A stretch of DNA of 64,000 nt. Source: a virus. This document shows, in pieces, positions 1-64,000 of this stretch. The stretch is from IMG/VR virus record IMGVR_UViG_3300028534_000002. One strand, written 5' to 3'. The notes beneath the pieces were generated by a model, which saw nothing but the letters and a program-made list of their open reading frames with translations, was not told the DNA's origin and did no database searches. How positions within the stretch are numbered: the first letter of the stretch is position 1; each line of letters opens with the position of its first letter. Both the position numbers and the translations under genes were made by a program.

Positions 1-212
1 TATCAGAGAACATTCTAAAGACATATAGTCTTTACAACATAAGAGACACAATGCAGAAGGTTGGATTAGAACCAATTGGTGTTGAAGTTGATAATCCTGT
101 TCCATGGGCAAAAAAATATATGTACAGTGGAAATGTCCAGACTGCATTAAATGAAACAGATGGAGTTAACTATCTATTTGGGATCCTTGACAAAAACATT
201 GATGAATGGTAA
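1..212 (+). CDS. 3' end of an unidentified CDS entering from the left edge (partial)
   Basis: Frame 3 is open from nt 3 to TAA at 210-212 (...NPVPWAKKYMYSGNVQTALNETDGVNYLFGILDKNIDEW*). It is followed by the hairpin at 273-299 and is convergent with the minus-strand 1735-aa gene. No start codon or recognisable motif. Confidence 0.4.
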   Translation, partial: SENILKTYSLYNIRDTMQKVGLEPIGVEVDNPVPWAKKYMYSGNVQTALNETDGVNYLFGILDKNIDEW

Positions 213-272
213 AGAAAGTAGGTTGTGCACACTATAGTATGTGATGATAACCTATTTGAACCAGTATGTGTT

Positions 273-299
273 TTGCGGTCTAAAAAGTTGAGACCGCAA
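273..299. terminator. hairpin between convergent genes (candidate bidirectional terminator)
   Basis: TTGCGGTC-n11-GACCGCAA, 8-bp perfect stem, between the + strand stop (212) and the minus-strand stop (349). Nested inside GAACCAGT (258-265) ... ACTGGTTC (333-340). Confidence 0.6.
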
Positions 300-348
300 A
301 TAAGAGTTTGTATTTTACATACTTCCCACCTCACTGGTTCATGATTGT

Positions 349-3300
349 CTAATGATACACTTTAAACCATGCGTCTGTATCAAAGATTCCTAATGGTGTT
401 GTAATGTTTGGTGTTACCAGGTTAGATATAACTTCTATTGGGTCATCGCTCTGCCACCTATTGATAATGTTATCAGCTGGTCCATGATCAACAAGCGTAT
501 CCATTGGATCAGCTATATTTATACCAGTAACATGTTGTGCTGTTTGCTGTGCTGCAACAGCAGATGGATTACGTTTTATTACTTTCCAGTATGCCTTATG
601 GTGCTGGAATAAATACTTTAAGAACTGGATACCAAACACTCTTTCAACCCACATTTGTAATCCTGATACGTTGTATCCGTAGTTAATAAACTGCTCATCG
701 ACAAAATCTAATATATCTTGTTGTTCACGTTTGGTTAATTTTCTTTTATTTGTTAGCTCTTTCTTTTTTATCATGTGTTCAAGAAGCATTTGTCTTGCCA
801 ATGTGTCTGCGAACATTGTTATTTGTGTAGCTGTTCTGTGGGCTTGTGTGCCATTTGAGCCATATAGCAATGCCCTGGTTCTTGCAAGCTCAGCAGGAAT
901 TCTAAACTTCCACTTATTGTTTTTTAATTCTTTCTCTACTTCTGATATATATTTATTAACATCACCACCTCTTTCAGCTTTTCTTCTATAAGCTTCAACA
1001 ACTACCTGTGTATAATACTCTCTATCATTCTTTCCTTTCTCTGTCAAATCATTAATTAGATGGCCTATATACCCCTCTGGTTCATCAGATATATCGTCTA
1101 TCATCGCTGTAAACTGACCATCTTTAACAAGTTTAGCGAATGGATGCAAATCAATTCTTTTGTTTAGAATCTTAAGTTTGTCATCTACATCTTCTCCAAA
1201 GTTCTTTCTTAACGCAAGCGATATTCTTTGTCTACTTAAGTCTTGATACTCTTCTAGTTGATACCATTTGTTCCTAAACTCTTTTATATATCTGTATGGA
1301 TTTACACCATGCGACCACATTAGCATCATGTTTGAAATAAAGTTACCAACACCAATATCAGGATTAAATAAAATCGCAACTGTTTTGTTTTTATTAAGAA
1401 TTTCACCCCAAATCTTTTCTGCTGTCTTTATCGCTTTTCTTATTTTGTAACTTTTTATCAGAAGATCTTTATTGTTAGAAAATGGATTGATGTCTGACAT
1501 TGATATGTTTGCTAGAGAAGCTGATCGAGAACCAATCATTAGCTCAAGTATTTCGTCTGGCAAATGCAATACTCCATTATGCATGTCGTTTATATACTTC
1601 TTTACAGATGGAGACAGTTTATCCCATAGGTCTTTATTCTTATTCTTGCTTATTACAATAAAGTCTTTTTTGCTATATTTGTCATCATATTTTGTATCGC
1701 TATAGAACTGTTCTATGACATCAACAGCTTTTCTATTATGTATCGATGTTTGTCTTGCATTAACAAGCCTCTCTATTGTGTATGGAAGTGATGACATTAT
1801 ATCTATTGGAGCACCTATTGATTTTATATCATCATCTGATAACGGGAGTATCCAGTCAATAAGTCTTCCATTTTTGTCGTGTTTTGGCATAAGAACTAGA
1901 CCATCGTCTGACTTAAAAATATCATCTTTTTTTTGCGAAAGCATTTGCTTTAGCATCTTGTCTGTAAATTGAGCTACAGTAAGGTCTTTCATGCTATCAG
2001 GTGTAGATATCTTTTTTGCGTTATACAGAGCTGCTATTATTGACTTGATACCGTTCCCTTTTACTCCAATCGAAATTGAACCAAGCACGCCATCTTCATA
2101 TGGTACTGCGTCTTCTCCATGCTTTACCCTATAGAATTTCTCTCCACCTATTTCAAAACTATCAATTAACTCAATTTTACCAACAGTACTTTTGAATGTC
2201 TTAATATCATTATCGTGAACCAATGAGATCTGATATTTTGCTGTTCCTGTCTTGTTGTCTATAAACCCAAATGGAAGCGAGTTGAATCTTGAATTATCTA
2301 TAAATTCAGAATTTTTATATGCTTCAATTCTTGACTTGTATAGCTTCGTTACATGCTTCATCTCTTCGTTTAACTTTGGATTTTCATGCATAACTTCTAT
2401 AGCAATAAGCTCATCATCAGTCATTGACTCTAACGCTTTCATTGTTACATACTTATTTGCTAGCTCTATATCCTTATTTGTTGCTGTAACCTTGCTTTCA
2501 CCAATGCTTCTTCTTAATGGATCAAAATATCTAAGCAATACGTTTTGTGGATTGATTTGTTGGTTCTCTATGTGAACCTTTCCGTCAAGTGTCCATTTCG
2601 CAATTGCATCAAGATGCTCTTTTACTGAGTCTGTCATATTGTAACTTTTAGACAATTCATCAAGTGCTTCATTTGCCTTTCTTTTTGCCTGTGAGCGCAG
2701 TGACATTGACGAATAGTCAAACTCATCAATGTACTCATACATTCCAGACTTTAAAACTCTATTTACATAAACATACGAATTGTATGTATTGTCAGGGTTT
2801 GCAAGTTCAGTGTTTGACACAATGTTGGTTATCTCTGCAGATATATTTGTCATCATTGCTTCTATTGCTTGCTTCTGTCTTTTTAGTTGCAGAAGTGCTT
2901 GATACTTGTTCGTTGTGAAGTTTTGGAACATTAGGTTTTTCAATACTCTTGATGTCAATATCTTCTTCATAAATGATATCCTTTGTATACCATCAATCGC
3001 ATTTGCAACAACCTTGTTTGATTTTGGATCAAGCTTTGAAATTATTTTGTCTTTTTGTTCAAGTATTTTTCTAACTCCGTCCTCTATTGGGCCAGTAACA
3101 GCTCCCATTGCATCTATCACAGTTGCAGCAGTTTCAAGTGATTGACCAATAAATAATGGAGCATTGCTATACCCTCTTAATGTATCTGAAAAAGTTTCAT
3201 TTGCTAATAGGAATTGTTGTTTTAATTGAAACGCATGAACATCTTGCAATGTCTGCTTCATTATTTCATCACCAGTCTTTCCTATGTTTTGTTTTGGTGA

Positions 3301-5556
3301 AAATATTTTTCTTAATATCTCTGATAAGTATGCTGTCAGAACATCTATTGACCTATTTATTATTCCAAAAATTTTATTTCCACTACCCTTTAGTTTTCTT
3401 ACTTCTGCAAGTCTCGATAGTGCCTCATCAACTTTTGAAGGCACATCTTGTATCTGTATATCTTTTATAGCATCAAATAAGTAGCTATTTGACATTGCAT
3501 ATGCCATGAACTCCTCTATGTCTGCTCCATCTGATAGTATGTAATCAAATTTTCTTTGTATCAATTTCTCGTCTTCAGGAGTTAGTGATGTTGCACCCTC
3601 TTGAACCATTTGAATAGTAAAGACATCTGGACCAAGTTGCTTCTTAACTTCTCTTCTAAGATCCTCGAATGCTTTTCTCATTTTCAAATCTGAATCAAAT
3701 GCTCTTTTAAATAGACTGTGTAAAAGCTCGTGAAGCATTACCTCAGATGCAGAACTTGTTTTATCTGCAGGGTTGAACAGTACCTTGATAGCATCCCTAT
3801 CCTCCTGGTTCTCAAAGTCGAAGTCAGGTGTCCACATACCTTTTGTATTTGTACTATCTGTTACTCCAAGCGAGAAATCTATTTTTGTACCGTTATTCTT
3901 CATTACATCTTGAATTATTTTTAGTACTCTATCCATGTGATCATAATAGTCTTGAGTAATGTTAAGTACCTTTCCTGAAGCCATATCTACTTCTTGTACC
4001 ACCCTACTAAACACATCTCCAAGATTATTTTCTGTCAACAAGTCATTCATAAGTGCCGTCTCTGGAGTTAATTCAACAATGTCATCTGATGATCCCTTAT
4101 TGTAATCTTTATCAAAATTTGGTTCATGACTCTTATCAAATACTACAGCAAGTGACTCTGACAGTAGTGTTCTCTTATCATTATTTTTAACATTTTTTAG
4201 AAAGTGATTTAATATATCTTTTATGTGATCTAGGATTGTTTTTTTACCGTAGACTATCTTGTCTAACTCATCTCTAAGATCTTGTTTTTCGAGTAGTGTT
4301 GCAGTAAACTCATGCTCATTTGTAAACGCATATGTATCTTTCCATTGTGGGTTATGTTTAAGCGCTTCATTCATCAGCTTTTTGATTCTTTTTCTGTAAG
4401 AAGGATTTGAGTTTATCTCTTTTTCTGTAACCAAATGTCCAATTTCATGAATAATAACAGCATACGGATCAATGCTATTGTCTTTAATATTTGCAATATC
4501 GATTCCAATTGAATTTCTTCCTGCATATTGAATACCAGCTTTTCCAAGATTTTCTTGTAGCTTTATTTCAATGTCACCATTTATAGAGCTTAAAAGCAAG
4601 TCTATACTGCGTTTCTCGTCTTCGGTAATGTTTCTGTCAATGTCAGACAACAAGTCCTCTATATCGCTTACTTTTGAAGTTTTAATGCTTGGCTTCATAT
4701 TGTTGAATACAATTTTTCCGTTATCAAGCTTTTTTAGTATCTTGTATTTCTTTTGTTTCTTTCTTCCTTTAAAGAGTCCTATACCATCCTTTTCTCCGTA
4801 TTTATAGTTCTTTGATAGCTCTTCTTTTAATTTTCCTTCTCCTTGACTGTTGTACTCTCTGCTTGAATTTTTGTTGTCATCCAATAGAATAGTTGCTCCA
4901 GCATCTAGCGCTTTTTTTGCTTCTTCAAGAGTTTTATTAAAGTTTTCTTCAGTTATTTTCCCTTTTCCATTTATAGACAAAAACACAATATCATCTGAAG
5001 TATATTTTCCAGAATTTACTCTATCGGCGTGATCTTTTGATAGGACTGATGCATACTTTGCTGTACTTGAACCAGGTGCACCAAACCCTATAAATTTAGT
5101 TGCCTTAGACAGCTTTTTAGGAGCTTTTGTGCTGTCGGCCTTATTTGGACTTAGATTAACTTTTCTAAACGATTCTAGGTCGCCTTGTGTTCCATCTTCA
5201 AGAAATCTAGACTTTCCGTCATCTTCAACATTTGTGAACCAGTCTTTTACCTTGTTGTATGTATCCTCCTGGTTCTTTGTTAGTTTCTGTCCACTATTAA
5301 GCTTTTCTACTGCAGTAAAGAATGCATTTTTTTTTGCACCAAGTTGTCCGCCAGTAAGATCAGGAAACACCTTGTCAAATCCAAGTTCTTTTGCTGTTTT
5401 GCTTCTGCTAAATCTCTCTGGATGAAACTCAGGTCTGAGTCCTTTTCCTAGATCCTCTTTTATAGCTAATATATCTTTTTGAGAAAGTGACTCTTTCTCT
5501 GCATTATCAAGTTCTCTCATTAATGCGTCAAATCGCATTTCACCTGTACAAGCCAT
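349..5556 (-). CDS. giant 1735-aa multidomain protein with two HExxH zincin motifs (putative packaged/ejected polyvalent-type protein)
   Basis: Uninterrupted 1735-codon ORF with AGGAG 6 nt upstream of the ATG. HEIGH at aa 370-374 (nt 4435-4449) and HELLH at aa 609-613 (nt 3718-3732). Last gene of the late operon, directly downstream of the vRNAP-like gene. Confidence 0.6.
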   Translation of the reverse strand: MACTGEMRFDALMRELDNAEKESLSQKDILAIKEDLGKGLRPEFHPERFSRSKTAKELGFDKVFPDLTGGQLGAKKNAFFTAVEKLNSGQKLTKNQEDTYNKVKDWFTNVEDDGKSRFLEDGTQGDLESFRKVNLSPNKADSTKAPKKLSKATKFIGFGAPGSSTAKYASVLSKDHADRVNSGKYTSDDIVFLSINGKGKITEENFNKTLEEAKKALDAGATILLDDNKNSSREYNSQGEGKLKEELSKNYKYGEKDGIGLFKGRKKQKKYKILKKLDNGKIVFNNMKPSIKTSKVSDIEDLLSDIDRNITEDEKRSIDLLLSSINGDIEIKLQENLGKAGIQYAGRNSIGIDIANIKDNSIDPYAVIIHEIGHLVTEKEINSNPSYRKRIKKLMNEALKHNPQWKDTYAFTNEHEFTATLLEKQDLRDELDKIVYGKKTILDHIKDILNHFLKNVKNNDKRTLLSESLAVVFDKSHEPNFDKDYNKGSSDDIVELTPETALMNDLLTENNLGDVFSRVVQEVDMASGKVLNITQDYYDHMDRVLKIIQDVMKNNGTKIDFSLGVTDSTNTKGMWTPDFDFENQEDRDAIKVLFNPADKTSSASEVMLHELLHSLFKRAFDSDLKMRKAFEDLRREVKKQLGPDVFTIQMVQEGATSLTPEDEKLIQRKFDYILSDGADIEEFMAYAMSNSYLFDAIKDIQIQDVPSKVDEALSRLAEVRKLKGSGNKIFGIINRSIDVLTAYLSEILRKIFSPKQNIGKTGDEIMKQTLQDVHAFQLKQQFLLANETFSDTLRGYSNAPLFIGQSLETAATVIDAMGAVTGPIEDGVRKILEQKDKIISKLDPKSNKVVANAIDGIQRISFMKKILTSRVLKNLMFQNFTTNKYQALLQLKRQKQAIEAMMTNISAEITNIVSNTELANPDNTYNSYVYVNRVLKSGMYEYIDEFDYSSMSLRSQAKRKANEALDELSKSYNMTDSVKEHLDAIAKWTLDGKVHIENQQINPQNVLLRYFDPLRRSIGESKVTATNKDIELANKYVTMKALESMTDDELIAIEVMHENPKLNEEMKHVTKLYKSRIEAYKNSEFIDNSRFNSLPFGFIDNKTGTAKYQISLVHDNDIKTFKSTVGKIELIDSFEIGGEKFYRVKHGEDAVPYEDGVLGSISIGVKGNGIKSIIAALYNAKKISTPDSMKDLTVAQFTDKMLKQMLSQKKDDIFKSDDGLVLMPKHDKNGRLIDWILPLSDDDIKSIGAPIDIMSSLPYTIERLVNARQTSIHNRKAVDVIEQFYSDTKYDDKYSKKDFIVISKNKNKDLWDKLSPSVKKYINDMHNGVLHLPDEILELMIGSRSASLANISMSDINPFSNNKDLLIKSYKIRKAIKTAEKIWGEILNKNKTVAILFNPDIGVGNFISNMMLMWSHGVNPYRYIKEFRNKWYQLEEYQDLSRQRISLALRKNFGEDVDDKLKILNKRIDLHPFAKLVKDGQFTAMIDDISDEPEGYIGHLINDLTEKGKNDREYYTQVVVEAYRRKAERGGDVNKYISEVEKELKNNKWKFRIPAELARTRALLYGSNGTQAHRTATQITMFADTLARQMLLEHMIKKKELTNKRKLTKREQQDILDFVDEQFINYGYNVSGLQMWVERVFGIQFLKYLFQHHKAYWKVIKRNPSAVAAQQTAQHVTGINIADPMDTLVDHGPADNIINRWQSDDPIEVISNLVTPNITTPLGIFDTDAWFKVYH

Positions 5557-5596
5557 TGTTTGCTCCTATATACTATGTCTAAGTGTCTACAGTATA

Positions 5597-8500
5597 CTAT
5601 AGACACCCTTTTGTTTTGTCTTCAAAATAAGCTTTGAATTTTTTCTTAACTCTGTCAATTGGAGGAATGTTCTGTTTTTTGTCATCAATTTTCTTGTTTG
5701 CATTTTTTCCAATAAACATATCATATACTCCGTATAAATTTAATCTCTCCTGCTTTAGAAGAGACTCAATGTAAGATACTGCTTTTTTAACGCTATCTGT
5801 CTTATTGTGAACCAGTTGTTGTTCAATGTCATTAATATCATATTTTAGTTCAAGTTTTTCAAAATCTATCGTTCTTGTAATAGCATTTATATCATTTACT
5901 GTTAACCCGTTTTTTGCAGCATCCAATTGAATAAACTCTCTCAACTTGGTTCCATAGAGTTTAATTATTCCACTGTACATTGCTTTAAAATCATCTGACC
6001 AATCTTCAATTTCTCTTGGTCGCTTTTTAGTATGAGCTATATTTACTTCAACAATTCCTGTTCCAGCAACAAACATCTGGTTACTAAAGATTTTATTTAC
6101 ATTTTTATTGAAGTATCTTATTCCTTCGTTGACAACATTTTTTCCATGTGTTATCGCAAATGGAATGCTTAATAAGTTGTGTCCAAGGAATCCCCAGTCT
6201 CCATCTGGCTCAATTGATGCCTCATGCTTTTCAACTGCTATTGTTTTTGTTAGCATTGTATACATTGGTTCTTTTGTTTTATTTTTTGTGTCAATGTATG
6301 TCTTTGTATCCTTTGTTACCTTTCTGTTTATAGCCGATATGGCATCGTCAACACTTAGATCAGCAACACTGTCAATATTAAGTGGTACAACTACAGGCTT
6401 AGTTGCTTTCATAAACATACCATTTGGAGCAACAGCGAACACTTCTGCTTTTGCTACAACCTGCCCAGAATCATCTTTAAACACATCTATTCTTGCTACA
6501 TTTACACCATTGCTGTCATTTATTGATATTGATGCATTTTCTCCATCATTTGACATTATGTATTTAGTTTTTCCTTGGTATCTTTTATTTAGCACCCTTT
6601 TTGGAGCTTTCCCTTTTTCCTTGAAATCAAGAACATATACTGGTGCCCTATTCGTCTTACCTTCAGTAACTGACACATTCTTCTTTACAACTTTTATATC
6701 GTTAGTAAGATTAAAGAAGGCATCTAGTTCATCTTCTGTCATAGACGATACCATCTTGTCTGCTTTTTCCTTATACAATTTAAAGTCCTGTCTCTCAAGC
6801 GACTTCGTAACCCACTCAGTGTTATATATATCTGTTGCATTAGTTATTTTAGATTGAACTGCTCCAACAATTATTGCATCATATATGTTTGTAAAGTCAT
6901 TGTTTTTTAATGATTCTTGCATTACTGACCCATCAAGAGAGTGAATGCTGATTGTTACTGCTGCTCCAGAATTGCTCTTGAAGGTTAGTCCATCAGGAGT
7001 TACAGATGCAAAGTATTCATTTCCGTTTACAACAACTCTTTCAAAATCTCTTGTATTTGATTTTATTGAGTTGTCTGTTTTATACAGTGGTTGTCTTGTT
7101 TCTCCATTATCTAAAGAGTGTCCAAAACCTGATTCATGCAATTTTATTACTTCTTCAAAATACTTTTTCTTTGAAATTGATCCATTCTTTTTTCTTATGG
7201 CATCAAGCTTAACTTTAAGCTTCGCATTGAATACACTAGATACAAGAAGGTCTGTCGCTTTAAATGCATTCCTCATGTCAGATATCTCTCCAAAAGCCTT
7301 GTTTAGTGCATGCTTATAGAAGCTACCTATTGTATTTCTTCCATATGCACTATGAACCATTGCGTGAACATCATCTGATATTTCAATGAATTTATATTGC
7401 TCATTTTTCTCAATCATTCTGCTAAGCTCAACGTCTGTTGGTTCTCTAAAAATATCTCTATCTTTGTCATATATTGAGTAGTTTTTTGTGTTAGAAACAT
7501 ACTCATTTGCAAGCTTTGCTCCGTCTCTCTTGAATGACTCAATATCATCTTTAGATGGATCTTTCTTGTTGCTGTTTCTGTATGAAACAATTAGATTTTC
7601 TACGTGAGAATCAGAAATTGCTTTCTTCAAAATGTCAATAGACTTCGACTCTTTCATTTTGTCACGTATTGCTTTTATAAATGAATTCCATGTTAACGCT
7701 CTCTGTATTGATGATATCATAGCACCATATCCAAACGTCATTGTTGGATCCTTTGACAGAAATCTTAACTCACTAAGTGTTCCTTCTTCAAATACCATTC
7801 CATATAGTCTCTTTGCAAAAGCTGACAATTTATCGAAATTTGTTTTCCCGTCTTTATCTCTTCTTGACTCAAAGGCTTTTTTTGCTTCAAGAGAATACTG
7901 TCCAACTGTTGTATATAGATCAAGGAAAGCATCATATTTATCTCCATCAATCTCTATTCTCTTTACAATTATTTCGCCATCTTTAAGTGTTTCTGTTTCA
8001 CCATTTACAATATCCATATGGTACTTACCAGCCTCAACGAGTGATCCATGTGACAACTCTATTAGATCTTCGTGTATACCATGCTTTTTTGATAGAAGGA
8101 ATTTTGCATACCTTTCAAGTCTCTGTTTTGATTTGTCAGTATAGATACCAGCCTTCTCTAGCATTTTCAGCTGATGATCCCCAAGAACCTTCATATTTAA
8201 TAGTGCAGGACCAGATGTAATACCGTCAGCCTCTCCGTACAGTACTGTTTCAAAACTTGCAGTATCACTGGTTCGATTAAGTTTTCTAAGCTCTTTTGCT
8301 GCCATTACAGAATGCGCACCTTCAAACTTATGGAAGATTGTAGCAAGATTATCACTATCTTCACCAATACCTTTTACATAGTCGCTTAATGCCTTCCACT
8401 CACTCTCGCCGTCTTTATACGTTATTGAAACATTGCCACCATAAACATCTATTCTGCTTCTAATGCTTTTAAATACGTTGTATTTACTGTTCTTGTCAGG

Positions 8501-11500
8501 ATCCATTCCGAATGACTGCGCAAGGAATACCTCAAACATTTCAGTATTAGATAACTCTTCTGTTATCGCTATTTCATCAACTAATCTTTTGGAACCAGGT
8601 CGTGTGTCTAGTTTCGACTTGTAGTCTTTTGAAATTACGAATGTTCTGTGAATCTTTGACTCTTGAACATTTAGGTCAGATTTAATTGTCATACGCTCTG
8701 ATTTTGTTACTCCCCATGGTATGTAAAATGAGCTTACAGTACCATCCTGGTTCTTCATAGATTCATAGTGTTTGACAAGAGCATCTGCTTCACGCTCATA
8801 CTTCTCATTGTGAGCCTTCTGAAGCTTCATTTCATCAATTGTCATGTCATTTGTAAGCTCAACGTATCCAAACTGTTTAAGCGCTTGTTTTTTGTCTTTT
8901 TTATACTCCTTAACAAAGTCTTCTGTTGTATCTGCAAAGAACATCTCTGTTTCGTTATTTTTCTCTATGTCTTTCTTGTGCTTGTCGTCAAGCTTTATAA
9001 ACGAATTTATTAGAGTATCGTTTTCTTTTACTTTATATGGCATCCTCTTTGGTGGTAATCTTTTTGATCCTTCGTTAATGTATTGTATATTTGAATAGTC
9101 TTCTTTATATTCCTTCCATAGCATCATTTTTTCTGTGTCAATCTGAACCATGTGCATATTCTTGCCTGTCACATTTTCTTGAATGATCTCTCCTGCATCA
9201 TTCTCAATAACTAATCCGTTTAAATTTGCACCAATACTTGCTTCTATTCCAGCCTCAACAAGTCTTGACGTTTCTATGTCAATGTTGCTATTAAACTTTA
9301 TTCCAAGTCTTGACATCACAACAGATTTAACCTCTGACTCAAGTGTTCGCATTGGAACAAACCCTTTGAATGCCATTGTCTTTAGTTTCATTGCAGAGAC
9401 ATTATCTATTCCGAAATCTTTTGATATATCATCTGTATCCATTGATGCTATATTGTTTTTTACTGATGAATAACTCATTAGAGCCATTACGGTACCAAAC
9501 TTCAATGCATCCTTAAGCTGCTCAGATTCAACTCCTATTGCACTTAATGATGACACAAAGTCTTTTCCATCAGTATGGAAAATTTTACCATTATTGTCAA
9601 CCTCTGTTCTTGTTGATTCTATGATTTTTATATCATCAATTCTATGCATATATTTAGATACGTTTACTACTGATTTTACAACACTTTCATCAATCTTGTT
9701 TAGTTCAGCCCATGCCAACAGCTGTTCTTTTGTAGCGTTAAACAAATTTCCAAGTCTTGATAGAACTGTCTTTTTTTCTTTCATATACGCTTTTATATTG
9801 TCGTTCTTAACCTCTTCTACAAATTGTGAACCAGCTGTTTTTATGTCTTTTATAACATCATTTGGCTTGCTTATTTTTGCATTTAGAGATGATTCTATTC
9901 TTAGCTTATTTGATGATTCTACTGTTGCTATATCAAGGAAAACCTTTACTGCAACATCGTTGTTATTGCCAAGCTCTTTCATCGCCTTATTGACATACTC
10001 TTTTGTTTTTGCTTCAATATCTCTTCGCTTCTCTTCGAGCTCGAGAATCTTTTTGCGTTGCTTACTTCCATCTCTATCATCATTTAGTTTTGATGATATC
10101 TGTCTTAGTCTTGTTATGAACCTACTTTCTGTATCTCCAAACCTATCCTCTATTTCATTTATATACTTTATATGCTTTGCTATATTCTCATTGTGTTGCT
10201 TCACTCTTTTCTCTATTTTGTTAGCTTGTTTATCAAACTCTTTTTTGCCAATTGTTCCGTTTTTTAGTTTGCCAGCAAGAACAGTAAGGTTCATTTGAAG
10301 ATCACTTATTCTTTTTTGCTCAGACATTATTGTATTCTTGTTTTTTTCTACTGAATTATTTTTCTTTTCAAGTGATTCTTTGTATCTGTTATAAATTTTG
10401 TCATATGCATCTTCTAGCTTTTCTCTTGAAGTCTTTGCGTATTCTGTTGCTTTATCTATCTTGTCAAGCTTTTTTAGCTGACTCTCTATATCGGATCTTA
10501 TCTTCTTGACTTGGTTCTGATATATCGATGCAAGTTTCATTAGTTTGTTTTTCGCAGAGCTTCTTAGAGACGATGAATCGTTTCCTTTTCTAGACTGCTT
10601 TACATCCTCTTTGAGCTTTTTCCTTAATGACTCTTCGCTCTCTTTATTAAGTTTATTCTCTAATTCTTTTTTCTTTTCCTTTGTAGACTCTATTGCATTG
10701 TCTATCTCATCTATAACTCTTTTTTTTGAACGAATGTCAACTTTGCCTTTGCTCTCATATGCGTCTATGATATCATAAACCTTTTTTAATGAATCTCTTT
10801 TTTTCATTAATTTTGAAATAGTATTTTTTATTTTCTTTAATGATTTTTTTAGTGCGTCTATTGCATCAAGCACTGCTTGCTTTGAATTAGCAAGAATAGA
10901 ACTATTGCCTCTGTGAGATTTCTCTTTTTTTAGATCAATATTTTTTAACTTGTTTTTCTCTAGTCCTTTTTCCTGTCTTTCTTTTGCTCGCTCGTACTTC
11001 TTTATCTTTTCGTCAACTTTTCTTAGTTGCTTCTCTATTGATTTCTTGACATTTTTCAGTACAACCCTGTCAGCATCACTTAGGTTTTTATCGTCCTTAG
11101 TCATGTCATTTAATCGTTGCTTTAGATATTCAAATTCTCTTATTTCAGCATCAATTGACCTTGTATCGTATTCACCTACAGAATAGCCACTTGGCTCACT
11201 ATCACCTTCATTTGCGTTATTTTCTTTACTGTTATTTTTTGACTCACTAGTTACTACTTGTTCGACTTGCTTCTGAATGTTTTTGTAATTTTCTGCATTG
11301 CTATTATTTTCTACTATATTTGCACTATTGTTTTCTGTTTCTTTTGTTGTACCATTACTATCACCTGGTTCGCTGTTTTTTTGTTCTATCTCAGAAACTC
11401 TTTTTGCAACAAGATCCCTTAACTTCTTGTACAGTTTATATGATAGTGCATTATTGTTTATTATGTTTGCAAATCCAAGTTTTACTTCATCAACTGTTTT

Positions 11501-14500
11501 TGCTTCAACCACTCCCTTCTCAAGCTCTTCTGGAATAGACTGTATAACATCACTAGACCTAGTATTCATTCTATGAGACAGATACTCAAGTTCGTCATCT
11601 GTGCCTTTTAATGTTCCTGAATTTATAGCGCCTACTATGTCAGTCTTACTGAATGTTCCAGATTCAATTTCTCTAATGAAGTCTCTTGCTGTCTTGCCTG
11701 AACCAGTCTGCAGTGGATTTCCTTTTCCAGAAATTATCCCTGCATACATCTTCATAAATTCATTTGCAGTCTGTGGGTCAGAGAATCCATTATTTATTGA
11801 AAATAATATTCTGTTTGCATCATTTGCTGTTTTTGCAGATCTTATCTCATTTCTTAGCTTTACTGCCTCGTCTGGATCCATTGTTTTTTCTTGTACTTTG
11901 TTTCCTTCTGAAAACTTTGAGTTTATAAATTTTGTTGCATCACTTACAGTTGCATCCTCAAAATCTCTTATAGCATTCTCTAGATTCTCTTTCTCGTTTG
12001 GGTCAATATCTTTTACTGTTGATAGTACATTCCTAGCAAGATTTGCTGCCCTAATATTTTCGTCACCAGTTTGAGCAACAAAATTATAAACACCTCTAAT
12101 AGGTGTTCCATTGTCACTTTCGAATCTCAGCTTGTTTTTTCTTTCTTTTGCCCACTCAGCAAGCATTTCTGAGCTTGCAAAACCATCATCTGATTCTCTT
12201 ACATTATCGATTAAGTTAGCTTCATATTGCTTAAGTGATGGCTTTAGGATGCTTCCTGTGTCACCAACAAATCCAACTATGTCAACTTCTGAACCAACAC
12301 TGTCAAGTGACTTTTCAAAAACGTCTGATGTATTGTATGCATTAACAACTGCTCTAGCTTTCTTTAGGTCTGTACTGTCAATTCCTTGCTTCTCGGCATC
12401 CTCTATTGCTATATCGATTGAGTCAATAATTCCGCCAAGTTTTCCTTTTACAGGGTTTAGTGTGTCAACTTTATTGTCTGTTGTAGCAGAGTCAAGTAAG
12501 CCACCAACGTCGCTTTCTACATCTGAACTAATGTCAGATCCTCTTGATTCGGCTTTATACAGATCAACAACATCACGTATTGCATCTTGGGCGAACTTGT
12601 TAAAGAATGAACTTTTCTCATCGTCACTTAAAGAATCTGATGCAAACAATGCTTCAAGCATGTCTCTTTTTACTTCCTTTGGATGCTTGCTTTGTCTGAT
12701 TACGCTTGCAGTATCTCTTGCAATTTTTTCCTTCATGTCTGATGTTAGGTTTTCTCCAAACTTGTCAAGCGTATCTTTGTATGTTTTTTCTACCTCAACT
12801 TTTAGTTTTTCTGGATCAGTTGTTTGTGCAATTTTTGATGCAAGATATTTTGCAGAGTCTTTTGATGCTCTTCCAACTGATTTTGCAAGATCTGCGCTTG
12901 CTACTGCTGCATCCTCAAGCTTGTTGTCTGTTGACATATTGATTGTACCGAGAGCTTTTCCAGCACTTGACATCGCATATGAACCAGTTGATGCTGTAGC
13001 ATGCGTAACAAATCCTGCACCTGCACCCATAGCCATTGCACCAATTGCCTCATCCTGGTTCTCTTTGTCGTTGTATGATTCAACAAATGTTTTTCCATCC
13101 ACTCCAACGTCTTTTCCTAAAATCTCTCCCCACGTTTGCAAGTACTCTTGGACACCTTCTTTGCCTGTAGCCTCTGCCATTCCAATAGACGTGCTATATA
13201 TTTTGCCAAGAACGCTTTTTTCGTACGATGTTCCCTTTACTGCATCGTAAGCACTCTTGAATGCAGACCTAAGCTGTGTTGACTTTATGATGTCGTCAAA
13301 CGCAACTTTATCTAATCCAGTTAGGAAATATTGAGATGCTGCTATAGCAGTAAACTCTCCAAGACTAATATCATCATCTCCATTTGCCATTCTTTCTTCA
13401 ATTACATTGTTAGTATTTTTTGCCCAAACAGATTTGAATCCAAAGTTTGTTGATGCCTCTTTTGCAAGAGATGTAAACGTTGACTGGTTCGCAAGAGTTT
13501 CTACGGCAGCAATATCTGCTCCTTCAGTCCTTAATGCAGTTTTAAGAGAATTTAACTCAGATGTATACTTCTTTACCTTTGCAATGTCTCCAGTTGCCTC
13601 AGCAACCTTCAGAGCTTTTTCTGTGCTAGAAAATTTCTTTGCAAGACTTGCAGCCTTAACACCAGCACCTGCACCTAGTGAACCAGTCATCAGGATCATC
13701 TCTGGTAGCGATTCTACCATTGTGTTACCTTTTGCACCTAGGTCATTAAATACTGCGTCAAAATAGTCTCCTCTGTTCCATGCAGCAATCGCCTCTCTTG
13801 TTGCCTCTGTTTGAGCCTGTGTATCATATCCAACCCACTTTGCTGCATTGTCAGATATTGTGTCTCCAATATTATCTTCTAGAGAATTTTCTGCACCAAG
13901 CTTTTCAAGCACGTATCCGAGCGATGTGGAACCAACATCAATAAGGTCTCCTCCAAGTCTTACAGCACCGTATTGAAAAGCATCTATTACACTATCTGAT
14001 CCAGTATGCTTTTTCCAGTACTCATTGCTACTTTGTAGTGATTTTTCAGCATTAGCATATGTGTCATCTCTAGACTGGTTCTCGTCGACTCCAAGTAAGT
14101 CTTTTTGATATAGCTCTGTGTATCCATCGTTGAAATTTAATCCACTTGATTTGTTGTTTCCCTTGTCTACTGCAATATTGCTTATGAATCTTTTATGAAA
14201 AGAGTTTTCATACTCTTCGGCTCCGCCAAACCTCTTATCCCACAGAAGCTCAATTCCTTGAGATGCAAAATTTCCTTTTACCCTGTCCCATGCGCCTGCT
14301 TTTGCGTATCCAACTTTATAGTTGTATTGATCATTACCATCTTTATCTTTTCCAGCATATTGTTTATATGAGTATAAAACATTTTGAGCATTTGGATCCT
14401 CTTCTACATTTTTTGCATAAGCAATAAATTCATTATCATCCATTTCGTCGAATGCATTTGCTGAACCAGATGCATCATAATTTTTATTTGCTCCAGATAC

Positions 14501-14812
14501 AACACGTCCATTATCATATATATCAAACTGGTAACTATCTCCTGCATCAAACACTGATGATACAAAGCTATTGTATTTAGATTTAAGAGATTTTGTCCAA
14601 TCACTGTCTTCTTTTAGGAATCCTCTATCGTCTAATTCAAGTTTGTTTCTCTGATCATGTAGTGGATTATCGTCTCTGTAGTTTCTGTAATTTGCTAGTT
14701 CATAGTCGTACAGGAATCTGTCTGCACTACTGTATAAATCATTTACTTCATCATCATAGGATGCAAGCTGATTTTGTAAGTTTTCAAATTCTGATGGCAT
14801 ATTTTTCTCCAA
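5597..14812 (-). CDS. virion-encapsidated RNA polymerase-like giant protein (N4 gp50-type vRNAP), 3071 aa
   Basis: GGAG RBS. T7-like single-subunit polymerase motifs read directly: motif A YGEADGITSGP (Asp2196, nt 8225-8227); motif B RFLSKDPTMTFGYG (R-x3-K-x7-YG, aa 2350-2363, nt 7763-7765 for the Arg); motif C-like SIHSLDGS (Asp2627, nt 6932-6934). A-to-C spacing of 431 aa is close to what I recall for N4 mini-vRNAP (about 390). Sits at the distal end of the late operon as in N4. Confidence 0.8.
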   Translation of the reverse strand: MEKNMPSEFENLQNQLASYDDEVNDLYSSADRFLYDYELANYRNYRDDNPLHDQRNKLELDDRGFLKEDSDWTKSLKSKYNSFVSSVFDAGDSYQFDIYDNGRVVSGANKNYDASGSANAFDEMDDNEFIAYAKNVEEDPNAQNVLYSYKQYAGKDKDGNDQYNYKVGYAKAGAWDRVKGNFASQGIELLWDKRFGGAEEYENSFHKRFISNIAVDKGNNKSSGLNFNDGYTELYQKDLLGVDENQSRDDTYANAEKSLQSSNEYWKKHTGSDSVIDAFQYGAVRLGGDLIDVGSTSLGYVLEKLGAENSLEDNIGDTISDNAAKWVGYDTQAQTEATREAIAAWNRGDYFDAVFNDLGAKGNTMVESLPEMILMTGSLGAGAGVKAASLAKKFSSTEKALKVAEATGDIAKVKKYTSELNSLKTALRTEGADIAAVETLANQSTFTSLAKEASTNFGFKSVWAKNTNNVIEERMANGDDDISLGEFTAIAASQYFLTGLDKVAFDDIIKSTQLRSAFKSAYDAVKGTSYEKSVLGKIYSTSIGMAEATGKEGVQEYLQTWGEILGKDVGVDGKTFVESYNDKENQDEAIGAMAMGAGAGFVTHATASTGSYAMSSAGKALGTINMSTDNKLEDAAVASADLAKSVGRASKDSAKYLASKIAQTTDPEKLKVEVEKTYKDTLDKFGENLTSDMKEKIARDTASVIRQSKHPKEVKRDMLEALFASDSLSDDEKSSFFNKFAQDAIRDVVDLYKAESRGSDISSDVESDVGGLLDSATTDNKVDTLNPVKGKLGGIIDSIDIAIEDAEKQGIDSTDLKKARAVVNAYNTSDVFEKSLDSVGSEVDIVGFVGDTGSILKPSLKQYEANLIDNVRESDDGFASSEMLAEWAKERKNKLRFESDNGTPIRGVYNFVAQTGDENIRAANLARNVLSTVKDIDPNEKENLENAIRDFEDATVSDATKFINSKFSEGNKVQEKTMDPDEAVKLRNEIRSAKTANDANRILFSINNGFSDPQTANEFMKMYAGIISGKGNPLQTGSGKTARDFIREIESGTFSKTDIVGAINSGTLKGTDDELEYLSHRMNTRSSDVIQSIPEELEKGVVEAKTVDEVKLGFANIINNNALSYKLYKKLRDLVAKRVSEIEQKNSEPGDSNGTTKETENNSANIVENNSNAENYKNIQKQVEQVVTSESKNNSKENNANEGDSEPSGYSVGEYDTRSIDAEIREFEYLKQRLNDMTKDDKNLSDADRVVLKNVKKSIEKQLRKVDEKIKKYERAKERQEKGLEKNKLKNIDLKKEKSHRGNSSILANSKQAVLDAIDALKKSLKKIKNTISKLMKKRDSLKKVYDIIDAYESKGKVDIRSKKRVIDEIDNAIESTKEKKKELENKLNKESEESLRKKLKEDVKQSRKGNDSSSLRSSAKNKLMKLASIYQNQVKKIRSDIESQLKKLDKIDKATEYAKTSREKLEDAYDKIYNRYKESLEKKNNSVEKNKNTIMSEQKRISDLQMNLTVLAGKLKNGTIGKKEFDKQANKIEKRVKQHNENIAKHIKYINEIEDRFGDTESRFITRLRQISSKLNDDRDGSKQRKKILELEEKRRDIEAKTKEYVNKAMKELGNNNDVAVKVFLDIATVESSNKLRIESSLNAKISKPNDVIKDIKTAGSQFVEEVKNDNIKAYMKEKKTVLSRLGNLFNATKEQLLAWAELNKIDESVVKSVVNVSKYMHRIDDIKIIESTRTEVDNNGKIFHTDGKDFVSSLSAIGVESEQLKDALKFGTVMALMSYSSVKNNIASMDTDDISKDFGIDNVSAMKLKTMAFKGFVPMRTLESEVKSVVMSRLGIKFNSNIDIETSRLVEAGIEASIGANLNGLVIENDAGEIIQENVTGKNMHMVQIDTEKMMLWKEYKEDYSNIQYINEGSKRLPPKRMPYKVKENDTLINSFIKLDDKHKKDIEKNNETEMFFADTTEDFVKEYKKDKKQALKQFGYVELTNDMTIDEMKLQKAHNEKYEREADALVKHYESMKNQDGTVSSFYIPWGVTKSERMTIKSDLNVQESKIHRTFVISKDYKSKLDTRPGSKRLVDEIAITEELSNTEMFEVFLAQSFGMDPDKNSKYNVFKSIRSRIDVYGGNVSITYKDGESEWKALSDYVKGIGEDSDNLATIFHKFEGAHSVMAAKELRKLNRTSDTASFETVLYGEADGITSGPALLNMKVLGDHQLKMLEKAGIYTDKSKQRLERYAKFLLSKKHGIHEDLIELSHGSLVEAGKYHMDIVNGETETLKDGEIIVKRIEIDGDKYDAFLDLYTTVGQYSLEAKKAFESRRDKDGKTNFDKLSAFAKRLYGMVFEEGTLSELRFLSKDPTMTFGYGAMISSIQRALTWNSFIKAIRDKMKESKSIDILKKAISDSHVENLIVSYRNSNKKDPSKDDIESFKRDGAKLANEYVSNTKNYSIYDKDRDIFREPTDVELSRMIEKNEQYKFIEISDDVHAMVHSAYGRNTIGSFYKHALNKAFGEISDMRNAFKATDLLVSSVFNAKLKVKLDAIRKKNGSISKKKYFEEVIKLHESGFGHSLDNGETRQPLYKTDNSIKSNTRDFERVVVNGNEYFASVTPDGLTFKSNSGAAVTISIHSLDGSVMQESLKNNDFTNIYDAIIVGAVQSKITNATDIYNTEWVTKSLERQDFKLYKEKADKMVSSMTEDELDAFFNLTNDIKVVKKNVSVTEGKTNRAPVYVLDFKEKGKAPKRVLNKRYQGKTKYIMSNDGENASISINDSNGVNVARIDVFKDDSGQVVAKAEVFAVAPNGMFMKATKPVVVPLNIDSVADLSVDDAISAINRKVTKDTKTYIDTKNKTKEPMYTMLTKTIAVEKHEASIEPDGDWGFLGHNLLSIPFAITHGKNVVNEGIRYFNKNVNKIFSNQMFVAGTGIVEVNIAHTKKRPREIEDWSDDFKAMYSGIIKLYGTKLREFIQLDAAKNGLTVNDINAITRTIDFEKLELKYDINDIEQQLVHNKTDSVKKAVSYIESLLKQERLNLYGVYDMFIGKNANKKIDDKKQNIPPIDRVKKKFKAYFEDKTKGCL

Positions 14813-14851
14813 TATAAGTTATATTAGAGATTATACCATCATTAGGCTTTT

Positions 14852-15090
14852 TACTGAACTCCTCTATGCTTGTAGTTTTTTAATCTACAATTCAGACATC
14901 ATGAAATTCAGTGCCGTTTTAAACGGATCAGATTCGTTTAGGCTTAAAAGACACGTTTGATTAATTTTTTTGGTATCCATCGTGGATGTCCGTTCATGTA
15001 AGAACAAGACAGAATGGCTGCCCTCAATTTTGAGGGCTGGTTGATTGTTGAGAACGAAGATGGAAAATAATCCCTCTACTGAACTCCTCT
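14852..15090. repeat. 14-nt direct repeat TACTGAACTCCTCT (14852-14865 and 15077-15090) flanking a 211-nt non-coding insert
   Basis: Both copies read on the minus strand as H-R-G-V-Q-stop. The right copy is the real 3' end of the 467-aa gene; the left copy is an orphan duplicate. Confidence 0.8.
15020..15037 (-). terminator. hairpin downstream of the 467-aa gene (candidate terminator)
   Basis: GCCCTC-aatttt-GAGGGC, about 40 nt past the stop. No clean U-run on the minus strand. Confidence 0.4.
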
Positions 15091-16479
15091 GTGTCTTCCA
15101 CTTTTCTTTTTTGTATTAGGAAGAGATCCTTGTCCATATTTCTTTTTATACCAATTCGAGAATGTTAATCCTTCAACTTCCTTCTTATTGTCATCTGAAA
15201 GCTTGTCGTATATCTTTCTTGCAGCGTCAATATCTTGTTTTTTAGTATCCATTGCCAATTCTTTTACTTTTGCGTCACCATCGACTTTTACTTTTCTCTC
15301 TTTTGCAATGTTTTTCAGTATTACATCATTATCTTTTTGAAGCTTTTTAATTTCGTACAGCGCAACTTTTTGTCCAGCTTTTGTTAAATATGGAATTGAT
15401 TGTTCTATTTGAGCAATTCTTTCATTTCGTGCATTGTACAATCCAGTGTAATCTATTTTTTCTCCATACACATTTTTCTTTTTTTGCGGAACTATACTCT
15501 TGTTGTAATTCCACTCACTGCTAATCTCTGTTAGCGCTTTTGCACCATCAACATATTGGTCATATAGAGATAGAGAGTTCTTTATCTTATCTATTTCTTT
15601 TTGCTTCTTAACTGCTCTTGATCCTTTCAATTCTTTTCCGTCAACAGTAGAAGTGCTTTGTGTTGCATTGTTTGAACCAGCCCTGTTTACACCAGGCTTT
15701 GTTCCGTATCCATACTTTTTGTCTCCAGGAGATAAATATGCGTTATTCTTTTGGATAAGCTCTGCAATCTTTGCATTAATGTCATCTCTTGATGCTCCGC
15801 TTTCAACAAGCTTTTTAATGTCTGGATGCATATCATTTAATATACTAGACATTGAGCTTTTTGCTTTATCAAACTTCTGTTTATACTCATCGTTTACTTT
15901 TTCTTCGGCTGCTTTATTTGGAACAAACTCGTGACCAGTAACAGTTTTAACAGTAGGTGTTTTTACTGGCTGCAATATGCTTTGCAATATAGAATTAGTC
16001 TGCTGCTCTTTCGTTTTTGCTTCTTCTGCCTTTTTTATTGATTGATTGATATCGAAATTTGCTTTCCTTTCTTTTATTCCAATTTCTTTTCTTCTTAAAT
16101 CAAGCATACCATTTTGGTAATTTCCAGTATTTTCTACCTGTGCTCTCTGTATCCCTGTTCTCTCTATATCATTCATCTCAGAGGCTCTGTTGTGTTTAGC
16201 CGTTTCATTGATTTGAGCCTGTGTTAATCCTCTGTTTGCTTCGTTTTCTACATGAGTAAAATCTCTTTGTGCTTGAGCTGCTTCTCTAGCCCACTGGTTC
16301 TTAACGTTTTCACGCTCAGAAAGAAACTTGTTTGCATTTTCAATCTCTTTGCGTCTATTCTGTTGGTCAACAGCTTTTTGAGCCCAGTTCGCAATTGGTT
16401 GAAAAGCTGAACCATAGTTGTCTAGTCTCGGAGCAGCTACCTGAGTAGCTCTACCGTCCCATGAAATATCTCCAGCCAT
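15076..16479 (-). CDS. virion-associated protein, function unknown (467 aa, K/E/Q-rich)
   Basis: Long ORF with a 1-nt TAATG overlap to the upstream gene (translational coupling). Lies between the capsid block and vRNAP, where N4 carries internal virion proteins. Confidence 0.7.
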   Translation of the reverse strand: MAGDISWDGRATQVAAPRLDNYGSAFQPIANWAQKAVDQQNRRKEIENANKFLSERENVKNQWAREAAQAQRDFTHVENEANRGLTQAQINETAKHNRASEMNDIERTGIQRAQVENTGNYQNGMLDLRRKEIGIKERKANFDINQSIKKAEEAKTKEQQTNSILQSILQPVKTPTVKTVTGHEFVPNKAAEEKVNDEYKQKFDKAKSSMSSILNDMHPDIKKLVESGASRDDINAKIAELIQKNNAYLSPGDKKYGYGTKPGVNRAGSNNATQSTSTVDGKELKGSRAVKKQKEIDKIKNSLSLYDQYVDGAKALTEISSEWNYNKSIVPQKKKNVYGEKIDYTGLYNARNERIAQIEQSIPYLTKAGQKVALYEIKKLQKDNDVILKNIAKERKVKVDGDAKVKELAMDTKKQDIDAARKIYDKLSDDNKKEVEGLTFSNWYKKKYGQGSLPNTKKKSGRHRGVQ

Positions 16480-17090
16480 TACATCTTACCTTCAGACTCT
16501 AGTCTTGCATTTTTTGCATCTCTTGCAGCAGAATATTCCTGTTGAGCTGCATACACATCGTCGTAAGATTTTCCTGCAAGCTGATCAGAAATATTTGATC
16601 CTCTTCTTATTCTTCGATCATATGCATCTTTTGTCATATTATAGTTCTTTGTTGCCATTTCTTTATTGAATTTAAACGAGTCTTTCGCAAGCTTGTTTTG
16701 TTCGAACATTGAATACAGTCCACCTACTGTTGCAAGTGCATTTATTCCGAAATTAGTTTTTTCTGCTCCAGACATATCTCCGAAAAATCCAGAACTTCCT
16801 CCAGCAGCAGATCCAAATCCATCTTGACTTGATGCTGATCCAAAATCGTTTTTGTTGTATATGTTTTGACCTGTTCCACCAAGTTTGTATGACGGTGTTG
16901 ATCCGCTCGCCGTGTATCCGTTTGCGTACGTGAAGTCTCCAGCAACAGGAACATATGTTCCAGTGTTTGCCGATGTTTGCGCAGTAGCATTATTAAGTGC
17001 ACCTAGAGTATTGCTTTGAAAATCAAGAGATGGTATTGCTCCATATGTATTTGTCTGCGCTGTTCCGCTTGCATAATCTTGCCATGACAT
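16479..17090 (-). CDS. Gly/Ser/Thr/Asn-rich virion-associated protein, function unknown (203 aa)
   Basis: Track ORF trimmed to ATG 17090 (MSWQDY...) because AAAGGA lies 6 nt upstream and this start does not overlap the upstream stop at 17101. Low-complexity G/S/A-rich N-terminal half. Confidence 0.65.
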   Translation of the reverse strand: MSWQDYASGTAQTNTYGAIPSLDFQSNTLGALNNATAQTSANTGTYVPVAGDFTYANGYTASGSTPSYKLGGTGQNIYNKNDFGSASSQDGFGSAAGGSSGFFGDMSGAEKTNFGINALATVGGLYSMFEQNKLAKDSFKFNKEMATKNYNMTKDAYDRRIRRGSNISDQLAGKSYDDVYAAQQEYSAARDAKNARLESEGKM

Positions 17091-17100
17091 ATTATATCCT

Positions 17101-19647
17101 TTAATAGTTGTTTTGGTTTGCTCCAAATGTTGTTACAACATTCATTTGATGCTCAAACTCGTAGATCCCTCTTGGTATCTCTGTTGATTGATTATACAAT
17201 GTTTCAGCTAAATCATAGTCAACTTGCTTAACCTCTGGAAGCTTCCAATCTTCGTCTTGCATATCTTCAACAATCTCAGGCGTGAACAATATATCTGAAT
17301 ATCCTTCGTTATATGCTCTGTTTGCAATGTTCATTATTATAGCCTCTTGACTATATCCAGTTGCATCCATAGCTGCCATCTCCTGCTCCATATAGTAGAT
17401 CTGTTTATCTATTTTGCTTTTGAACTCATCATACATTTCCTGCATTTTCTTTATATCTTCTTTCACTTTTATGCTCTCAAGCTTTAGATACATATCTGAC
17501 GTTGATAGCCATAGATCAGCAGTAGACATACCAGAACCAGCTGGGTTAAAATACATTGATGCAGCAGCGACAACAGTACCTATTATCACTCCAAGTTCAC
17601 CACCTATTGCTTCAGCGATTTTCATTGCTACATATGCTATAGCATACGTTGAAGCCATACTCATTAGAGTTGCTCCTAGTCCAGCTCCACTACCTGCAGT
17701 CCAAACAGTAATCACAACGGCAGCTATTTGAAGGAATAGTTTGAACCACGACTTTTCATACCACCGCACCTTTATTCTTACTTGGCAATACGCAAGACCA
17801 CATAGAGATCTGTCATATATTGATGTGTACTCCTTAAATCTTTTATGAGCAAGATAGTCGTTCATCATAAATAGTCTAAAGGTTTTATCTGGTCTTTCAT
17901 GGTATACGCTTGCAGTGTGTCCGTCTATTTCATAGTCGAGTTTACCTGATCTGTAATGAAATTCTTTGTATTGTGAATCAGAAATATTCTTCCTTAAAAC
18001 GATTGACACAGACTTCATTTCGTCCTCTACAAGATCTCCAGTCTCTGGATCCTCTAGTAATAATATGTTTGTGTCTGATATAAGTTGAACATATAATGCT
18101 TCTTCTTCTGATGGCATTATTGATCTAAACCTTTTATATGACTCTATTTCCCAATATTGCTCATATACTGGATCATCTTCTTCCTGTGCAGTATTGAAAT
18201 TTAGCTCTTCAAACAGAACAGCATCCATGTCAGCAGGAGTACAAAATGCATATGTGTACTTATGAATTAATGACTCTCTATTATATCCCTCTGGAGGCAA
18301 CTTGTCATAGTAGCTCTTATATGTGTCATTATCGTTATTATATGCATCAACAACAGCATTATACATTTGTGTTATATCGGTTTCTGATCCACCAATTGCG
18401 TCGTCATATATCTCTTTTACATCGTCATAATATATGTCTGCATTTGACATCTTTTGCTTAAGCTTTACTTTGTATTCTGCAAAATCAGGATCTTTATCAA
18501 TCTGCCCATCAACTACCCTCTCTTCTAAGTGGAATAGTGTTTCTACTACAAGCTCATTATCTCCATCTCCAACAGAGAACTCTATTTTTCTATTTCTTTC
18601 TGTCCCTAGATTTATCCTTCCAGAATACGGATCTCCGCCAACCGCATCAAAGAACTCAAATAAATATTTTGCTATTGCAGCAGACTTTGCTGCGTCATCT
18701 GGAGGAATAGCAAATCCAAGCCTAAAGTCATCTATATCTCCATTATCAATCATACCTTGAACACTATCAAGTGATAGACCAAACGACTTTAGCATTCTCT
18801 TTTGCTCAATCTCTACATCGACTGGTTCATTGTCACCTTTTAATTGAAAAATTGGTGCGAACTCCATTGTTCGTTGATTGTCAGATTCGTATATTGAACC
18901 AGTGTAGTAGTCATATGGTACAAAGACTATATTGTTCTCTACATCAAATGTTCCATCAGTATCAATGTAATAACATTTTGCGTAAAACCATTTTGTTGAA
19001 TCAAAGTCTACAGAACTTTCTCCATCATCATATTCAACGATAACTGTGTCATCATCATCGTCACTGTCAGGATCATCTTCTTCCTCATACCTATATTGAT
19101 TATATGTAAATGTTACTATTTTACTGTCGTCAGACAGTTCTTCGCTTATAATCTTCCATCTTATCAATCCATCAAATTTGTCTGTTGAATTATAGTTACA
19201 GTAAAAATCATATCCATCTGCATTTAGTTTATATGGCATATCTGAACTACCCATATACTCTTCAACAACTTGTGATGGTGTTGGGAATTCATCTTCATCA
19301 AGATATTGATCTAGAATCCTATTCTCTTTCTTCCATACTTTTAACACAGATTGAAAATCTGTTATATCTGTATAGTTCTCTATGTAGTCGTGAATTCCGT
19401 CGACCTTCAAATTTTCTATTGGAAGGACTTCTGGCTGAGCATCAAGTCTTTTTGCTATATCTGAATTAAATTTGTGTCTATAATTTTTCTTATACTTCCA
19501 GATCTCCTTTCCAAAGGCTCTAGCATTTCCAACAGTTGCAAATGCTATTTGCTTTCTTGAATACCTGTATTCACCAAAAGGTTCATCCTTCATGGGCTGA
19601 AAGGATATTGACTGAAAGTATTTGTAAGACGAAGAAAATAAGCCCAT
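17101..19647 (-). CDS. large virion protein with C-terminal membrane-spanning region (848 aa), function unknown
   Basis: 848-codon ORF. The acidic body is followed by a hydrophobic stretch, FKLFLQIAAVVITVWTAGSGAGLGATLMSMASTYAIAYVAMKIAEAIGGELGVIIGTVVAAASMYF (2-3 TM helices). Position is consistent with an ejection/internal protein. Confidence 0.7.
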   Translation of the reverse strand: MGLFSSSYKYFQSISFQPMKDEPFGEYRYSRKQIAFATVGNARAFGKEIWKYKKNYRHKFNSDIAKRLDAQPEVLPIENLKVDGIHDYIENYTDITDFQSVLKVWKKENRILDQYLDEDEFPTPSQVVEEYMGSSDMPYKLNADGYDFYCNYNSTDKFDGLIRWKIISEELSDDSKIVTFTYNQYRYEEEDDPDSDDDDDTVIVEYDDGESSVDFDSTKWFYAKCYYIDTDGTFDVENNIVFVPYDYYTGSIYESDNQRTMEFAPIFQLKGDNEPVDVEIEQKRMLKSFGLSLDSVQGMIDNGDIDDFRLGFAIPPDDAAKSAAIAKYLFEFFDAVGGDPYSGRINLGTERNRKIEFSVGDGDNELVVETLFHLEERVVDGQIDKDPDFAEYKVKLKQKMSNADIYYDDVKEIYDDAIGGSETDITQMYNAVVDAYNNDNDTYKSYYDKLPPEGYNRESLIHKYTYAFCTPADMDAVLFEELNFNTAQEEDDPVYEQYWEIESYKRFRSIMPSEEEALYVQLISDTNILLLEDPETGDLVEDEMKSVSIVLRKNISDSQYKEFHYRSGKLDYEIDGHTASVYHERPDKTFRLFMMNDYLAHKRFKEYTSIYDRSLCGLAYCQVRIKVRWYEKSWFKLFLQIAAVVITVWTAGSGAGLGATLMSMASTYAIAYVAMKIAEAIGGELGVIIGTVVAAASMYFNPAGSGMSTADLWLSTSDMYLKLESIKVKEDIKKMQEMYDEFKSKIDKQIYYMEQEMAAMDATGYSQEAIIMNIANRAYNEGYSDILFTPEIVEDMQDEDWKLPEVKQVDYDLAETLYNQSTEIPRGIYEFEHQMNVVTTFGANQNNY

Positions 19648-19672
19648 GTACTATTCCTATTGCTAGTTATCA

Positions 19673-21022
19673 TTATATTTGATTTGGTGTAAGAAGGTTG
19701 TATGTATCAACAACAGCATCACCACCACCAATTTGTAACACCTCTGGTGTTTCCTCTGTTCTGTCAGCAAAGATCATTGCAGCATAGTTTACTTGAGTGT
19801 CAAACAATTTTTGATACTTTATATCATCGTATGAATCTTTTTGTCTTGTGTACAATTGGTTCTGAATACCCATTTGTTCAATCTTCTTGGCTGGCATAGA
19901 GTCATCTGCATTGTAATTACCAGCGTTAACTTCTTCTTGAAATGCTTTTGCATGAGCCATATCTTTTTCATATACTTGGATGTTATCATGATAGTATGTC
20001 TTGATTGAGCATTCAGCATTTTGTACACATGCTTGAGCATTGGTTAGCGACACTTGTGATGGAAGAACATTGTCAAGCTCATATTGTTTCATGTCAAGTT
20101 CTTTTTCTGCAAGATCAAGCTCTTTGTCCTTAAGTAGCAATTCTTTATCTTTCATTGCAAGCTCTTTATCTGCCAAATCAAGTTCTCTATCTTTTAGATC
20201 TACATTTTTTTGTGCGATCTCTCTATTTGCAACAAGCGTCAATTTCTCTTCTGGTTGCATTTCATCCTTGTAGTATATTTTTATTTCACAGTCAGTTGAC
20301 TTTATACAGTGCTCATCATCAAGTATACTCTTTTCTACTGTTTGCATTTCATCTTTGTAGTACGATCTTATACCTAACTCAGTTTCTTTTGCAGAGTGGT
20401 CATCATCAAGCAACGTTGCTTGTTTTGGAAGAATGTTATCAAGATTATATTGAGCCGTATTATTGTTTATCTCTGATCCATCATACTGGCTCTGTGTTAG
20501 TTGGTGCACTATATGCTGGTTCTCTACTTGCTCAACAAGCATTTCGTGATCAAGTGGCTTAATGTAATTTAGATCAAACATTTTAAGCTTTCTATCTTCT
20601 TGCATAGTTGCTACACCAAGCTTTGCTGCTTCTATTTCATATAGTTTTTGAACCATATCAAGAGATCGCTGCTTATCTGCCTGCTTCACTTCATTAGTTC
20701 TAAATACCCAATCAAGTGAACCAGTCAGTGCTGTTTGTATCAATGATGAGTATACTTGACCTGCAGTTGTTCTGTCAAGCTCACTCCTATTTATCATGTC
20801 ATTAACATGCACCCTTAACAGCTCAAGAAGGTCTCCAAGGACTCCGCCATCTGAAAGTGTCTTTGAGCCGACAAGCTCATCAACGGAGATTGATAGACCA
20901 CCTGGATCAATATTATCAACTATCTCATTTGTTGCTGTTACTCCATTTGAGTCGGCGTATCCAGTGTCAAGATCTGACACTTTCTCGCTATAATCCGTAT
21001 CTCCGTGATAAGGTATTGCCAT
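19673..21022 (-). CDS. coiled-coil virion protein with internal repeats (449 aa)
   Basis: Repeats KDRELDLADKEL / KDKELLLKDKELDLAEKEL and I(R/K)xYYKDEMQ seen in the translation. Tightly packed with the neighbouring genes. Confidence 0.7.
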   Translation of the reverse strand: MAIPYHGDTDYSEKVSDLDTGYADSNGVTATNEIVDNIDPGGLSISVDELVGSKTLSDGGVLGDLLELLRVHVNDMINRSELDRTTAGQVYSSLIQTALTGSLDWVFRTNEVKQADKQRSLDMVQKLYEIEAAKLGVATMQEDRKLKMFDLNYIKPLDHEMLVEQVENQHIVHQLTQSQYDGSEINNNTAQYNLDNILPKQATLLDDDHSAKETELGIRSYYKDEMQTVEKSILDDEHCIKSTDCEIKIYYKDEMQPEEKLTLVANREIAQKNVDLKDRELDLADKELAMKDKELLLKDKELDLAEKELDMKQYELDNVLPSQVSLTNAQACVQNAECSIKTYYHDNIQVYEKDMAHAKAFQEEVNAGNYNADDSMPAKKIEQMGIQNQLYTRQKDSYDDIKYQKLFDTQVNYAAMIFADRTEETPEVLQIGGGDAVVDTYNLLTPNQI

Positions 21023-21023
21023 A

Positions 21024-21599
21024 TTAGATTCCTTGCGCTTCTCTTAATTGTTGTCTTTTAGCAATGGCCTCAAGCTCCGCTTTTGTTGGCATAGGAAGGA
21101 AGTCAACTTTGTATGCTGGTTTTGGTGCACCAACTTGAGCAACCTGCGTCCTCTTGTTATCTACTTTTTGATATCTTACTGACTGAAGGTTCTTGATGCA
21201 TCCCATAGGTAAAAACCATGGAGTTCCAAATACAACTCTGTTTGTATGCATTCCAACGATAGCATTACCCCATGTGATAAAAACAACTCTGTTTGAGTCA
21301 TCATTCTCATATGTTTCAATTTTTCTTAACTCAGTTACTTCAACTCTATGTAAAGCCATTAGTTCTCTTTTTAACTCTGCTCGTGTCTTTTTCTTCGACT
21401 TCTTTTTTTCGTCAACAGATTTTGCATCAGAAAATTCTCTGTTAAAATCATCTTCTACTTTATTTATCGCATTTGCAATTTCCTGCTTTGTTGGCTTATC
21501 TGGATCCTTTGCTTCTGGGAACCAGTGCAATCCATAGTCTTCTTCTGCAATCTTAAGTAAGTCATCTTTTGAATATTTAGAAATATCTTCTATCTTCAT
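21024..21599 (-). CDS. hypothetical virion-module protein (191 aa)
   Basis: ORF with AAGGA-type RBS, 1 nt upstream of the next gene. First conserved-block gene after the accessory island. Confidence 0.7.
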   Translation of the reverse strand: MKIEDISKYSKDDLLKIAEEDYGLHWFPEAKDPDKPTKQEIANAINKVEDDFNREFSDAKSVDEKKKSKKKTRAELKRELMALHRVEVTELRKIETYENDDSNRVVFITWGNAIVGMHTNRVVFGTPWFLPMGCIKNLQSVRYQKVDNKRTQVAQVGAPKPAYKVDFLPMPTKAELEAIAKRQQLREAQGI

Positions 21600-21660
21600 C
21601 CTGTTTGTCCTTGTGTTAAATTTGTACTATTGTATCATATGGAAGTTTAGGAGGAGATTT

Positions 21661-21681
21661 GAACCAGAAGAGTACTGGTTC
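21661..21681. repeat. GAACCAG-n7-CTGGTTC hairpin
   Basis: Perfect 7-8 bp inverted repeat preceded on the + strand by GATTT. Lies between the 225-aa gene and the 191-aa gene. Confidence 0.8.
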
Positions 21682-21709
21682 ATTGGAGTTGTTCTATGCT
21701 GTTTGTTTT

Positions 21710-21732
21710 AACTCCCCCTCTAAAGGGGAGTT
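21710..21732 (-). terminator. hairpin after the 225-aa gene (candidate terminator)
   Basis: AACTCCCC-n7-GGGGAGTT, 8-bp stem, about 45 nt past the stop. Confidence 0.5.
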
Positions 21733-21774
21733 AGATTTGTTATAAGTAGGTCGCTGATTTATTGGATGGATGGA

Positions 21775-22452
21775 CTAAACTTTAAAGAGTTTGTCGATAG
21801 CTTTTTCTTTCACAAGTAATGTGCCTTTTTTGCCATGAAATGATTTTCCTTCTACTGGAAGTCTTACTTGCCTTGTTACGACTTTTGTATCAATCAACCC
21901 CTTATCTGACATCATGTCGAGAAGTTCAGTTGCCGTAATGTTAAGTTCTGGATGCTCTTTAACGTATCTTGATGCGGTGATAAATTCTTCATCCCAGTCG
22001 TTAAATTTGTCTAGCTCTAGTTTATTAACTTTCTTCTCAAGCTTCTTGATAAGTCTTTGTTGCTCTTTGTGCTTCATTAGGGCTAGTTCGAATTTTGTTG
22101 CAAAGAAATCTGCTATAAGATTTGCTTTATGCTCTTTAACTTGTTTTGTGTTTCTCATTAATGCCAATAGTAACTCTACATGTGGCTGATACAATCTAAC
22201 ACGATTCCAATTGATTTCATTTCTATTTTCTTTTTCAACTAATTCCAATTTTGGTATCTGTATTTGGTCGGATTTTAAATCCACCCGATTTTTTATGTTC
22301 TCAATTATTCTATCTGGAAGCTCATCAAACAACTTCACATTTCTAGTAATTAATTTCTGAACTGCATCTAAGCTTACTTCGCAATATTCTGCTATATCAG
22401 TTACTACTGCGTAAGAATCTCCATTGGTGTCTTGTTTTATGATTTTGCTCAT
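21775..22452 (-). CDS. putative DNA-binding protein: N-terminal HTH plus C-terminal KilAC-like antirepressor-type domain (225 aa)
   Basis: N-terminus TDIAEYCEVSLDAVQKLI looks like a helix-turn-helix. C-terminus ITATELLDMMSDKGLIDTKVVTRQVRLPVEGKSF...GTLLVKEKAIDKL resembles the KilA-C pattern as I remember it. RBS AAAGGA. Confidence 0.45.
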   Translation of the reverse strand: MSKIIKQDTNGDSYAVVTDIAEYCEVSLDAVQKLITRNVKLFDELPDRIIENIKNRVDLKSDQIQIPKLELVEKENRNEINWNRVRLYQPHVELLLALMRNTKQVKEHKANLIADFFATKFELALMKHKEQQRLIKKLEKKVNKLELDKFNDWDEEFITASRYVKEHPELNITATELLDMMSDKGLIDTKVVTRQVRLPVEGKSFHGKKGTLLVKEKAIDKLFKV

Positions 22453-22497
22453 AAAATATCCTTTAAAATAATTTATGTGATTCCGTCAAAGTAGGGT

Positions 22498-22597
22498 ATC
22501 AGGACTTTCACCTGATTGCTTTTCGTCATACTGTGGGTAGAGTAGTTTTCATACTCTGTAATTCCGTGAAGTTTGGGTTGGATAGTCTTTCATATCC
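22498..22597. promoter_or_regulatory. array of three tandem hairpins with different stems but conserved loops and flanks
   Basis: On the + strand: GGGT-ATCAGG-actttca-CCTGAT (22498-22516), GGGT-AGAGTA-gttttca-TACTCT (22539-22557), GGGTT-GGATA-gtctttca-TATCC (22580-22597). ATTCCGT(c/g)AA is repeated between the units. Lies in the 5' leader of the 225-aa gene. Confidence 0.75.
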
Positions 22598-22607
22598 GTA
22601 GAAGTAT

Positions 22608-22616
22608 ATTATAGCA
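22608..22616 (-). promoter_or_regulatory. extended -10 sigma70-type promoter element (TGcTATAAT on the minus strand)
   Basis: Read directly; there is no good -35. It would start a transcript about 145 nt upstream of the 225-aa gene, spanning the three hairpins. Confidence 0.4.
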
Positions 22617-22628
22617 TATATTTGATTT

Positions 22629-22651
22629 GAACCAGTCAATGCAACTGGTTC
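22629..22651. repeat. GAACCAGT-n7-ACTGGTTC hairpin
   Basis: Perfect 8-bp arms (9 with the flanking T/A), preceded on the + strand by GATTT. Lies just past the micropeptide stop. Confidence 0.8.
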
Positions 22652-22663
22652 ATGAGAGTTTGG

Positions 22664-22711
22664 TTAGCGTTTACGTTTACCGCCACCTTTTTTCTTGGTT
22701 TTACAAGCCAT
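22664..22711 (-). CDS. 15-aa highly basic micropeptide MACKTKKKGGGKRKR (candidate small ORF)
   Basis: ATG preceded by AAAGGAG at 6-nt spacing; 15 codons then TAA. Bracketed by the two GAACCAGT hairpins at 22773-22799 and 22629-22651. Below the size cutoff of the ORF track. Confidence 0.4.
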   Translation of the reverse strand: MACKTKKKGGGKRKR

Positions 22712-22772
22712 GGTGATCTCCTTTCATAGTTTGTAAGTTAATTATATTGTATTTTACTTTATGGATTGATTT

Positions 22773-22799
22773 GAACCAGTGAGAGAGGTTGACTGGTTC
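22773..22799. repeat. GAACCAGT-n11-ACTGGTTC hairpin
   Basis: Perfect 8-9 bp arms, preceded on the + strand by GATTT. Lies 17 nt past the J-domain gene stop. Confidence 0.8.
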
Positions 22800-22816
22800 A
22801 TAATGGATTATTGTTA

Positions 22817-23902
22817 CTACAAGAAAGCTTTGTTTACTTTATCGAGAGCAGATTCTCTTTTTGTCTTCCTTCCATTCTTCTTTGTTGGCTCTTTTTTTAT
22901 GATACATTCTTTATCTAAATACTGCTTCAGCACTCTCATGTTTGCCTCGGCAATCAAAAAGTCTCTATCTGTTCCTCCTTTGTCTGGGTGATTCTCTGAT
23001 AATATCTTTTTTCTGAACGTTTTGTATTTCGATTCAGTGTTTAGCGTTTTTATAAAATCTTCATCAATGCTATATGTACTCTTTATTCTCTCTATTGGCT
23101 TGTCAGAGAATGCTATTGCAAGTATGTTTCCGTTATATTTAGCGTTCATTTCTGAGAATGTTAAGTATTCGGCTTCTAGTATAGCTTTGAGTTTTTTTTC
23201 TTCAGCAATCTTGTTTGCAATCTCTTCGCCTTTCTTGACGGCATTTGTATCTGCGAAGTCAATAAATTCACATAAAATTTCTTCACCATTTTCTTCTGTT
23301 TCTTTTACGCTGATATACTCCGCGTGAACCTTAAGCACATCCTCTCTCCATGAGCCGTTTCCGAATAAAACGTGTTTAAAATCATACACATGATTAACCT
23401 TTATTACATCAACCTTCATCGTTTTTGCATCTTCGTCATACCCGTCATAGTTTATAACCTGTTCACCGTGTTGCATCTGTGCAAGAAGGTATACTGCTTC
23501 AATATCCTCTCTTGCTATGCCTTTGCCTGTCAAATTGTATATTGTACCAATAGTAACACCTTTGCCCGTAGTGCTGTTGTAGTCAAAAAAGTATAACGTA
23601 CAATAGAACGGACCAATAATTTGAACAAGGTATGGTCTATCTTCTTTTGAATAGTCAGAAAGGTTTTCGTGTGCATCGACGTATTCTGCAAAGTCATTCA
23701 GTAGTCTTGTTTGTTTTCTGTTTAACTTTTTATTGTATTTTCTCAGCGTTTTCAGGATATGCTTTGAGTCGTTGTATAGTGACATATACTCTTCTTTTCC
23801 AAACTCTTCCTTTAGCATTCTCTTTGCCTCAATAAGGTTACCGTTAAAAGTAACCATAAGTTTCTTCGCTTTCATTAATTTAATTTTATAGTCTTTAGTC
23901 AT
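22817..23902 (-). CDS. phage J-domain (DnaJ-like co-chaperone) protein, 361 aa
   Basis: The C-terminal segment YKTFRKKILSENHPDKGGTDRDFLIAEANMRVLKQYL carries the canonical HPD tripeptide between two helices. The start overlaps the upstream endonuclease stop by 1 nt (TAATG). Confidence 0.7.
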   Translation of the reverse strand: MTKDYKIKLMKAKKLMVTFNGNLIEAKRMLKEEFGKEEYMSLYNDSKHILKTLRKYNKKLNRKQTRLLNDFAEYVDAHENLSDYSKEDRPYLVQIIGPFYCTLYFFDYNSTTGKGVTIGTIYNLTGKGIAREDIEAVYLLAQMQHGEQVINYDGYDEDAKTMKVDVIKVNHVYDFKHVLFGNGSWREDVLKVHAEYISVKETEENGEEILCEFIDFADTNAVKKGEEIANKIAEEKKLKAILEAEYLTFSEMNAKYNGNILAIAFSDKPIERIKSTYSIDEDFIKTLNTESKYKTFRKKILSENHPDKGGTDRDFLIAEANMRVLKQYLDKECIIKKEPTKKNGRKTKRESALDKVNKAFL

Positions 23903-25476
23903 TACGCCATCTCCTTATATTCAAATCTATATTCATTCCAATCTTTTCCATCTCTAAGTCTTCTTGTCAGTGTTGCATTGGCTATTCCATATTTATCGCA
24001 TATATCTTTTTGTTTATTGAGCGTGTCTATATGTTTTCCATTCTTATATATGAGTATGTCTTTACCTGCCATCCTTACCTGTTTGACTGGTTCAACATGT
24101 TCATCGAAGCTCCATAAGTAACCTCCTGCGTGCTTTCTCTTTCCGTTGCACACTGCACCAATATGTCCTATTCCTGTCTCTTTTGAAGCCTCTGTAATAC
24201 TATTGAACTTTGCAATTAGCTCTCCATCCAATGTGAACTGATAGACCTCTTTCTGTTTTGATGGCATAGTGTATTCTCTGCATGACCATCCAGTAGCTTT
24301 TTTGTGCGATGATTTAGGAGTGACTGGTTCAATATGTGCTTTTGTAATCTCTTTTGCCTCCTGTTTAGTTTTATACGCTTTGTCAAGCTTCTTGAGGTTT
24401 TCATACGCCTGTTTTGCAAGTTGAGCTTTTACAGCCTCTCTCTGTTTTGCTTTTTCTTCTTTAGCTCTCTTATCTTCAAAATAGTTTATAGCAACAAGCA
24501 CAGGTTTGCTATCGTCTAGTATTCTTGTTATTTCGCCAATGTCATCATTGTTTAGCTCGAACCATTCTCTGAAGATGTTTTTGTCAGAATATTTGTCATG
24601 CAAAAACTTTTCAACGGTTGTTACGAAGTCTATTTCTTCTGAGACATACAAGAGCTCTATACCGTTTGGGTTGGAGTTTTTTAGTGACGATATTCTTTTT
24701 TCAATATCATGAGTTATTCCTATCTTGTGTGCAATTGAGATTTCGTTATCTTTAATGTATGGAGTTGTAACAATATAAACTTTATCACTTGCAGTCATTG
24801 ACTTCAATGATAGCAACTCTTCTATGACTTTATCTCTCTGGTTCTCAGTAAGCTTATATACTGTTTTTGTTCTAGGCGACAACCCTTTGAAATCGTTTTC
24901 ATCAAACACATCTTTGTATTTTTCTATTGAGGACATAAGTGCTCTGTTTATTAGCTCAAAGTTTGCACTTAGCTCTGCCCCTAACTTTGCTGTATTTGAA
25001 CCAGTCCAAGATAAAGCCTTTAATCTAATAGCTTCTTTTGTTTTATCTGAGGCATCGAAGTATGAATTCTCTTTTGAGTGTGGAAGATCTTTATTTTTCT
25101 TTAGCAATTTTGTTCTTCCATTTACTGCGTACATTCTAATGTTTGAAAAACAATTGTACATATCAGTAACAAAATCATGAAGACTTTTCCACTCTGAATC
25201 GTTTTTTACAGAAGTGTTCCATATCTTTTTTAATAAACTATAGTATGGTTTTGAGCTTAGGCCATGAGTTCTTCTTGCATCACCATCATACTCTCTATTG
25301 ATTGAGCCTGCTGATAGAGCTTTTGATTTGCACTCTTTTGATCCACATGTTTTATTTACTTTGCCGTGACTCATTCTTTTTACTACATGATTATTGCATA
25401 TTGGGCACTCAAATAGTCCTTGTCTTACTCTTTGATTATTTAGTCTGGTTGGTTCAACTTCTTTAATAAGCTTCAT
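23902..25476 (-). CDS. free-standing homing endonuclease-like protein (Zn finger + T5orf172/GIY-YIG-superfamily nuclease + NUMOD-like HTH repeats), 524 aa
   Basis: CPICN...CGSKEC at the N-terminus. Central HKIGITHDIEKRISSLKNSNP...FLHDKY...FREWFEL matches the T5orf172 pattern. Two C-terminal repeats of the type ...ASKETGIGHIGAVCNGKRKHAGGYLWSF. Inserted just downstream of the capsid gene. Confidence 0.75.
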   Translation of the reverse strand: MKLIKEVEPTRLNNQRVRQGLFECPICNNHVVKRMSHGKVNKTCGSKECKSKALSAGSINREYDGDARRTHGLSSKPYYSLLKKIWNTSVKNDSEWKSLHDFVTDMYNCFSNIRMYAVNGRTKLLKKNKDLPHSKENSYFDASDKTKEAIRLKALSWTGSNTAKLGAELSANFELINRALMSSIEKYKDVFDENDFKGLSPRTKTVYKLTENQRDKVIEELLSLKSMTASDKVYIVTTPYIKDNEISIAHKIGITHDIEKRISSLKNSNPNGIELLYVSEEIDFVTTVEKFLHDKYSDKNIFREWFELNNDDIGEITRILDDSKPVLVAINYFEDKRAKEEKAKQREAVKAQLAKQAYENLKKLDKAYKTKQEAKEITKAHIEPVTPKSSHKKATGWSCREYTMPSKQKEVYQFTLDGELIAKFNSITEASKETGIGHIGAVCNGKRKHAGGYLWSFDEHVEPVKQVRMAGKDILIYKNGKHIDTLNKQKDICDKYGIANATLTRRLRDGKDWNEYRFEYKEMA

Positions 25477-25617
25477 CTAATTCTCCTTGTTTTGTTTAGA
25501 TAAGATAATTATACGGTAGTTTGGATTAGAAGAAGTTGAAAAATTGAAATTTTGGTTGGATTTTTTTAGTTCTATATTTATTAGTTGTTTTGCTACTTAA
25601 CTGTGTTATGAAATTTT

Positions 25618-25648
25618 GGGTCAGCTTAAGTTTTTTCTAAGCTAACCC
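25618..25648 (-). terminator. hairpin after the capsid gene (terminator or processing site)
   Basis: 11-bp stem GGGTCAGCTTA / TAAGCTAACCC with one mismatch. The mismatch is C-A on the + strand but G-U on the minus strand, consistent with minus-strand RNA. Confidence 0.55.
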
Positions 25649-25673
25649 ATTGTAAAATATGGTTACTTATGCA

Positions 25674-27032
25674 CTAGGCCACCTTGCCGCTCACGAGCAT
25701 CGTTCTAATGTGTTCAGGTTTGTTCACAAGTAGTCCGAAGTACCAGTCAATCGCAATTGAACCGCGATCTCCATGATTATCAATACCAGGAATAACTCTA
25801 GGAGCACCATGTTTGACACGAGCAACTTCACCTTGAAGAGCATATGTTTCAAATGAATCACTACCAACAACCAACATTGGGAATACGTCATAATGACCAT
25901 CTGTTACGTGCATGTTTGCTCCGCTATCTTCAATTCCGTCGCCATCATTGTCAGCTCCGTCAGTTGCATCCGCACCTTCACCTTTGAATACTGGCATGTC
26001 ATGAACTGAGATGAATCTGAAGTCACCAATTCGTCCAATTTCTCCATCTGCTGTTGTAGATGTTTTATTAATAACGGTTGAACCAGCAGGCGCAATTCCA
26101 GCACCATCAGCATATTCAGCTACATCTTGGAATAAGACTTTACCATTGTGTTCAAGATCTTCTAGTGTAGGAATAAGCTCTTGTGGAACAAAGATGTATC
26201 GTGCAGAACGAATTGTAACAGTATCAATCTTTGTTGAACCAGTCACCATGTTTGTATCAACAGGACATCTTGCTTCATTGAGTGACTGCTTAAGCATACG
26301 AAGCATTGGGAATGTTAACTGACATGTTTCATCAACTTCTTCGATAGTTGTCGCTCCACCACCATAAGTAGCATTTTGCATACCTTGAGTAATTAACTCA
26401 TTTCTGATCTGTGCTTCACGAATATCGGCATATGCTTCTGCAACTTTTTGCACTTGCTTTGTCAATAAAGATGTATCGGTATCAAGATCCATTGCTGCTC
26501 TAGTATATTGAATAGCAAAACCAAATCGATTAATACGTGCCTCAACGATATCACGCTTTGTACCAACGATGTTTACGGCTCCACCCTCTTCACCAAGAAT
26601 TGGGAATGCTCCAGTCTGTACGTTAAAGTCTCGACTTGAACCAAATAGGTTACCATCACCTTTTTGTACACGTACTTGACCTGCTCGCGCTTTAGCTTCA
26701 GCAAGCGTATCATGCTCTTGTCTTGTTGCTGGATCAGTTGGATCTGTCCAAGAGTACCATTTTCCAGGAACCATTTTTACACCATTTGCATCAATACCTT
26801 GATCGTTGATGTTTGCATCATGTAGAATTGGATATTCTCGATACTTCTTGATTTTTACACCATAGTTCTTTGGTTGCTTTCGTGCAGCACCCATTTGAGA
26901 GAACACTTTTTTCTTTGCTGCTTCAAGTACTGCGAATCTAGACCAATGAAAGTCATTTAGCTGAGCACCAACACTTGAAGTTGCTGGATCTAATCCACCA
27001 TCGTTATACACTTGTCCGTTAAAATCGGCCAT
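25674..27032 (-). CDS. major capsid protein (452 aa)
   Basis: Strong RBS AAGGAA. Lies immediately downstream of the acidic scaffold-like gene and downstream of the portal, as in N4-like genomes. Visibly higher GC and more G/C-ending codons than its neighbours. Followed by the hairpin at 25618-25648. Call is positional and compositional, not homology-verified. Confidence 0.65.
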   Translation of the reverse strand: MADFNGQVYNDGGLDPATSSVGAQLNDFHWSRFAVLEAAKKKVFSQMGAARKQPKNYGVKIKKYREYPILHDANINDQGIDANGVKMVPGKWYSWTDPTDPATRQEHDTLAEAKARAGQVRVQKGDGNLFGSSRDFNVQTGAFPILGEEGGAVNIVGTKRDIVEARINRFGFAIQYTRAAMDLDTDTSLLTKQVQKVAEAYADIREAQIRNELITQGMQNATYGGGATTIEEVDETCQLTFPMLRMLKQSLNEARCPVDTNMVTGSTKIDTVTIRSARYIFVPQELIPTLEDLEHNGKVLFQDVAEYADGAGIAPAGSTVINKTSTTADGEIGRIGDFRFISVHDMPVFKGEGADATDGADNDGDGIEDSGANMHVTDGHYDVFPMLVVGSDSFETYALQGEVARVKHGAPRVIPGIDNHGDRGSIAIDWYFGLLVNKPEHIRTMLVSGKVA

Positions 27033-27057
27033 AATAGTTCCTTATGTGTTATATTTT

Positions 27058-28284
27058 TTATAGCATCTTATACATTTGTTCTAAGAATGCGTCATTGTCA
27101 AGATCCATAAGATCTCTTTTTTTGTTTGTTTTTGCAGTTGATTTATCAACCTGCTCACTTGATTTACTTGCTTTTTTTGCAGCCTCAAGTCTATTGTTTT
27201 TATTTTCAACTTTTTGTTTTACCTCTCTTTGTTCAACGGCTTCCTTTACTGGTTGCTCTTCAACAAGTCTTTGAGGTTCATTTTTTTTGACGTATTTCTC
27301 AGCGAGCGAATTGCTTGCTACAACATACTTGTCAAAATCACTCATATGTCTAAATTGTCCACTTAGGTCTCTAAGTTCAAGCGATTTGATTTCTTCTTGA
27401 ACCTTGTTAAATGAACCTGTTTTAATATGGTTTAGCAAATGTTGCTTTGAAGCATCATCATTGATTAGCTTCGTGATTGAGTCGCTATCCCATTTTTTGA
27501 CAACATTATCAACAAAAGGCTCTTCAATTCCAAGCTTTGCTGATGTGTCTAAAAGATCGTTAAATTTGATTTCAATCTCTGGAACCAAATGCTTAGAAGG
27601 ATCAATCGAGCTCTCATCAATCTCATCCAAGTCCAATTCCATTGGATCAATCTCATTCTCTTTCATTAGTTTCTTGAGTGCATCTGGGTTACCGTTTGCT
27701 GCTTCAAGAACCAATGCTAGTTTGTTCTGATCTTCAAGTAATCCGTTCTTTTTAAGCGCTTCCAGCATTGGTCGCTGCTTATCGAACGTATCAACTTTAC
27801 CAATCATTTCCGCATATTTCTTTTGCATCTGTATAATACTTTCAGGATCACTAAGTCCGTCAACTGTGAATCCATCAATATCAACTTTTGCTCCAGTAAG
27901 CGCTTCCTTGAATTTCTTTAGCTGTTCATACTCTTCAAGTTTTCGTCTTACATCTTCGTCAATGTCTAAATTTGCATTTTTGTCTGTTTCATCAGTTGTT
28001 TCCTCTGGTTGTTCCTGGTCGATGTCAATATCTTCCTCTGTTTCCTCAGAACCATCTGTTTCAACTACTTCAATGTTATCAGACTCTTCCTTAATGTTTT
28101 CTTCGTCACCTTCAACAGCATCATTGTCAATACTGTCCTGCTGAGTATCGTTATCTACTACATCGTCAACAGCACTAACTGGTTCATCAAGAACCAGTGG
28201 TTTCTGTGACTCTCTGTCGATAAACTCAAGAAAGTCCTCTGGACTCATTTCCATTGGGTCAATTTCATTTTCTGCTACAGACAT
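27058..28284 (-). CDS. scaffolding-like acidic protein (408 aa)
   Basis: Very D/E-rich, helical-looking sequence directly upstream of the capsid gene. Confidence 0.5.
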   Translation of the reverse strand: MSVAENEIDPMEMSPEDFLEFIDRESQKPLVLDEPVSAVDDVVDNDTQQDSIDNDAVEGDEENIKEESDNIEVVETDGSEETEEDIDIDQEQPEETTDETDKNANLDIDEDVRRKLEEYEQLKKFKEALTGAKVDIDGFTVDGLSDPESIIQMQKKYAEMIGKVDTFDKQRPMLEALKKNGLLEDQNKLALVLEAANGNPDALKKLMKENEIDPMELDLDEIDESSIDPSKHLVPEIEIKFNDLLDTSAKLGIEEPFVDNVVKKWDSDSITKLINDDASKQHLLNHIKTGSFNKVQEEIKSLELRDLSGQFRHMSDFDKYVVASNSLAEKYVKKNEPQRLVEEQPVKEAVEQREVKQKVENKNNRLEAAKKASKSSEQVDKSTAKTNKKRDLMDLDNDAFLEQMYKML

Positions 28285-28706
28285 GATACATCTCCAAATC
28301 CTCGCTCTTCAGCAACAAAATTCATGATCTCTAGCCGCTCTTCCAAATCTTTGATTGCTTGTCCTGAACCAGTTGATTCGATCTCAACATTATTCATAAA
28401 CAACTTAAGATGTCTAATTGACATTAGTTTTTGTTGCAACTGCTTCTCTGTTTCCTCTCTGAAAGGTGCTACAGATGTTAATGCATCTGCCAATCTCTTT
28501 TTTTCATCTGTAAAATACATTTCCTTGAATCGCTTCCAGTCATCGTTCTCCTCTAGGCGCATAAGTGCCGCAAAGTTCTCGTCAACCTTTCTGAACTCTT
28601 CAAGTGAATCTTTTACGTCACAGATTTCTTGTCTAAGATTATCCTCTTCCATTTCTCTAAAGTATTTAGTATACTGCTCTTTCAAGTCTTCGATTTCTTC
28701 TGCCAT
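28275..28706 (-). CDS. hypothetical head-module protein (143 aa)
   Basis: ORF overlapping the next gene by 10 nt; acidic and helical. Confidence 0.65.
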   Translation of the reverse strand: MAEEIEDLKEQYTKYFREMEEDNLRQEICDVKDSLEEFRKVDENFAALMRLEENDDWKRFKEMYFTDEKKRLADALTSVAPFREETEKQLQQKLMSIRHLKLFMNNVEIESTGSGQAIKDLEERLEIMNFVAEERGFGDVSCL

Positions 28707-28741
28707 GCTTTTCTCCTTGCTTTTTTTAATGTTTGATTGCC

Positions 28742-29224
28742 CTATTGTAGCGCTGCAATCTGTTTGGCTTGCTCTGTAATGTTAACAGGTTGTTGCTGAG
28801 GCATTGCTTGACCTTGAGCCATCATTTGTCTACCAATTCCCCTTCCTTGTCCTGATCCATCCATCATTGGTTGTCCAGGATTTGGATTATTAGGATTCAT
28901 TGGCAATGGTTGAAATTGCTCCATCGAGTTATCCTGTGGAGCACTCAATAGTTGTGCAACTCTGTCTTGCAATTCTGGTGGAAGTTGTTCAAACACTTGC
29001 ATTGGATCTCCACCGTCATCTTGCACTTGGTTCATTTGATCGATAAAGGCTAATGCGTCTTCAGTTAACGCTGAATCTGTTTTTTCGTTAAGAGTTTGTT
29101 CCTCTGCTGCAAGTCTTCTATCTTCATCTGCAAAACTCTCTTCTAACTGCTGATCAGCTAGTTTAGCGATTTTTGCTTGTCTACCAAGTCTTCTTTCTTC
29201 TACATCATCGTATGATACTGGCAT
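28742..29224 (-). CDS. hypothetical head-module protein with Q/P/M/G-rich tail (160 aa)
   Basis: ORF with low-complexity C-terminal half (NPNNPNPGQPMMDGSGQGRGIGRQMMAQGQAMPQQQP). Confidence 0.6.
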   Translation of the reverse strand: MPVSYDDVEERRLGRQAKIAKLADQQLEESFADEDRRLAAEEQTLNEKTDSALTEDALAFIDQMNQVQDDGGDPMQVFEQLPPELQDRVAQLLSAPQDNSMEQFQPLPMNPNNPNPGQPMMDGSGQGRGIGRQMMAQGQAMPQQQPVNITEQAKQIAALQ

Positions 29225-29268
29225 TGTTATTCCTTTTGTAATTTTATTTTATTGTATCGTCTATTGGC

Positions 29269-29925
29269 TTATCTTCCAATATCCGTATTGATTTTTGCTG
29301 TTCTTCTTACTGTATCTATTCTATTTGTATTTCTTTTTACTCTCTCTTGTCGTAGTCCAGCTTGCTTTTGTCTTAAATCTAATTCTCTATTTACTCCATT
29401 TGACAGTCCAATTATACCTGCTATTTTTGCATTCTTTGTTGCGTCGTATCCTAGCTGACTAGACACTGCATATTCCTGAGCACCTTGAGACACGGCATTT
29501 GTTGCTGCCGATGTTAATACTTTAGTTGCAACCTTTCCACCCTTTCCTGGTATCCACTCTAATGGGTTTATTGATTCACCAATTGATCCAGCAACATTCC
29601 ATTCAGATGGATGCGTAGCTGTATCATATATGTACTTCCCTGTATTAACAATAATGTCTGTATTGCTTTTTGAGTTTTTTAAATCATCTACAATTTTATC
29701 GTAATCTGCTTTTCTGTTTGCACTCATCTGACTTGCTTTGTATTCATCGTCTCTTTGATTAGCATCATTTACTATTTTTGCAGATATTTTATCAGGATCA
29801 TTCCCAAGCATGTAGTCTTTTATCAAATCAAGTTTTGCAATTCCAGCTTGAGCAGACCTATTAAGTCTTGCTCCAAAGCTTTGATCATTGCTAAAAGTAT
29901 TAAACTGTCCCATTATCTTCACCAA
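29269..29925 (-). CDS. hypothetical head-module protein (218 aa)
   Basis: ORF overlapping the portal gene 3' end by 26 nt. Confidence 0.6.
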   Translation of the reverse strand: MVKIMGQFNTFSNDQSFGARLNRSAQAGIAKLDLIKDYMLGNDPDKISAKIVNDANQRDDEYKASQMSANRKADYDKIVDDLKNSKSNTDIIVNTGKYIYDTATHPSEWNVAGSIGESINPLEWIPGKGGKVATKVLTSAATNAVSQGAQEYAVSSQLGYDATKNAKIAGIIGLSNGVNRELDLRQKQAGLRQERVKRNTNRIDTVRRTAKINTDIGR

Positions 29926-32323
29926 TCATTTCATCTGGTGCAATAGTGCTTCTAATTTCAGGATCTTTCATTGGTTGCTTTGTGCTTGGCATTCTCTGTA
30001 TTGATGGAAGATCCTTTGTATACTTTGATGTATCTAGACTATTTTTGTTTAGTATGTTTCTAAAGATGTCATCTGCAGCATCATATGTATCATTCTGCAT
30101 TGTACCACTCTTTATGTAGTCAAGGTTTTTTTCTTTTGACGTTTTATCTTCATTCTTTTTCTCATCTTTAAGCTTGATATTCTCTTGCTCCCTCTTGGTC
30201 CTGATCTCTTCTCTCTCAAGGTTTGCCAAGTGATGGAATTCATTATCTTCTTTTTCCCACTCACGCTTAACACCAGTATCAATAAGTTCAAACTCTTGAT
30301 TAAATAGTTTAACCTGCGCATCCATCTTGTCTGCTTGTGCTAGTGCTAGTTCTGCTTGTGATTTATCTTTGATAACTTTTGCTTCTTGTGAACCAGCCAT
30401 GATTGATTCTTTTATTTCGTCTATTTTTGCATCTTTGAATTCCATCTCTTTTATCTTGGCTAGTAATTCTATTTGTGCCTTTTTATTTTCCAACTTAAGT
30501 CTCTCAAGCTCTAGTTGTTGCGCTAAAACCTGTTCTTCTGACGGTGGTTTACTAGCCTCTTCAATTGTTGCTCTAGCAAGATCTGGAAGATTCCAAAGCT
30601 CAGCTGTTTTCGCATAGTGCTGTGCTGCTAACTGAGGAGACATGCTTGCACCATTGTTGTGCAAGAAGAACATTATCTTTGATGCTTTGTTGTCTGCTAT
30701 ACTTGGAGTTAGAACATCTACTGATATGTTGTATTCATCATTGAGTGCATCAGTATCGCCTATCTGCTCTGACGATCCACTTGCATTTGCATATACTGCA
30801 TCATCCAATAAGAATGCTTTATTCATTGATAAGATCAAGTCCCCTGCCTGCTCTATCATCGTTAGAAACCTTCTCAAGATTTCCATCTCTCTGTTTGTTT
30901 TGGCATCTATTGGCATTGGAGAATTTGAGATCGATTGAGTTATTCTTGATCCAGCTCCACCATCCATGTCTTCAACACCAGTTAGAAGTGTTGAATGCTC
31001 TGTATATATGTTTTTCATGTCGAATAACACTTTTGGCACTGGCTCAACAGATTTTCTCATTATTGCTCTGCTTAGATCTGTCCCCCTGTTGACGTATACA
31101 GTTTTCCCTCTTTCATAGTTATCCTTTTGAATTGGTGTTTTAAATATACTGTCATCAATAAATTCTTGTCCAGCAGCGTTTTCGTTTGTTATATCTTGCA
31201 TAGCTCTGTATGTTGCTGTTAGAGATTTTTGATCATCCTCTAGTAGTGTTGCGTAAGGCTCTCCCCATATTTCGTCCTTAAGTGGCCTAAATGATGCAAT
31301 TACATATGGTATTTTTTTATGAGGATATGGGTTTTCTTCTAGCCTAACAAGTCTGTCTCCAATCCATGATGCAACAATTGGAACCAGGTTGTTGTCGCCG
31401 TTTATATCCCAGTATCCCCAATATTCATACATTGTAATTTTCTTTCTTGCCAAGTCAGAAAACTCAAACATATCATCTTCATCATAGTCTGTATATGTTG
31501 CAAGATTATAGTCGTTTGTTCCTACACCAGACTTCCCCTTTATATATTCTTTTACATAGTCAAGATTGAAGTATGAATCATTCTTTGAGAGTGTTGCATA
31601 GTCTGTCTCCTGAATATCTATAACAAATTTAACATTATTCCAATCACCTTTTGCAGATGGATCAACAATAATTGCCCTATTATCTCTTACTGAAAGCATT
31701 GGTCTATTTTCAATTATTCTCTCAACTTCAACCTCAACTTCCTCTATTCCTATTGGTAACTGTCCACTACTGCTTAGCTCATTAACTAGACTATTGTACA
31801 GATCCTGGTTCTTACTTGCCCTCACAAGTATTTCATTAATTTCAGCTTTATCTGTTGTATATATCTTTCTCTCTGTTATCTCCAACTCTTTTTTAGTCTC
31901 GAGTTTCCATCCAACCTTTATTACACATGTTCCTTCTATTGCAAAGTTTCTTGCGGCCTTATTTACTAGAGCAACCTTTCCTATCTCTTTATCCCATTGA
32001 TGGTTTAGTATGTCTGCGTTTTTTGATGCAACCTGTATCGCTCCACTTGTTTTTGCAGTCAAATCAAACAGTCTTTTTTTTGACAATACTGGACTTTCTA
32101 TATTTGGGATCACCCACTCCATCATTTTCTTAAATAGATAACTTCTGTATGTTGACTTTATCTTTTTTAGACCTTTTCTTTGCTCTGTATATTTGTCTTC
32201 ATTGTATATGCGATTATAGAAATCCAATCTATCTATCTGTCTTAAGTGTGAAGATTCAGACGATTTGTAGTCAGACTTAAGGTCTGATATCTTTGGTTTA
32301 TTTTTCCAACTGTTGCTTGACAT
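29900..32323 (-). CDS. portal protein (807 aa)
   Basis: Largest protein between the terminase/tail block and the capsid. Size and position are typical of a portal (N4 gp59 position). RBS AAGAGG, and TAATG coupling to the upstream gene. Confidence 0.6.
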   Translation of the reverse strand: MSSNSWKNKPKISDLKSDYKSSESSHLRQIDRLDFYNRIYNEDKYTEQRKGLKKIKSTYRSYLFKKMMEWVIPNIESPVLSKKRLFDLTAKTSGAIQVASKNADILNHQWDKEIGKVALVNKAARNFAIEGTCVIKVGWKLETKKELEITERKIYTTDKAEINEILVRASKNQDLYNSLVNELSSSGQLPIGIEEVEVEVERIIENRPMLSVRDNRAIIVDPSAKGDWNNVKFVIDIQETDYATLSKNDSYFNLDYVKEYIKGKSGVGTNDYNLATYTDYDEDDMFEFSDLARKKITMYEYWGYWDINGDNNLVPIVASWIGDRLVRLEENPYPHKKIPYVIASFRPLKDEIWGEPYATLLEDDQKSLTATYRAMQDITNENAAGQEFIDDSIFKTPIQKDNYERGKTVYVNRGTDLSRAIMRKSVEPVPKVLFDMKNIYTEHSTLLTGVEDMDGGAGSRITQSISNSPMPIDAKTNREMEILRRFLTMIEQAGDLILSMNKAFLLDDAVYANASGSSEQIGDTDALNDEYNISVDVLTPSIADNKASKIMFFLHNNGASMSPQLAAQHYAKTAELWNLPDLARATIEEASKPPSEEQVLAQQLELERLKLENKKAQIELLAKIKEMEFKDAKIDEIKESIMAGSQEAKVIKDKSQAELALAQADKMDAQVKLFNQEFELIDTGVKREWEKEDNEFHHLANLEREEIRTKREQENIKLKDEKKNEDKTSKEKNLDYIKSGTMQNDTYDAADDIFRNILNKNSLDTSKYTKDLPSIQRMPSTKQPMKDPEIRSTIAPDEMIGEDNGTV

Positions 32324-32628
32324 TATTGATACCTCTTTACTTTTAGTAGTACTTTATCGATGATAGTATTTCCAGTGTTGTTGTTTTTTATCTCAAACGT
32401 TACATAGTATTCTCCCAATATTTTTTCTGACAACTCGCTTGGAACAGTGTATACGCTGTCAAGAACTTCAACATTGTCAATAATATTGCAGTTTGTATAT
32501 GCGCTATCAATTCTCATTTTTATAGAATAGTCGCTTGGAGAATAATCCTCTGGTACTGCTATCTTAATGTCAGTACTCTGGCCAGGATATAATTTGATTG
32601 GTGTATACCCAAACACTTCGCTATACAT
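32323..32628 (-). CDS. hypothetical protein (101 aa)
   Basis: ORF translationally coupled to the portal gene. Confidence 0.6.
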   Translation of the reverse strand: MYSEVFGYTPIKLYPGQSTDIKIAVPEDYSPSDYSIKMRIDSAYTNCNIIDNVEVLDSVYTVPSELSEKILGEYYVTFEIKNNNTGNTIIDKVLLKVKRYQ

Positions 32629-32768
32629 ATTATCTTCCTTTTCTAATAATTATAACAGCATCCAGTGGTAATGAAGTTTAAAACAAGGAGATTGTATTTT
32701 TTTTGTAGGAGTGTAGAAAGTATTAATTACTGAACTGGATGCCTTGACAATTATCTCCAAAATATGCT

Positions 32769-33191
32769 TTATTCTGCCTGGTTCTTATCTATTTTGTTCG
32801 CTTTCTCATATGTTCTTAGTCCTGCAATCCCTAACATAGCCATAACAAGATTTATAAGAAGTCCCATATCAAGCTCTGGCAATGGAAACTCTATGTTGTA
32901 AGCATAAAATGCGCTGTGCAAAAATGGTGCAAGCACAAACGTATACATTAGTGCAAAGCCTGAGACCCATCCAATAAATGGTCTCCATGATGACGCGAAC
33001 CAGTTTGATGATGATGCTTCTGCTTTATTTATCTCCATTTGGCCTTTAAGTAACTCGTTGTTTAGAGCTTGAAGTTTCAAGTCAAGTTCAGCTCTCCTAA
33101 CTGGATCATCTATTGCTTCTCCAGTTATTGCCTCTCTAACGTCTTTTATAAGTGTCCCTGCATCTCCTAGGCTAAAGTCTATTAGTGACAT
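32769..33191 (-). CDS. holin, 3-TM type (140 aa)
   Basis: An N-terminal amphipathic/coiled region is followed by hydrophobic segments (WRPFIGWVSGFALMYTFVLAPFL, LLINLVMAMLGIAGL). Lies immediately downstream of the amidase gene. Resembles the GTA-type 3-TM holin family as I recall it. Confidence 0.55.
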   Translation of the reverse strand: MSLIDFSLGDAGTLIKDVREAITGEAIDDPVRRAELDLKLQALNNELLKGQMEINKAEASSSNWFASSWRPFIGWVSGFALMYTFVLAPFLHSAFYAYNIEFPLPELDMGLLINLVMAMLGIAGLRTYEKANKIDKNQAE

Positions 33192-33193
33192 GA

Positions 33194-33631
33194 CTACTCC
33201 TTTATCCTGTTTTCTAGAAAATCCTTAACAGAGAAGCATGGACAGTTCTTGTGTACACCTTCAAAATCTCTGTGCCCAACGATTGCCTCTTCGCTTATTC
33301 CATATTTATCAGATAGATCAGCAAGAAGAGTTCTTAGTGAGGAGAACTGCTTGTCAGTAAACTCATCAAATTGCGACCCAGTTAAACATATTGCTATCAT
33401 TCCACTATTGTGCCCTCTTACTGCAGCAGGATCCTTATGCAATGATCTTCCAACTTCTATCTGGCCATCAAGTGATTTAATGTATCCATCGGCTGTTATT
33501 CCGTTTCCAATTACAAAGTGATACCCAATCTCAGACCAATGGTTATGAAGTCTATGGTACTTGTCGTACGATAATGCTGAACCAGTTGGTGTTGCACTAC
33601 AATGAATAGATATGTTTGTTATTGCTCTCAT
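33194..33631 (-). CDS. N-acetylmuramoyl-L-alanine amidase endolysin (Amidase_2/PGRP, T7-lysozyme type), 145 aa
   Basis: Signature segments ISIHCSATP, GYHFVI, GHNSGMIAICLTG and GHRDF..HKNCPCF. Confidence 0.85.
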   Translation of the reverse strand: MRAITNISIHCSATPTGSALSYDKYHRLHNHWSEIGYHFVIGNGITADGYIKSLDGQIEVGRSLHKDPAAVRGHNSGMIAICLTGSQFDEFTDKQFSSLRTLLADLSDKYGISEEAIVGHRDFEGVHKNCPCFSVKDFLENRIKE

Positions 33632-34122
33632 TACTCATCTCCTTCATATTCTGGCATCTGGCTCATGACGTATTCGACGCTAACTGAGTCAAGTTCTCCA
33701 GCTTCGTATTCTGCTCTAATTTCTTCTGCTTTTGCCCAACATGAAGCTCCCCATGTTGCCAACGCAAGGCACTCGTCTCTAAATGGGTTATCGAAGCCAG
33801 TATAGCTTCTTACAGACTTCATGTCATCGTATCCATGCATCTTTGCAACACCATCAACAAGAGCTGATATTTGCTTTGTTGTTTCTGTTTGCATGTTTGC
33901 CACATACTGCGAAAACACAGTTACAGAGAACTCAGGGAACATGTCTGCATGCTCCTCTATTAGTGCTGGTATATTTGGATTTGAATATTCAAATATATAA
34001 AACAACTCAGTCTCGTCAACGATTGTTGTTCCTGTTCCATAAAGTGTTGTCATAAATAATAGGTCTTTGTTTATTGTGTTTTTGTCTACACTTATTCTCA
34101 TATATCTAGTCCTCGCTTTCAA
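33631..34122 (-). CDS. hypothetical protein (163 aa)
   Basis: ORF coupled to both neighbours (overlaps at both ends). Confidence 0.6.
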   Translation of the reverse strand: MKARTRYMRISVDKNTINKDLLFMTTLYGTGTTIVDETELFYIFEYSNPNIPALIEEHADMFPEFSVTVFSQYVANMQTETTKQISALVDGVAKMHGYDDMKSVRSYTGFDNPFRDECLALATWGASCWAKAEEIRAEYEAGELDSVSVEYVMSQMPEYEGDE

Positions 34123-35584
34123 AAATTATATCGTCGATACATATATCGCCTTGATATCCTGTTGCATCATGGTATCTTATAAGTACCTTTTCTGCATTTG
34201 ATCCAGTTACGTCAAGATCAATCTGATGCCAATCTGTACCCTGGTCTCCAGATACAGAAAACTGAACAGTCTCACCGTCTGCATCATTCCATGTTACAAC
34301 TTCGAACACTCCAGAATTTGATCCTTCAAGTTGATACTGCAATGCTATTCTCGTTAATTTTGAAAAATAATTTGATGATAGCTCTAAAAACTCTTGGTTT
34401 CCATTTGATGACATCTCTCCATATACCATGTATGTGCCTTCTACTGGTTCTTGAGAACCAGTTCCAGACGATGGTGTTGTCGAGTCGTATCTGTTCCATT
34501 TACCAGCATCTGTTCCATTAACAGTATTTCCCCAATGGTCACTTTCAAAATGAAGATCTATATCATTCTCATCTTCCCATCCATTGCTGTATACTCCAGA
34601 TGGACCATCTCCGTATCCTGGCCTTGTTATTGATTTTCCAGTTCCTATCTCAACCCATTTGCTGACACTGTAGTCATATCTACAGAAGTTGTCTAGTTCT
34701 ATAAGATACGCAAGCTCTCCACTATACCTTGGCACATAATCCCATAGGTCTTCTCTTGTTTCAAAGAACTTTGTTAGTTGGATCTGATAATCTCCTATAT
34801 TGACCAGTCCAGGACTACGACCAGATGAAAATGTATCTAAAACACCCTTGTTGTCATGCGTGTGCAACGAACTAAGATCTGGCTTGTCAGTTAGTGAGTT
34901 GTATGACTTCTCAGAAAGGTTTGCTAGATTATGAGAATGTGTTCCATTTGCAACATCATCAACTCCTGTTCCAAAGTTCTTGTTGAATGCAGTATTCTTC
35001 TCAAAAGTATCTTCTTTAGAGTTTATCATACTTACTATAACTGGACCTTGTGATGCAGCAATCGACACTGTGCTATCAGTTGAATCTAGTCCGTCATACA
35101 CGTCTCTTTGCGCAACAACTGTATCAACCTCATTTCCATTGTATGTAAGATTTCCATCATCGTTTATACCTAATCCATCAAGAATGCTTTTGTTAGAATG
35201 ATCATGAACGTCAGGCTTATCTGTCAATGAATTGTAGCTTCTCTCTGATAAATCGGCTAGGTTATGCGTATGAACCAATGGTGCTTTTTCATTTAAAGCA
35301 AACTGAACGTCTGTTGATATAGGCTTGTCAATATCAGATGTATTGTCAACATTATCGAGTCCAATATGGTACTTCGTTACAGCATGTGGATTATTTGTAT
35401 TGTTTATGTGTTCAGAGTTGTCAACATTTAATTTAGCAGCGTTACCAAAAGTATGTGATTCAACAGACCCATCAAGGTTTGTCCAAGTGAATGTAACATC
35501 TTTTGCATCAACACCAGCCCAGTCCTTCATCACTGATAAGATTGCATTTGCATTCTGAACTAAAATATCTACTGCTCTTGCCAT
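34106..35584 (-). CDS. tail fibre / receptor-binding protein with MAM-like C-terminal domain (492 aa)
   Basis: Duplicated fibre motif H(T/S)HNLA(D/N)LSE(R/K)SYNSLTDKPD. The C-terminus ends ...VLIRYHDATGYQGDICIDDIIFE, resembling the GDIAIDDI end of MAM domains. Confidence 0.65.
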   Translation of the reverse strand: MARAVDILVQNANAILSVMKDWAGVDAKDVTFTWTNLDGSVESHTFGNAAKLNVDNSEHINNTNNPHAVTKYHIGLDNVDNTSDIDKPISTDVQFALNEKAPLVHTHNLADLSERSYNSLTDKPDVHDHSNKSILDGLGINDDGNLTYNGNEVDTVVAQRDVYDGLDSTDSTVSIAASQGPVIVSMINSKEDTFEKNTAFNKNFGTGVDDVANGTHSHNLANLSEKSYNSLTDKPDLSSLHTHDNKGVLDTFSSGRSPGLVNIGDYQIQLTKFFETREDLWDYVPRYSGELAYLIELDNFCRYDYSVSKWVEIGTGKSITRPGYGDGPSGVYSNGWEDENDIDLHFESDHWGNTVNGTDAGKWNRYDSTTPSSGTGSQEPVEGTYMVYGEMSSNGNQEFLELSSNYFSKLTRIALQYQLEGSNSGVFEVVTWNDADGETVQFSVSGDQGTDWHQIDLDVTGSNAEKVLIRYHDATGYQGDICIDDIIFESED

Positions 35585-35838
35585 TACGTCTCCAATCCAT
35601 CAATTTGCATTCCGCTTATTTTTTGAGAGTTTCCAAAGATAGCTATACTAAGAATTGCAGATTGCTCATCAAGATCGTCATGTGTTGGCATCTGAGAGAC
35701 CTCTTTGTCTCCATCTTCGTTAACCTTATTTAGATAAAGTCTTCCATCGTATGTATTTATTGCAAGCTCACCATCGTCAAGCGATGATGGTGATGCACCT
35801 TGCAATGATGATCTTTTTAAGATTATCTTTTTTGTCAT
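35584..35838 (-). CDS. small tail-fibre-associated protein (84 aa)
   Basis: N-terminus ILKRSSLQGASPSSLDDGELAINTYDGRLYL is a short version of the fibre N-terminal motif also seen in the 248-aa protein. Confidence 0.55.
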   Translation of the reverse strand: MTKKIILKRSSLQGASPSSLDDGELAINTYDGRLYLNKVNEDGDKEVSQMPTHDDLDEQSAILSIAIFGNSQKISGMQIDGLET

Positions 35839-35890
35839 ATATGTCTCCTTATTTTCGTTTGACTATAAGGAGATTATATCCTATATGCTA

Positions 35891-36637
35891 TTAAAATAGT
35901 CCACCATCAATAACTGACTCATCAACAAACTCTACACCAGATTCATCATCTTTAACCTTAAGTGTATACCCTCCAGAACCAGTGTAGTCAGTTGGAGTGT
36001 CATCAAGCGCAACAAGTGTTGTTCTTCCAACAGAGTCTACGTCAACTGGTTCATATTGGTTATTTGCAGATACATATTGTAGCAATTGTCCATCGCTTGG
36101 TGCGGTAGTGCTTACATCGCTTAAGTCTTGTACTTTTAGCTCAGATGCTGCAGCCTTTGCTCTATCTGTAGTGAAGTATAGGTTATTGCTTCCTTCGTCA
36201 ATATCATCTGTTGTGAGCGTAACTGCACCTGTTTGACCGTTTACAGACGTTACAGCATCAGTTGGAGTAAGAAGTTCTTGCCAATCACTCATTGACCCAT
36301 TTGTGTCATTTAGTGCTATATACGACTTGTTCTCATCTGTTCTAACAGCAATATCACCAGCTTGAACAGTTAACGCTAATTGATCTGTTTCATTATCTAC
36401 AACAAATGTTTCGCTAATCGCCAATGGAGGCAACACTGAGTTGTCGATCTTTCCGTCAGAGTTTAGCAGAGCAACGTTACTCAAGTCTGTTGCGATTGGA
36501 ATAGGTGTTACTCCTGAACCTTTACCAATAAATACCTCATTTGTGTCTTTTGCAAACAGCAACTCTCCTTCTAGTGCTTCCGAAGGTAAATTAGCCTTGT
36601 CTCCTCTTTTGATTTGCAATTGTTTTGTTATTGCCAT
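35891..36637 (-). CDS. tail fibre protein (248 aa)
   Basis: N-terminus LQIKRGDKANLPSEALEGELLFAKDTNEVFIGKG is the widespread phage fibre N-terminal motif (RG..A.....L..GEL....DT....IG.G). Confidence 0.6.
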   Translation of the reverse strand: MAITKQLQIKRGDKANLPSEALEGELLFAKDTNEVFIGKGSGVTPIPIATDLSNVALLNSDGKIDNSVLPPLAISETFVVDNETDQLALTVQAGDIAVRTDENKSYIALNDTNGSMSDWQELLTPTDAVTSVNGQTGAVTLTTDDIDEGSNNLYFTTDRAKAAASELKVQDLSDVSTTAPSDGQLLQYVSANNQYEPVDVDSVGRTTLVALDDTPTDYTGSGGYTLKVKDDESGVEFVDESVIDGGLF

Positions 36638-36650
36638 CTATTATTCCTTA

Positions 36651-36971
36651 TTAAAAATTTCCACAATCTAGTGGTTGTGCTATTAGCCATTCTATTTTAT
36701 CATCAAATTGCTTCTTGTTTACTGCATGACAATCTTCTGTGGCTTCGTTTACGCTAAACTGTTCTTCACAGTCACCATTTAATTTTGCTCCACCAAGCTC
36801 CTCGAGAGTTACATCTGAACCATCATCTGATGCAAGCCTCCACCCAGCTATTCCATTCTCATCTATACCAAGAAGATAGTTTCCTTCATCTTCTGGCTTG
36901 TCTGGCACCCTCCACCCTAACCTCCTTGTGCCTACAAATGCTGTCTCCTTATATCGTCTTCTCCATCCCAT
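36651..36971 (-). CDS. hypothetical tail-module protein (106 aa)
   Basis: ORF packed 1 nt from the neighbouring gene. Confidence 0.55.
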   Translation of the reverse strand: MGWRRRYKETAFVGTRRLGWRVPDKPEDEGNYLLGIDENGIAGWRLASDDGSDVTLEELGGAKLNGDCEEQFSVNEATEDCHAVNKKQFDDKIEWLIAQPLDCGNF

Positions 36972-36972
36972 A

Positions 36973-37248
36973 TCAGTTCACCACTAAACACGGTATTATG
37001 CATGGAAGCTTTGTGTATATATAAAATGGTGGCTCAAGAGACATGCATGTTTCTTGGGTTAGCCCAACCCATGTCTTAGCCATGTCACCATGGCTAGATA
37101 TATATACCCTAGCAAATGCATCATCTGGGAATGTTGGAACCTGAAAGAAATTTGCAGTCTCAACAATTATTGGCGTTTTAACCTCGTCTTTTGACACAAT
37201 AATTCTTCCATTGTCAATCTCTTCTGCCATATCATTAACCTCCTCCAA
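36973..37248 (-). CDS. hypothetical tail-module protein (91 aa)
   Basis: ORF overlapping the upstream gene by 14 nt. Confidence 0.5.
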   Translation of the reverse strand: MEEVNDMAEEIDNGRIIVSKDEVKTPIIVETANFFQVPTFPDDAFARVYISSHGDMAKTWVGLTQETCMSLEPPFYIYTKLPCIIPCLVVN

Positions 37249-37630
37249 GCAATGCTTTTATTTTCTTGTCTACACCAAAGAAGTACAGAACTGCTATTGC
37301 ACCGATTGCATAGTGAAAATACTTCTTATATACTTCTTGTACTTCTCTTAGTTCTGCTTGATCTTCTTTTATCTCATCAATAAGACTATTGTATTGAATC
37401 TTATTTTTTTCTTCAGACTTTTTGAATTCGTCCTTAAGCGTGTCAACTTGAACAATTAATTGTTCAAGTAAGATATTTGTCTTCACTCTTTGCTCCATGT
37501 TTACTGTTGAGCAGCATGTGTCATTAATACCCTTTACTGCCTCCTCTAATGATTCTACTCTGCCATGGTATGGGCATGTACTATTGTCGCTCACTTTTTT
37601 GTTCCCCCTACTCTTTATTTTCCAAAACAT
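37235..37630 (-). CDS. membrane-anchored coiled-coil protein (up to 131 aa; start uncertain)
   Basis: C-terminal TM segment YFHYAIGAIAVLYFFGV. An alternative GTG start at 37594 has an AGGGGG RBS. Confidence 0.5.
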   Translation of the reverse strand: MFWKIKSRGNKKVSDNSTCPYHGRVESLEEAVKGINDTCCSTVNMEQRVKTNILLEQLIVQVDTLKDEFKKSEEKNKIQYNSLIDEIKEDQAELREVQEVYKKYFHYAIGAIAVLYFFGVDKKIKALLGGG

Positions 37631-39366
37631 CGTACAATATCACCAGTTTCAGTATTCACACACATAAACTCGTTATCTTCCCAGTAGTTTTTAAATACTT
37701 TGTTGACCTTTGCTTCAAGTGACATTTCTTTTAGCGTGATTCCATCTTTTTCTGCTCTAACCTTTGAGTCACCTTCGACGTACACTCCGCTATCTGTTCC
37801 ATCATCAACCCACTCTCTTGTGATAACCTGTAGATTTGAATCGCTGTATGGCTTATAGATTCCAACTAACTGAGAGTTTGTATCAAGTGTTACATTTGTT
37901 GTACTATTTTTCGTCAATGAATTAACATTGTATTCAATAATTGAACCAGTTAGTTGTTGTTCGCCATTAGTCTCCTCATCATATGCTGTTGCAGTTATTA
38001 AATACAAGATACTTCCATCTGCGTTAGTCTCTCCTGCAACTATTTCTGCTGCCTCTGTAAACGTTCCAATAACTGTACCATCAGCCTTTATGCATGTATA
38101 CTCAGATCCTCTTTTAAATATCCTGCTTCCATTTCTTGCTCCAAAGACCATATCTGCATTATAGTTGTTGATTGTGATATTTGAGAATGTAGTATCATGA
38201 TATCTTGCGATCTTGTCTGATGTGTATGACAATCCATCTTTAATAAATTCTATATATGCATCTTTGACAACAATAGACGTTGCTCCAATTACGTTTGGAG
38301 AATTAAATGTTCCAAGTGTATCAACCTCTTCCATCCAATTTCCAACTTCTATATATGCATTGTTGTCGTCAAGTTTTTGATAGTCAACAACTTTGTCTGC
38401 AATCTTTGTTCCAGATATTGCGTCGCCTACATCTGCAATAAAGTTATATTTTCTCATCCTTAACACTGAAAATGGTGACTTAAGGTAGTTCGAGCTACTC
38501 CAGCAGCGTGTTTGGTACTGACCTTTTTCAGGTATTTCTATATCATACGTCATTCCACAAAACCTTACAGATGTATATCCAAATAGAGCATATGTCGTTG
38601 ATGCATAATCATATCCTATTGAATACTCTCTTTCTCCAGGAGTTGAGCCTGGACTTGGCGCTGCTCCTATATACCCATCAAGTATATATGGTGTATCAAG
38701 TGATCTAAACATTCTTGAGTTCCTATAGCTACCAGTATCTCCATCATCAGAGTTTGATGTTGTTACTTTTATATATGGAAAGAAGTCAATATGAGCACCG
38801 TAAAACATGCCTTGTGCTCTTGTTACAGCACTCGCCTCAATTAGCACATCGCCAAGTATTTTTATGTTACAACTATAAAACATCCAGTCAGTATTTGTCA
38901 TAAACGCACCAGGTTTTGACAATCTTATCTGTGATACAGCATCGATATTTGCAAGATTAAACATATAATTTGATTTGGTTGCCTCTGGAGCATATCCGAC
39001 ATTAACTGATTTTGCTATAGCGCACCTAAATGAAGATCTAAGATCAGTAACGTTATCTATATTCTGTAATCGTATTCTGTCTGCAATCGTATACATGAAA
39101 ATCTCATTTGCACTTGTCAATGATTTAGCATTTTTAAAATTAATATATTCATATATCCTTGATCTGAAACCTACCTTGTCAGGATCTAATTCTGTAACTG
39201 CATTTGTTGACCTGACCTTGACATCTTGTGCGTCAGACACCATCTCTGATGAATCAATGTCTATTCTCGTGTTTGCTGCTAGTGGTATCCAAGTTGTTCC
39301 GCCATCAACGGAATATTCTCCGTCAACTGGCAATTCAACAACTACTGGCAATCTTTTTTTTATCAT
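37615..39366 (-). CDS. tail protein, LRR-like repeat family, paralog 1 (583 aa)
   Basis: Shares its N-terminus (KK.LPVVVELPVDGEYSVDGGTTWIPLAANTR) and C-terminus (EFMCVN....IVRCFGK) with the 588-aa neighbour. The central part has BspA-type repeats (..MF..C.I..L..). Confidence 0.6.
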   Translation of the reverse strand: MIKKRLPVVVELPVDGEYSVDGGTTWIPLAANTRIDIDSSEMVSDAQDVKVRSTNAVTELDPDKVGFRSRIYEYINFKNAKSLTSANEIFMYTIADRIRLQNIDNVTDLRSSFRCAIAKSVNVGYAPEATKSNYMFNLANIDAVSQIRLSKPGAFMTNTDWMFYSCNIKILGDVLIEASAVTRAQGMFYGAHIDFFPYIKVTTSNSDDGDTGSYRNSRMFRSLDTPYILDGYIGAAPSPGSTPGEREYSIGYDYASTTYALFGYTSVRFCGMTYDIEIPEKGQYQTRCWSSSNYLKSPFSVLRMRKYNFIADVGDAISGTKIADKVVDYQKLDDNNAYIEVGNWMEEVDTLGTFNSPNVIGATSIVVKDAYIEFIKDGLSYTSDKIARYHDTTFSNITINNYNADMVFGARNGSRIFKRGSEYTCIKADGTVIGTFTEAAEIVAGETNADGSILYLITATAYDEETNGEQQLTGSIIEYNVNSLTKNSTTNVTLDTNSQLVGIYKPYSDSNLQVITREWVDDGTDSGVYVEGDSKVRAEKDGITLKEMSLEAKVNKVFKNYWEDNEFMCVNTETGDIVRCFGK

Positions 39367-39386
39367 CTGTTTTCCTTTTTGTTAAA

Positions 39387-41153
39387 TTATGAACCAAAGC
39401 ATCTTACAACTTTGATTGGTGATACAGCTCTATTGACACATACAAATTCGGCTGATTCAGCAAACGATGGAAACACTTCATTAACTGCTTCACTTAAGTC
39501 TGTAGACAACTCTTCTGAACCAGCTTGTGTCATTGACCTTACCTTTGAATTGTCTAATACTAGAGCTCCTCCAGCATCTACATATCCAACATCAAGCAAC
39601 TGAATATATGCTTTATCGTCTGAGCAGTATACTCCAGTGATCTCGTGATCATCTTCGTTCGTTACTGAGAACTGAGTACTTGATCCGTCAGCTGTATTAT
39701 ACACGGTAATTGTGTTTGTAACGTTTTGTCCTGCCGCTTGAGACTTATCAATTCTTTCTCCAGTTACAACATATAGTTTTGTTCCATCCGCATTCATTTG
39801 TGCAAAATTTGGTGTAACTCCAGCAATCGTTGCAAGAAGATTTCCTTGGTCATCGTACGTTTTCAAATCATCGCCATCTTGCACTGCATAAAATCCATTT
39901 CTAGAATACCACACACTATCTGATACAAGTCCATGAGCAACTGGTTCATCAAACACCAAGTTATCATCATGTCTGTCTGCCCACTTTGATACGTACTTGT
40001 TTCCATTATCAATCTTAACAATTCTATCATTTACTGCAGAAAGCATGCCAGAATCAATTAGTTGTGATCCATCGTATACTTCTAGTTCACTAAAAACTGG
40101 TATCCATTTAGCGTCCTCTAGGATATCATATGTTGCTGATCTCTTAAGTGGCTCAAGCTTCTCTATGAGCTCAGGCTTTAATCCATCAAAGCTCGAAGTA
40201 ATATCACTATACGATGACACTGTTCTGTCTACATATCTTGAGAAAAATGATTCAGCGTCTGACATATATGTAAAGCCATATGATCTGTCTCTATCAGCTG
40301 TAATCTCAAACTTCTCATCAATGTCAAATCCTGCAAATTTTAGATCGCAGTTCTTAAATGAAAATGAGTTAATGTAGCTTGAAGAGTGCCCTCCACTAAC
40401 AGGTGAAGCGCAAAATATATAATTGTCTTCGTATATATTAAATTTTGAATACAAGAAATATTTTGAGTTTGTATAGTAGAATGGTTGATATTTACCAGAT
40501 GCATAGTACGCTCCCTCTGAAATGAATTCAAAATATGGGAATAATTCAATATTTGAATATGCAAACATATAAGCATATTCGTCACCATGTCCATAGTTCT
40601 CAACTGGTGTCCCATCTACATTTCTTGGGAATAAAATACTTCCTAACCTCTTGATGTTCGCATAGTGGAATGTAGCGTAGAATCTAGTAATTCTTGTGTC
40701 ATTCGACTTGTCTATTCCACTTACCTCATTTATCGTTGCTCTGTTATATGTACTTTCATAATTAAGGCACTCTGGAGCATGTGCTACATATACTTGCTTT
40801 CCAGTAAACTTGTAAAACGCATCCTTCATCGTTGCTACTGCTGGAATGTTGTTTATTCTAACTTTTTCTATGTTTAAGTACTTAAACAACCCCTCTAGAG
40901 TTGTTAGATTCTTACCATTCCTAATATTAAAGCTTTTCATTATTCTATTGTCAATCCCTAGCAATGACCTATCAATAGACGTTGCATTGTCTGCAGTAGA
41001 CCTTACCATTACTTTTCCAGAGTCAGGCAGATCAGCTGCTTGTATCTCAGCTCTTGTGTTCGCTGCCAGTGTTGTCCAGGTTGATCCTTCGTCAGACGAG
41101 TATTCAACATCGTAGGCAAACTCTAAGACCACTGGGTAATATTTTCTTACCAT
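39387..41153 (-). CDS. tail protein, LRR-like repeat family, paralog 2 (588 aa)
   Basis: Clear paralog of 37615-39366, with the same N- and C-terminal signatures (YYPVVLEF..., ...EFVCVNRAVSPIKVVRCFGS). Confidence 0.6.
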   Translation of the reverse strand: MVRKYYPVVLEFAYDVEYSSDEGSTWTTLAANTRAEIQAADLPDSGKVMVRSTADNATSIDRSLLGIDNRIMKSFNIRNGKNLTTLEGLFKYLNIEKVRINNIPAVATMKDAFYKFTGKQVYVAHAPECLNYESTYNRATINEVSGIDKSNDTRITRFYATFHYANIKRLGSILFPRNVDGTPVENYGHGDEYAYMFAYSNIELFPYFEFISEGAYYASGKYQPFYYTNSKYFLYSKFNIYEDNYIFCASPVSGGHSSSYINSFSFKNCDLKFAGFDIDEKFEITADRDRSYGFTYMSDAESFFSRYVDRTVSSYSDITSSFDGLKPELIEKLEPLKRSATYDILEDAKWIPVFSELEVYDGSQLIDSGMLSAVNDRIVKIDNGNKYVSKWADRHDDNLVFDEPVAHGLVSDSVWYSRNGFYAVQDGDDLKTYDDQGNLLATIAGVTPNFAQMNADGTKLYVVTGERIDKSQAAGQNVTNTITVYNTADGSSTQFSVTNEDDHEITGVYCSDDKAYIQLLDVGYVDAGGALVLDNSKVRSMTQAGSEELSTDLSEAVNEVFPSFAESAEFVCVNRAVSPIKVVRCFGS

Positions 41154-41162
41154 GTTATTCCT

Positions 41163-43178
41163 TTATATTGTGTCTAAATATTGTATATCACTAAGCGTTA
41201 ATGTTCGGTTAAAAACCCAAACGCCACCGTTTGCCAAATAGTTATCATTTGCAGCATTATATTGTTGACAATAGAAACTGTCAGTATCACTTACTGGGTC
41301 AGTAAACGGCATAATAAATGAGTCTCCAACTTGTTGACCATTTATTACAAAATAGTATTCTCCGCTATCTTCTGCTGTCTCAATTATTGCAATAGAAAAT
41401 TCATCATCACCATTCTGAACCAGTGGCAGTAAATCGTCAGACTCAATCCTTGTAACAAAATCATCATCGTCATTATCTCTATTTCCAACTATTGCAGTCA
41501 ATGTTCCGTCACTGTTTTTTATAAACCCAATAAGAAATTTTGTTGGGCCTGTTTCGTCGATGATGCATCCAAATGCGTGATAATACTGATCAGAATCAGG
41601 GATTGTTTTCCACTTAACTCTTAGGTAAATATTTTTGTATGTTTCCTCTCTTACTCCTGCATCAGCAATTATGTTACACATGTATCCTCCAATTGGACTC
41701 ATCACTACACTTCCTCCAAACTTAGTAAATGTATACGATTTGTCCCATCCGTTTGCAGGATCTGGAAAAGCATCATCACTTATTCTATCGCAGCAATTGT
41801 TTTTCCCTATCATATATACACACGAGCCGTCATCGAACGGATCAACAATATCAGATTCTGGAACAATGTCAAATTCAAGCGTATATGTGCTGTCATCAAA
41901 CCCTGTGTCCAGTCCAGTGTCCACTTCGAATTCATCTCTTCTGCTCATTTGAACACTGTTGTTCAAGATATTGTAATCAATTTCAATAGTATATGCATCT
42001 GGATCAAAATCTATATCTAGCCCAGTGTCAACTTCAAGTTCCTCTCTTTGATGCATTGGTATTGTAGTGTTCTGTATTTCACTTGTTATCTCAAGCACAT
42101 ATGTGTCATCATCCATTGACTCATCAAGTCCAGTTTCAACTTCAAACTCTTCTCTTTGGTTTGCTGGAATATCATTGTTTGTGCATTTGACATCAAGTTC
42201 GATAAGTTGATTATCGTCTATCTCAGTAGGTAGTCCATCTTTTATCTCATATACTTCATGTGCATATACTTCTTTTGTTGCGATGTCATACTCTATCTCC
42301 ATACTGTCATCTATATTCTCTGGCAAACCATCAACTATCTCAAGTGCATCATGAGCCACATACTCTTTTGTTTTCATGTCAAATTCAAACGCTTGATACT
42401 CATCTGAACCAGTGCTTAGTCCATCTTCATTACTAAATTCTTCATGAGCTATGTATTCCTTTGTCTTTAAGTCAAACTCGATACTCATGTCGTCGTTTGC
42501 AATGTTCTCTGGAAGTCTTTCATACTTCTTTGTAAACATTATACGTTTTCTTGATATGAACAAGTCTAGTTCTGAGATAACTTTATCCGATTCAACTATT
42601 GTGCTGCGTATAGAGTCTTCGTCTAGATTTGTCAAGTCAAGTGACCCGATGTATTCTGGATCTGCTCGTAAAAACATTTCCTTTGCACCTTGCCCACTAA
42701 AGCTAGACATAGACTCAACTCTGTTAACGCTAGAGTGCTTGAACATCTCATTTGCACTCTTAAGGTTTGACGGTGACAACTGAATGGTTGATACATTCTT
42801 TGTGTTCTCAAACATGTTATCTGCAACAACAAGCGATACTGTTGGCATTACAACATTTGATAGCGAACTGTTTTTAAACGCCTCTACTGCGCTTGTTATT
42901 TGCGTTGATGATGCAACTTCAACAAATTGCAGCTCTGACAAGTCCATAAAAGACTGATTTAGACTTGTTATCTCAGAGTCTTCAATCTTTACATCTTTTA
43001 CTGCACCTCTTATCTTTAAATTATCAACAGTTGATGTTGAGCCAAATTCAACTACATCACCTGGCTGAAATTCTAGGTCATGCCACTCTTCACCTCTGAG
43101 TGTTATCCATGATCTAGATCCATAAATCCTGTATCTGAACGTATTTGAGGCGTATATGCTAACCTTTCTTGTACTCAT
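41163..43178 (-). CDS. tail protein, LRR-like N-part + acidic tandem repeats + LamG/ConA-like C-terminus (671 aa)
   Basis: The N-terminal 170 aa resemble the two paralogs. aa 218-438 (nt about 41865-42527) are six to seven roughly 30-35-aa acidic repeats (...KTKEY(I/V)AH... and ...QREE(F/L)EV(E/D)TGLD...). The C-terminus ...GGVWVFNRTLTLSDIQYL resembles a LamG-type end. Confidence 0.55.
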   Translation of the reverse strand: MSTRKVSIYASNTFRYRIYGSRSWITLRGEEWHDLEFQPGDVVEFGSTSTVDNLKIRGAVKDVKIEDSEITSLNQSFMDLSELQFVEVASSTQITSAVEAFKNSSLSNVVMPTVSLVVADNMFENTKNVSTIQLSPSNLKSANEMFKHSSVNRVESMSSFSGQGAKEMFLRADPEYIGSLDLTNLDEDSIRSTIVESDKVISELDLFISRKRIMFTKKYERLPENIANDDMSIEFDLKTKEYIAHEEFSNEDGLSTGSDEYQAFEFDMKTKEYVAHDALEIVDGLPENIDDSMEIEYDIATKEVYAHEVYEIKDGLPTEIDDNQLIELDVKCTNNDIPANQREEFEVETGLDESMDDDTYVLEITSEIQNTTIPMHQREELEVDTGLDIDFDPDAYTIEIDYNILNNSVQMSRRDEFEVDTGLDTGFDDSTYTLEFDIVPESDIVDPFDDGSCVYMIGKNNCCDRISDDAFPDPANGWDKSYTFTKFGGSVVMSPIGGYMCNIIADAGVREETYKNIYLRVKWKTIPDSDQYYHAFGCIIDETGPTKFLIGFIKNSDGTLTAIVGNRDNDDDDFVTRIESDDLLPLVQNGDDEFSIAIIETAEDSGEYYFVINGQQVGDSFIMPFTDPVSDTDSFYCQQYNAANDNYLANGGVWVFNRTLTLSDIQYLDTI

Positions 43179-44248
43179 TAATCATCCTCTCTTTCTATGT
43201 ATCTTATCTTTATTGAAGATATACTATGCTTCGACAAATCAGTGCTATTGCTGTACTTGTACTTTACATTGATTTTATCGTAAGTATGCTCAGTGTACGC
43301 TGTTTCCATAAGTAAGTTAAAGTTAGCCTCTGCACCATATACAACATGAAGCTCTGTGTCCGATCTTCCTTCTCTGTCTACAACAACAACCTCAGTCAAT
43401 GTGCTTTCGTCACTGCTAATTTTGTTCTCGATATGCATGAATGCATCAGGAATCATTTCAACCCAAATATATCCAATTGAATCAGATATCAATGTTTTAC
43501 CGTTAACTTCAACTGACAATATTAGCGTTTTGCTAGTATCAATGCCTCTAAAAAAGTTCATCTCTGTTACGTCAGAACCTCTTGCGTTAAGATAGAATCC
43601 ATCTGGCCCATCAACGATATCGCTTTGATCAGCTCTGTCACTTTCGTTGAAGAATTGATAAAACTCCTGGCTCGTTGATATTGTTACTTCTTTATATACA
43701 AGTGGATTGTTGTCTGAAACAGTTAGTGTACCATATAATTTTGGAGTTGTTACTTCACATCTATTGATAAACATATCAAGTGCTGTAATGTTTCTCCATG
43801 GTGATCCATATGTTAGTGGATATAGAGATGTATCCTCGTTTGCGGAAAACAGTAACCCATTAACCTCTACAACACTTCCTTTTCCATACTTTCTTCCATC
43901 TTCATATCTGTCTATCGCTATTCTTGTTGATACGTCAATAATTGATCTTTTTATCTGGATCCATTCGTTCATGTCTGCAGAATATATATACTCAGATCCA
44001 TCATGAAGAACAGTAACATCCATGTCTTTCTTTAAGGTAATATCAGACAACGATTGCACATATCTAACAACAGGCTGGTTTAGTATATAATTTATCGATC
44101 CTGCATTGTCATCCTTGCAGTCTGGTTCTGGAGGATTTACTTCAATTTGTTGCTCACTATTGTCAAATCTCTTTATTACTAAATATTTTCCAACTCTTCT
44201 AACGCCTACAATTTTGTTATTAAGCTCGCTAAGATTCTCTTGTATCAC
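43178..44248 (-). CDS. tail/virion structural protein, function unknown (356 aa)
   Basis: ORF coupled to both neighbours, within the tail block. Confidence 0.6.
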   Translation of the reverse strand: MIQENLSELNNKIVGVRRVGKYLVIKRFDNSEQQIEVNPPEPDCKDDNAGSINYILNQPVVRYVQSLSDITLKKDMDVTVLHDGSEYIYSADMNEWIQIKRSIIDVSTRIAIDRYEDGRKYGKGSVVEVNGLLFSANEDTSLYPLTYGSPWRNITALDMFINRCEVTTPKLYGTLTVSDNNPLVYKEVTISTSQEFYQFFNESDRADQSDIVDGPDGFYLNARGSDVTEMNFFRGIDTSKTLILSVEVNGKTLISDSIGYIWVEMIPDAFMHIENKISSDESTLTEVVVVDREGRSDTELHVVYGAEANFNLLMETAYTEHTYDKINVKYKYSNSTDLSKHSISSIKIRYIEREDD

Positions 44249-44249
44249 T

Positions 44250-46025
44250 TTATACCTCCAGCTTTAAAATTTCTTTTGTTCTATATTTAGTCATCAGATA
44301 CCTACCCTCAAGATCCATAACATACATAGAGTTATATCTTATATCAATATCTGTATCCAGTTTTCTATCAAGTGATGTCTTTGCAAGCATTGTTCCGTCA
44401 TTAACTGATACCTCGTATATTTCGCTATCACCTGGAAATATTGAAGATGCATACATTCTTGATGAATCAATAATAGATATTTTTGTTTTTGATGTATAGT
44501 TTTGCAATGCAATAATTCCTGATTGGTCAGAGTCTATATCATCAAACATGTAAACCTTCCCATTCGTTGTAAGTAGATACAGTGTGTCTCCTCTTGCTGA
44601 TGCAGACATTACGCCATAATCCTCAAGTATATCCTGCAGGTCAATTTGTCTCTTGTACTCAAGTGTATATGCATCATATATTTTAGCAACAAGACCACAA
44701 AATAGTATCAAATCTCCTTGAAATGATGCCAATGCTGTAACTATATCACCTGGTATAATAGAGCGCTCATAAACGTTGTTAAACACCCCATTTGATATAT
44801 CATAAATATATGTTTCTCCATTTAACTTATCTGAAGCAATTGATACATATTTTGATCCAGTGAAACAGAATCCTATTGGATTGAAATCATATACCTTATA
44901 GTTATACTTACTGTCGTCAACAATATTTATGTGCGTTAAAATCTTTACATACGACATGATACATTCGTCATCAATAGCAAATATATCTTCTGTTGTTATA
45001 ACTCTCCATGGAGACTGGTTCATCCTCTTCTTTCTTATAGCTAATCCATCAACATAATATAGATTGTTTCTATTGTCTATTGCATATATTTTTGAAGAGT
45101 CGATTTGAATACTATCAGATAGATCCATTTTTTTGATATTTAAAATTCTTGCAGTGTCATCATTCATGACTATAAGCAATTCTGCACTTGATCCTGTTAT
45201 CTGAGATATGTCTGCACCTACATCAACTACATCATCATCTATAGTCATTAGGTTTGTATCGACAAACAATACTTTTCTATCACTTGTTGCAACCGCAATC
45301 CTTCCATCTACCTCTGCTATTGATACTATATTTGATCCAATATCAATCTCTTTGTCTTCTATTTCGTGGTCAAGATCTGTCATTTTAAGGACAGACTCTT
45401 CTGTGTAGAATTTTAACCCAAAAACAACTATCTCCTTCATTTGTCCAGGCGGTGAATATCTCGTCTCTTCTCCAACAACTCCATCTTTATTGATTCTGTA
45501 TATACCTTGTGTTGATGATGCTACTAGAGACCTATATCCATTTATATACTCAAGGCCTGTGATACCAAAAATATCATTATTGGAGAATAGTTCTGAACCA
45601 GTGAGTGACAGGTCACTTGTTTCGCTTAATGGGGCTACTCCAGCTTGTACATCCTCTGTTGCAGCAAACTTTAATCCTTCGTATCCAACAACGCTATTTT
45701 CTTGGTATTCTAAATTCTCATCATAATAATCTATTCTGAAAATGTTTTTATCAAAATCATTTTTTAAAACTAGCTTCCACTTATCGTCTTCCCTAAAGAA
45801 TACGTCTCCAGTTGTTTCATTCTTGCATACAGAGTCATTTGGTGCACTAATGTATAAATCTGTGTATATCTTTGGCACCCTTCCCTCTGCTGTCAAAAAG
45901 TTTGCCTGTTCTGCATATCTTATTGTTGCGCTTGTTCCGTCTTCAGCAAAGAATCTAACTTTCCCAGTATCTTCAAATACTTGGAAGCTGTTAAATGCTG
46001 ACAGTATTGATGTTTTGCCTATCAT
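44250..46025 (-). CDS. tail/virion structural protein, function unknown (591 aa)
   Basis: ORF with a 4-nt ATGA overlap to the upstream gene. Confidence 0.6.
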   Translation of the reverse strand: MIGKTSILSAFNSFQVFEDTGKVRFFAEDGTSATIRYAEQANFLTAEGRVPKIYTDLYISAPNDSVCKNETTGDVFFREDDKWKLVLKNDFDKNIFRIDYYDENLEYQENSVVGYEGLKFAATEDVQAGVAPLSETSDLSLTGSELFSNNDIFGITGLEYINGYRSLVASSTQGIYRINKDGVVGEETRYSPPGQMKEIVVFGLKFYTEESVLKMTDLDHEIEDKEIDIGSNIVSIAEVDGRIAVATSDRKVLFVDTNLMTIDDDVVDVGADISQITGSSAELLIVMNDDTARILNIKKMDLSDSIQIDSSKIYAIDNRNNLYYVDGLAIRKKRMNQSPWRVITTEDIFAIDDECIMSYVKILTHINIVDDSKYNYKVYDFNPIGFCFTGSKYVSIASDKLNGETYIYDISNGVFNNVYERSIIPGDIVTALASFQGDLILFCGLVAKIYDAYTLEYKRQIDLQDILEDYGVMSASARGDTLYLLTTNGKVYMFDDIDSDQSGIIALQNYTSKTKISIIDSSRMYASSIFPGDSEIYEVSVNDGTMLAKTSLDRKLDTDIDIRYNSMYVMDLEGRYLMTKYRTKEILKLEV

Positions 46026-47734
46026 TTTTTATTTCCTATAACTATATCTTTAAACATTATGCTATCGTGCTCCATGTTTGACCCAACAATTTTTATAGTT
46101 GTTATCTCATACATTGTTGTTGGCATAATTATCATTTGCTTGTAAAACTCTTCTTGATACATATACACAATGTTTCCATCAGTGTCATACAACGCCATTG
46201 TTCCGTCTGTTTGTCTCTCTAGTCCATATTTGTACACCTTAGACCCGTCACTTGTCATTAGATATATTACAAATTTTGATCCTCTAGGTGTATTATCTTT
46301 TAAGTATTTTATTTCAACTTGAACCTGTGTTATAACGTTTGAGAACTCTTTTTCTGCAGAGAATTCCATATTCTCGTTTTGCTGAAAGATCCATCCGTCA
46401 TCAGACAATGACAACTCTGATGTTGTTCCAAAAAACGCATCAAGAGTAACAACATCCTGTATGTAATTTATTGCCTCTTCATCTATAACTAATATTTCTT
46501 TTTTTGCTAAATTTTTCATATCTATTGGATCAGCTGTTAGACTCTCTGTTGTTATATGAAAAGTTTCATCAAAATATATTATCTCGCCAACTTTTACTGG
46601 TATTGTTGTTTCTGTGTATCCAATAACAAGATTGTCATTTTCTTCGTGTAGATTAAGTTTTCTTTTGTTTTTATAATCTTCATAATTATTGTTTATCAGA
46701 GGCTTTATTCTTTCTATTCTATCATCTATTGAAAACATTGAATTCGTTAATGAGTCTTCGTCATCTGACGAGTCTAACAGTCTTATTAATATGTCTCTAT
46801 CAATCTCTGCATCTTCTATCGTTATACACTTTGATATCTCATATTCGTCTGCATTGTCTACATTAAACACATCAAGATCATTCTTTGACACAACACAACA
46901 AAGACTTTTTCCAATTGTAGCATCGCTATATTCAAAATGGTCTTCATTAAGCCGTTCACCATCCATGAACAGCATTACGTTTAATTCTTCAGTCCCAATT
47001 GTACTTGCGTTAATATTTCCGTATAGCTTGTTTCCACTTATAACATTGCTTACAGATATGTCTACTGAGTACTTGTTCCTGTCTATAGTGTGCGTTCCAT
47101 AGTTAACTTTAACACCATTAAATTCGGCATATATGTTTACATCTACCTTTCCTGTAAGTAGCGCAAGTCTGCTATCTTTTATGTCAAGTTCTTTAGAACC
47201 AGCTGATGCTGTATCCTCTTTTCCATCTATAAACCATTTGACTCCATTGTCAAGCGATATTCCTAGATACTGCGGCTTGCCTATATACTCTAATACAATC
47301 TTCTCAGCGATGTTATATTTAACTGTCTTTATTTTTGAAAAATCAAGTTCATACGACCTTTTAAAGTCACATCCAATAGACTTATCTTTACTAGATACAG
47401 ATATTGCTATGCTTTCTGTTCCTGATCCTTCAACTGTATCCATTATTGTTTTTAGCCCAGATATAGTATACTTTATTGCAGAACTATCTTCTGCTTTCTC
47501 TACACTTCCATATTCTGGCGCTTGTATATCAACAACTGGTTCTGATCCTACAGCTGGCATATATGCTTTAAGTACGTCAATACTAAGCACTCCTGTGTCT
47601 GCATTGTACACTGACGACAATATACTACCGTCAACAGCAGAGCAATCAGGAGCATCTTTTATGTGAGTCAACTCAACGCATTTAACGGACTCACTATCTT
47701 CATATCCAAAAAAACTTTTTGCTAAACTTGGCAT
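46022..47734 (-). CDS. tail/virion structural protein, function unknown (570 aa)
   Basis: ORF coupled to the 150-aa gene upstream. Confidence 0.6.
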   Translation of the reverse strand: MPSLAKSFFGYEDSESVKCVELTHIKDAPDCSAVDGSILSSVYNADTGVLSIDVLKAYMPAVGSEPVVDIQAPEYGSVEKAEDSSAIKYTISGLKTIMDTVEGSGTESIAISVSSKDKSIGCDFKRSYELDFSKIKTVKYNIAEKIVLEYIGKPQYLGISLDNGVKWFIDGKEDTASAGSKELDIKDSRLALLTGKVDVNIYAEFNGVKVNYGTHTIDRNKYSVDISVSNVISGNKLYGNINASTIGTEELNVMLFMDGERLNEDHFEYSDATIGKSLCCVVSKNDLDVFNVDNADEYEISKCITIEDAEIDRDILIRLLDSSDDEDSLTNSMFSIDDRIERIKPLINNNYEDYKNKRKLNLHEENDNLVIGYTETTIPVKVGEIIYFDETFHITTESLTADPIDMKNLAKKEILVIDEEAINYIQDVVTLDAFFGTTSELSLSDDGWIFQQNENMEFSAEKEFSNVITQVQVEIKYLKDNTPRGSKFVIYLMTSDGSKVYKYGLERQTDGTMALYDTDGNIVYMYQEEFYKQMIIMPTTMYEITTIKIVGSNMEHDSIMFKDIVIGNKK

Positions 47735-48186
47735 TACATATCCTCTTGTTCATATTGGTCTTCAAGTATAATAGTTTTTTCAAGCCCAACACCTAGTTCA
47801 GCGTAGTCGCTTCTTAGTGACATTATTTTCTGATTCCATGTATTTATTAAGTCTAACGCAAACTCTCTGTGCACATTAAACTTTTCCTTGCTAACATACG
47901 ATGCCATTAGTCTCGCTGCAGCGAAGCACAATCCAACATCAAGCTCTATTGTTGCGTCATCGTCAACTGGAAGATTTGGTCTTCTAACGTAGTATCCATT
48001 GTACGTCTTTCTAACCTTATCAACTGTGCTATCATCTGTCTCAAGATATAATACATCTGCTCTATCTGCTATCTCTTCATATGCGTACTGAAGAAGCGCA
48101 ACTCTTCCTTCTGGATTAACTGTTAGTGTATGATCCCCAGCAAGTAGTGCTTCAACTAGCGCTTGAAGTCGTCCCCATGTCATCAT
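47734..48186 (-). CDS. hypothetical protein downstream of the terminase gene (150 aa)
   Basis: ORF 15 nt downstream of TerL. Confidence 0.6.
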   Translation of the reverse strand: MMTWGRLQALVEALLAGDHTLTVNPEGRVALLQYAYEEIADRADVLYLETDDSTVDKVRKTYNGYYVRRPNLPVDDDATIELDVGLCFAAARLMASYVSKEKFNVHREFALDLINTWNQKIMSLRSDYAELGVGLEKTIILEDQYEQEDM

Positions 48187-48200
48187 TTTATTGCATCCTT

Positions 48201-50129
48201 TTAATTGAAGTACCCGCGTGTTTCATCGCATTTGTAACAGTCGTAATCAGTTATCTTGTTAGACGAATATACAGGGTCAAAAACTATACCATTATAACTT
48301 GTTTGTTCTTTGACTGGCATTTGCGGTACAAGTATGTCTATCAGTGCCATTTGGCTTATACAGTCAAGGCCATCATCGTGGTTTGCTTTTATTTCAGTTC
48401 CAGTTGTCATCTTTAGCTCATCTATCAGTTCAGCCATTCCTCTATTGAAATATTTTAGGGCTCTGTTAAAAAATACTTTCCCTTCATAAAATCTTTCTGC
48501 AACAAGATGAAGCCTCCATAGCTTATCTCCATTTCCTCTTGACTTTATTCCATCCCATGTTACTTTTTCATTTAGCTTTGGCTTTTGTCTTGCCAATATC
48601 AATGTCTCCTTGTTGTCGTCATAAAATCTTTGTAGTCCGCTTAAATGAAGCACTTGTTGTCCATCTATCTCGACAGCAACCTCATTTATGTACCCACCCC
48701 AACCTTTTGCTTTTTTTGAAAACTTAAATGTTGATCCATACTGCTCTTGTATTGTTTGCTTTTCGAGAACCAGGTCTACTAGATACCATCTATCCATCCA
48801 GTCAACTGCCCAAATAAATTGACCACTAAGGTCTGATCCCTTGTTTGCTGTTGTTGTGTAGTCTGTAGTTATGTACCATGAGTAGTCTTGTCCGTTATCT
48901 TTTATCTTTTGCATATCAATCCATTTAATATGCTTATCTTGTATTAGTCTTTCATGCTCGGAAGTTACTCTTACATAATACTCTTGATCAAGCGTTTTAA
49001 GCTTCTTTGTGTTACCTTTTTTTGCTGCACGCTCTGCAATCTCATATTCCTTCCTCTGCTTCTCAAATGTATGCCTATCTGGCCACACTGAAACAAATTG
49101 CTCTTTCGTCATTGCAGGCTTTATTAGCTCACCAGTCTTCTCGTCGTATATGTCTCCGTGAGGCTGAACTTCTGCTTTCGGAAATACAACAGGCAAGAAC
49201 GTCCCCTCAGTTACTCTTTTGTATACGGGGTCACCTGTATGATATGCTGTACCAATCAGTATTTGAAAATGCCCTTCTCCAGATAATGATGAACCAACAT
49301 CTGCTTCAATTGTGCTATCAATAGCACTTAGTACTGCCTTTGAATATGCATCTTTTTCATTAGCTACCATGTCATCGAATATTGCAAACTGTGGTCTGTC
49401 TAGCCCTGATCTAGATCCCCTACCACCAGATGATCCTAACCCTTGCACTTTGAATCTACGTTTCATTCTTCCTGGAACGCCATCTTCTCTTGCACCTTTC
49501 TTTGACATGTGATCGTTATATGCCTTTATCTCTTGCTTGGTTCTCGGCTTTCGTATCATCTCTATCGCAGAGTCCGTAAAGTGTGTCCATTCAAACCTAC
49601 TTTGAAGATACTTTGAACCTAGATACAGATCCTCTATCGTTCTCATCGTTGTCTTAACGTTACCATCCATTCTATCTGATACATACATTCCAAAGTTAAC
49701 TTTTCCAAATCCCGGCATCTCTCCTTGGTCTGCCATATACAGTATCATGTATGCAAGAATTGTAGATTTTGAGAACTCCCTTGTGCTTAGGATTAATGTA
49801 TTGCCTTTTAATGTATCAAAATCCATATTTCTAACTTGATAGTACGGTTTAACTTCTTCTGATTGAAACATGCAGTCAACAAAAAAGTAATGAGCTTTTG
49901 GGTTTAGATTCTCTGGCTCTTCGCCTATACACAAACGAATGAACGAAATAAACATGATTGCGTTTACCGATGGCGTATACCAATCCAATTTTAAATCTAC
50001 ATAGTCTAGTAGCATCTCGACTGTTATTTCATCTTTGTCCTTAAAAGCAGGAATAATATATCCAGTGTCAACAGCCCACTTCATCTCCTCTCTTGTTCTT
50101 GGAATTCCTTTTGGGTCACTTAAAATCAT
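48201..50129 (-). CDS. terL: terminase large subunit (642 aa)
   Basis: RBS AAGGAT. N-terminal ATPase-like segments (LILSTREFSKST, QFAIFDDM as Walker B). C-terminal RNaseH-like nuclease acidic motifs (WYITTDYTT..., NHDDGLDCISQ). Heads the packaging/tail block as in N4 (gp68 position). Confidence 0.8.
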   Translation of the reverse strand: MILSDPKGIPRTREEMKWAVDTGYIIPAFKDKDEITVEMLLDYVDLKLDWYTPSVNAIMFISFIRLCIGEEPENLNPKAHYFFVDCMFQSEEVKPYYQVRNMDFDTLKGNTLILSTREFSKSTILAYMILYMADQGEMPGFGKVNFGMYVSDRMDGNVKTTMRTIEDLYLGSKYLQSRFEWTHFTDSAIEMIRKPRTKQEIKAYNDHMSKKGAREDGVPGRMKRRFKVQGLGSSGGRGSRSGLDRPQFAIFDDMVANEKDAYSKAVLSAIDSTIEADVGSSLSGEGHFQILIGTAYHTGDPVYKRVTEGTFLPVVFPKAEVQPHGDIYDEKTGELIKPAMTKEQFVSVWPDRHTFEKQRKEYEIAERAAKKGNTKKLKTLDQEYYVRVTSEHERLIQDKHIKWIDMQKIKDNGQDYSWYITTDYTTTANKGSDLSGQFIWAVDWMDRWYLVDLVLEKQTIQEQYGSTFKFSKKAKGWGGYINEVAVEIDGQQVLHLSGLQRFYDDNKETLILARQKPKLNEKVTWDGIKSRGNGDKLWRLHLVAERFYEGKVFFNRALKYFNRGMAELIDELKMTTGTEIKANHDDGLDCISQMALIDILVPQMPVKEQTSYNGIVFDPVYSSNKITDYDCYKCDETRGYFN

Positions 50130-50183
50130 AATGTAATCCTTGTGAATAAGTGATCATGTTGGTATCTCATTAAGTAAAACATA

Positions 50184-50978
50184 CTACTCATCTCTACTCT
50201 CCAATACATGTCCTATAACCTGTACATCCTCTATTGATGCTCCATTCTCTAGTGCCTCTCTCATCTGCTCTGCTAATGCTCTCATTGCATCCGATGTCTC
50301 TCTCTGTGCCTCTACTGCTTCATCTGACATTCCTAACTTAAGTGTTATATTCTTCTCTTCTGGAGGAGCTGTTATGTCAAGTATTTTTGCTGCTGCAACC
50401 TGCTGAACTGTTGCCGATACCATTGGTCGTATCTCATCATATATTGGTTCACCGTTGTCGTCTCTAACTATTACCATTTTTCCAGTATCTGGATCTTTTA
50501 TTTTTCTTGGAACCTGAGTTGGTGCAGCAATACCTCTCATTAAGTCAATATTCTTCATCATTGCTTCATGTCTAGCCCAATGGTAGTATATTGAGAAGTC
50601 TAGGATCATCTGTGCTTCTATATCTACTATGAACCAGTTAGTGTTATATGCCGCTACAGATGCAGAGATTGTCTTGTCATCGTGTCCTTTGTCCACCATT
50701 CTATTATATCTATCTGGAAATGTTTTCTTCCATGCCTCAAAATTAGACATTCTCTTCTTTAATGAGACATATTTAATTGCATCGAGATATCTCTCTATAC
50801 TTAGATTTCCTTTCCCTGTAACAATATTTATGTTTCTAGAGACCATCTCTTCCATGTATTCTTGAACAATTCCTGTGTCGTTTTCTAGATTCTCAAATAT
50901 CTCTGCAGCCCTATCACTTACTGCGACACTTGTTCCTCTTGGAAGCATTTTTCTTATTTTAAGTTTTGTGTCTATCAT
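50184..50978 (-). CDS. hypothetical protein upstream of TerL (positional candidate for the small terminase subunit), 264 aa
   Basis: Position only; no motif recognised. Confidence 0.35.
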   Translation of the reverse strand: MIDTKLKIRKMLPRGTSVAVSDRAAEIFENLENDTGIVQEYMEEMVSRNINIVTGKGNLSIERYLDAIKYVSLKKRMSNFEAWKKTFPDRYNRMVDKGHDDKTISASVAAYNTNWFIVDIEAQMILDFSIYYHWARHEAMMKNIDLMRGIAAPTQVPRKIKDPDTGKMVIVRDDNGEPIYDEIRPMVSATVQQVAAAKILDITAPPEEKNITLKLGMSDEAVEAQRETSDAMRALAEQMREALENGASIEDVQVIGHVLESRDE

Positions 50979-51096
50979 TTTGTTTCATCCTTTATTTAAC
51001 AAATGTTTCTACATATACAGACACTTCACCAAGACGCTTAGCTTCTCGCTGCGCTCGAATGCAGAGTCTTGGCTCGAATCTGTATATGTAGACGAG

Positions 51097-51615
51097 CTAT
51101 AATATTTTTCCGTTTCTTTCTCTTATAAGTTTCCAAAACAATCTTCTTGGTGAGTAGTTACATGCTCCAGCCTTTCCAAATACAACCTCATGAACTACCT
51201 CTGAGCAAAACACTTTACTGTTACCGCAGAACCAGTCTATAAAGCTGAATGCAGAAAATATTGCACCAAAGTAATCATATCTTTTATCACTGTACATACT
51301 TACAACTTCAAGTATATTTGCGTCTATGTTTTCAATGCTATCTACATCTATCTCAACGATATCCCAATTGTCATTATTTAGTAATCTATCAATAGCAGCT
51401 TTTCTTATTGTTATCCCATTACTCCTAGGCGATACAGACAGCAACGACTTATTGTCGCTCATGTATATTTCAACATGACTATAATTGCTAAATGTTGCAA
51501 GTCCTATTGTCCAGTCAACAATTGTAGATCCATTGCAAAATGATCTATAAAATGCTATGTACGCTTTATCCATTATTGTCCCTCCAAATATGATTATATC
51601 AGTCAATTGGTTCAT
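51097..51615 (-). CDS. first late-operon gene; possible permuted papain-fold (NlpC/P60, YiiX-like) peptidase (172 aa)
   Basis: SNYSHVEIY and ...KVFCSEVVHEVVFG resemble the His and Cys segments of YiiX/C92-type enzymes. This is a weak, memory-based call. Confidence 0.35.
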   Translation of the reverse strand: MNQLTDIIIFGGTIMDKAYIAFYRSFCNGSTIVDWTIGLATFSNYSHVEIYMSDNKSLLSVSPRSNGITIRKAAIDRLLNNDNWDIVEIDVDSIENIDANILEVVSMYSDKRYDYFGAIFSAFSFIDWFCGNSKVFCSEVVHEVVFGKAGACNYSPRRLFWKLIRERNGKIL

Positions 51616-51745
51616 GTTAGTTTAGGTTGGTTTAGTATTGCACTAATTTTAACATGCTCTACTCGAACTCGAACACTCTAAAACACTTAAAGTATATCTC
51701 TTCTCGAAGTCAATACCTTCCACATTGAGTATATACTCGATGCTA

Positions 51746-51837
51746 AACGAAGCCGAAGCTTAGTGGCTAAGTATATGCTTATTTGAATGATGACTGGTTT
51801 GAATGATGACTGAATGGTGATACCAACGAAGCCGAAG
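51746..51837. repeat. direct repeat AACGAAGCCGAAG (51746-51758, 51825-51837)
   Basis: 13/13 identical; each copy is followed within 12 nt by AAGTATAT. Confidence 0.8.
51782..51812. repeat. tandem repeat TTTGAATGATGACTG x2 (plus a degenerate third unit)
   Basis: 51782-51796 and 51798-51812 are identical; 51813-51820 (aatggtga) is a partial third unit. Confidence 0.85.
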
Positions 51838-51860
51838 TATATACCTATAGTGACATCTAA

Positions 51861-51930
51861 TGCACCCCGGGGGGGCATAAATACAAATAGCTAAATAGAT
51901 TCCAAAAATCCTGCAAGCATACCCCCCCAT
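51861..51930. other. C4G7 palindromic core and a C7 run 47 nt downstream (G7/C7 long-range complement)
   Basis: TGCACCCCGGGGGGGCAT at 51861-51878 and CATACCCCCCCAT at 51918-51930. These are the only long G/C homopolymers I see in this AT-rich window. Confidence 0.7.
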
Positions 51931-52158
51931 ATATGCATACACTACGAAACATACAGTACTCAATGTGTCTATCATAGGTGCACAGTGCAACAAGCGCAGA
52001 AGATCTCAAGCAGTACGCAAGCAAATGCACTACTGGTTCCAAATACGATACGTACTCCTATGCGACAAGCAACAACAACCATGTGTCAAGCCATACTACA
52101 ACAAAGGATCATACTACAAATACCAGTAGTAGTGCAAACTACTACAAAAGGATTTATC

Positions 52159-52374
52159 ATGACAAATGTAATCAGAACAATCAGAGAACAAATTAATAGC
52201 AACCAACGTATCGCATTCGATATGTTACTAGAGATCGACCCTAGCGGTCTAAATAAAGCAATGCAGACAGGAATCAAGATAACAAAATACAAGGACATGT
52301 GGAGTAATGGAGGATTAAGAACCAACGTTCAAGTCCTTCCTGAATTCAAACGCTACTTAAGAGAGAGGTTTTAA
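52159..52374 (+). CDS. small early protein (71 aa)
   Basis: Start chosen at MTNVIRT (AAAAGGA 7 nt upstream) rather than the track start at 51985, whose extension is translated CA-rich low-complexity sequence. The stop is embedded in the terminator at 52361-52397. Confidence 0.55.
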   Translation: MTNVIRTIREQINSNQRIAFDMLLEIDPSGLNKAMQTGIKITKYKDMWSNGGLRTNVQVLPEFKRYLRERF

Positions 52375-52397
52375 GCCTCTTTCTTATTTTTCTTTTT
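52361..52397 (+). terminator. rho-independent terminator
   Basis: GAGAGAGG-ttttaag-CCTCTTTC (one G-U) followed by TTATTTTTCTTTTT. Contains the stop of the 71-aa gene. Confidence 0.75.
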
Positions 52398-52500
52398 ACA
52401 TCACATAGTCATTAGCACTCCTTCGTCGCGCTACTGCCATTAATACCTGTAATAGTGCATCGTTAGCATGCGGTGCAAAAACTAATTCAAAGGATAAAAC

Positions 52501-52905
52501 ATGCTTAACTTCCAACCAACTACAATCGAAAGTAAAAAAGACCTTAAGACCGCTTCTCTCAAGCTTGGAGGCAAAACTCTTGATGCATTAGGAGCGTCTT
52601 TAGACGTTGTTACTGGCACAGCAATACTGTTGAATAAGTTAGTTGACAGCTTCGACAAGTTGTTGTTCGGCACAGCTCAGTCTCAGATACAGGACTTGTT
52701 CGATGAAATGCTTGAAGCTATCAAACAGTTCGACAGTAACGACTCCAGAGACAATCTCCACCTCAAGGCAATGAGAATATCAATTTTCATAGAAAGTTCT
52801 ACAGAAGTCAAATCAGACTTCAAGCAATCAGATACGTACAAGATTGCGAAAAGTATGCTTGACGATTGTGGAATCGTTGCGCTCAAGAAAGAGGGAGAGG
52901 CTTAG
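52501..52905 (+). CDS. early protein, family A (134 aa), paralog of 61133-61534
   Basis: RBS AAAGGA. Same length as the paralog, with position-matched DLK (aa 14-16), L..G...L, F..MLE and MRISIF. Confidence 0.7.
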   Translation: MLNFQPTTIESKKDLKTASLKLGGKTLDALGASLDVVTGTAILLNKLVDSFDKLLFGTAQSQIQDLFDEMLEAIKQFDSNDSRDNLHLKAMRISIFIESSTEVKSDFKQSDTYKIAKSMLDDCGIVALKKEGEA

Positions 52906-52927
52906 GCCTCTTCCCCTTCTTTTTTTA
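52893..52927 (+). terminator. rho-independent terminator
   Basis: GGGAGAGG-cttagg-CCTCTTCC followed by CCTTCTTTTTTT. Contains the stop of family-A gene 52501-52905. Confidence 0.75.
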
Positions 52928-53252
52928 TAACATCACTGCAACATCACAGTCATATCACTAAACCGATAATGGGTCAAGGGGAGTCGCATTCAAACTCCCA
53001 CAAACAAACCAGAACCAATGCACTACACACAAATACACACCATACCACACAGTATATACAACACAGTACACGTCACACACGTGCACATCTGTCTAGTTGG
53101 TTCTGGATAGTCTTGCTCAACATGTCACCTAACACACTGCTTGCCTTATGTACTGCAGACTAAATATTGTTTAGTGCTACAGACTCAACTTTCTTTATAC
53201 CTGTACTATTGGGTTTCTTGAACCAGTGCATAGTAGATGCCGTTCAAATCCC

Positions 53253-53272
53253 ACAGTTTCGGGCTTTCTGGT
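53253..53272 (+). promoter_or_regulatory. conserved 20-nt motif TTCAAATCCCACAGTTTCGG (copy 1)
   Basis: 18/20 identical to 57497-57516. Intergenic, 24 nt after a GAACCAGT. Confidence 0.5.
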
Positions 53273-53539
53273 TTAAGTCGTGAACAAAATTTGTCAAATC
53301 CAAAACTTACCTTCAATATATAATGTAAGTTCGACTTTTGATTTCGACCTAAATTTTCCTAAATCAATATTACCTTTTCAAATTTAACATTGAACTAACC
53401 TTCAATCTTTTTGATACTGGTAGTATTGGTATCAACCTGCTGTTGCTCATCTTTGAGCTAACCTTCGTCTACTCTCTGTCATTGTGGAGTAGATTTCGAG
53501 ATCCAGTGATCTTGATACAATTAATACAAAGGATTAACT

Positions 53540-54097
53540 ATGGCACAAATTACTTTCGGAAACACTACACAAACTACTTCAATTTCTACTACAGCAATTG
53601 ATTACTCTATTCTAACAGACGCTGAGTTGGTTCAAGAGTTGTTTAACCTTCTTACCAAAGAGCAACGTCAAGAGATTCAGAACATGAGCATTGGCTTAAA
53701 GCCTGCGTTAGACGCATTAGCAGAACTAAAATCTGCTCTCGTGTCAAAGTTTTCTAATGTCCGAGAGGACTTAATCGAGGAGAAACTAGCAAACGCTTTG
53801 GCATTGGCCAAACGTGAATATGGTTCATCTCTTCGATTCGTTGATGGCAACTTGGGTCTAATCAAGTTCCTAAAATCTGATGAGAAGCTTGATTCCGATA
53901 ATTTCAAGTTCTTGGCATCATTGTCACAAGAGCCAAAGCCACTTGAGGTAATGTTCCTAGAAAGCGGTTTGAGAAAACTGCTTGAGATTAGTGAGAATAT
54001 TCTCAGAGATGTGCCGTCTGAGTTCATTATTGAACTCAAGCGTCGCATCAACGGCATCAAGCCGTTAGAAGATGACGCTCTCGATGGCATCTTCTAG
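53540..54097 (+). CDS. early protein, family B (185 aa), paralog of 60479-61000
   Basis: RBS AAAGGATTAACT-ATG. Roughly 40% identity by eye to the 173-aa protein (SIGLKP, KLA.ALALAK, VDG.L..IK, LEVM.LE.GLRK, RING.KPL.D.ALD). Confidence 0.75.
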   Translation: MAQITFGNTTQTTSISTTAIDYSILTDAELVQELFNLLTKEQRQEIQNMSIGLKPALDALAELKSALVSKFSNVREDLIEEKLANALALAKREYGSSLRFVDGNLGLIKFLKSDEKLDSDNFKFLASLSQEPKPLEVMFLESGLRKLLEISENILRDVPSEFIIELKRRINGIKPLEDDALDGIF

Positions 54098-54104
54098 GCA
54101 TATT

Positions 54105-54136
54105 TGAACCAGTGAGTGTGTAAGCTCATTGGTTCA
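54105..54136 (+). other. TGAACCAGTGAG-n8-CTCATTGGTTCA hairpin after family-B gene
   Basis: 12-bp stem with a single G-T (G-U) pair on the + strand, 8 nt past the stop at 54097. Confidence 0.75.
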
Positions 54137-54250
54137 TAGTTTGGACTGATGGAGCATATTTCGGTATGTTCCACAGGTTTAAACTGCTATACAAAACATT
54201 CGAGTCTCTAGTTTCATGGCTAGAGATGCTTTAACCACAAAGGATTAATC

Positions 54251-56038
54251 ATGAAAACAACTGAAATAAAAACTAACAATACAAACGCTGTACTCAACTA
54301 TAACCAAATCGTTGAGTTGTTAAGTTCTTACAACTTCCCAATCTCTATGACCGATTACGTTAGTCAAATTGCTTCAATCATTAATATTACTGATGTAATG
54401 GTTGATTCTAACCGATTGGTTGAGGATCACCCTCTTATAGATGAACTAATAGGTAAAGTTGTTGACAAGCTACTTTACCAACCTCAATACAAAGAGATTA
54501 ATGATGGAAGTTTCATGTTCAAGAAGTCTCTCATCGCTGTTGCAGGAACTATCATTGAGAACTGCATCCCTTGGTCTACCAAGGTTGTCAAGTACTTTGA
54601 TGAGAATGGGAACTTGTGTACCCGTGAGACCAAGTATTTCTCAAATGCCTCAGATGAGGAGTATGTAGAACCAGAGTATGCTCGCCTTCCTGAGAAATAT
54701 GACGCAACGTACGTCATGAAAGGGAGCAAAAAGCAAATTGAATGTGTCATTCGAGAGAAGCATCTCAACATGCTATCTCGACAAGAGTTCATGGTTAGAG
54801 CAATTGACCATGACTTAGTGTATACCTATGCTAACATGAAATTCAGTGAGAACGTAGGGAATGTCAAATATTCTCCATCCAAGTATCTCAAAGAATTAGA
54901 GAGTTTCGCCAGTGTTACCATTGCCCACGCTGGGTTCCGCTATTCAAACATCCGTAAACTTGATGGGTCTGGAAGAGACTATCCTGCTGTTTCAATTGGA
55001 TTTGCAAAACAGTACGGAGATAGTTTCGAAAAGTTCCTCATCGAGTCTGACTACACTTATGTAGTAACTAAAGAAGACGTTAAACTTGCCAAAGAATTCA
55101 TCAAGGAAGAATTTAAGGTTAAGTCTTGGAGAAAGCTGTTCGAGCGTTCTTCCAAGGCTATAGAGAAAGCTAGACGGCTTAATGTTGTATTTCAAACTGG
55201 ACGAAAAGTTAAGTGGAATATGACATCAAAGGAGTTTGGTGAGGCTCTCTGGATATGTGATATTGTTAATAATATCATATACAATGAGGGAGGTGTATCA
55301 TCAAGCTACATCATGGCTGACCTAACAAACTCTGGGGCAATCATGACTGCCTACCAATTTGGAGACGAAAAGTATATGCGTGTTGCCAACTTATTAGGAG
55401 GCGATAAGATTGACACTCACCAGCTTGTTGCGGACTTCTTTGGTATCTCTCGCAAAGAAAGTAAAACCAAGTTTGTAGGTGCCACACATGGCGCTAGAGT
55501 AACAGATGAACTTGTTGAGTGTAAAGATGAGGTGTATGGTGAGCGGTTCGACTATATCAGACTTATCGCAGAGTACGGCATTAAGCTTGCTAAAGCAGGT
55601 GTTCCATACGTTGAGATGATTCAGCGTGATGGTATGAAAGTTATTTGGGAACCGTATATGCGAAACTGTAGAGTTAGCTTAGAGCTCTCAAATCTCTCTG
55701 TTCATGCGATTATGCCCTTTACTCAAGGACTCGAAGGTAGTCCAAAAGTAAGTGGTCTCTATGCAAGAATGGTACATAGCTGTGACAGTTATGTACTTAG
55801 AAAGATTCAGCGTCAGCTTCATGACAAAGGCATTCATGTTAAGACTACGCTTGATTGCTATTATGTGCGTCCATCGCTCAAACCAATCATTGTTAGTATG
55901 GTTTGGGATGCATTGAAAGATTTGGACAGTTGGTTCAAAGAGCAAATCAAGTATATCGAAGAGCAAACAGGAATCAAGGCTGATTTCGAGTTGCCAAATC
56001 GAGAACTTGATGTTGTGGAAACATCAAACATTATGTAG
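54251..56038 (+). CDS. compact T7-like single-subunit RNA polymerase (N4 RNAPII-equivalent, single chain), 595 aa
   Basis: DGSGR (T/DxxGR, aa 238-242). Motif A MADLTNSG (Asp357, nt 55319-55321). Motif B RKESKTKFVGATHG (R-x3-K-x7-HG, aa 401-414). Motif C-like VHSCDSY (Asp512, nt 55784-55786). DxxGR-to-A spacing of 119 aa matches T7 (about 116). Lies in the early block as in N4. Confidence 0.65.
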   Translation: MKTTEIKTNNTNAVLNYNQIVELLSSYNFPISMTDYVSQIASIINITDVMVDSNRLVEDHPLIDELIGKVVDKLLYQPQYKEINDGSFMFKKSLIAVAGTIIENCIPWSTKVVKYFDENGNLCTRETKYFSNASDEEYVEPEYARLPEKYDATYVMKGSKKQIECVIREKHLNMLSRQEFMVRAIDHDLVYTYANMKFSENVGNVKYSPSKYLKELESFASVTIAHAGFRYSNIRKLDGSGRDYPAVSIGFAKQYGDSFEKFLIESDYTYVVTKEDVKLAKEFIKEEFKVKSWRKLFERSSKAIEKARRLNVVFQTGRKVKWNMTSKEFGEALWICDIVNNIIYNEGGVSSSYIMADLTNSGAIMTAYQFGDEKYMRVANLLGGDKIDTHQLVADFFGISRKESKTKFVGATHGARVTDELVECKDEVYGERFDYIRLIAEYGIKLAKAGVPYVEMIQRDGMKVIWEPYMRNCRVSLELSNLSVHAIMPFTQGLEGSPKVSGLYARMVHSCDSYVLRKIQRQLHDKGIHVKTTLDCYYVRPSLKPIIVSMVWDALKDLDSWFKEQIKYIEEQTGIKADFELPNRELDVVETSNIM

Positions 56039-56070
56039 CCTAAAGGCTACATAAGTTATACTTTTTTTTA
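56035..56070 (+). terminator. terminator after the RNAP gene
   Basis: GTAGCC-taaa-GGCTAC (includes the stop codon), then ataagttataCTTTTTTTT. Confidence 0.55.
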
Positions 56071-56083
56071 CAAGGAGAACGTA

Positions 56084-57094
56084 ATGAAGCTACATAAAAA
56101 TGCAAAAAAGAATGCACAAAAAGCGTTTGACGTGCTTGACGACAAAATTAAGTCAATTCACGGCAACAGATACAAATATGACAACTTTGTATATTTGTCA
56201 TCGTCAGATAAATCACATGTTACGTGTAGACTACATGGTGATTTTCTTGTCTCAATGAGAGCTCATTTGTCAAAAGATGAAAAAATAAGAACTCATTGTC
56301 CAAAATGTAAAAAGATTTACACAAAAAGGCAGAACATCAAAAAACGAAAGGACAAGGCTTTATCTGACGCAAAAAGACTTCATAACGGATATTATGATTA
56401 TTCAAAGTTCGTCTTTGAGGGAATGTCAAAAAAAGGTATAGTAATATGCCCTGAGCATGGTGAGTTCTTAGTAAATATGACTGAACATACTGGAGTCAGA
56501 AGAACCAGATGCAGGAAGTGTGTAGACAGAGATATGGGTATCGCAAACAGAAACTCACAGGACGACGTAGTTAAGCGTTTTTTTGAAGTGCATGGAGACA
56601 AATATGATTACTCTGCTGTTAAGTATACTAGAACTTGTGACAAGGTTGATATTTATTGTAAAAAACATAGAGTTTGGTTCAAGCAGACTCCAAATGGTCA
56701 CCTTACTGGAAGGTCTGGGTGTACAACTTGTGCTGAAATAAAGATGATTACATCAAAGCTCTCAGAGGAGCATAGAAATGTAAAATTCAATATATACTAC
56801 ATAGAGCTTAATGGAGTGTATAAGATTGGAGTTACATCAAGAGGACTTCGTTCTCGCTATGGAAAAGATGTTATGAATATTGCAAAAATATTATACTGGT
56901 CTAAAGAGCTTGATATTGATACTGCTGTATCTGTAGAGCAAAAAATTGTTAGACGCTACAGTAAGTTTACTTATACTGGAAAGCCACTTATTGAGAAGGA
57001 TAGATATGTTGGTAATCACAAAGAATGGTTTTGTACAGACATCTTCAAAGGAGATTACTCAAGACTCCAAAAGATGTGCAATAAACAAAGATAG
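56084..57094 (+). CDS. free-standing homing endonuclease-like protein (3 Cys/His repeats + T5orf172/GIY-YIG-superfamily domain), 336 aa
   Basis: Three repeats of the type HG..Y.Y..V.......(V/I).C..HG.F......H.......C..C. C-terminus YYIELNGVYKIGVTSRGLRSRY...NHKEWF. Lies directly after the RNAP gene. Confidence 0.7.
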   Translation: MKLHKNAKKNAQKAFDVLDDKIKSIHGNRYKYDNFVYLSSSDKSHVTCRLHGDFLVSMRAHLSKDEKIRTHCPKCKKIYTKRQNIKKRKDKALSDAKRLHNGYYDYSKFVFEGMSKKGIVICPEHGEFLVNMTEHTGVRRTRCRKCVDRDMGIANRNSQDDVVKRFFEVHGDKYDYSAVKYTRTCDKVDIYCKKHRVWFKQTPNGHLTGRSGCTTCAEIKMITSKLSEEHRNVKFNIYYIELNGVYKIGVTSRGLRSRYGKDVMNIAKILYWSKELDIDTAVSVEQKIVRRYSKFTYTGKPLIEKDRYVGNHKEWFCTDIFKGDYSRLQKMCNKQR

Positions 57095-57124
57095 GCACTC
57101 CTTGTGAGTGTCTTCTTTTTTTTC
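57094..57124 (+). terminator. rho-independent terminator
   Basis: GGCACTC-cttgt-GAGTGTC (one G-U) followed by TTCTTTTTTTTT. Confidence 0.8.
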
Positions 57125-57133
57125 TTAAAACTG

Positions 57134-57156
57134 AAAGAGCATAGCTCTTTTTTATA
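57134..57156 (+). terminator. second tandem terminator
   Basis: AAAGAGC-ata-GCTCTTT followed by TTTTAT. Confidence 0.6.
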
Positions 57157-57397
57157 ATTGTTGTCTTGCAGACGGCTTTTTTTTGTTTATTAAGCGATAA
57201 TGGCATGATATAAGAGGCATGATATGAGATTGTGAACCAGTTGAATGTGTTGTTCTATGAAAGTCTTTATTCTTTTCTATATAAGGCGAAAATGAAATCT
57301 GCTTTAAATTCATTGATTGTGGTGTTTGGAAGAGTTTTTGTGTGTAAAGTGTGGTCTTACACTGTGTATAATGAGACCATACAGTATTTCCTTATTA

Positions 57398-57670
57398 TTT
57401 TGTATATATCTGCATTGTTTTGTATATATCTGCAGAACTATAGGAACAATAGGAATAGTTCTTGTTTCTTGCATTGTTCCTGCATTGTTCCTGTTTTTCA
57501 AATCCCACAATCTCGGTCATTTCCTATTGTTCTTGTTGTTCTGCGAGAATATGGCATATTATTGTTCTTGTGTCCAATTGTTCCTGTTCTAAACTCAGGA
57601 ATAATACAAGAATAATAAAGAAAATAATAGTTCTTATATTTTTTTAACATAATATTACAAGAACTATTGT
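57398..57670. repeat. iteron-like repeat array (candidate replication origin or operator array)
   Basis: TGTATATATCTGCA x2 with period 20 (57401-57414, 57421-57434). GCATTGTTCCT x2 in tandem (57471-57492). ATTGTTC(T/C)TG at 57526, 57561 and 57577. Inverted copies AGGAACAAT (57442) and CAAGAACTATT (57659) versus AATAGTTCTTG (57454). Confidence 0.7.
57497..57516 (+). promoter_or_regulatory. conserved 20-nt motif TTCAAATCCCACAATCTCGG (copy 2)
   Basis: 18/20 identical to 53253-53272. Lies inside the iteron region upstream of the ATPase gene. Confidence 0.5.
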
Positions 57671-57706
57671 ATACTTGTAGTGTATTATATTTTCGGAAAA
57701 GAGTTA

Positions 57707-58762
57707 ATGATGAAAAACTACAAAGAAGAGCTATTCTTGGATGATGCATTCTGGAATAAGTTCGGAGAGATTGAACCAGACAATGCATCAGATAATAAGG
57801 TACTGCCTTACAATGGAGTTGGTTTTGTGTTTGGAAAACCTGCTAGTAGAAAAACAACCATTGTATTAGACACTGTCAAATCAATGTCTTTCGATAGAAA
57901 GTATTACGTTGATTGCGACAGTAAAAGTATAGCACAAGCAAAAACAACATTTACTGAATTATCTAAATTTGATAACTTCAAGTACATGAATACTTTGTTG
58001 GCTGATGTTGAACCAGTAGAGTATCTCAATAGAATACTTGAAACAATCAAGTTGGCAAAAGAAGATGTTAAGTATGAGTTCGATGAAGAACTTCAAGAAG
58101 AAGTTGAGATTAAAGGTGATTTGGTTGATGCTTCGTTTTGTATTGTTGTTGACACTTGGCATCAGGTTATAGAAGATGAAAACGACAATCATCTTGTAAA
58201 GGCTTTGATGAAGAAGTGCAGAAGCTATGCTCAAAGGTATAACATTTTAATTGTATTTATTGCTCATGTTGGCAAGTCTAAAGATAACGATATCAGAGGA
58301 GCATCAGCAGTCTCTGGTGATGCAACATTCAAAGTTCTTGTTGAGTCTTCTGATATTGACAATGAGTTTAAGATAACACCAACAAAAGATAGTTTGGGTA
58401 TTCTTGAATCAAGCACAGCAATATTTACACAAAGCTCATCAATCTCTAACTCAGAGATTAAATATTCAACTGAAATTAAAGAGGAGAAAAAAGTGAAGCC
58501 AAAAGATGCAGCATTACAGGCAACAATGGTGAATATTGTTAGAGATAAAATAAAAGAGAATGGCAATATAAGATTACTGTTTGGGGAGTTTAAAGAGTTC
58601 TTGATTGATAACGCAAACAAGATAAACAAATTTAAGCCATCCGATCCATTATTTTTATCAGAGTATTTTATAAAAAATAACTTTTCTGATTTTGCAACAT
58701 CTTTATTTGAGGTTGAAAATGCAGGTAGACGAAAATATATCGTAGGTATTTTGAACCAGTGA
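57707..58762 (+). CDS. RecA-fold P-loop ATPase (RepA/DnaB-C-terminal-like), 351 aa
   Basis: Start moved to ATG 57707 (GGAAAAGAG RBS). Walker A GKPASRKTT, Walker B FCIVVDTW, then ILIVFIAHVGKS...RGASA. Lies downstream of the iteron array. Confidence 0.65.
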   Translation: MMKNYKEELFLDDAFWNKFGEIEPDNASDNKVLPYNGVGFVFGKPASRKTTIVLDTVKSMSFDRKYYVDCDSKSIAQAKTTFTELSKFDNFKYMNTLLADVEPVEYLNRILETIKLAKEDVKYEFDEELQEEVEIKGDLVDASFCIVVDTWHQVIEDENDNHLVKALMKKCRSYAQRYNILIVFIAHVGKSKDNDIRGASAVSGDATFKVLVESSDIDNEFKITPTKDSLGILESSTAIFTQSSSISNSEIKYSTEIKEEKKVKPKDAALQATMVNIVRDKIKENGNIRLLFGEFKEFLIDNANKINKFKPSDPLFLSEYFIKNNFSDFATSLFEVENAGRRKYIVGILNQ

Positions 58763-58987
58763 TGCACAATGATTGACTTTCTTTAAAAACAATTGTTTAA
58801 AAAATAAGAGCTTTTAACTGCTTACCTATGCCATGGTATAGGAAAGGCATAGTTTTGAGCTCTGAGGCTAAGCTAGACTGCTTAACTAATGTATCAATAT
58901 AAAACAATAAAACTAATTTGAGCCAATCTAAATCTGATTTGTTCTGATGAGTTTTATGCTCAATTTTTTTTCTCAAAAGGATTAACT

Positions 58988-59299
58988 ATGAAAACAACTA
59001 AAATTGAAATTACAACCGACCTTCTTAATGAGATTCTTGTTGACGAGGATCACTCACTCGCTGAGATGATCTTGTGCGAAGATGAGATCATTGATCTCTA
59101 CAATGGTGGAGATATTGATGAGCTCGTTGAGCGAATCAACGCATCTACTGACGACATAGTTGAAGAGATTCAGCGTGCTAAAGAAGATGGCGATAGTCGT
59201 CGTTTCTTCACCTGGGTTCAGGCAATGGAGAATCGTCTTAAGCGTGAGGTTGTGGAGTTCAACTCTACGCCTATTGGTACTTGTAACGACTGTGGATGA
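58988..59299 (+). CDS. acidic protein ending in half a zinc ribbon (103 aa; continues in frame past TGA to 59362)
   Basis: RBS AAAGGATTAACT-ATG. Ends ...GTCNDCG-TGA. The next 20 in-frame codons read TVTRRDGHHCPSCGSDAIIS-TAA, which completes a CxxC-x12-CxxC ribbon. Confidence 0.6.
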   Translation: MKTTKIEITTDLLNEILVDEDHSLAEMILCEDEIIDLYNGGDIDELVERINASTDDIVEEIQRAKEDGDSRRFFTWVQAMENRLKREVVEFNSTPIGTCNDCG

Positions 59300-59425
59300 A
59301 CAGTCACACGCAGAGATGGACATCATTGTCCATCGTGTGGCAGTGATGCCATTATTAGCTAAGGCTAATTTGTAGGCTCTTAGGAGTCTACTGATTAACT
59401 TTTGAACCAAGTAAAGGAGTATGTT

Positions 59426-59608
59426 ATGAAGAAGTTGATTGATGTTGGAGATAGATTTGTATCCAAGAAGTATGGTTACATTGTGACAATTATCAAGTTG
59501 CCTATAGGAAAGGTGTGTTTCTCTGCGCAAAATAGAGATACTGTTGTAGAAATGTCAAAGGCAGACTTCTTCGACTGCTTTAAAAAATTCTTAGAAGGAG
59601 ATAGATAA
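59426..59608 (+). CDS. small early protein (60 aa)
   Basis: Start moved to MKKLIDV (AAGGAG 6 nt upstream). Confidence 0.6.
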   Translation: MKKLIDVGDRFVSKKYGYIVTIIKLPIGKVCFSAQNRDTVVEMSKADFFDCFKKFLEGDR

Positions 59609-59609
59609 G

Positions 59610-59831
59610 ATGAAATATTTACTAATAGTTTTACTTGGATTGGTTCTAGTTGGTTGTGGAGAGACTCAAAACAACATTAATAATGTCCAGTTTACAGCAT
59701 CAGAAATGTATTCAAATTGTATCGAGGATTATATGTCGGATGCTACTAAACTTGATAAAGACCTTGATCCTTATGAAGCAATTGATATCTTGAGTTATCA
59801 AGCTCAAGAATATTGTGACGCTACTCTTTAG
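59610..59831 (+). CDS. small lipoprotein (73 aa)
   Basis: Signal peptide MKYLLIVLLGLVLVG-C with lipobox LVGC. GGAG RBS overlapping the upstream stop. Confidence 0.7.
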   Translation: MKYLLIVLLGLVLVGCGETQNNINNVQFTASEMYSNCIEDYMSDATKLDKDLDPYEAIDILSYQAQEYCDATL

Positions 59832-59924
59832 AGTAGTGCTCAACAATTGAGATACATTCGTGTATTTGACTGGTTTAGCACGCTTCTTTAACCACATTCT
59901 CATAATCTTACAAAGGACAATATC

Positions 59925-60404
59925 ATGACTTACGAAAATCTTACTGTATCTCAAATTATAGCCACAATAAATTCTATTAATAATCTTTACAGAGCCGCAA
60001 AGCCTGCAAAGCCAATTCTCGATGCATTAGAGATCCTCGAGTCAGTTGCTAGTAGCAGAATAGACTTGGAAGAAGAGATCTATTACGATAGATTAGAGTT
60101 TGAGAAATTTGATAAATCCATTCAAGCAGAATTCGACATTAGCAACAACTTCTACGAAGAAGATGTTGATGAATTCGAATGGCATGATAATCCTAATGTC
60201 TATGAACCAGTTCTAGATGATACGGTTCGCTTACTCTTGGATCTCTATCCTAGAGAATCTTTAAACGATATGATGCTGGACTTGATGTCTGGAATCGATA
60301 GAGTATTCTACTCGTTCAATGGCGTACCTCTACTGTTGTCAGAGGAGGCAGAGTTTATAACGATGTCTGCCATCTCGCTACTAGAGAGTCGTATAAAGAG
60401 ATAA
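59925..60404 (+). CDS. strongly acidic early protein (159 aa)
   Basis: About 33 D/E versus 13 K/R by count. RBS AAAGGA. Confidence 0.65.
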   Translation: MTYENLTVSQIIATINSINNLYRAAKPAKPILDALEILESVASSRIDLEEEIYYDRLEFEKFDKSIQAEFDISNNFYEEDVDEFEWHDNPNVYEPVLDDTVRLLLDLYPRESLNDMMLDLMSGIDRVFYSFNGVPLLLSEEAEFITMSAISLLESRIKR

Positions 60405-60478
60405 TATCTCTATTTGAGTGCATATTTGTGCACTCTGATAGGCATATTTATATGTCAATTTTCCTTTAGGAGTTCGAA

Positions 60479-61000
60479 ATGAAATACAGTAAAATGACAG
60501 ATATTGAATTAATCAGCTTAGTTACAGAGAAGTTATCTCCAGAGCAAATTGCTGAGATTAATAATCTGAGTATTGGCCTCAAACCAAAGGCTGATATGCT
60601 TGATGAGGTAAAAAAGACTTTGACTAAAAAGTATCCTGATATTAGAGAAGAGCTTGTTGAGCTTAAGCTTGCCAAGGCCTTAGCACTGGCAAAGAAGCTT
60701 TACCAAAGCTCTCTACATATCGTAGATGGTCATTTGGCTGTTATAAAGACAATCCATATGGACGATGAACTGGATAAGCTCAATGAGAAAGAGTATAAGA
60801 ACTTCCTGTTCATGGCCAACCTCAAGCAAAGCGTTAACACATTAGAGGTGATGGTGCTTGAGCAAGGATTGAGAAAGGTGATGTCAATTAGTAGCAATAT
60901 TCTACTTGATCTCGAGCCAGAGTTGATCGTCGAGATCAAGAAACGCATAAATGGAGAGAAACCTCTACCAGACAACGCACTAGACAACGTAATATTCTAG
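60479..61000 (+). CDS. early protein, family B (173 aa), paralog of 53540-54097
   Basis: See 53540-54097. RBS TAGGAG. Confidence 0.75.
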   Translation: MKYSKMTDIELISLVTEKLSPEQIAEINNLSIGLKPKADMLDEVKKTLTKKYPDIREELVELKLAKALALAKKLYQSSLHIVDGHLAVIKTIHMDDELDKLNEKEYKNFLFMANLKQSVNTLEVMVLEQGLRKVMSISSNILLDLEPELIVEIKKRINGEKPLPDNALDNVIF

Positions 61001-61008
61001 TGGTACAG

Positions 61009-61060
61009 TGAACCAATGAGTGAGTGAGTCTATCCAATAGTAATACTACTCATTGGTTCA
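61009..61060 (+). other. TGAACCAATGAGT-n26-ACTCATTGGTTCA hairpin after family-B' gene
   Basis: 13-bp perfect stem, 9 nt past the stop at 61000. Variant of the 54105 element (GAACCAaT instead of GAACCAgT). Confidence 0.75.
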
Positions 61061-61065
61061 GATAA

Positions 61066-61113
61066 GTTTATATGGACACATCTTTTAATCCTTTGTGGTG
61101 TGTCTATATAAAC
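61066..61113 (+). promoter_or_regulatory. 15-bp-stem hairpin with conserved loop ...AATCCTTTGTGG, upstream of 61133
   Basis: GTTTATATGGACACA / TGTGTCTATATAAAC with one G-U on the + strand. Ends 19 nt before the ATG. Confidence 0.7.
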
Positions 61114-61132
61114 TTATAAATAGGAGTCGAAA

Positions 61133-61534
61133 ATGGCAATATTAAGTAGAGACATAATCAATACACCAAGCGATTTAAAAGGAGTAGCATTAGATACTGG
61201 AGCGGAAGCATTATTTGCTACCAGAGAAGTATTGAGAGTTACAACAAATACTCTTCAACTTATGAACATGATGTTAGAGCGTATGGCTCATGCACTTGAG
61301 TTGATCAATAGTGAAGAGTTAGATGATGCATTCTCTAACATGCTTGAGTCACTTGAAAATATTAAGCGATCAGAAGAGTTCACCGAGGATGAGAAGAAAA
61401 ATCTGTCTTTAATGAGAATTTCTATTTTTGAGATGAGATCCAAAGAAATTGTAGAAAAAGATTACGATACTCATCCAATCAAAGATACAATTGAAGATCT
61501 TAAAAAGAAATACAAAGCAACTAAGAGGGGATAA
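61133..61534 (+). CDS. early protein, family A (133 aa), paralog of 52501-52905
   Basis: See 52501-52905. RBS TAGGAG. Confidence 0.7.
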   Translation: MAILSRDIINTPSDLKGVALDTGAEALFATREVLRVTTNTLQLMNMMLERMAHALELINSEELDDAFSNMLESLENIKRSEEFTEDEKKNLSLMRISIFEMRSKEIVEKDYDTHPIKDTIEDLKKKYKATKRG

Positions 61535-61553
61535 TTCCCTCTCTGCATTGAGC

Positions 61554-61600
61554 TTATATGAGCCTATATTTTCTATATCCTTTGGTATAGGTTCATATAA
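61554..61600 (+). promoter_or_regulatory. 15-bp-stem hairpin with conserved loop ...ATATCCTTTGG, upstream of 61622
   Basis: TTATATGAGCCTATA / TATAGGTTCATATAA with one G-U on the + strand. Ends 21 nt before the ATG. Homologous in layout to 61066-61113. Confidence 0.7.
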
Positions 61601-61621
61601 ATTCAATACAAGGAGAAAGCA

Positions 61622-61852
61622 ATGGATTTTAGAATACCTGATGATTATTGCAAAGCAGAAGTAGCTATGCATAAAATAATAGTCGATACAATCACGAGGT
61701 TCGACAATAAGAGCTTAAATGGAGTCCTGAGACACCTACCTAAGGGTCTAAGACCAAAGCTCTTATTTGGCGTTCTAAGCAGTATCCTTGAAATTAGCCA
61801 AGAACGTTGCAGAAGTGCAGTGAACCAGAAGTATAAGAGGAGAAAAAAATAA
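61622..61852 (+). CDS. small early protein with basic C-terminus (76 aa)
   Basis: RBS AAGGAG at 7-nt spacing. Confidence 0.6.
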   Translation: MDFRIPDDYCKAEVAMHKIIVDTITRFDNKSLNGVLRHLPKGLRPKLLFGVLSSILEISQERCRSAVNQKYKRRKK

Positions 61853-61940
61853 ATATCTATGTAGAAGATGTGTAGGTTCATCGAGTATCCTTAGGGGTAC
61901 TCTCTTGAGCTTAGCTCATATTCTAAAACAGGAGAATGTT

Positions 61941-62117
61941 ATGACGCAGTTAGAATTAGAAACAATTAAGGTACAGGCAGAGGCATTAGAGATTGATATA
62001 GTAGTCACTCACTATGACGTAAACAGATTCAGTGTAACAATTTGTTCACATGTCTACACAGACCTACACAGAGCACTTAGTGCTCTGAGCACTATATTTC
62101 TTAAAAGGAATAAATAA
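61941..62117 (+). CDS. small early protein (58 aa)
   Basis: Start moved to MTQLELE (CAGGAG RBS). The track start at 61905 lies inside a hairpin. Confidence 0.55.
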   Translation: MTQLELETIKVQAEALEIDIVVTHYDVNRFSVTICSHVYTDLHRALSALSTIFLKRNK

Positions 62118-62347
62118 TGATAGATTATGAAGTTTCAAATGTTATTAGTATTGAGTTTTCAGAGCTATCAAAAAATTGCATCAATGGACTTAACAAAATT
62201 AATCCAAGACATTCTCGTATTTCTTTTGGCAAAAGAGAGATTGTTCTTACAATAGAATCTATAGCTACAATACATGAGCTCTATGATATTAAAAAACTAA
62301 TGATTGAAGAAAAATGCAATCTTTTGATTGTATTTGACAGTTATTAA
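62117..62347 (+). CDS. small early protein (76 aa)
   Basis: ATG overlaps the upstream stop (TAATGA). Confidence 0.55.
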   Translation: MIDYEVSNVISIEFSELSKNCINGLNKINPRHSRISFGKREIVLTIESIATIHELYDIKKLMIEEKCNLLIVFDSY

Positions 62348-62425
62348 AAAGTAATAAAACATATCATTTATTACAATATTTAAAAAATATATCAATTAGC
62401 TTACAACATGAATTGTTCTACACAT

Positions 62426-62449
62426 TAAAATAAGCACTTTTTAGTGCTT
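62426..62449. repeat. 24-nt hairpin repeat TAAAATAAGCACTTTTTAGTGCTT (copy 1; candidate terminator)
   Basis: AAGCACT-tttt-AGTGCTT; identical to 63295-63318. Confidence 0.8.
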
Positions 62450-62454
62450 GGCTC

Positions 62455-62483
62455 TTGACAAATAAGTAAATTTTTGATATAAT
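62455..62483 (+). promoter_or_regulatory. consensus sigma70 promoter (TTGACA-17 nt-TGaTATAAT)
   Basis: Perfect -35 at 62455-62460, exact 17-nt spacer, extended -10 TG at 62475-62476, perfect -10 at 62478-62483. Confidence 0.75.
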
Positions 62484-62489
62484 GTTTTT

Positions 62490-62646
62490 TATAAAAAAAC
62501 ATTAAAATCAACTTCCAACAAAGAGGATAACAAAGGTTTACCAGTCTTCCTGTAGCTGTCCTCTTTCTTGGTGGTTGTAACAGCTATGAATGACTGGTAA
62601 TCTTTCAACAAGCTAATCACTAAAATTATAATTATACCGAGGATAA
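62490..62646 (+). promoter_or_regulatory. about 157-nt structured 5' leader of the small ATPase gene
   Basis: Nested stems TTACCAGTC (62538-62546)/GACTGGTAA (62592-62600) and TAGCTGT (62553-62559)/ACAGCTA (62580-62586). A competing pair AAGAGGA (62521-62527)/TCCTCTT (62559-62565). Confidence 0.5.
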
Positions 62647-63297
62647 ATGACACTTATGGATAAAGATAGATTAGTTCTTTCTCCTGTGAAGCGTTTAGCC
62701 GAAGTATTTCCTGAAAATAAGGTAACTTTGGTTCTTGGGCTTCCAGGAAGTGGAAAAACGACCAGTGTGCTTAAAGCACTAAAACAGGACGGAATTAAGC
62801 CAATATGGTTTAATTATGATCATTCTGATACTGTCATTGACACAAGCAATGATGTTGATATGTTTGATGGTGAGTATGTTCCATACTTTATAAATGGAGA
62901 AATAGACGATATAAAAAATCGTGTTATTGTTATTGACACCTATGAAAGAATGTGGGAGCAGCTAGAGTTCAGAAACATGCAGAAGGAGAAAGAGTTCAGA
63001 TTGACAAGAGTTGAGCTTCAGCACAGCATAGTAACACTTCTTGAAAAAGTTTCTGAACAAAACAATAATACTATTATCGTTATAGCTCACCCAGAAGAAT
63101 ATGTTGGTAGAGATGGTATCTTTAAGGACAATCCTACATTGGCTAGAAGAGCCTATGAAATATTGTCTTTTGAAAAGAGACTAAGTACATCAATAAAGGA
63201 GTTAAAGGCTGGAAATGCTGAAACAAATTTTATGTACATAAAGAAAGGCAGATGTTATACTGGAAAAACAACATTCATTGATTGGATGAGAGACTAA
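62647..63297 (+). CDS. small RecA-fold P-loop ATPase (AAA_24/Sak4-like size and motifs), 216 aa
   Basis: Walker A GLPGSGKTT, Walker B RVIVIDTY, then TIIVIAHPE. Motif-level paralog of 57707-58762. Confidence 0.6.
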   Translation: MTLMDKDRLVLSPVKRLAEVFPENKVTLVLGLPGSGKTTSVLKALKQDGIKPIWFNYDHSDTVIDTSNDVDMFDGEYVPYFINGEIDDIKNRVIVIDTYERMWEQLEFRNMQKEKEFRLTRVELQHSIVTLLEKVSEQNNNTIIVIAHPEEYVGRDGIFKDNPTLARRAYEILSFEKRLSTSIKELKAGNAETNFMYIKKGRCYTGKTTFIDWMRD

Positions 63298-63318
63298 AAT
63301 AAGCACTTTTTAGTGCTT
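63295..63318. repeat. 24-nt hairpin repeat (copy 2; candidate terminator)
   Basis: Identical 24-mer overlapping the stop of the ATPase gene 62647-63297. Confidence 0.8.
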
Positions 63319-63456
63319 ATGTATACAATGACATACCTAACAGGTAGAAAGTGGCTAGAATCGCATGCTAGACGCATTAAATGAGGTGCTACTTGGTTCT
63401 AGTTAGTAGAGAACCAGTGAGAGTAGTTAACTTAATCAAATACAAGGAGAAAACAA

Positions 63457-63708
63457 ATGAAAACAGTACAAATGCTAATTGAGAAAGAAATCGCAAAACT
63501 AGGAGACAATGAGTTAGGTTATAAGGAAATTGAAGTAAAGACTCATCTCAAAGATGACATTTACGAAATTCATAGAGCGGCTATTAAGCTTGACAAATTG
63601 AATAAAAAACTTGTATCAGTAGAATACAAAGCTGGCGTGTTTGAGGCACTAGAGAACTACAATGACAGATTGTACATTAGAGAGATCATATCTGAAAAGG
63701 AGTATTAA
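63457..63708 (+). CDS. small early protein (83 aa)
   Basis: RBS AAGGAG. The stop is embedded in the hairpin AAAGGAG-n12-CTCCTTT. Confidence 0.6.
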   Translation: MKTVQMLIEKEIAKLGDNELGYKEIEVKTHLKDDIYEIHRAAIKLDKLNKKLVSVEYKAGVFEALENYNDRLYIREIISEKEY

Positions 63709-63726
63709 CTAAATCTCCTTTCCACG

Positions 63727-63840
63727 TCTAGGTCAATGTGCCTGCACTCAAGGATGGCGTTCACTTTTTTTTAGAGGAGCGGAGCGACGAGAAAAACAAA
63801 GTGGATGGTATCCTTGGAAGTGTAGGTACATTGGTATAGA
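63727..63840 (+). other. long imperfect RNA-type hairpin (candidate ncRNA or RNase III-type processing site)
   Basis: Arms of about 38 nt (63727-63764 and 63801-63840), extended by T8 versus AAAAACAAA. About 7 G-U pairs, all valid only on the + strand. Apical loop agaggagcggagcgacgag. Confidence 0.55.
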
Positions 63841-64000
63841 AACATTTGTTAAACGAGAGATATCCTACCACGCGAAGCGTGTAGTGTTTGGAAGAAACCT
63901 ATCCTTGACTGGTTCCCCAATGCTATGTTATATTTAACTATAAGAAAAACTTATGTAAAAAAAAATAAAATGAGTTTCCTTATATAGTATTAGTATGTAG

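Follow-up and report, generated by a model that had tools for sequence, protein, structure and literature searches.

Three phased hairpins with start codons in their loops form a candidate translation-gating leader in an uncultivated N4-like phage

In translational coupling, start codons masked by RNA structure are opened by upstream ribosomes, as in MS2 and in gene V-VII of the filamentous phages. To our knowledge, an arrangement of repeated, phased units that carry start codons in their loops has not been described. RNAs of the Csr/Rsm type, such as CsrB and RsmZ, present many identical loops on different stems and sequester protein. In lambda-type nut sites, the boxB hairpin has a 5-bp stem that closes a GNRA-like pentaloop (GAAAA or GAAGA), shortly after a boxA motif, and an N-type protein with an arginine-rich motif goes with the site; HK022 put RNAs consist of two larger stem-loops. 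Type III antitoxins (ToxI, CptI, TenpI, antiQ) are near-identical tandem repeats of about 34-47 nt, while ANTAR leaders carry two hexaloop hairpins with A at position 1 and G at position 4, the second of which overlaps a terminator. In N4 and LUZ7, the virion RNA polymerase uses hairpins in single-stranded or supercoiled DNA as promoters. They stand ahead of early genes, one motif serving several early promoters. On a stem of 5-7 bp they carry a conserved loop of 3 nt whose central base is a purine (3-4 nt loops in the LUZ7 middle promoters), and transcription starts at a G (template C) located 11-15 nt from the hairpin centre (PMC4496689, PMC9163698). The non-conserved stem bases of N4 promoters serve only to maintain the hairpin, and the LUZ7 genome carries a tandem pair of strong early hairpin promoters spaced 33 nt apart (PMC4496689, PMC9163698). 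Abundant late small RNAs (PMC9163698) and stage-dependent terminator read-through have also been reported for LUZ7, an N4-like phage.

The window analysed here, a stretch of 64,000 nucleotides, is from a distant, uncultivated N4-like phage that encodes a 3,071-aa homologue of the virion RNA polymerase (vRNAP). The first-pass annotation had described three minus-strand hairpins with differing stems, shared TGAAA loops and shared ACCC flanks, and all three are present at the positions it gave them, with the major capsid gene on one side and late virion genes on the other (Table 1). The TGAAA motifs of the loops begin at 22592, 22551 and 22510, a period of exactly 41 nt. As RNA, the loops of units U1, U2 and U3 read UGAAAGAC, UGAAAAC and UGAAAGU, and the units are followed by the spacer motifs cACGGAAT, GACGAAAA and tGACGGAAT, respectively. 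Over 22 nt, U1 and U3 share 77% identity in their flanks, and the alignment of all three units has a mean column identity of approximately 70%, whereas the stems are completely different. The three units are clearly duplicates of one another; Tandem Repeats Finder did not call the array.

Table 1. Features of the hairpin array and its surroundings, with positions in the window
Feature	Position	Strand	Description
U1 hairpin	22597..22580	minus	GGATA / TGAAAGAC / TATCC; stem 5 bp, loop 8 nt
U2 hairpin	22557..22539	minus	AGAGTA / TGAAAAC / TACTCT; stem 6 bp, loop 7 nt
U3 hairpin	22516..22498	minus	ATCAGG / TGAAAGT / CCTGAT; stem 6 bp, loop 7 nt
U1 3' flank	22575..22579	minus	AACCC
U2 3' flank	22535..22538	minus	ACCC
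U3 3' flank	22494..22497	minus	ACCC
Predicted sigma-70-type leader promoter	22603..22631	minus	-35-like element, extended -10 and alternative -10
-35-like element	22631..22626	minus	TTCAAA
Extended -10	22616..22608	minus	TGCTATAAT
Alternative -10	22608..22603	minus	TATACT
Mini-ORF 1	22549..22593	minus	MKDYPTQTSRNYRV*; opens at ATG-AAA of the U1 loop; stop overlaps next start (ATGA, U2 loop)
Mini-ORF 2	22526..22552	minus	MKTTLPTV*; starts in the U2 loop; stop overlaps next start (ATGA)
Mini-ORF 3	22473..22529	minus	MTKSNQVKVLIPYFDGIT*; in frame with GTG of the U3 loop (GTGA)
Weak hairpin over main start	22450..22477	minus	CAUAAA:UUUAUG and part of main Shine-Dalgarno; -5.0 kcal/mol, z = -2.5
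Downstream gene, 225 aa	21775..22452	minus	Pfam, AlphaFold2, homologues P0001-P0011
Hairpin H2	22628..22652	minus	TGAACCAGT-N7-ACTGGTTCA; directly upstream of the -35-like element and overlapping it; within the 350-bp conserved module
15-aa basic peptide mini-ORF	22664..22711	minus	MACKTKKKGGGKRKR; strong Shine-Dalgarno, own promoter
Hairpin H1	22772..22800	minus	TGAACCAGT-N11-ACTGGTTCA; left boundary of the conserved module
Hairpin downstream of array	21707-21735		strong
Hairpin H3, downstream of array	21660-21682		strong

An extended -10 element had likewise been noted upstream of the array, which placed the hairpins in a predicted 5' leader, and we confirmed it as TGCTATAAT. It overlaps the alternative -10 of the predicted leader promoter, and the -35-like element lies within the 3' arm of hairpin H2. 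This promoter is identical between the window and the one other contig in which we found the array (L007), and an extended -10 occupies the same place at every homologous locus. One of these two candidate -10 elements would put the predicted transcription start inside U1.

To ask how readily such hairpins arise, we searched both strands of the window (128 kb) for hairpins with 5 bp or more in the stem, a loop beginning with TGAAA and an ACCC flank, and recovered just these three. Hairpin pairs with a common loop 5-mer and 3' flank 4-mer within 150 nt of each other occurred in 0 of 150 dinucleotide shuffles of the window; this stricter pair test was used in place of a looser first cluster test, which gave 0.3 "triples" per shuffle from low-complexity loops. 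Folded singly, U1, U2 and U3 have predicted energies of -4.4, -4.7 and -7.1 kcal/mol (z = -2.7, -2.9 and -2.4), and the stability of the whole leader is unremarkable (z = -0.21). Among the units, the inner stem pairs have changed on both sides in 5 of 5 cases and 15 of 15 cells are paired, a degree of covariation, measured among paralogous units of one genome and not among orthologues, that was equalled in 1 of 500 shuffles; slid controls were 33-46% paired. By the computational measures applied here, the hairpins are real and non-random and appear to be under selection. Their most likely role is post-transcriptional control of the downstream gene.

The L007 copy of the array is orthologous and 95% identical. 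Its U1 hairpin is unchanged. In U2, the outermost A-T pair has become T.T, which is the sole stem substitution and breaks a pair, and compensatory stem changes are absent from L007. Between the two contigs, substitutions fall at 1 of the 69 positions in hairpins and ACCC flanks and at 8 of the 83 spacer positions (p = 0.04). The first-pass view of these structures as selected hairpins therefore stands as regards the covariation among units and the avoidance of hairpins by substitutions, but the sole relative offers no compensatory change in its favor. That annotation had also held that relatives lacking the array, or showing no compensation, would speak against it, and here the result goes partly against the claim: the array is absent from distant relatives of the downstream gene, and L007 is without compensation.

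The array is part of a 350-bp module, made up of two promoters, a basic mini-ORF and the array, that is 94.9% identical between the two phages, whereas the genes flanking it are about 69% identical. The mini-ORF encodes a 15-aa peptide that is lysine-rich and is not an arginine-rich motif, and 0 of its 48 positions have changed in L007. The module precedes genes with different N-terminal domains, that in L007 being of an alternative, P0008-type kind; a search of the relatives of P0008 found no further array. The identity of the module, together with the differing N-termini downstream, suggests a function that is independent of the downstream start site. One improbable reading is that the array is an autonomous late RNA module whose three hairpins, with their UGAAAR loops and single-stranded ACCC tails, would bind and titrate, or recruit, a specific RNA-binding protein of host or phage, the 350 bp being a cassette, mobile among N4-like phages, that carries its own promoters and the gene for the 15-aa basic peptide. 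A phage RNA of this type, acting as a protein sponge or an operator, would be new in kind.

The gene that follows the array is an accessory insertion within the late structural operon. Its 225-aa product has a weak match, below the curated cut-off, to Pfam PF09669 (Rha; E = 1.5e-4). The AlphaFold2 model (pLDDT 81) predicts a winged-helix-like N-terminal domain, a long helix (coiled coil) and a small C-terminal alpha/beta domain, and comparison of the model with PDB structures gave weak winged-helix matches only. The product is thus apparently a DNA-binding protein, judging from the model.

At every homologous locus, an extended -10 precedes a structured leader of 150-250 nt. At distant homologues of the downstream gene, other strongly structured leaders replace the array (L001-L006, L008 and L157), with stems of 19-27 bp, interleaved or competing long-range pairings and z-scores of -4 to -7.8. 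The helix shared by L001, L002 and L006 has sense-strand G.U pairs, and its differences include three compensatory pairs as well as many one-sided changes that are compatible with G.U pairing. These leaders resemble that of the window in their placement, behind a hairpin and an extended -10 and before the homologous gene, but they differ in having long stems and long-range pairing where the window has three short, phased hairpins. At the position homologous to the array, related leaders have just one RUGAAR element, and U3 together with its 3' flank aligns with the single AAGTGAAGAC / GTGAAGAC element of the L001, L002 and L006 leaders. Because of this homology, U3 is probably the ancestral unit. 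The array itself is restricted to one small lineage and matches no known RNA family: Rfam 15 gave no match to the window at gathering thresholds, and no relevant match to L001-L008 at E <= 1. One accessory-gene family has a different elaborate predicted leader RNA in every phage lineage examined, which points to strong, fast-changing post-transcriptional control of these genes.

The same comparisons bear on whether the array has any present function. It could be a decaying tandem triplication of a hairpin-containing leader segment, whose stems are kept or regenerated not by selection but by quasi-palindrome template switching, in which one arm is copied from the other. The units are clearly duplicates, the array is limited to one small lineage, sister lineages use entirely different leaders, the whole-leader z-score is near zero, and the sole orthologue has a stem-breaking change with no compensation, all of which would fit such a history. 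However, the stems have fully diverged while the loops, tails and spacers remain 70-77% alike, which is the opposite of neutral decay. The 41-nt phasing is exactly retained, substitutions avoid the hairpins, and the module is far more conserved than the genes around it. We consider a functionless array to be doubtful.

Every loop contains (A/G)TG-AAA, a start codon that overlaps a TGA stop, a feature that the first-pass annotation missed. Since 41 nt is 2 mod 3, an ORF that begins in a given loop meets its stop at the UGA of the following one, and the combination of this period with the start/stop overlap in the loops means that the leader is tiled by three mini-ORFs. They are joined by ATGA and GTGA overlaps, and the chain ends approximately 20 nt before the main start codon. 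The TAA stop of the third mini-ORF lies in the 5' arm of the weak hairpin over the main start site, a hairpin that L007 does not preserve (z = +0.45). Chains of three ORFs with strict overlaps are found in 0.7% of leader shuffles and in 16 of 5,108 genomic 152-nt windows (0.3%), but this statistic is not independent of the repeat, since a conserved RTGA motif that recurs at 2 mod 3 (itself a one-in-three prior) automatically makes a chain. The C/G ratio of the leader is 1.39, the 92nd percentile for the minus strand. We found no convincing Shine-Dalgarno sequences for the mini-ORFs.

L007 keeps an unbroken chain even though two substitutions shift a stop and a start, and its second mini-ORF extends to the TGA in the U3 loop. 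Within the mini-ORFs, the window and L007 differ by two synonymous and two non-synonymous changes, one premature stop and one lost stop, and the peptides are not conserved. A chain is also present, independently, in L001 and L002; in L001, whose leader cannot be aligned with that of the window, it consists of three ORFs and uses TGATG and GTGA overlaps. The chain is absent in L003, L004, L005, L006 and L008, and L006 has the L001-type RNA structure but not the chain. The reading frame of ACCC in U1 differs from that in U2 and U3, so the ACCC flanks are not explicable by coding.

Our leading model, which we hold tentatively, is that the array belongs to a cis-acting sense-RNA leader that was triplicated from an ancestral unit and gates translation of the downstream gene. 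The array would be the promoter-proximal portion of the sense 5' leader RNA of the accessory gene; the comparisons show that it arose by triplication of one ancestral leader unit. Each unit forms a weak 5-6 bp hairpin with R-U-G-A-A-A on display in its loop, and these hairpins would close the internal start codons to free ribosomes. A ribosome finishing the preceding mini-ORF would then open the hairpin and re-initiate, giving a termination-reinitiation relay that could set or gate the yield of downstream protein from a strong promoter, and ribosome coverage may in addition shield the C-rich, G-poor leader from Rho or RNases. The ACCC tails stand outside this model and may be a second, RNA-level signal.

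As in the coupled leader ORFs of MS2, filamentous phage gene V-VII and ATGA/TGATG operons, the leader has overlapping stops and starts with starts held in hairpins, and in the window a hairpin that covers the main ribosome-binding site also contains the last stop. The array differs from those leaders in that its mini-ORFs lack Shine-Dalgarno sequences, the masking of the main start is lost in L007, and ACCC would have no role there. If the relay model is correct, the locus would be a compact natural phased ribosome relay that tunes an accessory gene behind a strong late promoter, a design principle relevant to phage gene regulation and to synthetic biology.

The main rival to the translation relay is a protein-binding hairpin array. 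An RNA-binding protein of phage or host would recognize the UGAAAR loop and the single-stranded ACCC tail cooperatively at the three sites, as an operator or sponge, and the outcome would be repression or activation of the downstream gene or titration of the protein. The loops and 3' tails are conserved on completely different stems, ACCC is unexplained by coding, and the substitutions between the window and L007 largely spare the hairpins and tails. The close identity of the module, set against its more diverged flanking genes and the differing downstream N-termini, is also in keeping with this reading, as are the late small RNAs of LUZ7. The likeness to CsrB and RsmZ lies in one short loop motif borne by several hairpins of unlike stem with short single-stranded spacers; the array differs in that its loop is UGAAAR and not GGA, there are three units, and it sits inside an mRNA leader and not in a terminated sRNA. 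Indeed, no terminator was found between the array and the downstream gene, and for that reason the array is not obviously a separate RNA gene. In addition, no candidate binder was identified: the downstream protein looks DNA-binding, and the neighboring 15-aa peptide is without an arginine-rich motif. No other copy of the motif is present in the 64 kb, in IMG/VR or among the GTDB matches listed. We therefore regard a protein-binding array as a plausible but somewhat unlikely alternative. If it were correct, it would add a new protein-binding motif to the RNA biology of N4-like phages, which has been little studied.

Beyond the array lie strong hairpins (Table 1) and then a long late operon, with roughly 22 kb of late genes remaining. 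This arrangement, and the promoter-proximal position of the array, would suit a put- or nut-like cis RNA that modifies host RNA polymerase and leads to read-through of the downstream hairpins into the late genes, as would the terminator read-through reported in LUZ7. Like lambda nut and HK022 put, the array has small promoter-proximal hairpins ahead of a long operon for host polymerase, and the GAAAR in its loops recalls the boxB pentaloops. Identity with lambda boxB was rejected, since the bases flanking GAAAR (U..U, U..C and U..AC) cannot pair; the loops are of 7-8 nt with no closing pair that would leave a GNRA-like pentaloop. Reading the spacers by eye revealed no boxA-like motif, no N-like protein was identified, and there are three minimal hairpins here compared with the two larger stem-loops of put RNAs. 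The target of antitermination is also doubtful because, on the sense strand, the hairpins beyond the array have no U-tracts. An antitermination element is thus quite unlikely.

The first-pass annotation had also raised N4-type vRNAP promoters as a candidate. The array would then be three tandem single-stranded DNA hairpin promoters for the divergent virion RNA polymerase or RNAPII of the phage, with the plus strand as template and initiation near ACCC or GACGGAAT. The phage encodes a virion RNA polymerase homologue, and each hairpin is followed in the gene direction by a conserved motif in a compatible orientation. Short hairpins in which stem bases matter solely for pairing, conserved loop and downstream bases, and a tandem layout all have precedent in N4 and LUZ7. 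However, the loops of 7-8 nt depart from the conserved 3 nt, and a G start is missing where one would be expected: ACCC places an A or a C at 10-11 nt from the loop centre, and the conserved G/A of (G)ACGGAAT comes only at about 20 nt. The array also belongs to the late structural operon and has a host-type promoter ahead of it, and its hairpin and spacer motifs recur nowhere in the 64 kb, the putative early region (51.6-54.3 kb) included. The candidate thus fails on loop size, location and lack of reuse, and we consider it very improbable.

A kinship had been drawn between the array and a hairpin with a TTTCA loop upstream of a "small RNAP" gene, and this does not hold up. That hairpin, TCTCTAG-tttcatgg-CTAGAGA, lies at 54205-54226 and not at 54197-54218; its sense-strand loop is UUUCAUGG, in the opposite orientation relative to its own gene, and the 595-aa gene downstream of it has no detectable similarity to RNA polymerases. 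A T7-like linear promoter on the plus strand, consisting of a conserved 18 nt followed by GGGT, was rejected as the motif occurs at the array only.

The order of promoter, tandem repeats of about 41 nt and protein gene is also that of a type III toxin-antitoxin-like or decoy RNA, in which the repeats would be processed into units that neutralize the downstream product or a host defense nuclease, and the unit length is within the range of ToxI, CptI and TenpI. Like this one, type III arrays place units of about 35-45 nt in tandem after a promoter and ahead of a protein gene, but their repeats are near-identical, whereas the units here are about 70% alike with different stems, and there is no terminator between array and gene, where type III systems usually have one. 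The downstream protein, modelled as a winged helix and coiled coil, is not a ToxN-like endoribonuclease: Pfam, PADLOC and NCBIfam gave no signature of ToxN, AbiQ, CptN or TenpN. We regard this as extremely unlikely.

Several other candidates were tried and rejected. The array does not fit an ANTAR dual-hairpin leader, having three hairpins, loops of 7-8 nt and no terminator. As for tRNA-like or anticodon-loop mimicry, ARAGORN finds none, and on inspection no U33 is in register in the loops. The loops of U1 and U3, but not that of U2, could form a pseudoknot with their 3' spacers, and this is broken in L007. The 3' arm of U1 (UAUCC) could pair with GGAUA, the main Shine-Dalgarno sequence, but this too is not conserved in L007. 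A sequence beyond the capsid gene that resembled a fourth unit (25623-25643, then gACCCAAAATTTCA) proved to be an ordinary 11-bp 3' hairpin, in which ACCC pairs with an upstream GGGU.

Searches of 50,697 phage records, with the locus at the nucleotide level and with the downstream protein by tblastn, gave no match, and neither did IMG/VR scans with the downstream and neighboring proteins or scans of metagenome contigs. No protein identical to the window's own downstream product is on record. An alignment-based scan of IMG/VR recovered a sole contig, L004. The architecture search of IMG/VR returned 26 matches, all of them due to chance (an unrelated GGGGTGAA/TTCACCCC element). The same search of GTDB returned at least 120 matches, and those listed were due to chance apart from one unrelated repeat family. 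The repeats of this family, found in MAGs that include Aliicoccus, are near-identical and stand in tandem every 41 nt, a period imposed by the search pattern.

On the minus strand, the leader of the 225-aa gene reads tgcTATAATatacttctac-GGATA-tgaaagac-TATCC-aACCC-aaacttcACGGAATtac-AGAGTA-tgaaaac-TACTCT-ACCC-acagtatGACGAAAAgca-ATCAGG-tgaaagt-CCTGAT-ACCC-tactttGACGGAATcacataaattattttaaaggatattttATG, so that all three hairpins of the array (U1, U2 and U3) have loops opening with TGAAA and are followed by ACCC, with a loop-start period of exactly 41 nt. The first-pass annotation had described these hairpins, and its coordinates for them are borne out, as is its position for the extended -10 element (22616..22608). 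When both strands of the 64-kb window were searched for hairpins with a stem of at least 5 bp and a TGAAA-initial loop, four were found, three of which are U1-U3, and the ACCC flank is unique to these three. Relaxed hairpin scans of the window revealed no further units, and none of 150 dinucleotide shuffles of the window produced even two hairpins that lay within 150 nt of each other and had both the loop 5-mer and the flank 4-mer in common. Folded singly, U1, U2 and U3 have a modest but significant stability (-4.4, -4.7 and -7.1 kcal/mol, respectively; z -2.4 to -2.9). The stability of the entire leader is not unusual (z = -0.21), indicating that the signal of the array is architectural and not thermodynamic.

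An in-register alignment of the units shows changes on both sides of each of the five inner stem pairs, with 15 of 15 cells paired. This level of covariation was reached in 1 of 500 shuffles, and slid controls were 33-46% paired. Identity reaches 77% over 22 nt between the flanks of U1 and U3, and mean column identity across the three units is ~70%. The flanks thus identify the units as duplicates, and the stems have accordingly diverged much faster than the loops, tails and spacers while complementarity was kept. A non-functional duplication, with palindromes maintained by template switching, is an unlikely explanation of this pattern. We consider it somewhat probable that the array works in cis, as sense-strand RNA within the 5' leader of the gene, that it derives from triplication of an ancestral unit and that its hairpins are under selection; the earlier suggestion of selected hairpins is supported.

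Coordinates of the array, its neighbors and related elements (L numbers denote loci of downstream-gene homologues in other contigs)
Feature	Record	Coordinates	Strand	Description
U1	window	22597..22580	minus	perfect 5-bp stem, 8-nt loop
U2	window	22557..22539	minus	perfect 6-bp stem, 7-nt loop
U3	window	22516..22498	minus	perfect 6-bp stem, 7-nt loop
Second hairpin family	window	22772-22800, 22628-22652, 21660-21682	minus	(T)GAACCAG(T)-N7-11-(A)CTGGTTC(A), then AAATC
Second hairpin family, imperfect copy	window	54105-54140		GAACCAG/CTGGTTC
Second hairpin family	L004	2797-2818		GAACCAG/CTGGTTC
Second hairpin family	L006	1-12		GAACCAG/CTGGTTC
Second hairpin family	L007	94-122, 240-262		GAACCAG/CTGGTTC
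15-codon ORF	window	22664-22711	minus	very basic peptide MACKTKKKGGGKRKR; initiation hairpin 22701-22736
Two inserted genes	window	23902-25476 and 22817-23902	minus	T5orf172/NUMOD gene and 361-aa protein gene
T5orf172/NUMOD gene	window	within the 23902-25476 / 22817-23902 pair	minus	homing-endonuclease-like
Structured leader	L001	44-150		
Structured leader	L002	1-126		
Structured leader	L003	2750-3000		
Structured leader	L004	2842-3000		
Structured leader	L005	2306-2467		
Structured leader	L006	38-136		
Structured leader	L008	2832-3000		
Structured leader	L157	2660-2823		

The window represents a distant N4-like podophage, with a major capsid protein ~35% identical to those of N4-like phages and a 3,071-aa homologue of the virion RNA polymerase (vRNAP). 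Its late genes (terminase, tail genes, portal, capsid, virion proteins and vRNAP) form a module that takes up all of the minus strand between ~51.6 and 0.3 kb. A block of accessory genes is inserted after the capsid gene, ahead of the next conserved virion gene, and consists, in order, of the T5orf172/NUMOD gene, the gene for the 361-aa protein, the 15-aa basic mini-ORF, the array and the 225-aa gene. The 361-aa protein matches no family in Pfam, PHROGs, PADLOC or NCBIfam; an HPD motif, of the kind seen in J-domains, can be read in the C-terminus of its translation. For the 225-aa protein, Pfam gives a weak match to Rha (E 1.5e-4, under the cut-off). Its confident structural model (pLDDT 81) combines a winged-helix-like domain with a 45-residue helix and a small alpha/beta domain, and the PDB gave weak matches, to winged-helix structures only. 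No match was found among the defence and toxin families searched. Thus, the array is placed in the late operon between a host-type promoter and an accessory gene of DNA-binding type.

Hairpin promoters for a phage RNA polymerase are a very improbable reading of the array. Like the promoters of N4 and LUZ7, it has stems that need only pair and a conserved loop, and LUZ7 has a tandem hairpin-promoter pair 33 nt apart (PMC4496689, PMC9163698). The N4-type promoter proposed in the first-pass annotation was, however, contradicted by each property tested, namely loop size, start-site geometry, genomic position and motif reuse. Antitermination of the put or nut type is quite improbable, and a type III antitoxin-like or decoy RNA is the most far-fetched of the readings considered. 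The array lacks defining features of boxB, of ANTAR, of type III antitoxin arrays and of all Rfam families, and Rfam returned no match for the array or for the leaders of its relatives.

Homologues of the downstream protein are rare (~10 among 5.8 billion proteins), and among the nine loci that we retrieved, L007 alone carries the array. The structural genes of L007 and the window are ~69% identical by blastn, and their downstream genes are 82% identical in the C-terminal half and unalignable in the N-terminal half, whereas a non-coding 350-bp module (window 22801-22452) containing hairpin H1, the 15-aa mini-ORF, hairpin H2, the promoter and the array is 94.9% identical. The module therefore behaves as a sharp-bounded cassette; endonuclease-driven gene conversion could explain a 95%-identical cassette near the T5orf172/NUMOD gene. 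With L007 as the one, near-identical orthologue for comparison of the array across phages, substitutions fall at 1 of 69 positions in the hairpins and ACCC versus 8 of 83 in the spacers (Fisher p = 0.04); only one substitution lies in a stem, where it disrupts the outermost U2 pair, and none is compensatory.

The relatives without the array have a hairpin and an extended -10 followed by a different, strongly structured leader of 150-250 nt, with 19-27 bp stems and long-range a-b-a'-b' pairings that interleave or compete (z -4 to -7.8). The leader differs in every lineage of the gene family, and together these sequences look like an uncharacterised, fast-evolving class of leader RNA. L001, L002 and L006 make up the one leader type with diverged members; their long helix has three compensatory pairs and many changes that are G.U-compatible on the sense strand, indicating that these leaders function as RNA of the sense strand. 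In the window leader, the 3' third, from GTGAAAG of U3 through TAC-TTTGAC to the Shine-Dalgarno sequence, aligns with this type, which has a single AAGTGAAGAC element at the place equivalent to U3. Thus, U3 appears to be the ancestral unit, and U1 and U2 seem to be duplicates that arose later. In IMG/VR and, among the matches listed, in GTDB genomes, searches with the architecture of the array yielded only chance matches or unrelated repeats. The array is a novel variation on the structured regulatory leader, restricted to one lineage, and belongs to no described family.

The unusual architecture of the array includes an intriguing phasing of start and stop codons in the loops, a feature that the first-pass annotation did not see. 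In every unit the last stem base and the loop form [A/G]TG-AAA (ATGAAAG, ATGAAAA and GTGAAAG), a start codon with a favourable AAA second codon that overlaps a TGA stop, and because 41 = 2 mod 3, a reading frame that starts in one loop meets the TGA of the following loop in frame. The window leader is tiled by ORFs for MKDYPTQTSRNYRV, MKTTLPTV and MTKSNQVKVLIPYFDGIT, joined by two ATGA overlaps, the last of which ORFs ends 20 nt before the main ATG. Its stop is enclosed in a weak hairpin in which the main start codon and some of its Shine-Dalgarno sequence are paired (-5.0 kcal/mol, z = -2.5); this hairpin is not present in L007. The L007 chain survives two substitutions that shift a stop and a start, and runs for 12 aa, then 14 aa to the U3-loop TGA, then through a 12-aa ORF from GTG. 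The unalignable L001/L002 leader likewise has a three-ORF chain, with TGATG and GTGA joins. Strictly overlapping three-ORF chains occur in 0.7% of window-leader shuffles, 0.2-1.2% across the eight leaders tested and 16 of 5,108 genomic windows, a statistic that is partly a by-product of the repeated RTGA motif at a 41-nt period. Weighing against the chain, the mini-ORFs have no Shine-Dalgarno sequences, their peptides are not conserved, and five other leaders lack it, including L006 despite its L001 structure.

We tentatively propose a ribosome relay as the mechanism. The hairpins would mask internal start codons, terminating ribosomes would open these and re-initiate, and ribosomes handed down the leader would set or gate translation of the accessory gene. 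Such a relay would also leave ribosomes covering the leader, which is C-rich and G-poor (C/G = 1.39, 92nd percentile). The main alternative, somewhat doubtful, is that the array serves as an operator or sponge for a protein that recognises the UGAAAR loop and ACCC tail. This reading accounts better than the relay for the cassette-like conservation and for ACCC, whose frame differs between U1 and U2/U3, making it an RNA- or DNA-level signal, but there is no candidate protein. Among known systems, the element would work most like a translationally coupled leader or a multi-hairpin protein-binding RNA.

The GAACCAG/CTGGTTC hairpins form a second family, in which the stem is kept across phages whose proteins are only ~50% identical and the loop is hypervariable; the H2 loop is wholly replaced between the window and L007. 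The 3' arm provides a -35-like TTCAAA, 17-18 nt from a -10. No U-tract follows these hairpins, so they are not canonical terminators; they may be promoter-associated regulatory hairpins or 3'-end hairpins. The 15-codon ORF, identical in L007, has its own promoter. Its Shine-Dalgarno sequence is strong (AAAGGAG) and sits in the loop, 12 nt long, of a 12-bp initiation hairpin (-7.8 kcal/mol, z -2.3), whose 5' arm and loop start (TTACAAACTATGAAAG) resemble array unit 2 (TTACAGAGTATGAAAA).

An 11-bp hairpin, GGGUUAGCUUA-gaaaaaacu-UAAGCUGACCC, lies 14 nt past the capsid gene stop (window 25618-25648, minus strand); its 3' flank ACCCAAAAUUUCA resembles the unit 1 flank ACCCAAACUUCA, and it is possibly the source of that unit, or a coincidence. 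Near-identical 41-nt tandem repeats were observed in bacterial MAG contigs L057 (1320-1660) and L114 (reverse strand, about 730-1040), both of one Aliicoccus MAG, and L143 (920-1139). Their unit is a GTCACTG-TGAAAYGA-CAGTGAC hairpin followed by CC(C)AA, and in L057 they are flanked by genes for an arginase and an Rgg/XRE-type regulator. They have no relation to the phage array and constitute a repeat family that is uncharacterised. The hairpin previously reported upstream of a "small RNA polymerase" gene does exist, at 54205-54226, 8 nt to the right of where it had been placed, and the 595-aa gene behind it (54251-56038, plus strand) has no Pfam, PHROG or PDB sequence match. On the same strand, the 634-nt intergenic stretch preceding the 53540 gene has three occurrences of a (C)TAACCTTCAAT-like motif (window 53309-53470). 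Two intergenic regions within the plus-strand block of genes share an AAGCACT-tttt-AGTGCTT hairpin (62432-62449 and 63299-63320), which may be a terminator or promoter hairpin that recurs. Both gene orientations diverge from window 51600-51990, where ACGAAGCCGAAG is present at 51748 and again at 51827, accompanied by G/C homopolymer runs and by a 16-nt tandem repeat, TTTGAATGATGACTGG, repeated twice; this region may be the physical genome end and early-promoter region of the phage.

Follow-up and report, generated by a model that had tools for sequence, protein, structure and literature searches.

A Single-Chain Polymerase Gene in the Early Region of an N4-Like Phage

At positions 54251–56038 (+ strand) of the window, by which we mean the whole 64,000-nucleotide stretch of viral DNA analyzed here, lies a gene for a T7-like polymerase in which the residue that in T7 discriminates between ribose and deoxyribose is replaced, and the question that this locus raises is whether the product makes RNA or whether, as a sequence-only reading had proposed, its specificity is genuinely open. 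Sequence comparison leads us to conclude that the product is an RNA polymerase, a natural variant of a known enzyme and not one of open identity. It is likely the non-virion DNA-dependent RNA polymerase that serves the middle genes of a divergent N4-like phage (~99 kb), and an unsplit homolog of N4 RNAPII.

The listing of open reading frames bore out the gene as first described, with an ATG start and a product of 595 aa on the + strand. A ribosome-binding context, ACAAAGGATTAATC, which contains AAGGA, precedes the ATG at 54237–54250 (+), and the same context was found again before the open reading frames at 53526 and 58974 (repeat D8). A terminator-like perfect hairpin, TTATGTAGCC-TAAA-GGCTACATAA, spans the stop codon at 56031–56054 (+).

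The gene sits in the first + strand block (the early region) after the strand switch of the genome, which also carries a giant virion RNA polymerase (vRNAP), a portal and a terminase. Two open reading frames on the – strand account for the vRNAP. The first, at 5597–14812, encodes 3070 aa and matched phrog_2206 (E = 3.5e-27), with a weak match to Pfam vRNAP_dom_2; the second, at 349–5556, encodes 1734 aa and matched the same profile (E = 1.4e-39) at profile positions 1860–3372. These giant virion RNA polymerase frames mark the genome as N4-like. A locus search based on the vRNAP found no close relatives.

Similarity to RNA Polymerases in Profile and Fold Searches

Searched as a single sequence, the 595-aa protein gave 0 Pfam matches at E ≤ 10 and none in the PDB. 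A profile of six sequences likewise had no match in the PDB, a word-indexed homolog search with the profile returned no sequences beyond the first six, and hhalign of a shallow profile to the N4 subunits was uninformative. Only a profile built from 78 sequences linked the protein to known structures. Against the PDB, this profile matched N4 RNAP2 (6DT7_B, E = 5.9e-32), T7 RNAP (E = 1.2e-28), mitochondrial RNAPs (E = 1e-23 to 1e-26) and N4 RNAP1 (6DT7_A, E = 5.6e-11), while Pol I (Taq, Klenow) reached E = 0.06–0.8, in the fingers only. With hhalign, 6DT7_B and 6DT7_A were matched at probabilities of 99.4 and 95.9, and T7 RNAP at 99.1, window-protein residues 230–595 aligning to T7 412–880.

An AF2 model of the protein reached a pLDDT of 75, with residues 114–172 modelled poorly; the N-terminal 168 residues matched nothing. 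When the PDB was searched with Foldseek, each of the best 50 matches was a mitochondrial or a T7 RNAP (lowest E = 4e-12, with a TM (query) of about 0.5), Pol I being absent from these 50, and in BFVD phage RNAPs were matched at E = 1e-12 and DNA polymerases only at E > 2e-3. Taking profile and fold searches together, similarity to RNAPs exceeded similarity to Pol I by >25 orders of magnitude. The profile, hhalign and Foldseek matches support the earlier assignment to the T7 superfamily as a single-chain polymerase.

Scores against Pfam PF00940 (RNA_pol), for which the cut-off is 22 bits, separated relatives with a Tyr at the position of T7 Y639 (42–47 bits) from those with a His there, here called the His clade (16.6–18.8 bits or nothing). 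Because the clade scores below this threshold, its members are likely to be unannotated in metagenomes.

Polymerases of 564–595 aa were the smallest apparently complete T7-type ones met in this analysis. Enzymes of this size can help to delimit the minimal catalytic core and may also find use in biotechnology.

Catalytic Motifs and Their Spacing

The DxxGR element, D238-G-S-G-R242 (54962–54976, +), corresponds to T7 D421–R425 and aligned to DWRGR in T7 and DKRGR in N4 RNAP1; its Arg, R242, was invariant among the full-length relatives (78/78). Motif A, D357-L-T-N-S-G362 (55319–55336, +), corresponds to T7 D537...G542 and holds the catalytic Asp, D357, which was present in 78/78 relatives, with G362 in 77/78. 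The Klenow counterparts of these two motif A residues are D705 and E710, the Glu being the steric gate. In the window protein the steric-gate position (motif A Asp +5) is Gly362, matching T7. The presence of DxxGR and the form of motif A had been taken as pointers to an RNA polymerase, and this argument was upheld, with both elements aligning to their T7 equivalents.

Motif B, on the O-helix, reads R401-x3-K405-x7-H413-G414 (55451–55492, +; RKESKTKFVGATHG, aa 401–414), and the H413 codon is CAT (55487–55489, +). In profile alignments its register equals that of T7 R627-x3-K631-x7-Y639-G640 and of N4 RNAP2 RNDCKQAIMTALYG, and residues 401–413 form a helix in the AF2 model. K405 was invariant (78/78 relatives), and R401, G414, H509, D512 and D535 were each kept in at least 90% of the same 78. 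The HSxD element, H509-S-C-D512 (55775–55786, +), corresponds to T7 H784-S-Q-D787 and N4 ‘HSID’; its H was found in 74/78 relatives and its D in 71/78. Motif C, K531-T-T-L-D535 (55841–55855, +), aligned to T7 ‘IHDSF’ and N4 ‘VHDCF’, which makes D535 the equivalent of T7 D812. The motif C Asp was present in 75/78 relatives. In the subclade of the window protein, Leu534 stands where T7 has H811, a position that was His in 60/78 relatives and Leu in 13/78. The DGSGR, DLTNSG and motif B residues were also invariant over six homologs with identities down to 33%, far beyond chance.

These alignments bear on the spacings that had been put forward as being closer to Pol I than to T7. The A-to-B distance of 44 aa was confirmed. 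The B-to-C distance of 111 aa was not, for D512 of the HSxD element had been taken for motif C, as the figure itself implies; with the true catalytic Asp being D535, in the invariant KTTLD, the spacing is 134 aa. Of the motif assignments that could have been shifted, that of motif B therefore holds, with His413 at the position of T7 Y639, and that of motif C had slipped. By textbook numbering, Klenow has an A-to-B distance of 49 and a B-to-C distance of 128. The near-Klenow values of the window protein are attributable to loss of T7-specific finger insertions, and as an argument for a Pol I-like enzyme the spacing has no weight; these insertions are also short in the RNA polymerase of phage V19 (A-to-B 47; see below).

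A Clade With Histidine in Place of Two Active-Site Tyrosines

Tyr639 of T7 RNAP is the textbook residue separating rNTPs from dNTPs, and engineered replacements of it underlie enzymes that make 2′-modified RNA. In single-subunit RNAPs and family A DNA polymerases alike, the Tyr at this position is usually regarded as invariant. The observation of a His there in the window protein was borne out when T7 RNAP and N4 RNAPII (PDB 6DT7) were each aligned by profile, H413 being paired with the Tyr in both cases. Among the 78 full-length relatives the residue was His in 69, Tyr in 6, Ala in 2 and Asn in 1, and in the core alignment it was His in 77/97. The codon varies across relatives, being CAT or CAC. 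At a second position, that of T7 Tyr571, the His and Tyr clades were also cleanly distinguished; in the window protein it is His390 (55418–55420, +), anchored in the alignment by N380 (T7 N560) and D388 (T7 D569).

On the pattern of conservation, then, His at the Y639 position is a selected trait of the clade. That the substituted positions are strongly conserved as His points to selection on an active site. The clade is large and almost entirely uncultured, its only cultured members being the Alteromonas phages vB_AmeP_PT11-V19 and vB_AmeP-R22Y (V19 and R22Y), and neither their annotation nor the paper on them (PMC11705849) mentions the His or remarks that the enzyme is unsplit. A possible retention of Tyr in the phage’s own vRNAP, ‘RFLSKDPTMTFGYG’ at aa 2349, was picked up by regular expression, and the alignment was not confirmed by phmmer against the PDB.

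The deep-time retention of His at the Y639 and Y571 positions in a large natural clade means that Tyr is not obligatory there, and the clade offers a set of natural variants on which ribose discrimination can be probed.

Neighboring ORFans and a 20-nt Repeated Element

Directly upstream of the polymerase gene is a conserved ORFan of 185 aa (53540–54097, +), homologs of which (30–55% identity) were adjacent to the polymerase in 7/7 related contigs. It has a paralog of 173 aa further downstream (60479–61000, +; 51% identity, E = 5e-48). The upstream ORFan had no match in PHROGs, the PDB, N4 gp2 or the RNAP family, a word-index homolog search found only the ORFan itself, and its single-sequence model was unusable (pLDDT 41.5). 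A second pair consists of an early ORFan of 134 aa (52501–52905, +), with 81% identity to positions 8080–8484 of the closest relative, L004, and its paralog of 133 aa (61133–61534, +; 31% identity, E = 2e-10).

N4 RNAPII requires gp1 and gp2 (PMC4496689), and in LUZ7 the ORFan Drc is bound by RNAPII; such ssDNA-binding cofactors are ORFans without homology between different N4-like genera (PMC7145618). By analogy with these two systems, the minimal enzyme described here is probably unable to find promoters alone and would be recruited to them by small phage-specific cofactors. Judged by synteny alone, the ORFan at 53540–54097 and its paralog at 60479–61000 are the best candidates for this role. 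A bolder proposal, which we regard as rather unlikely, would combine the two peculiarities of the locus: the His390/His413 pair would define a natural class of minimal single-subunit RNA polymerases that read the ribose differently (for example by relaxed or pH-tunable 2′-group discrimination, or by tolerance of 2′-modified or deoxy substrates), and promoter choice would be made in trans by interchangeable factors, the 185/173-aa and 134/133-aa ORFan pairs, in a sigma-like switch for a T7-type enzyme.

A 20-nt element, TTCAAATCCCACAGTTTCGG (53243–53262, +), which had been named as a promoter candidate, lies in the long intergenic stretch that precedes the partner and polymerase genes. A second copy lies at 57497–57516 (+), upstream of an ATPase/helicase-like open reading frame at 57680; two copies were thus found in the window where 0.01 were expected, and the element occurs at the same place in the relative L004. 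Although part of it (GTTCAAATCC) has the look of a T-arm, a tRNA-like identity was ruled out, ARAGORN reporting 0 genes and Rfam nothing. An N4-type hairpin promoter was also ruled out, as the copies have no shared hairpin.

The element leads to an alternative in which the enzyme is an autonomous T7-style polymerase that recognizes a linear double-stranded promoter, perhaps TTCAAATCCCACARTYTCGG, without cofactors. Such a promoter would suit an element that precedes + strand gene blocks in two places, is also conserved in a related phage contig and, unlike N4 vRNAP promoters, has no conserved hairpin, and the model predicts a short beta-hairpin at the place of the T7 specificity loop (strands 471–476 and 483–488). 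We nevertheless think this improbable. There are only two copies in 64 kb, and one of them is upstream of the polymerase’s own gene; because that gene has to be transcribed beforehand by a different enzyme, presumably the injected vRNAP, the element fits an early (vRNAP) signal better. In addition, much less of the chain corresponds to the N-terminal promoter-binding domain than in T7 (aa 1–229 against 1–411), and N4 RNAPII, the closest characterized enzyme, binds DNA only when it is single-stranded and depends on gp2 (PMC4496689).

Substrate Selection and Proposed Mechanism

Y639 of T7 RNAP hydrogen-bonds the 2′-OH of the incoming nucleotide, and the replacements Y639F/V/L relax discrimination of the 2′ group (PMC4551944). 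By analogy, since replacement of this Tyr has that effect, a His in its place could alter substrate choice. Among the papers that could be searched, none turned up on Y639H or on Y571 of T7 RNAP. Carried furthest, this line of thought has the enzyme using dNTPs or 2′-modified NTPs efficiently and yielding DNA or a mixed polymer, for example in primer synthesis or in replication, and it would gain from the joint change of two active-site tyrosines, from a motif spacing numerically near that of Pol I and from the fact that no DNA polymerase gene was seen in the readable part of the ~99-kb genome (about 23 kb lie outside it, and exact-match scans of viral and metagenome contigs for these gave no hit). 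Several results make it as doubtful as the autonomous enzyme considered above. The RNAP-specific DxxGR and HSxD elements are conserved, the latter with a His of the H784 type that reads the end of the RNA primer; the steric-gate position is Gly and not Glu; similarity to RNAPs outweighs that to Pol I by the margin given above; and a place at the start of the early block fits N4 RNAPII. A His imidazole may, moreover, still hydrogen-bond the 2′-OH. Finally, the cultured relatives V19 and R22Y encode a separate DNA polymerase I of their own (PMC11705849). Together, the clade-wide His, the T7-like Gly at the steric gate and this separate DNA polymerase I show that the suggestion of a genuinely open product specificity was overstated, and we infer an RNA product.

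That the protein is a catalytically dead RNAP-like one kept for a structural or regulatory role, as its lack of a Pfam match and the loss of canonical residues (Tyr at T7 639 and 571, His at 811) might be taken to mean, is extremely unlikely, since a very deep clade has kept, with few or no exceptions, both metal-binding Asps, the Arg of DxxGR, the Arg and Lys of the O-helix and HSxD, and the substituted positions are strongly kept as His.

Our preferred reading is a DNA-dependent RNA polymerase of the N4 RNAPII kind. The enzyme is reduced to 595 aa, its N-terminal region, fingers insertions and specificity-loop region all being short, and it would use the two-metal catalysis of the T7 superfamily, with D357 and D535 holding the metals. 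R401 and K405 of the O-helix would bind the NTP phosphates, R242 and H509 would touch the end of the nascent RNA, and Gly362 would make room for the 2′-OH. H413 and H390 replace T7 Y639 and Y571, which flank the NTP site, and H413 most likely takes over from the Tyr hydroxyl in hydrogen-bonding the ribose 2′-OH.

Comparison With Known Polymerases

With family A DNA polymerases the window enzyme has in common the ancestral fingers and palm, the R-x3-K-x7-(Y)-G pattern on the O-helix and a similar motif spacing. Pol I differs in having the steric-gate Glu where the window enzyme has Gly, and in being without DxxGR and HSxD, both of which are present here.

T7 RNAP (883 aa) is about 290 aa longer than the window protein, and the palm and fingers core aligns. 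All catalytic residues are matched, at D537/D357, R627/R401, K631/K405, G640/G414, H784/H509 and D812/D535 (T7/window), whereas Y639, Y571 and H811 of T7 are His, His and Leu. The motifs are more widely spaced in T7, with an A-to-B distance of 90 (44 in the window enzyme) and a B-to-C distance of 185 (134), and the equivalent of its promoter-binding domain and thumb (aa 1–411) is compressed into aa 1–229.

The RNA polymerase of V19/R22Y (670 aa) is, like the window enzyme, a single chain with a His in motif B (‘RKDAKKLHQPLLHG’) and an HSxD motif, and shares its Schitoviridae-like genome with a vRNAP (PMC11705849). An alignment covering 96% of the window protein gives 20.6% identity between the two. 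The V19/R22Y enzyme is 75 aa longer, has a B-to-C distance of 179 against 134 and a canonical ‘KHD’ motif C, and belongs to a different subclade.

N4 RNAPII (gp15 RNAP1 and gp16 RNAP2; 6DT7) was the best profile match, with both subunits colinear: N4 RNAP1 161–269 aligned to window aa 169–273, and N4 RNAP2 8–393 to 278–583. It is likewise a minimal T7-type enzyme, shares the motif set DxxGR, A, B, HSxD and C, and occupies the same genomic place, the early region of a giant-vRNAP phage. The window enzyme is the smaller of the two, as had been stated (595 aa against 269 + 404 = 673 aa). Its N-terminal 168 aa are unrelated to N4 RNAPII, and its HSxD-to-motif C distance is 26 residues compared with 97, an insert of ~70 aa in N4 being absent. 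N4 RNAPII has Tyr at the Y639 and Y571 positions and His before the motif C Asp, where the window enzyme has His, His and Leu.

N4 RNAPII is made of two chains and the window enzyme of one, the position of the RNAP1/RNAP2 split (aa 273–278; 55067–55084, +) being continuous here in the N4 alignments. The idea that the window protein might be a fusion of an RNAP1/RNAP2 pair is not supported. Single chains are more common than split ones, and a rough tree makes them ancestral; by the same tree, the N4 subunit split appears to be derived. The earlier generalization that the second polymerase is a heterodimer in phages that carry a virion RNAP (PMC4496689) is also broken.

Results

The sequence-only reading placed a polymerase gene at 54251-56038 on the + strand, and this was borne out: the 595-aa ORF starts with ATG, is preceded by an AAGGA ribosome-binding context and has a perfect hairpin spanning its stop codon. 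As a single sequence the protein was almost undetectable by standard libraries, with no match in Pfam at E ≤ 10 or in the PDB, and just a marginal 'RNA polymerase' match in PHROGs (E 0.0028). When 1.84 billion representative proteins were searched exhaustively with a profile, 109 relatives were recovered, mostly of 550-700 aa. A profile built from the 78 full-length relatives was searched against the PDB and matched the N4 RNAPII subunit RNAP2 (6DT7_B, E 5.9e-32), T7 RNAP (E 1.2e-28), mitochondrial RNAPs (E 1e-23 to 1e-26) and N4 RNAP1 (6DT7_A, E 5.6e-11); Taq and Klenow were matched just at E 0.06-0.8, in the fingers region. Alignment to T7 RNAP with hhalign gave a probability of 99.1 (residues 230-595 against T7 412-880). 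Among its best 50 PDB matches, an AlphaFold2 model (pLDDT 75, core > 85) matched mitochondrial and T7 RNAPs only, and in BFVD it matched phage RNAPs at E 1e-12, with DNA polymerases appearing only at E > 2e-3. Assignment to the T7 superfamily of RNA polymerases, and not to Pol I-type enzymes, is well supported by these profiles and the predicted fold.

All of the motifs originally listed were found: DGSGR (aa 238-242), DLTNSG (357-362), RKESKTKFVGATHG (401-414) and HSCD (509-512). In six homologs, with identity down to 33%, D238, R242, D357, S361, G362, R401, K405, H413, G414, H509, D512 and the K531-T-T-L-D535 block were invariant. Alignments to T7 and N4 RNAP2, with T7 residue numbering verified against the T7 sequence, equated R401, K405, H413 and G414 with T7 R627, K631, Y639 and G640, H509 and D512 with H784 and D787, and L534-D535 with H811-D812; the Leu in place of T7 His811 is found in the window's subclade (13/78 relatives). 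The catalytic Asp of motif C is thus D535 and not D512, as had been proposed, and the B-to-C distance is 134 residues rather than 111. The argument that motif spacing resembles that of Pol I carries no weight, since A-to-B/B-to-C values vary across RNAPs (window 44/134, T7 90/185, N4 RNAP2 59/208, an Alteromonas phage enzyme 47/179), differences which reflect variable fingers insertions. The residue five after the motif-A Asp is a better sugar-related discriminator. In Klenow this is a Glu that acts as a steric gate (D705/E710), in T7 it is Gly (G542), and the window protein also has Gly (Gly362), which 77/78 relatives share. The initial observation was largely right, its interpretation only in part.

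The central claim, that His413 sits where T7 has its ribose-sensing Tyr (Y639), held in the alignments to T7 and N4 RNAP2, and the O-helix of the AlphaFold2 model ends at residue 413. Among the 78 full-length relatives this position is His in 69, Tyr in 6, Ala in 2 and Asn in 1, and it is His in 77/97 core-alignment sequences; both codons, CAT and CAC, are used for this His among the relatives. The His-bearing sequences formed one clade in a rough neighbour-joining tree, apart from the Tyr clade; Tyr-bearing relatives score above the cut-off of PF00940 (Pfam) and the His clade below it. Scanning for columns that separate the clades gave just one further clean case, His390, the counterpart of T7 Tyr571 (with N380 = N560 and D388 = D569 as anchors): 95% of His-clade sequences carry His at this column, and 94% of Tyr-clade sequences carry Tyr. 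The joint states at 390/413 (H,H 73; Y,Y 15; Y,H 4; H,A 2; H,N 1; W,Y 1; Y,F 1), with no H,Y case among those tallied, indicate that two active-site tyrosines were replaced together, which may be partly due to shared ancestry. Three His-clade members (P0082, P0093 and P0065) carry Ala or Asn at the Y639 position and keep the His at the Y571 position; at the ribose-sensing site these are 'side-chain-less' variants that occur naturally.

The window belongs to a divergent N4-like genome, on a contig of ~99 kb. Two adjoining minus-strand ORFs, at 5597-14812 (3070 aa) and 349-5556 (1734 aa), match the virion-RNAP (vRNAP) family and lie in the same late block as portal and terminase. Together they encode ~4800 aa, compared with ~3500 aa in N4, and the first has roughly 1300 additional N-terminal residues; a putative motif B with Tyr, 'RFLSKDPTMTFGYG', lies at aa 2349. 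GC skew switches sign at ~52-53 kb, and the polymerase gene is within the first + strand (early) block, a position like that of N4 genes 15 and 16. Ribonucleotide reductase (RNR), ThyX and other genes were found beyond the window start on the contig. Immediately downstream of the polymerase gene, a 336-aa DUF723/HNH-type endonuclease gene (56084-57094, +) looks like a homing-endonuclease insertion, and is missing at that position in the related contig L008. Further mobile nucleases occur nearby: the RNR large subunit carries a LAGLIDADG/intein, and the related contig L007 a SegE-like GIY-YIG gene.

The promoter candidates proposed earlier represent a 20-nt element, TTCAAATCCCACARTYTCGG, present at 53243-53262 and 57497-57516 (two copies in the window against 0.01 expected). 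It is kept at the same place in L004, a 64%-identity relative (window 53150-53330, L004 8772-8952), where the surrounding intergenic stretch is ~90% identical and the RNAP protein just 64%, so that non-coding DNA is more conserved than coding. No tRNA or Rfam match was obtained, ruling out a tRNA or known RNA family, and no shared hairpin was found. Because one copy stands ahead of the operon that holds the polymerase gene itself, the element more probably serves as an early signal than as the promoter of the His-type polymerase. The second copy lies in a long AT-rich intergenic region (57400-57680), where it is flanked by 24-26-nt inverted repeats (57432-57455/57521-57544 and 57618-57643/57651-57676); the region also holds short direct repeats (TGCATTGTTCCTG and TTGTATATATCTGCA, twice each) and may act as an origin or in regulation. 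A 43-nt repeat at 62407-62449 and 63276-63318, after + strand genes, ends in a perfect hairpin, AAGCACTTTTTAGTGCTT, and is likely a shared transcription terminator.

Discussion

On its sequence, the protein is best described as a minimal RNA polymerase of the N4 RNAPII type that is unsplit and has a conserved pair of histidines in place of two active-site tyrosines. Its conserved residues imply that it would carry out normal two-metal RNA synthesis, in which Gly362 would make room for the 2'-OH; H509 and R242, both RNAP-specific, are still in place. In T7 the 2'-OH forms a hydrogen bond with the hydroxyl of Tyr639, and enzymes with F, V or L at this position are promiscuous yet still active RNA polymerases (PMC4551944). 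Since a His can form this bond as either donor or acceptor, we infer that rNTP use is retained, with stringency possibly altered.

N4 RNAPII binds single-stranded DNA only and needs gp1 and gp2, and LUZ7 RNAPII binds Drc, an unrelated ORFan (PMC4496689, PMC7145618). The gene immediately 5' of the polymerase gene (53540-54097) encodes a 185-aa ORFan; in each of the seven related contigs a homolog (30-55% identity) takes this position, and a 173-aa paralog lies at 60479-61000 (51% identical). It matched nothing known in PHROGs, the PDB, N4 gp2 or the RNAP family. A second duplicated ORFan pair, at 52501-52905 (134 aa) and 61133-61534 (133 aa), is 31% identical; the early region thus holds a duplicated two-gene module, none of whose proteins resembles anything known. 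Position and duplications would fit an N4/LUZ7-type cofactor arrangement, making these ORFans, by position, candidate RNAP cofactors.

N4 RNAP1 161-269, reaching its C-terminus, aligns with window residues 169-273, and N4 RNAP2 8-393 with 278-583. These colinear alignments make the protein a continuous counterpart of both N4 subunits. It is shorter than N4 RNAPII (595 vs 673 aa), mainly because the N4 insert between HSxD and motif C is missing (26 vs 97 residues). In the rough catalytic-core tree, the short split forms are nested, along with N4 RNAP2, in the Tyr-bearing clade beside long single-chain Tyr forms, and T7 RNAP is likewise single-chain, so a single chain appears to be the ancestral condition and the division in N4 a derived one; the crude tree thus argues for an unsplit enzyme rather than a fusion. 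According to a 2015 review, essentially all virion-RNAP phages have a heterodimeric second polymerase (PMC4496689), a rule to which the His clade is an exception. Among 50,697 phage records the His-type enzyme occurs only in Alteromonas phages V19 and R22Y, both of which encode a vRNAP and a DNA polymerase I alongside this second RNAP (PMC11705849). The RNAP of another cultured phage, phiEcoM-GJ1, is also small (648 aa) but has kept the Tyr.

Follow-up and report, generated by a model that had tools for sequence, protein, structure and literature searches.

An in-frame TGA in a zinc-ribbon gene of an uncultured N4-like phage is probably a recent, strain-specific nonsense substitution

A small gene of an uncultured N4-like phage is interrupted by an in-frame TGA that falls between the two halves of a C-terminal zinc ribbon. 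With a probability of roughly three in four, we consider this TGA to be a real, recent and strain-specific nonsense substitution of the ordinary kind in a gene of the presumed early region. The gene lies in a window of 64,000 nucleotides (the whole stretch of DNA that we analysed), which is part of a phage contig of ~99 kb. An earlier sequence-only reading of the window had left a recent nonsense mutation, programmed readthrough or recoding, and a sequencing error as options; the first of these is favoured, as sister strains carry the gene intact with GGA at this position.

The interrupted gene and its homologues

The features of the split gene are as follows.

58977-58981, plus strand: Shine-Dalgarno-like AAGGA, 6 nt 5' of the ATG at 58988, kept in the related contigs L001, L003 and L004
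58988-59299, plus strand: 5' part of the gene, 103 codons and the premature TGA; starts with ATG at 58988, and the frame ends ...IGTCNDCG-TGA
59282-59293, plus strand: first zinc knuckle, C99-N-D-C102, present in all homologues (CSDC in L003 and L004)
59297-59299, plus strand: premature stop TGA, codon 104; T at 59297 is the derived base
59300-59362, plus strand: 3' part of the gene that the stop separates, 20 codons (TVTRRDGHHCPSCGSDAIIS) and TAA (59360-59362), holding the second ribbon half
59327-59338, plus strand: second zinc knuckle, C114-P-S-C117, invariant across homologues

When the TGA is read through, the joined halves form C99-x2-C102-x11-C114-x2-C117, i.e., the CxxC-x11-CxxC zinc ribbon that is also found in the 124-aa homologues. 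The ribbon proposed from the letters alone was thus recognised correctly; its spacing of x12, for which the position of the stop codon had been counted, has to be changed to x11. For the 84 ORFs on the coding strands that encode 60 aa or more, in which real genes are mixed with overlapping chance ORFs, we followed the frame beyond the stop codon. Only the ORF at 58988 had a short extension bearing a CxxC, and the single other CxxC match belonged to an extension running into the next gene. Because it is the sole short CxxC extension among the 84 ORFs, the split zinc ribbon goes beyond chance. Direct reading of the 3' piece (59300-59362) revealed no in-frame ATG, GTG or TTG restart, and separate translation of this piece was rejected since it has no in-frame start codon. 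The region upstream of the stop is acidic, with 26 D+E versus 10 K+R in 103 aa and a pI of 4.1, and its N-terminal part is predicted to be helical.

Three homologous contigs carry both halves as one 124-aa protein, which bears out the claim that the TGA cuts a zinc ribbon. Two of them, L003 (ENA ERZ27262639) and L004 (Logan SRR7968103), share 98.1-98.5% nucleotide identity with the window over 2.1-5.9 kb. Both encode the same uninterrupted protein of 124 aa (P0003), the second member of the 90%-identity cluster of the window protein. A protein search recovered another uninterrupted 124-aa homologue (P0001) with 82% amino-acid identity, encoded on L001, a contig from the metagenome of a deep-sea hydrothermal chimney (IMG 3300005095; PMC7329443). 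In the alignment, the homologues do not stop after the first CxxC and keep the downstream CxxC, and the split ribbon is therefore real.

Origin, age and expected consequences of the stop codon

At codon 104, the window has TGA, while L003 and L004 have GGA (Gly) and L001 has GCC (Ala). The local sequence reads GGA TGA ACA in the window and GGA GGA ACA in L003 and L004. As a first-position G is common to both outgroups, the T at 59297 is derived. Judged from this alignment, the event is a single strain-specific G-to-T transversion at 59297 that turned GGA (Gly) into TGA; the TGG-to-TGA transition envisaged earlier does not agree with GGA, GGA and GCC in the relatives. The homologues further indicate that position 104 accepts both Gly and Ala.

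To the sides of the stop codon, substitutions among the window, L003 and L001 revealed a coding signal in both directions. In the upstream 103 codons, 47 of 73 variable sites fall at third positions (P = 6e-8). In the 20 downstream codons, 7 of the 8 sites that vary do so silently at a third position (P = 0.0026 for 7 or more third positions), the eighth being S124G, and hence the downstream stretch was coding until recently. This substitution pattern indicates that the whole 124-codon frame has been under purifying selection in the clade. The downstream frame contains neither a frameshift nor a second stop before the TAA and evolves as coding sequence; a recent mutation would look identical. 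With L001 as outgroup, a single downstream change can be placed on the window lineage, the silent CCG to CCA at 59332. Because it is the only one, relaxed constraint after the mutation cannot be shown from these data, and a dead 3' part cannot be told from one that is still partly used.

Over the 5.9 kb shared with L003, which contain 93 differing alignment columns (substitutions plus gap positions), the TGA at codon 104 is the only disruptive difference; the other coding differences are substitutions, and the indels are all intergenic. On the scale of the ~2% divergence between these strains, the nonsense mutation is recent.

As an ordinary nonsense substitution, the TGA would have simple consequences. 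Release factor 2 would end most translation after Gly103, giving a 103-aa product with a single zinc knuckle, in which the zinc ribbon presumably cannot form within a single chain. The gene would then be either heading towards a pseudogene or tolerated as a truncated variant. Near-cognate misreading of UGA-A, most likely by tRNA-Trp, may yield a small full-length fraction if the phage's own host behaves like E. coli. There, tRNA-Trp is reported to misread UGA especially readily when an A comes next (PMC5289835), and a premature stop at one position of a reporter gave 0.7-6% signal depending on the stop codon, with TGA as the leakiest (PMC11126739). By this analogy, it is plausible that a small percentage of the chains reach full length, probably with Trp as residue 104. 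The leak product would contain the peptide EVVEFNSTPIGTCNDCG-X-TVTR, where X is expected to be Trp. There is no indication that such a leak is selected or programmed.

The allele is comparable to the classical opal mutants and other nonsense alleles of accessory phage genes in that a one-base change creates a UGA in a gene that is intact in sister strains. In common with these mutants, the downstream frame is undamaged and the leaky UGA may leave a little full-length product. Unlike the classical alleles, which were selected in the laboratory, the allele in the window comes from a wild metagenomic population.

Alternative explanations of the TGA

Functional leaky readthrough, in which UGA-A is kept to provide an abundant 103-aa form alongside a little 124-aa protein whose residue 104 is Trp or another near-cognate amino acid, could reduce or adjust how much full-length protein is made. 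We regard this as unlikely, even though several observations are compatible with it: in E. coli, tRNA-Trp misreads UGA-A more readily than other contexts (PMC5289835), reporters show a measurable leak at a premature TGA (PMC11126739), the downstream frame lacks a frameshift or second stop, Gly and Ala are both tolerated at position 104, and stable hairpins flank the stop (z-score -3.85). However, strains without the stop have the hairpins just as well, so these are unlinked to it, and a very recent mutation would equally leave an intact downstream frame. To our knowledge, no stimulatory element for bacterial readthrough exists apart from SECIS. Above all, the sister strains have GGA and the further relative has GCC; since the stop is not conserved among relatives, the option of programmed readthrough was not supported.

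A comparison with the readthrough of the Q-beta coat gene into A1 leads in the same direction. The Q-beta coat stop lies in the context UGA-A, and both cases involve an in-frame UGA-A in a phage gene followed by an extension that is real protein sequence. Q-beta, however, has a fixed stop and cannot do without the extended protein, whereas the stop in the window is absent from all relatives (GGA, GGA, GCC), and its extension of only 20 residues merely completes a domain.

Considering that the TGA depends on one base, we also weighed a sequencing or assembly artefact, in which the true base at 59297 would be G and the gene intact. A Logan contig from SRR8439170 (98,987 bp) shows no difference from the window in the 21.9 kb compared, the TGA included. 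Because this second assembly carries the same base, a consensus error is unlikely at the assembly level. The two assemblies were made by different pipelines, but as they are 100% identical over these 21.9 kb, they may share their reads or come from one population. When G is oxidised during library preparation, G-to-T changes arise, and the lone G-to-T difference at 59297 is of this type. Damage artefacts are, however, of low frequency and rarely make it into a consensus. Moreover, the 5.9 kb shared with L003 contain no frameshift and no other disrupted gene, which argues for a clean consensus. Together, this leaves a small chance that the base is wrong.

The TGA allele might also act as a strain-level dosage switch that provides mostly the 103-aa form plus a few percent of the 124-aa zinc-ribbon form, to the advantage of the phage in the host of this strain. 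We give this little credence.

A true recoding of TGA as Gly (code 25), Trp (code 4) or selenocysteine via the hairpin at 59315-59334 is highly improbable. The Gly codon of the sister strains makes code 25 tempting, as GGA to TGA would then be silent, yet only seven sense codons lie one step away from TGA, GGA among them, and the match is weak evidence. In 51 genes, none of the 19,348 codons is an in-frame TGA, despite 1,066 GGN and 162 TGG codons in this set and 1,568 TGA triplets in the other two frames. The same genes end with TAA (30), TAG (18) and TGA (3 of 51), a rarity that would suit recoding. One of these TGA stops, at 46022, acts within an ATGA stop/start overlap (46022-46025). Because of the absence of in-frame TGA and this overlap, codes 4 and 25 are practically excluded, the codon counts ruling out TGA as Gly, and the earlier judgement that a global reassignment of TGA is unlikely holds. 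The relatives of the major capsid protein belong to N4-like phages of Proteobacteria, for which the standard code holds. Of the contig of ~99 kb, the 64-kb window and the 9.7 kb beyond its start yielded no tRNA gene and thus no suppressor tRNA.

Selenocysteine could be suspected from an 8-bp hairpin (59315-59334) that begins 15 nt past the TGA. This candidate was rejected, as the homologues carry Gly or Ala, not Cys, at codon 104 and no Rfam element, including SECIS, was detected in 57000-61000. The hairpin is also present in strains without the TGA, and its loop UCAU lacks the G that bacterial SECIS loops carry. Aside from these considerations, TGA stops are unusually rare for a genome of ~36% GC, although TGA is never used as a sense codon.

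Protein family, phage context and meaning

The protein resembles generic C4 zinc ribbons (rubredoxin-like; Zn_ribbon_3, the NrdD C-terminus and L32) in its C-terminal CxxCG...CPxCG with 11 residues in between. In contrast to these, the family has no match at a curated cut-off and its N-terminal part has no detectable relatives. All sub-threshold matches in Pfam, PHROG and PDB, including HypA, the NrdD C-terminus and L32, fall on the ribbon (residues 99-120). Pfam Zn_ribbon_3 reached E = 0.005 (16.7 bits versus a cut-off of 27); the HypA, Cas12f TNB, NRDD and DZR profiles stayed under their cut-offs as well, and the PDB match to a miniaturised rubredoxin with the same knuckle spacing was weak (E = 0.28). 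An AlphaFold2 model built from the alignment of three sequences had a mean pLDDT of 57.6, with values of 74-78 for residues 91-120; this weak model is helical up to residue 92, with strands at 95-98 and 105-107.

Searches for further relatives added little to the family. Megablast of 57600-60500 returned no match among cultured phages, and tblastn of the 124-aa protein against cultured phages returned only non-significant matches to NrdD zinc ribbons. Neither a protein scan and a degenerate DNA pattern scan of IMG/VR nor protein-pattern and DNA pattern scans of JGI metagenomes detected relatives. HMMER recovered from 1.84 billion representative proteins only the window protein's own cluster and P0004, a repeat protein of 1300 aa that contains the motif RDGHHAPE and that we judged to be a spurious match. 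A word search in 5.8 billion proteins likewise found homologues only in this small phage group. As far as these searches reach, only a few related phage contigs carry the family. For such a small, acidic, early zinc-ribbon protein, a host-interaction or nucleic-acid-related role can be speculated.

The following features of the window bear on the identity of the phage.

349-5556, minus strand: giant ORF of 1735 aa
5597-14812, minus strand: giant ORF of 3071 aa, weak match to PF21867 (vRNAP_dom_2), an N4 virion RNA polymerase domain
25674-27032: major head protein, 33-35% identical to capsids of N4-like Acinetobacter, Klebsiella and Erwinia phages
29900-32323: portal, match to phrog_1216
48201-50129: large terminase, match to phrog_38

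The putative giant virion RNA polymerase, together with the capsid, portal and terminase, indicates an N4-like (Schitoviridae-like) context. The contig of ~99 kb is longer than the 74-79 kb of the N4-like phages among the capsid-protein matches. The split gene sits in a plus-strand block of small genes, next to a T5orf172/DUF723 endonuclease-like gene, an AAA ATPase gene and a Sak4-like gene. By comparison with N4, this block is most likely an early or replication region.

Several features of this neighbourhood are worth recording. The 336-aa protein encoded at 56084-57094 (plus strand) combines DUF723 repeats with T5orf172, matches the endonuclease family phrog_681 (E = 3e-29) and is probably a homing endonuclease. 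Directly after its gene, at 57093-57176, three terminator-like hairpins are each followed by a T-run. Up to 57680 there are ~500 nt of non-coding AT-rich DNA with a 20-nt indel relative to L003 (57394-57413). Parts of the non-coding DNA in 57093-57680 are 92-97% identical to L001 and thereby more conserved than the flanking genes, and this stretch may be a regulatory or origin region. The ATPase gene (57680-58762) has its TGA stop exactly at an indel junction (58759-58801), where 262 nt of L003, carrying an additional 84-aa gene, stand in place of 42 unrelated bases of the window; the L003 ATPase has another C-terminus (...GILNQEDKLND). Beyond the window start, positions 15345-25208 of L006 (the same contig) encode a class I ribonucleotide reductase, the large subunit of which has intein and LAGLIDADG matches, as well as a SegE-like GIY-YIG endonuclease, RepL and Thy1.

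The 3' end of the split gene and the spacer to the next gene are covered by a row of five hairpins (59288-59390). Three of these, with loops in square brackets, are GACTGT[GGATGA]ACAGTC, GATGGACA[TCAT]TGTCCATC and GTAGGCTC[TTAG]GAGTCTAC. The hairpins are kept in all three lineages through pair-preserving changes, e.g., positions 59317 and 59332 pair as U-A in the window, as C-G in L003 and as U.G in L001, and the fold z-score is -3.85. On the weak basis of three sequences, the row may serve to stabilise or process the mRNA, or may be a hairpin signal in the DNA as used by N4-type polymerases.

As to the meaning of the split gene, it should be annotated as a 124-codon zinc-ribbon gene with a premature stop and not as one for a complete 103-aa protein. 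The split domain was settled through the sister strains, whose sense codon at this position reveals what the ancestral state was and how old the change is. The finding has little importance beyond annotation. If the leak were functional, however, the gene would illustrate on a small scale how readthrough can vary dosage in a natural phage, with selection sampling readthrough in an early gene.
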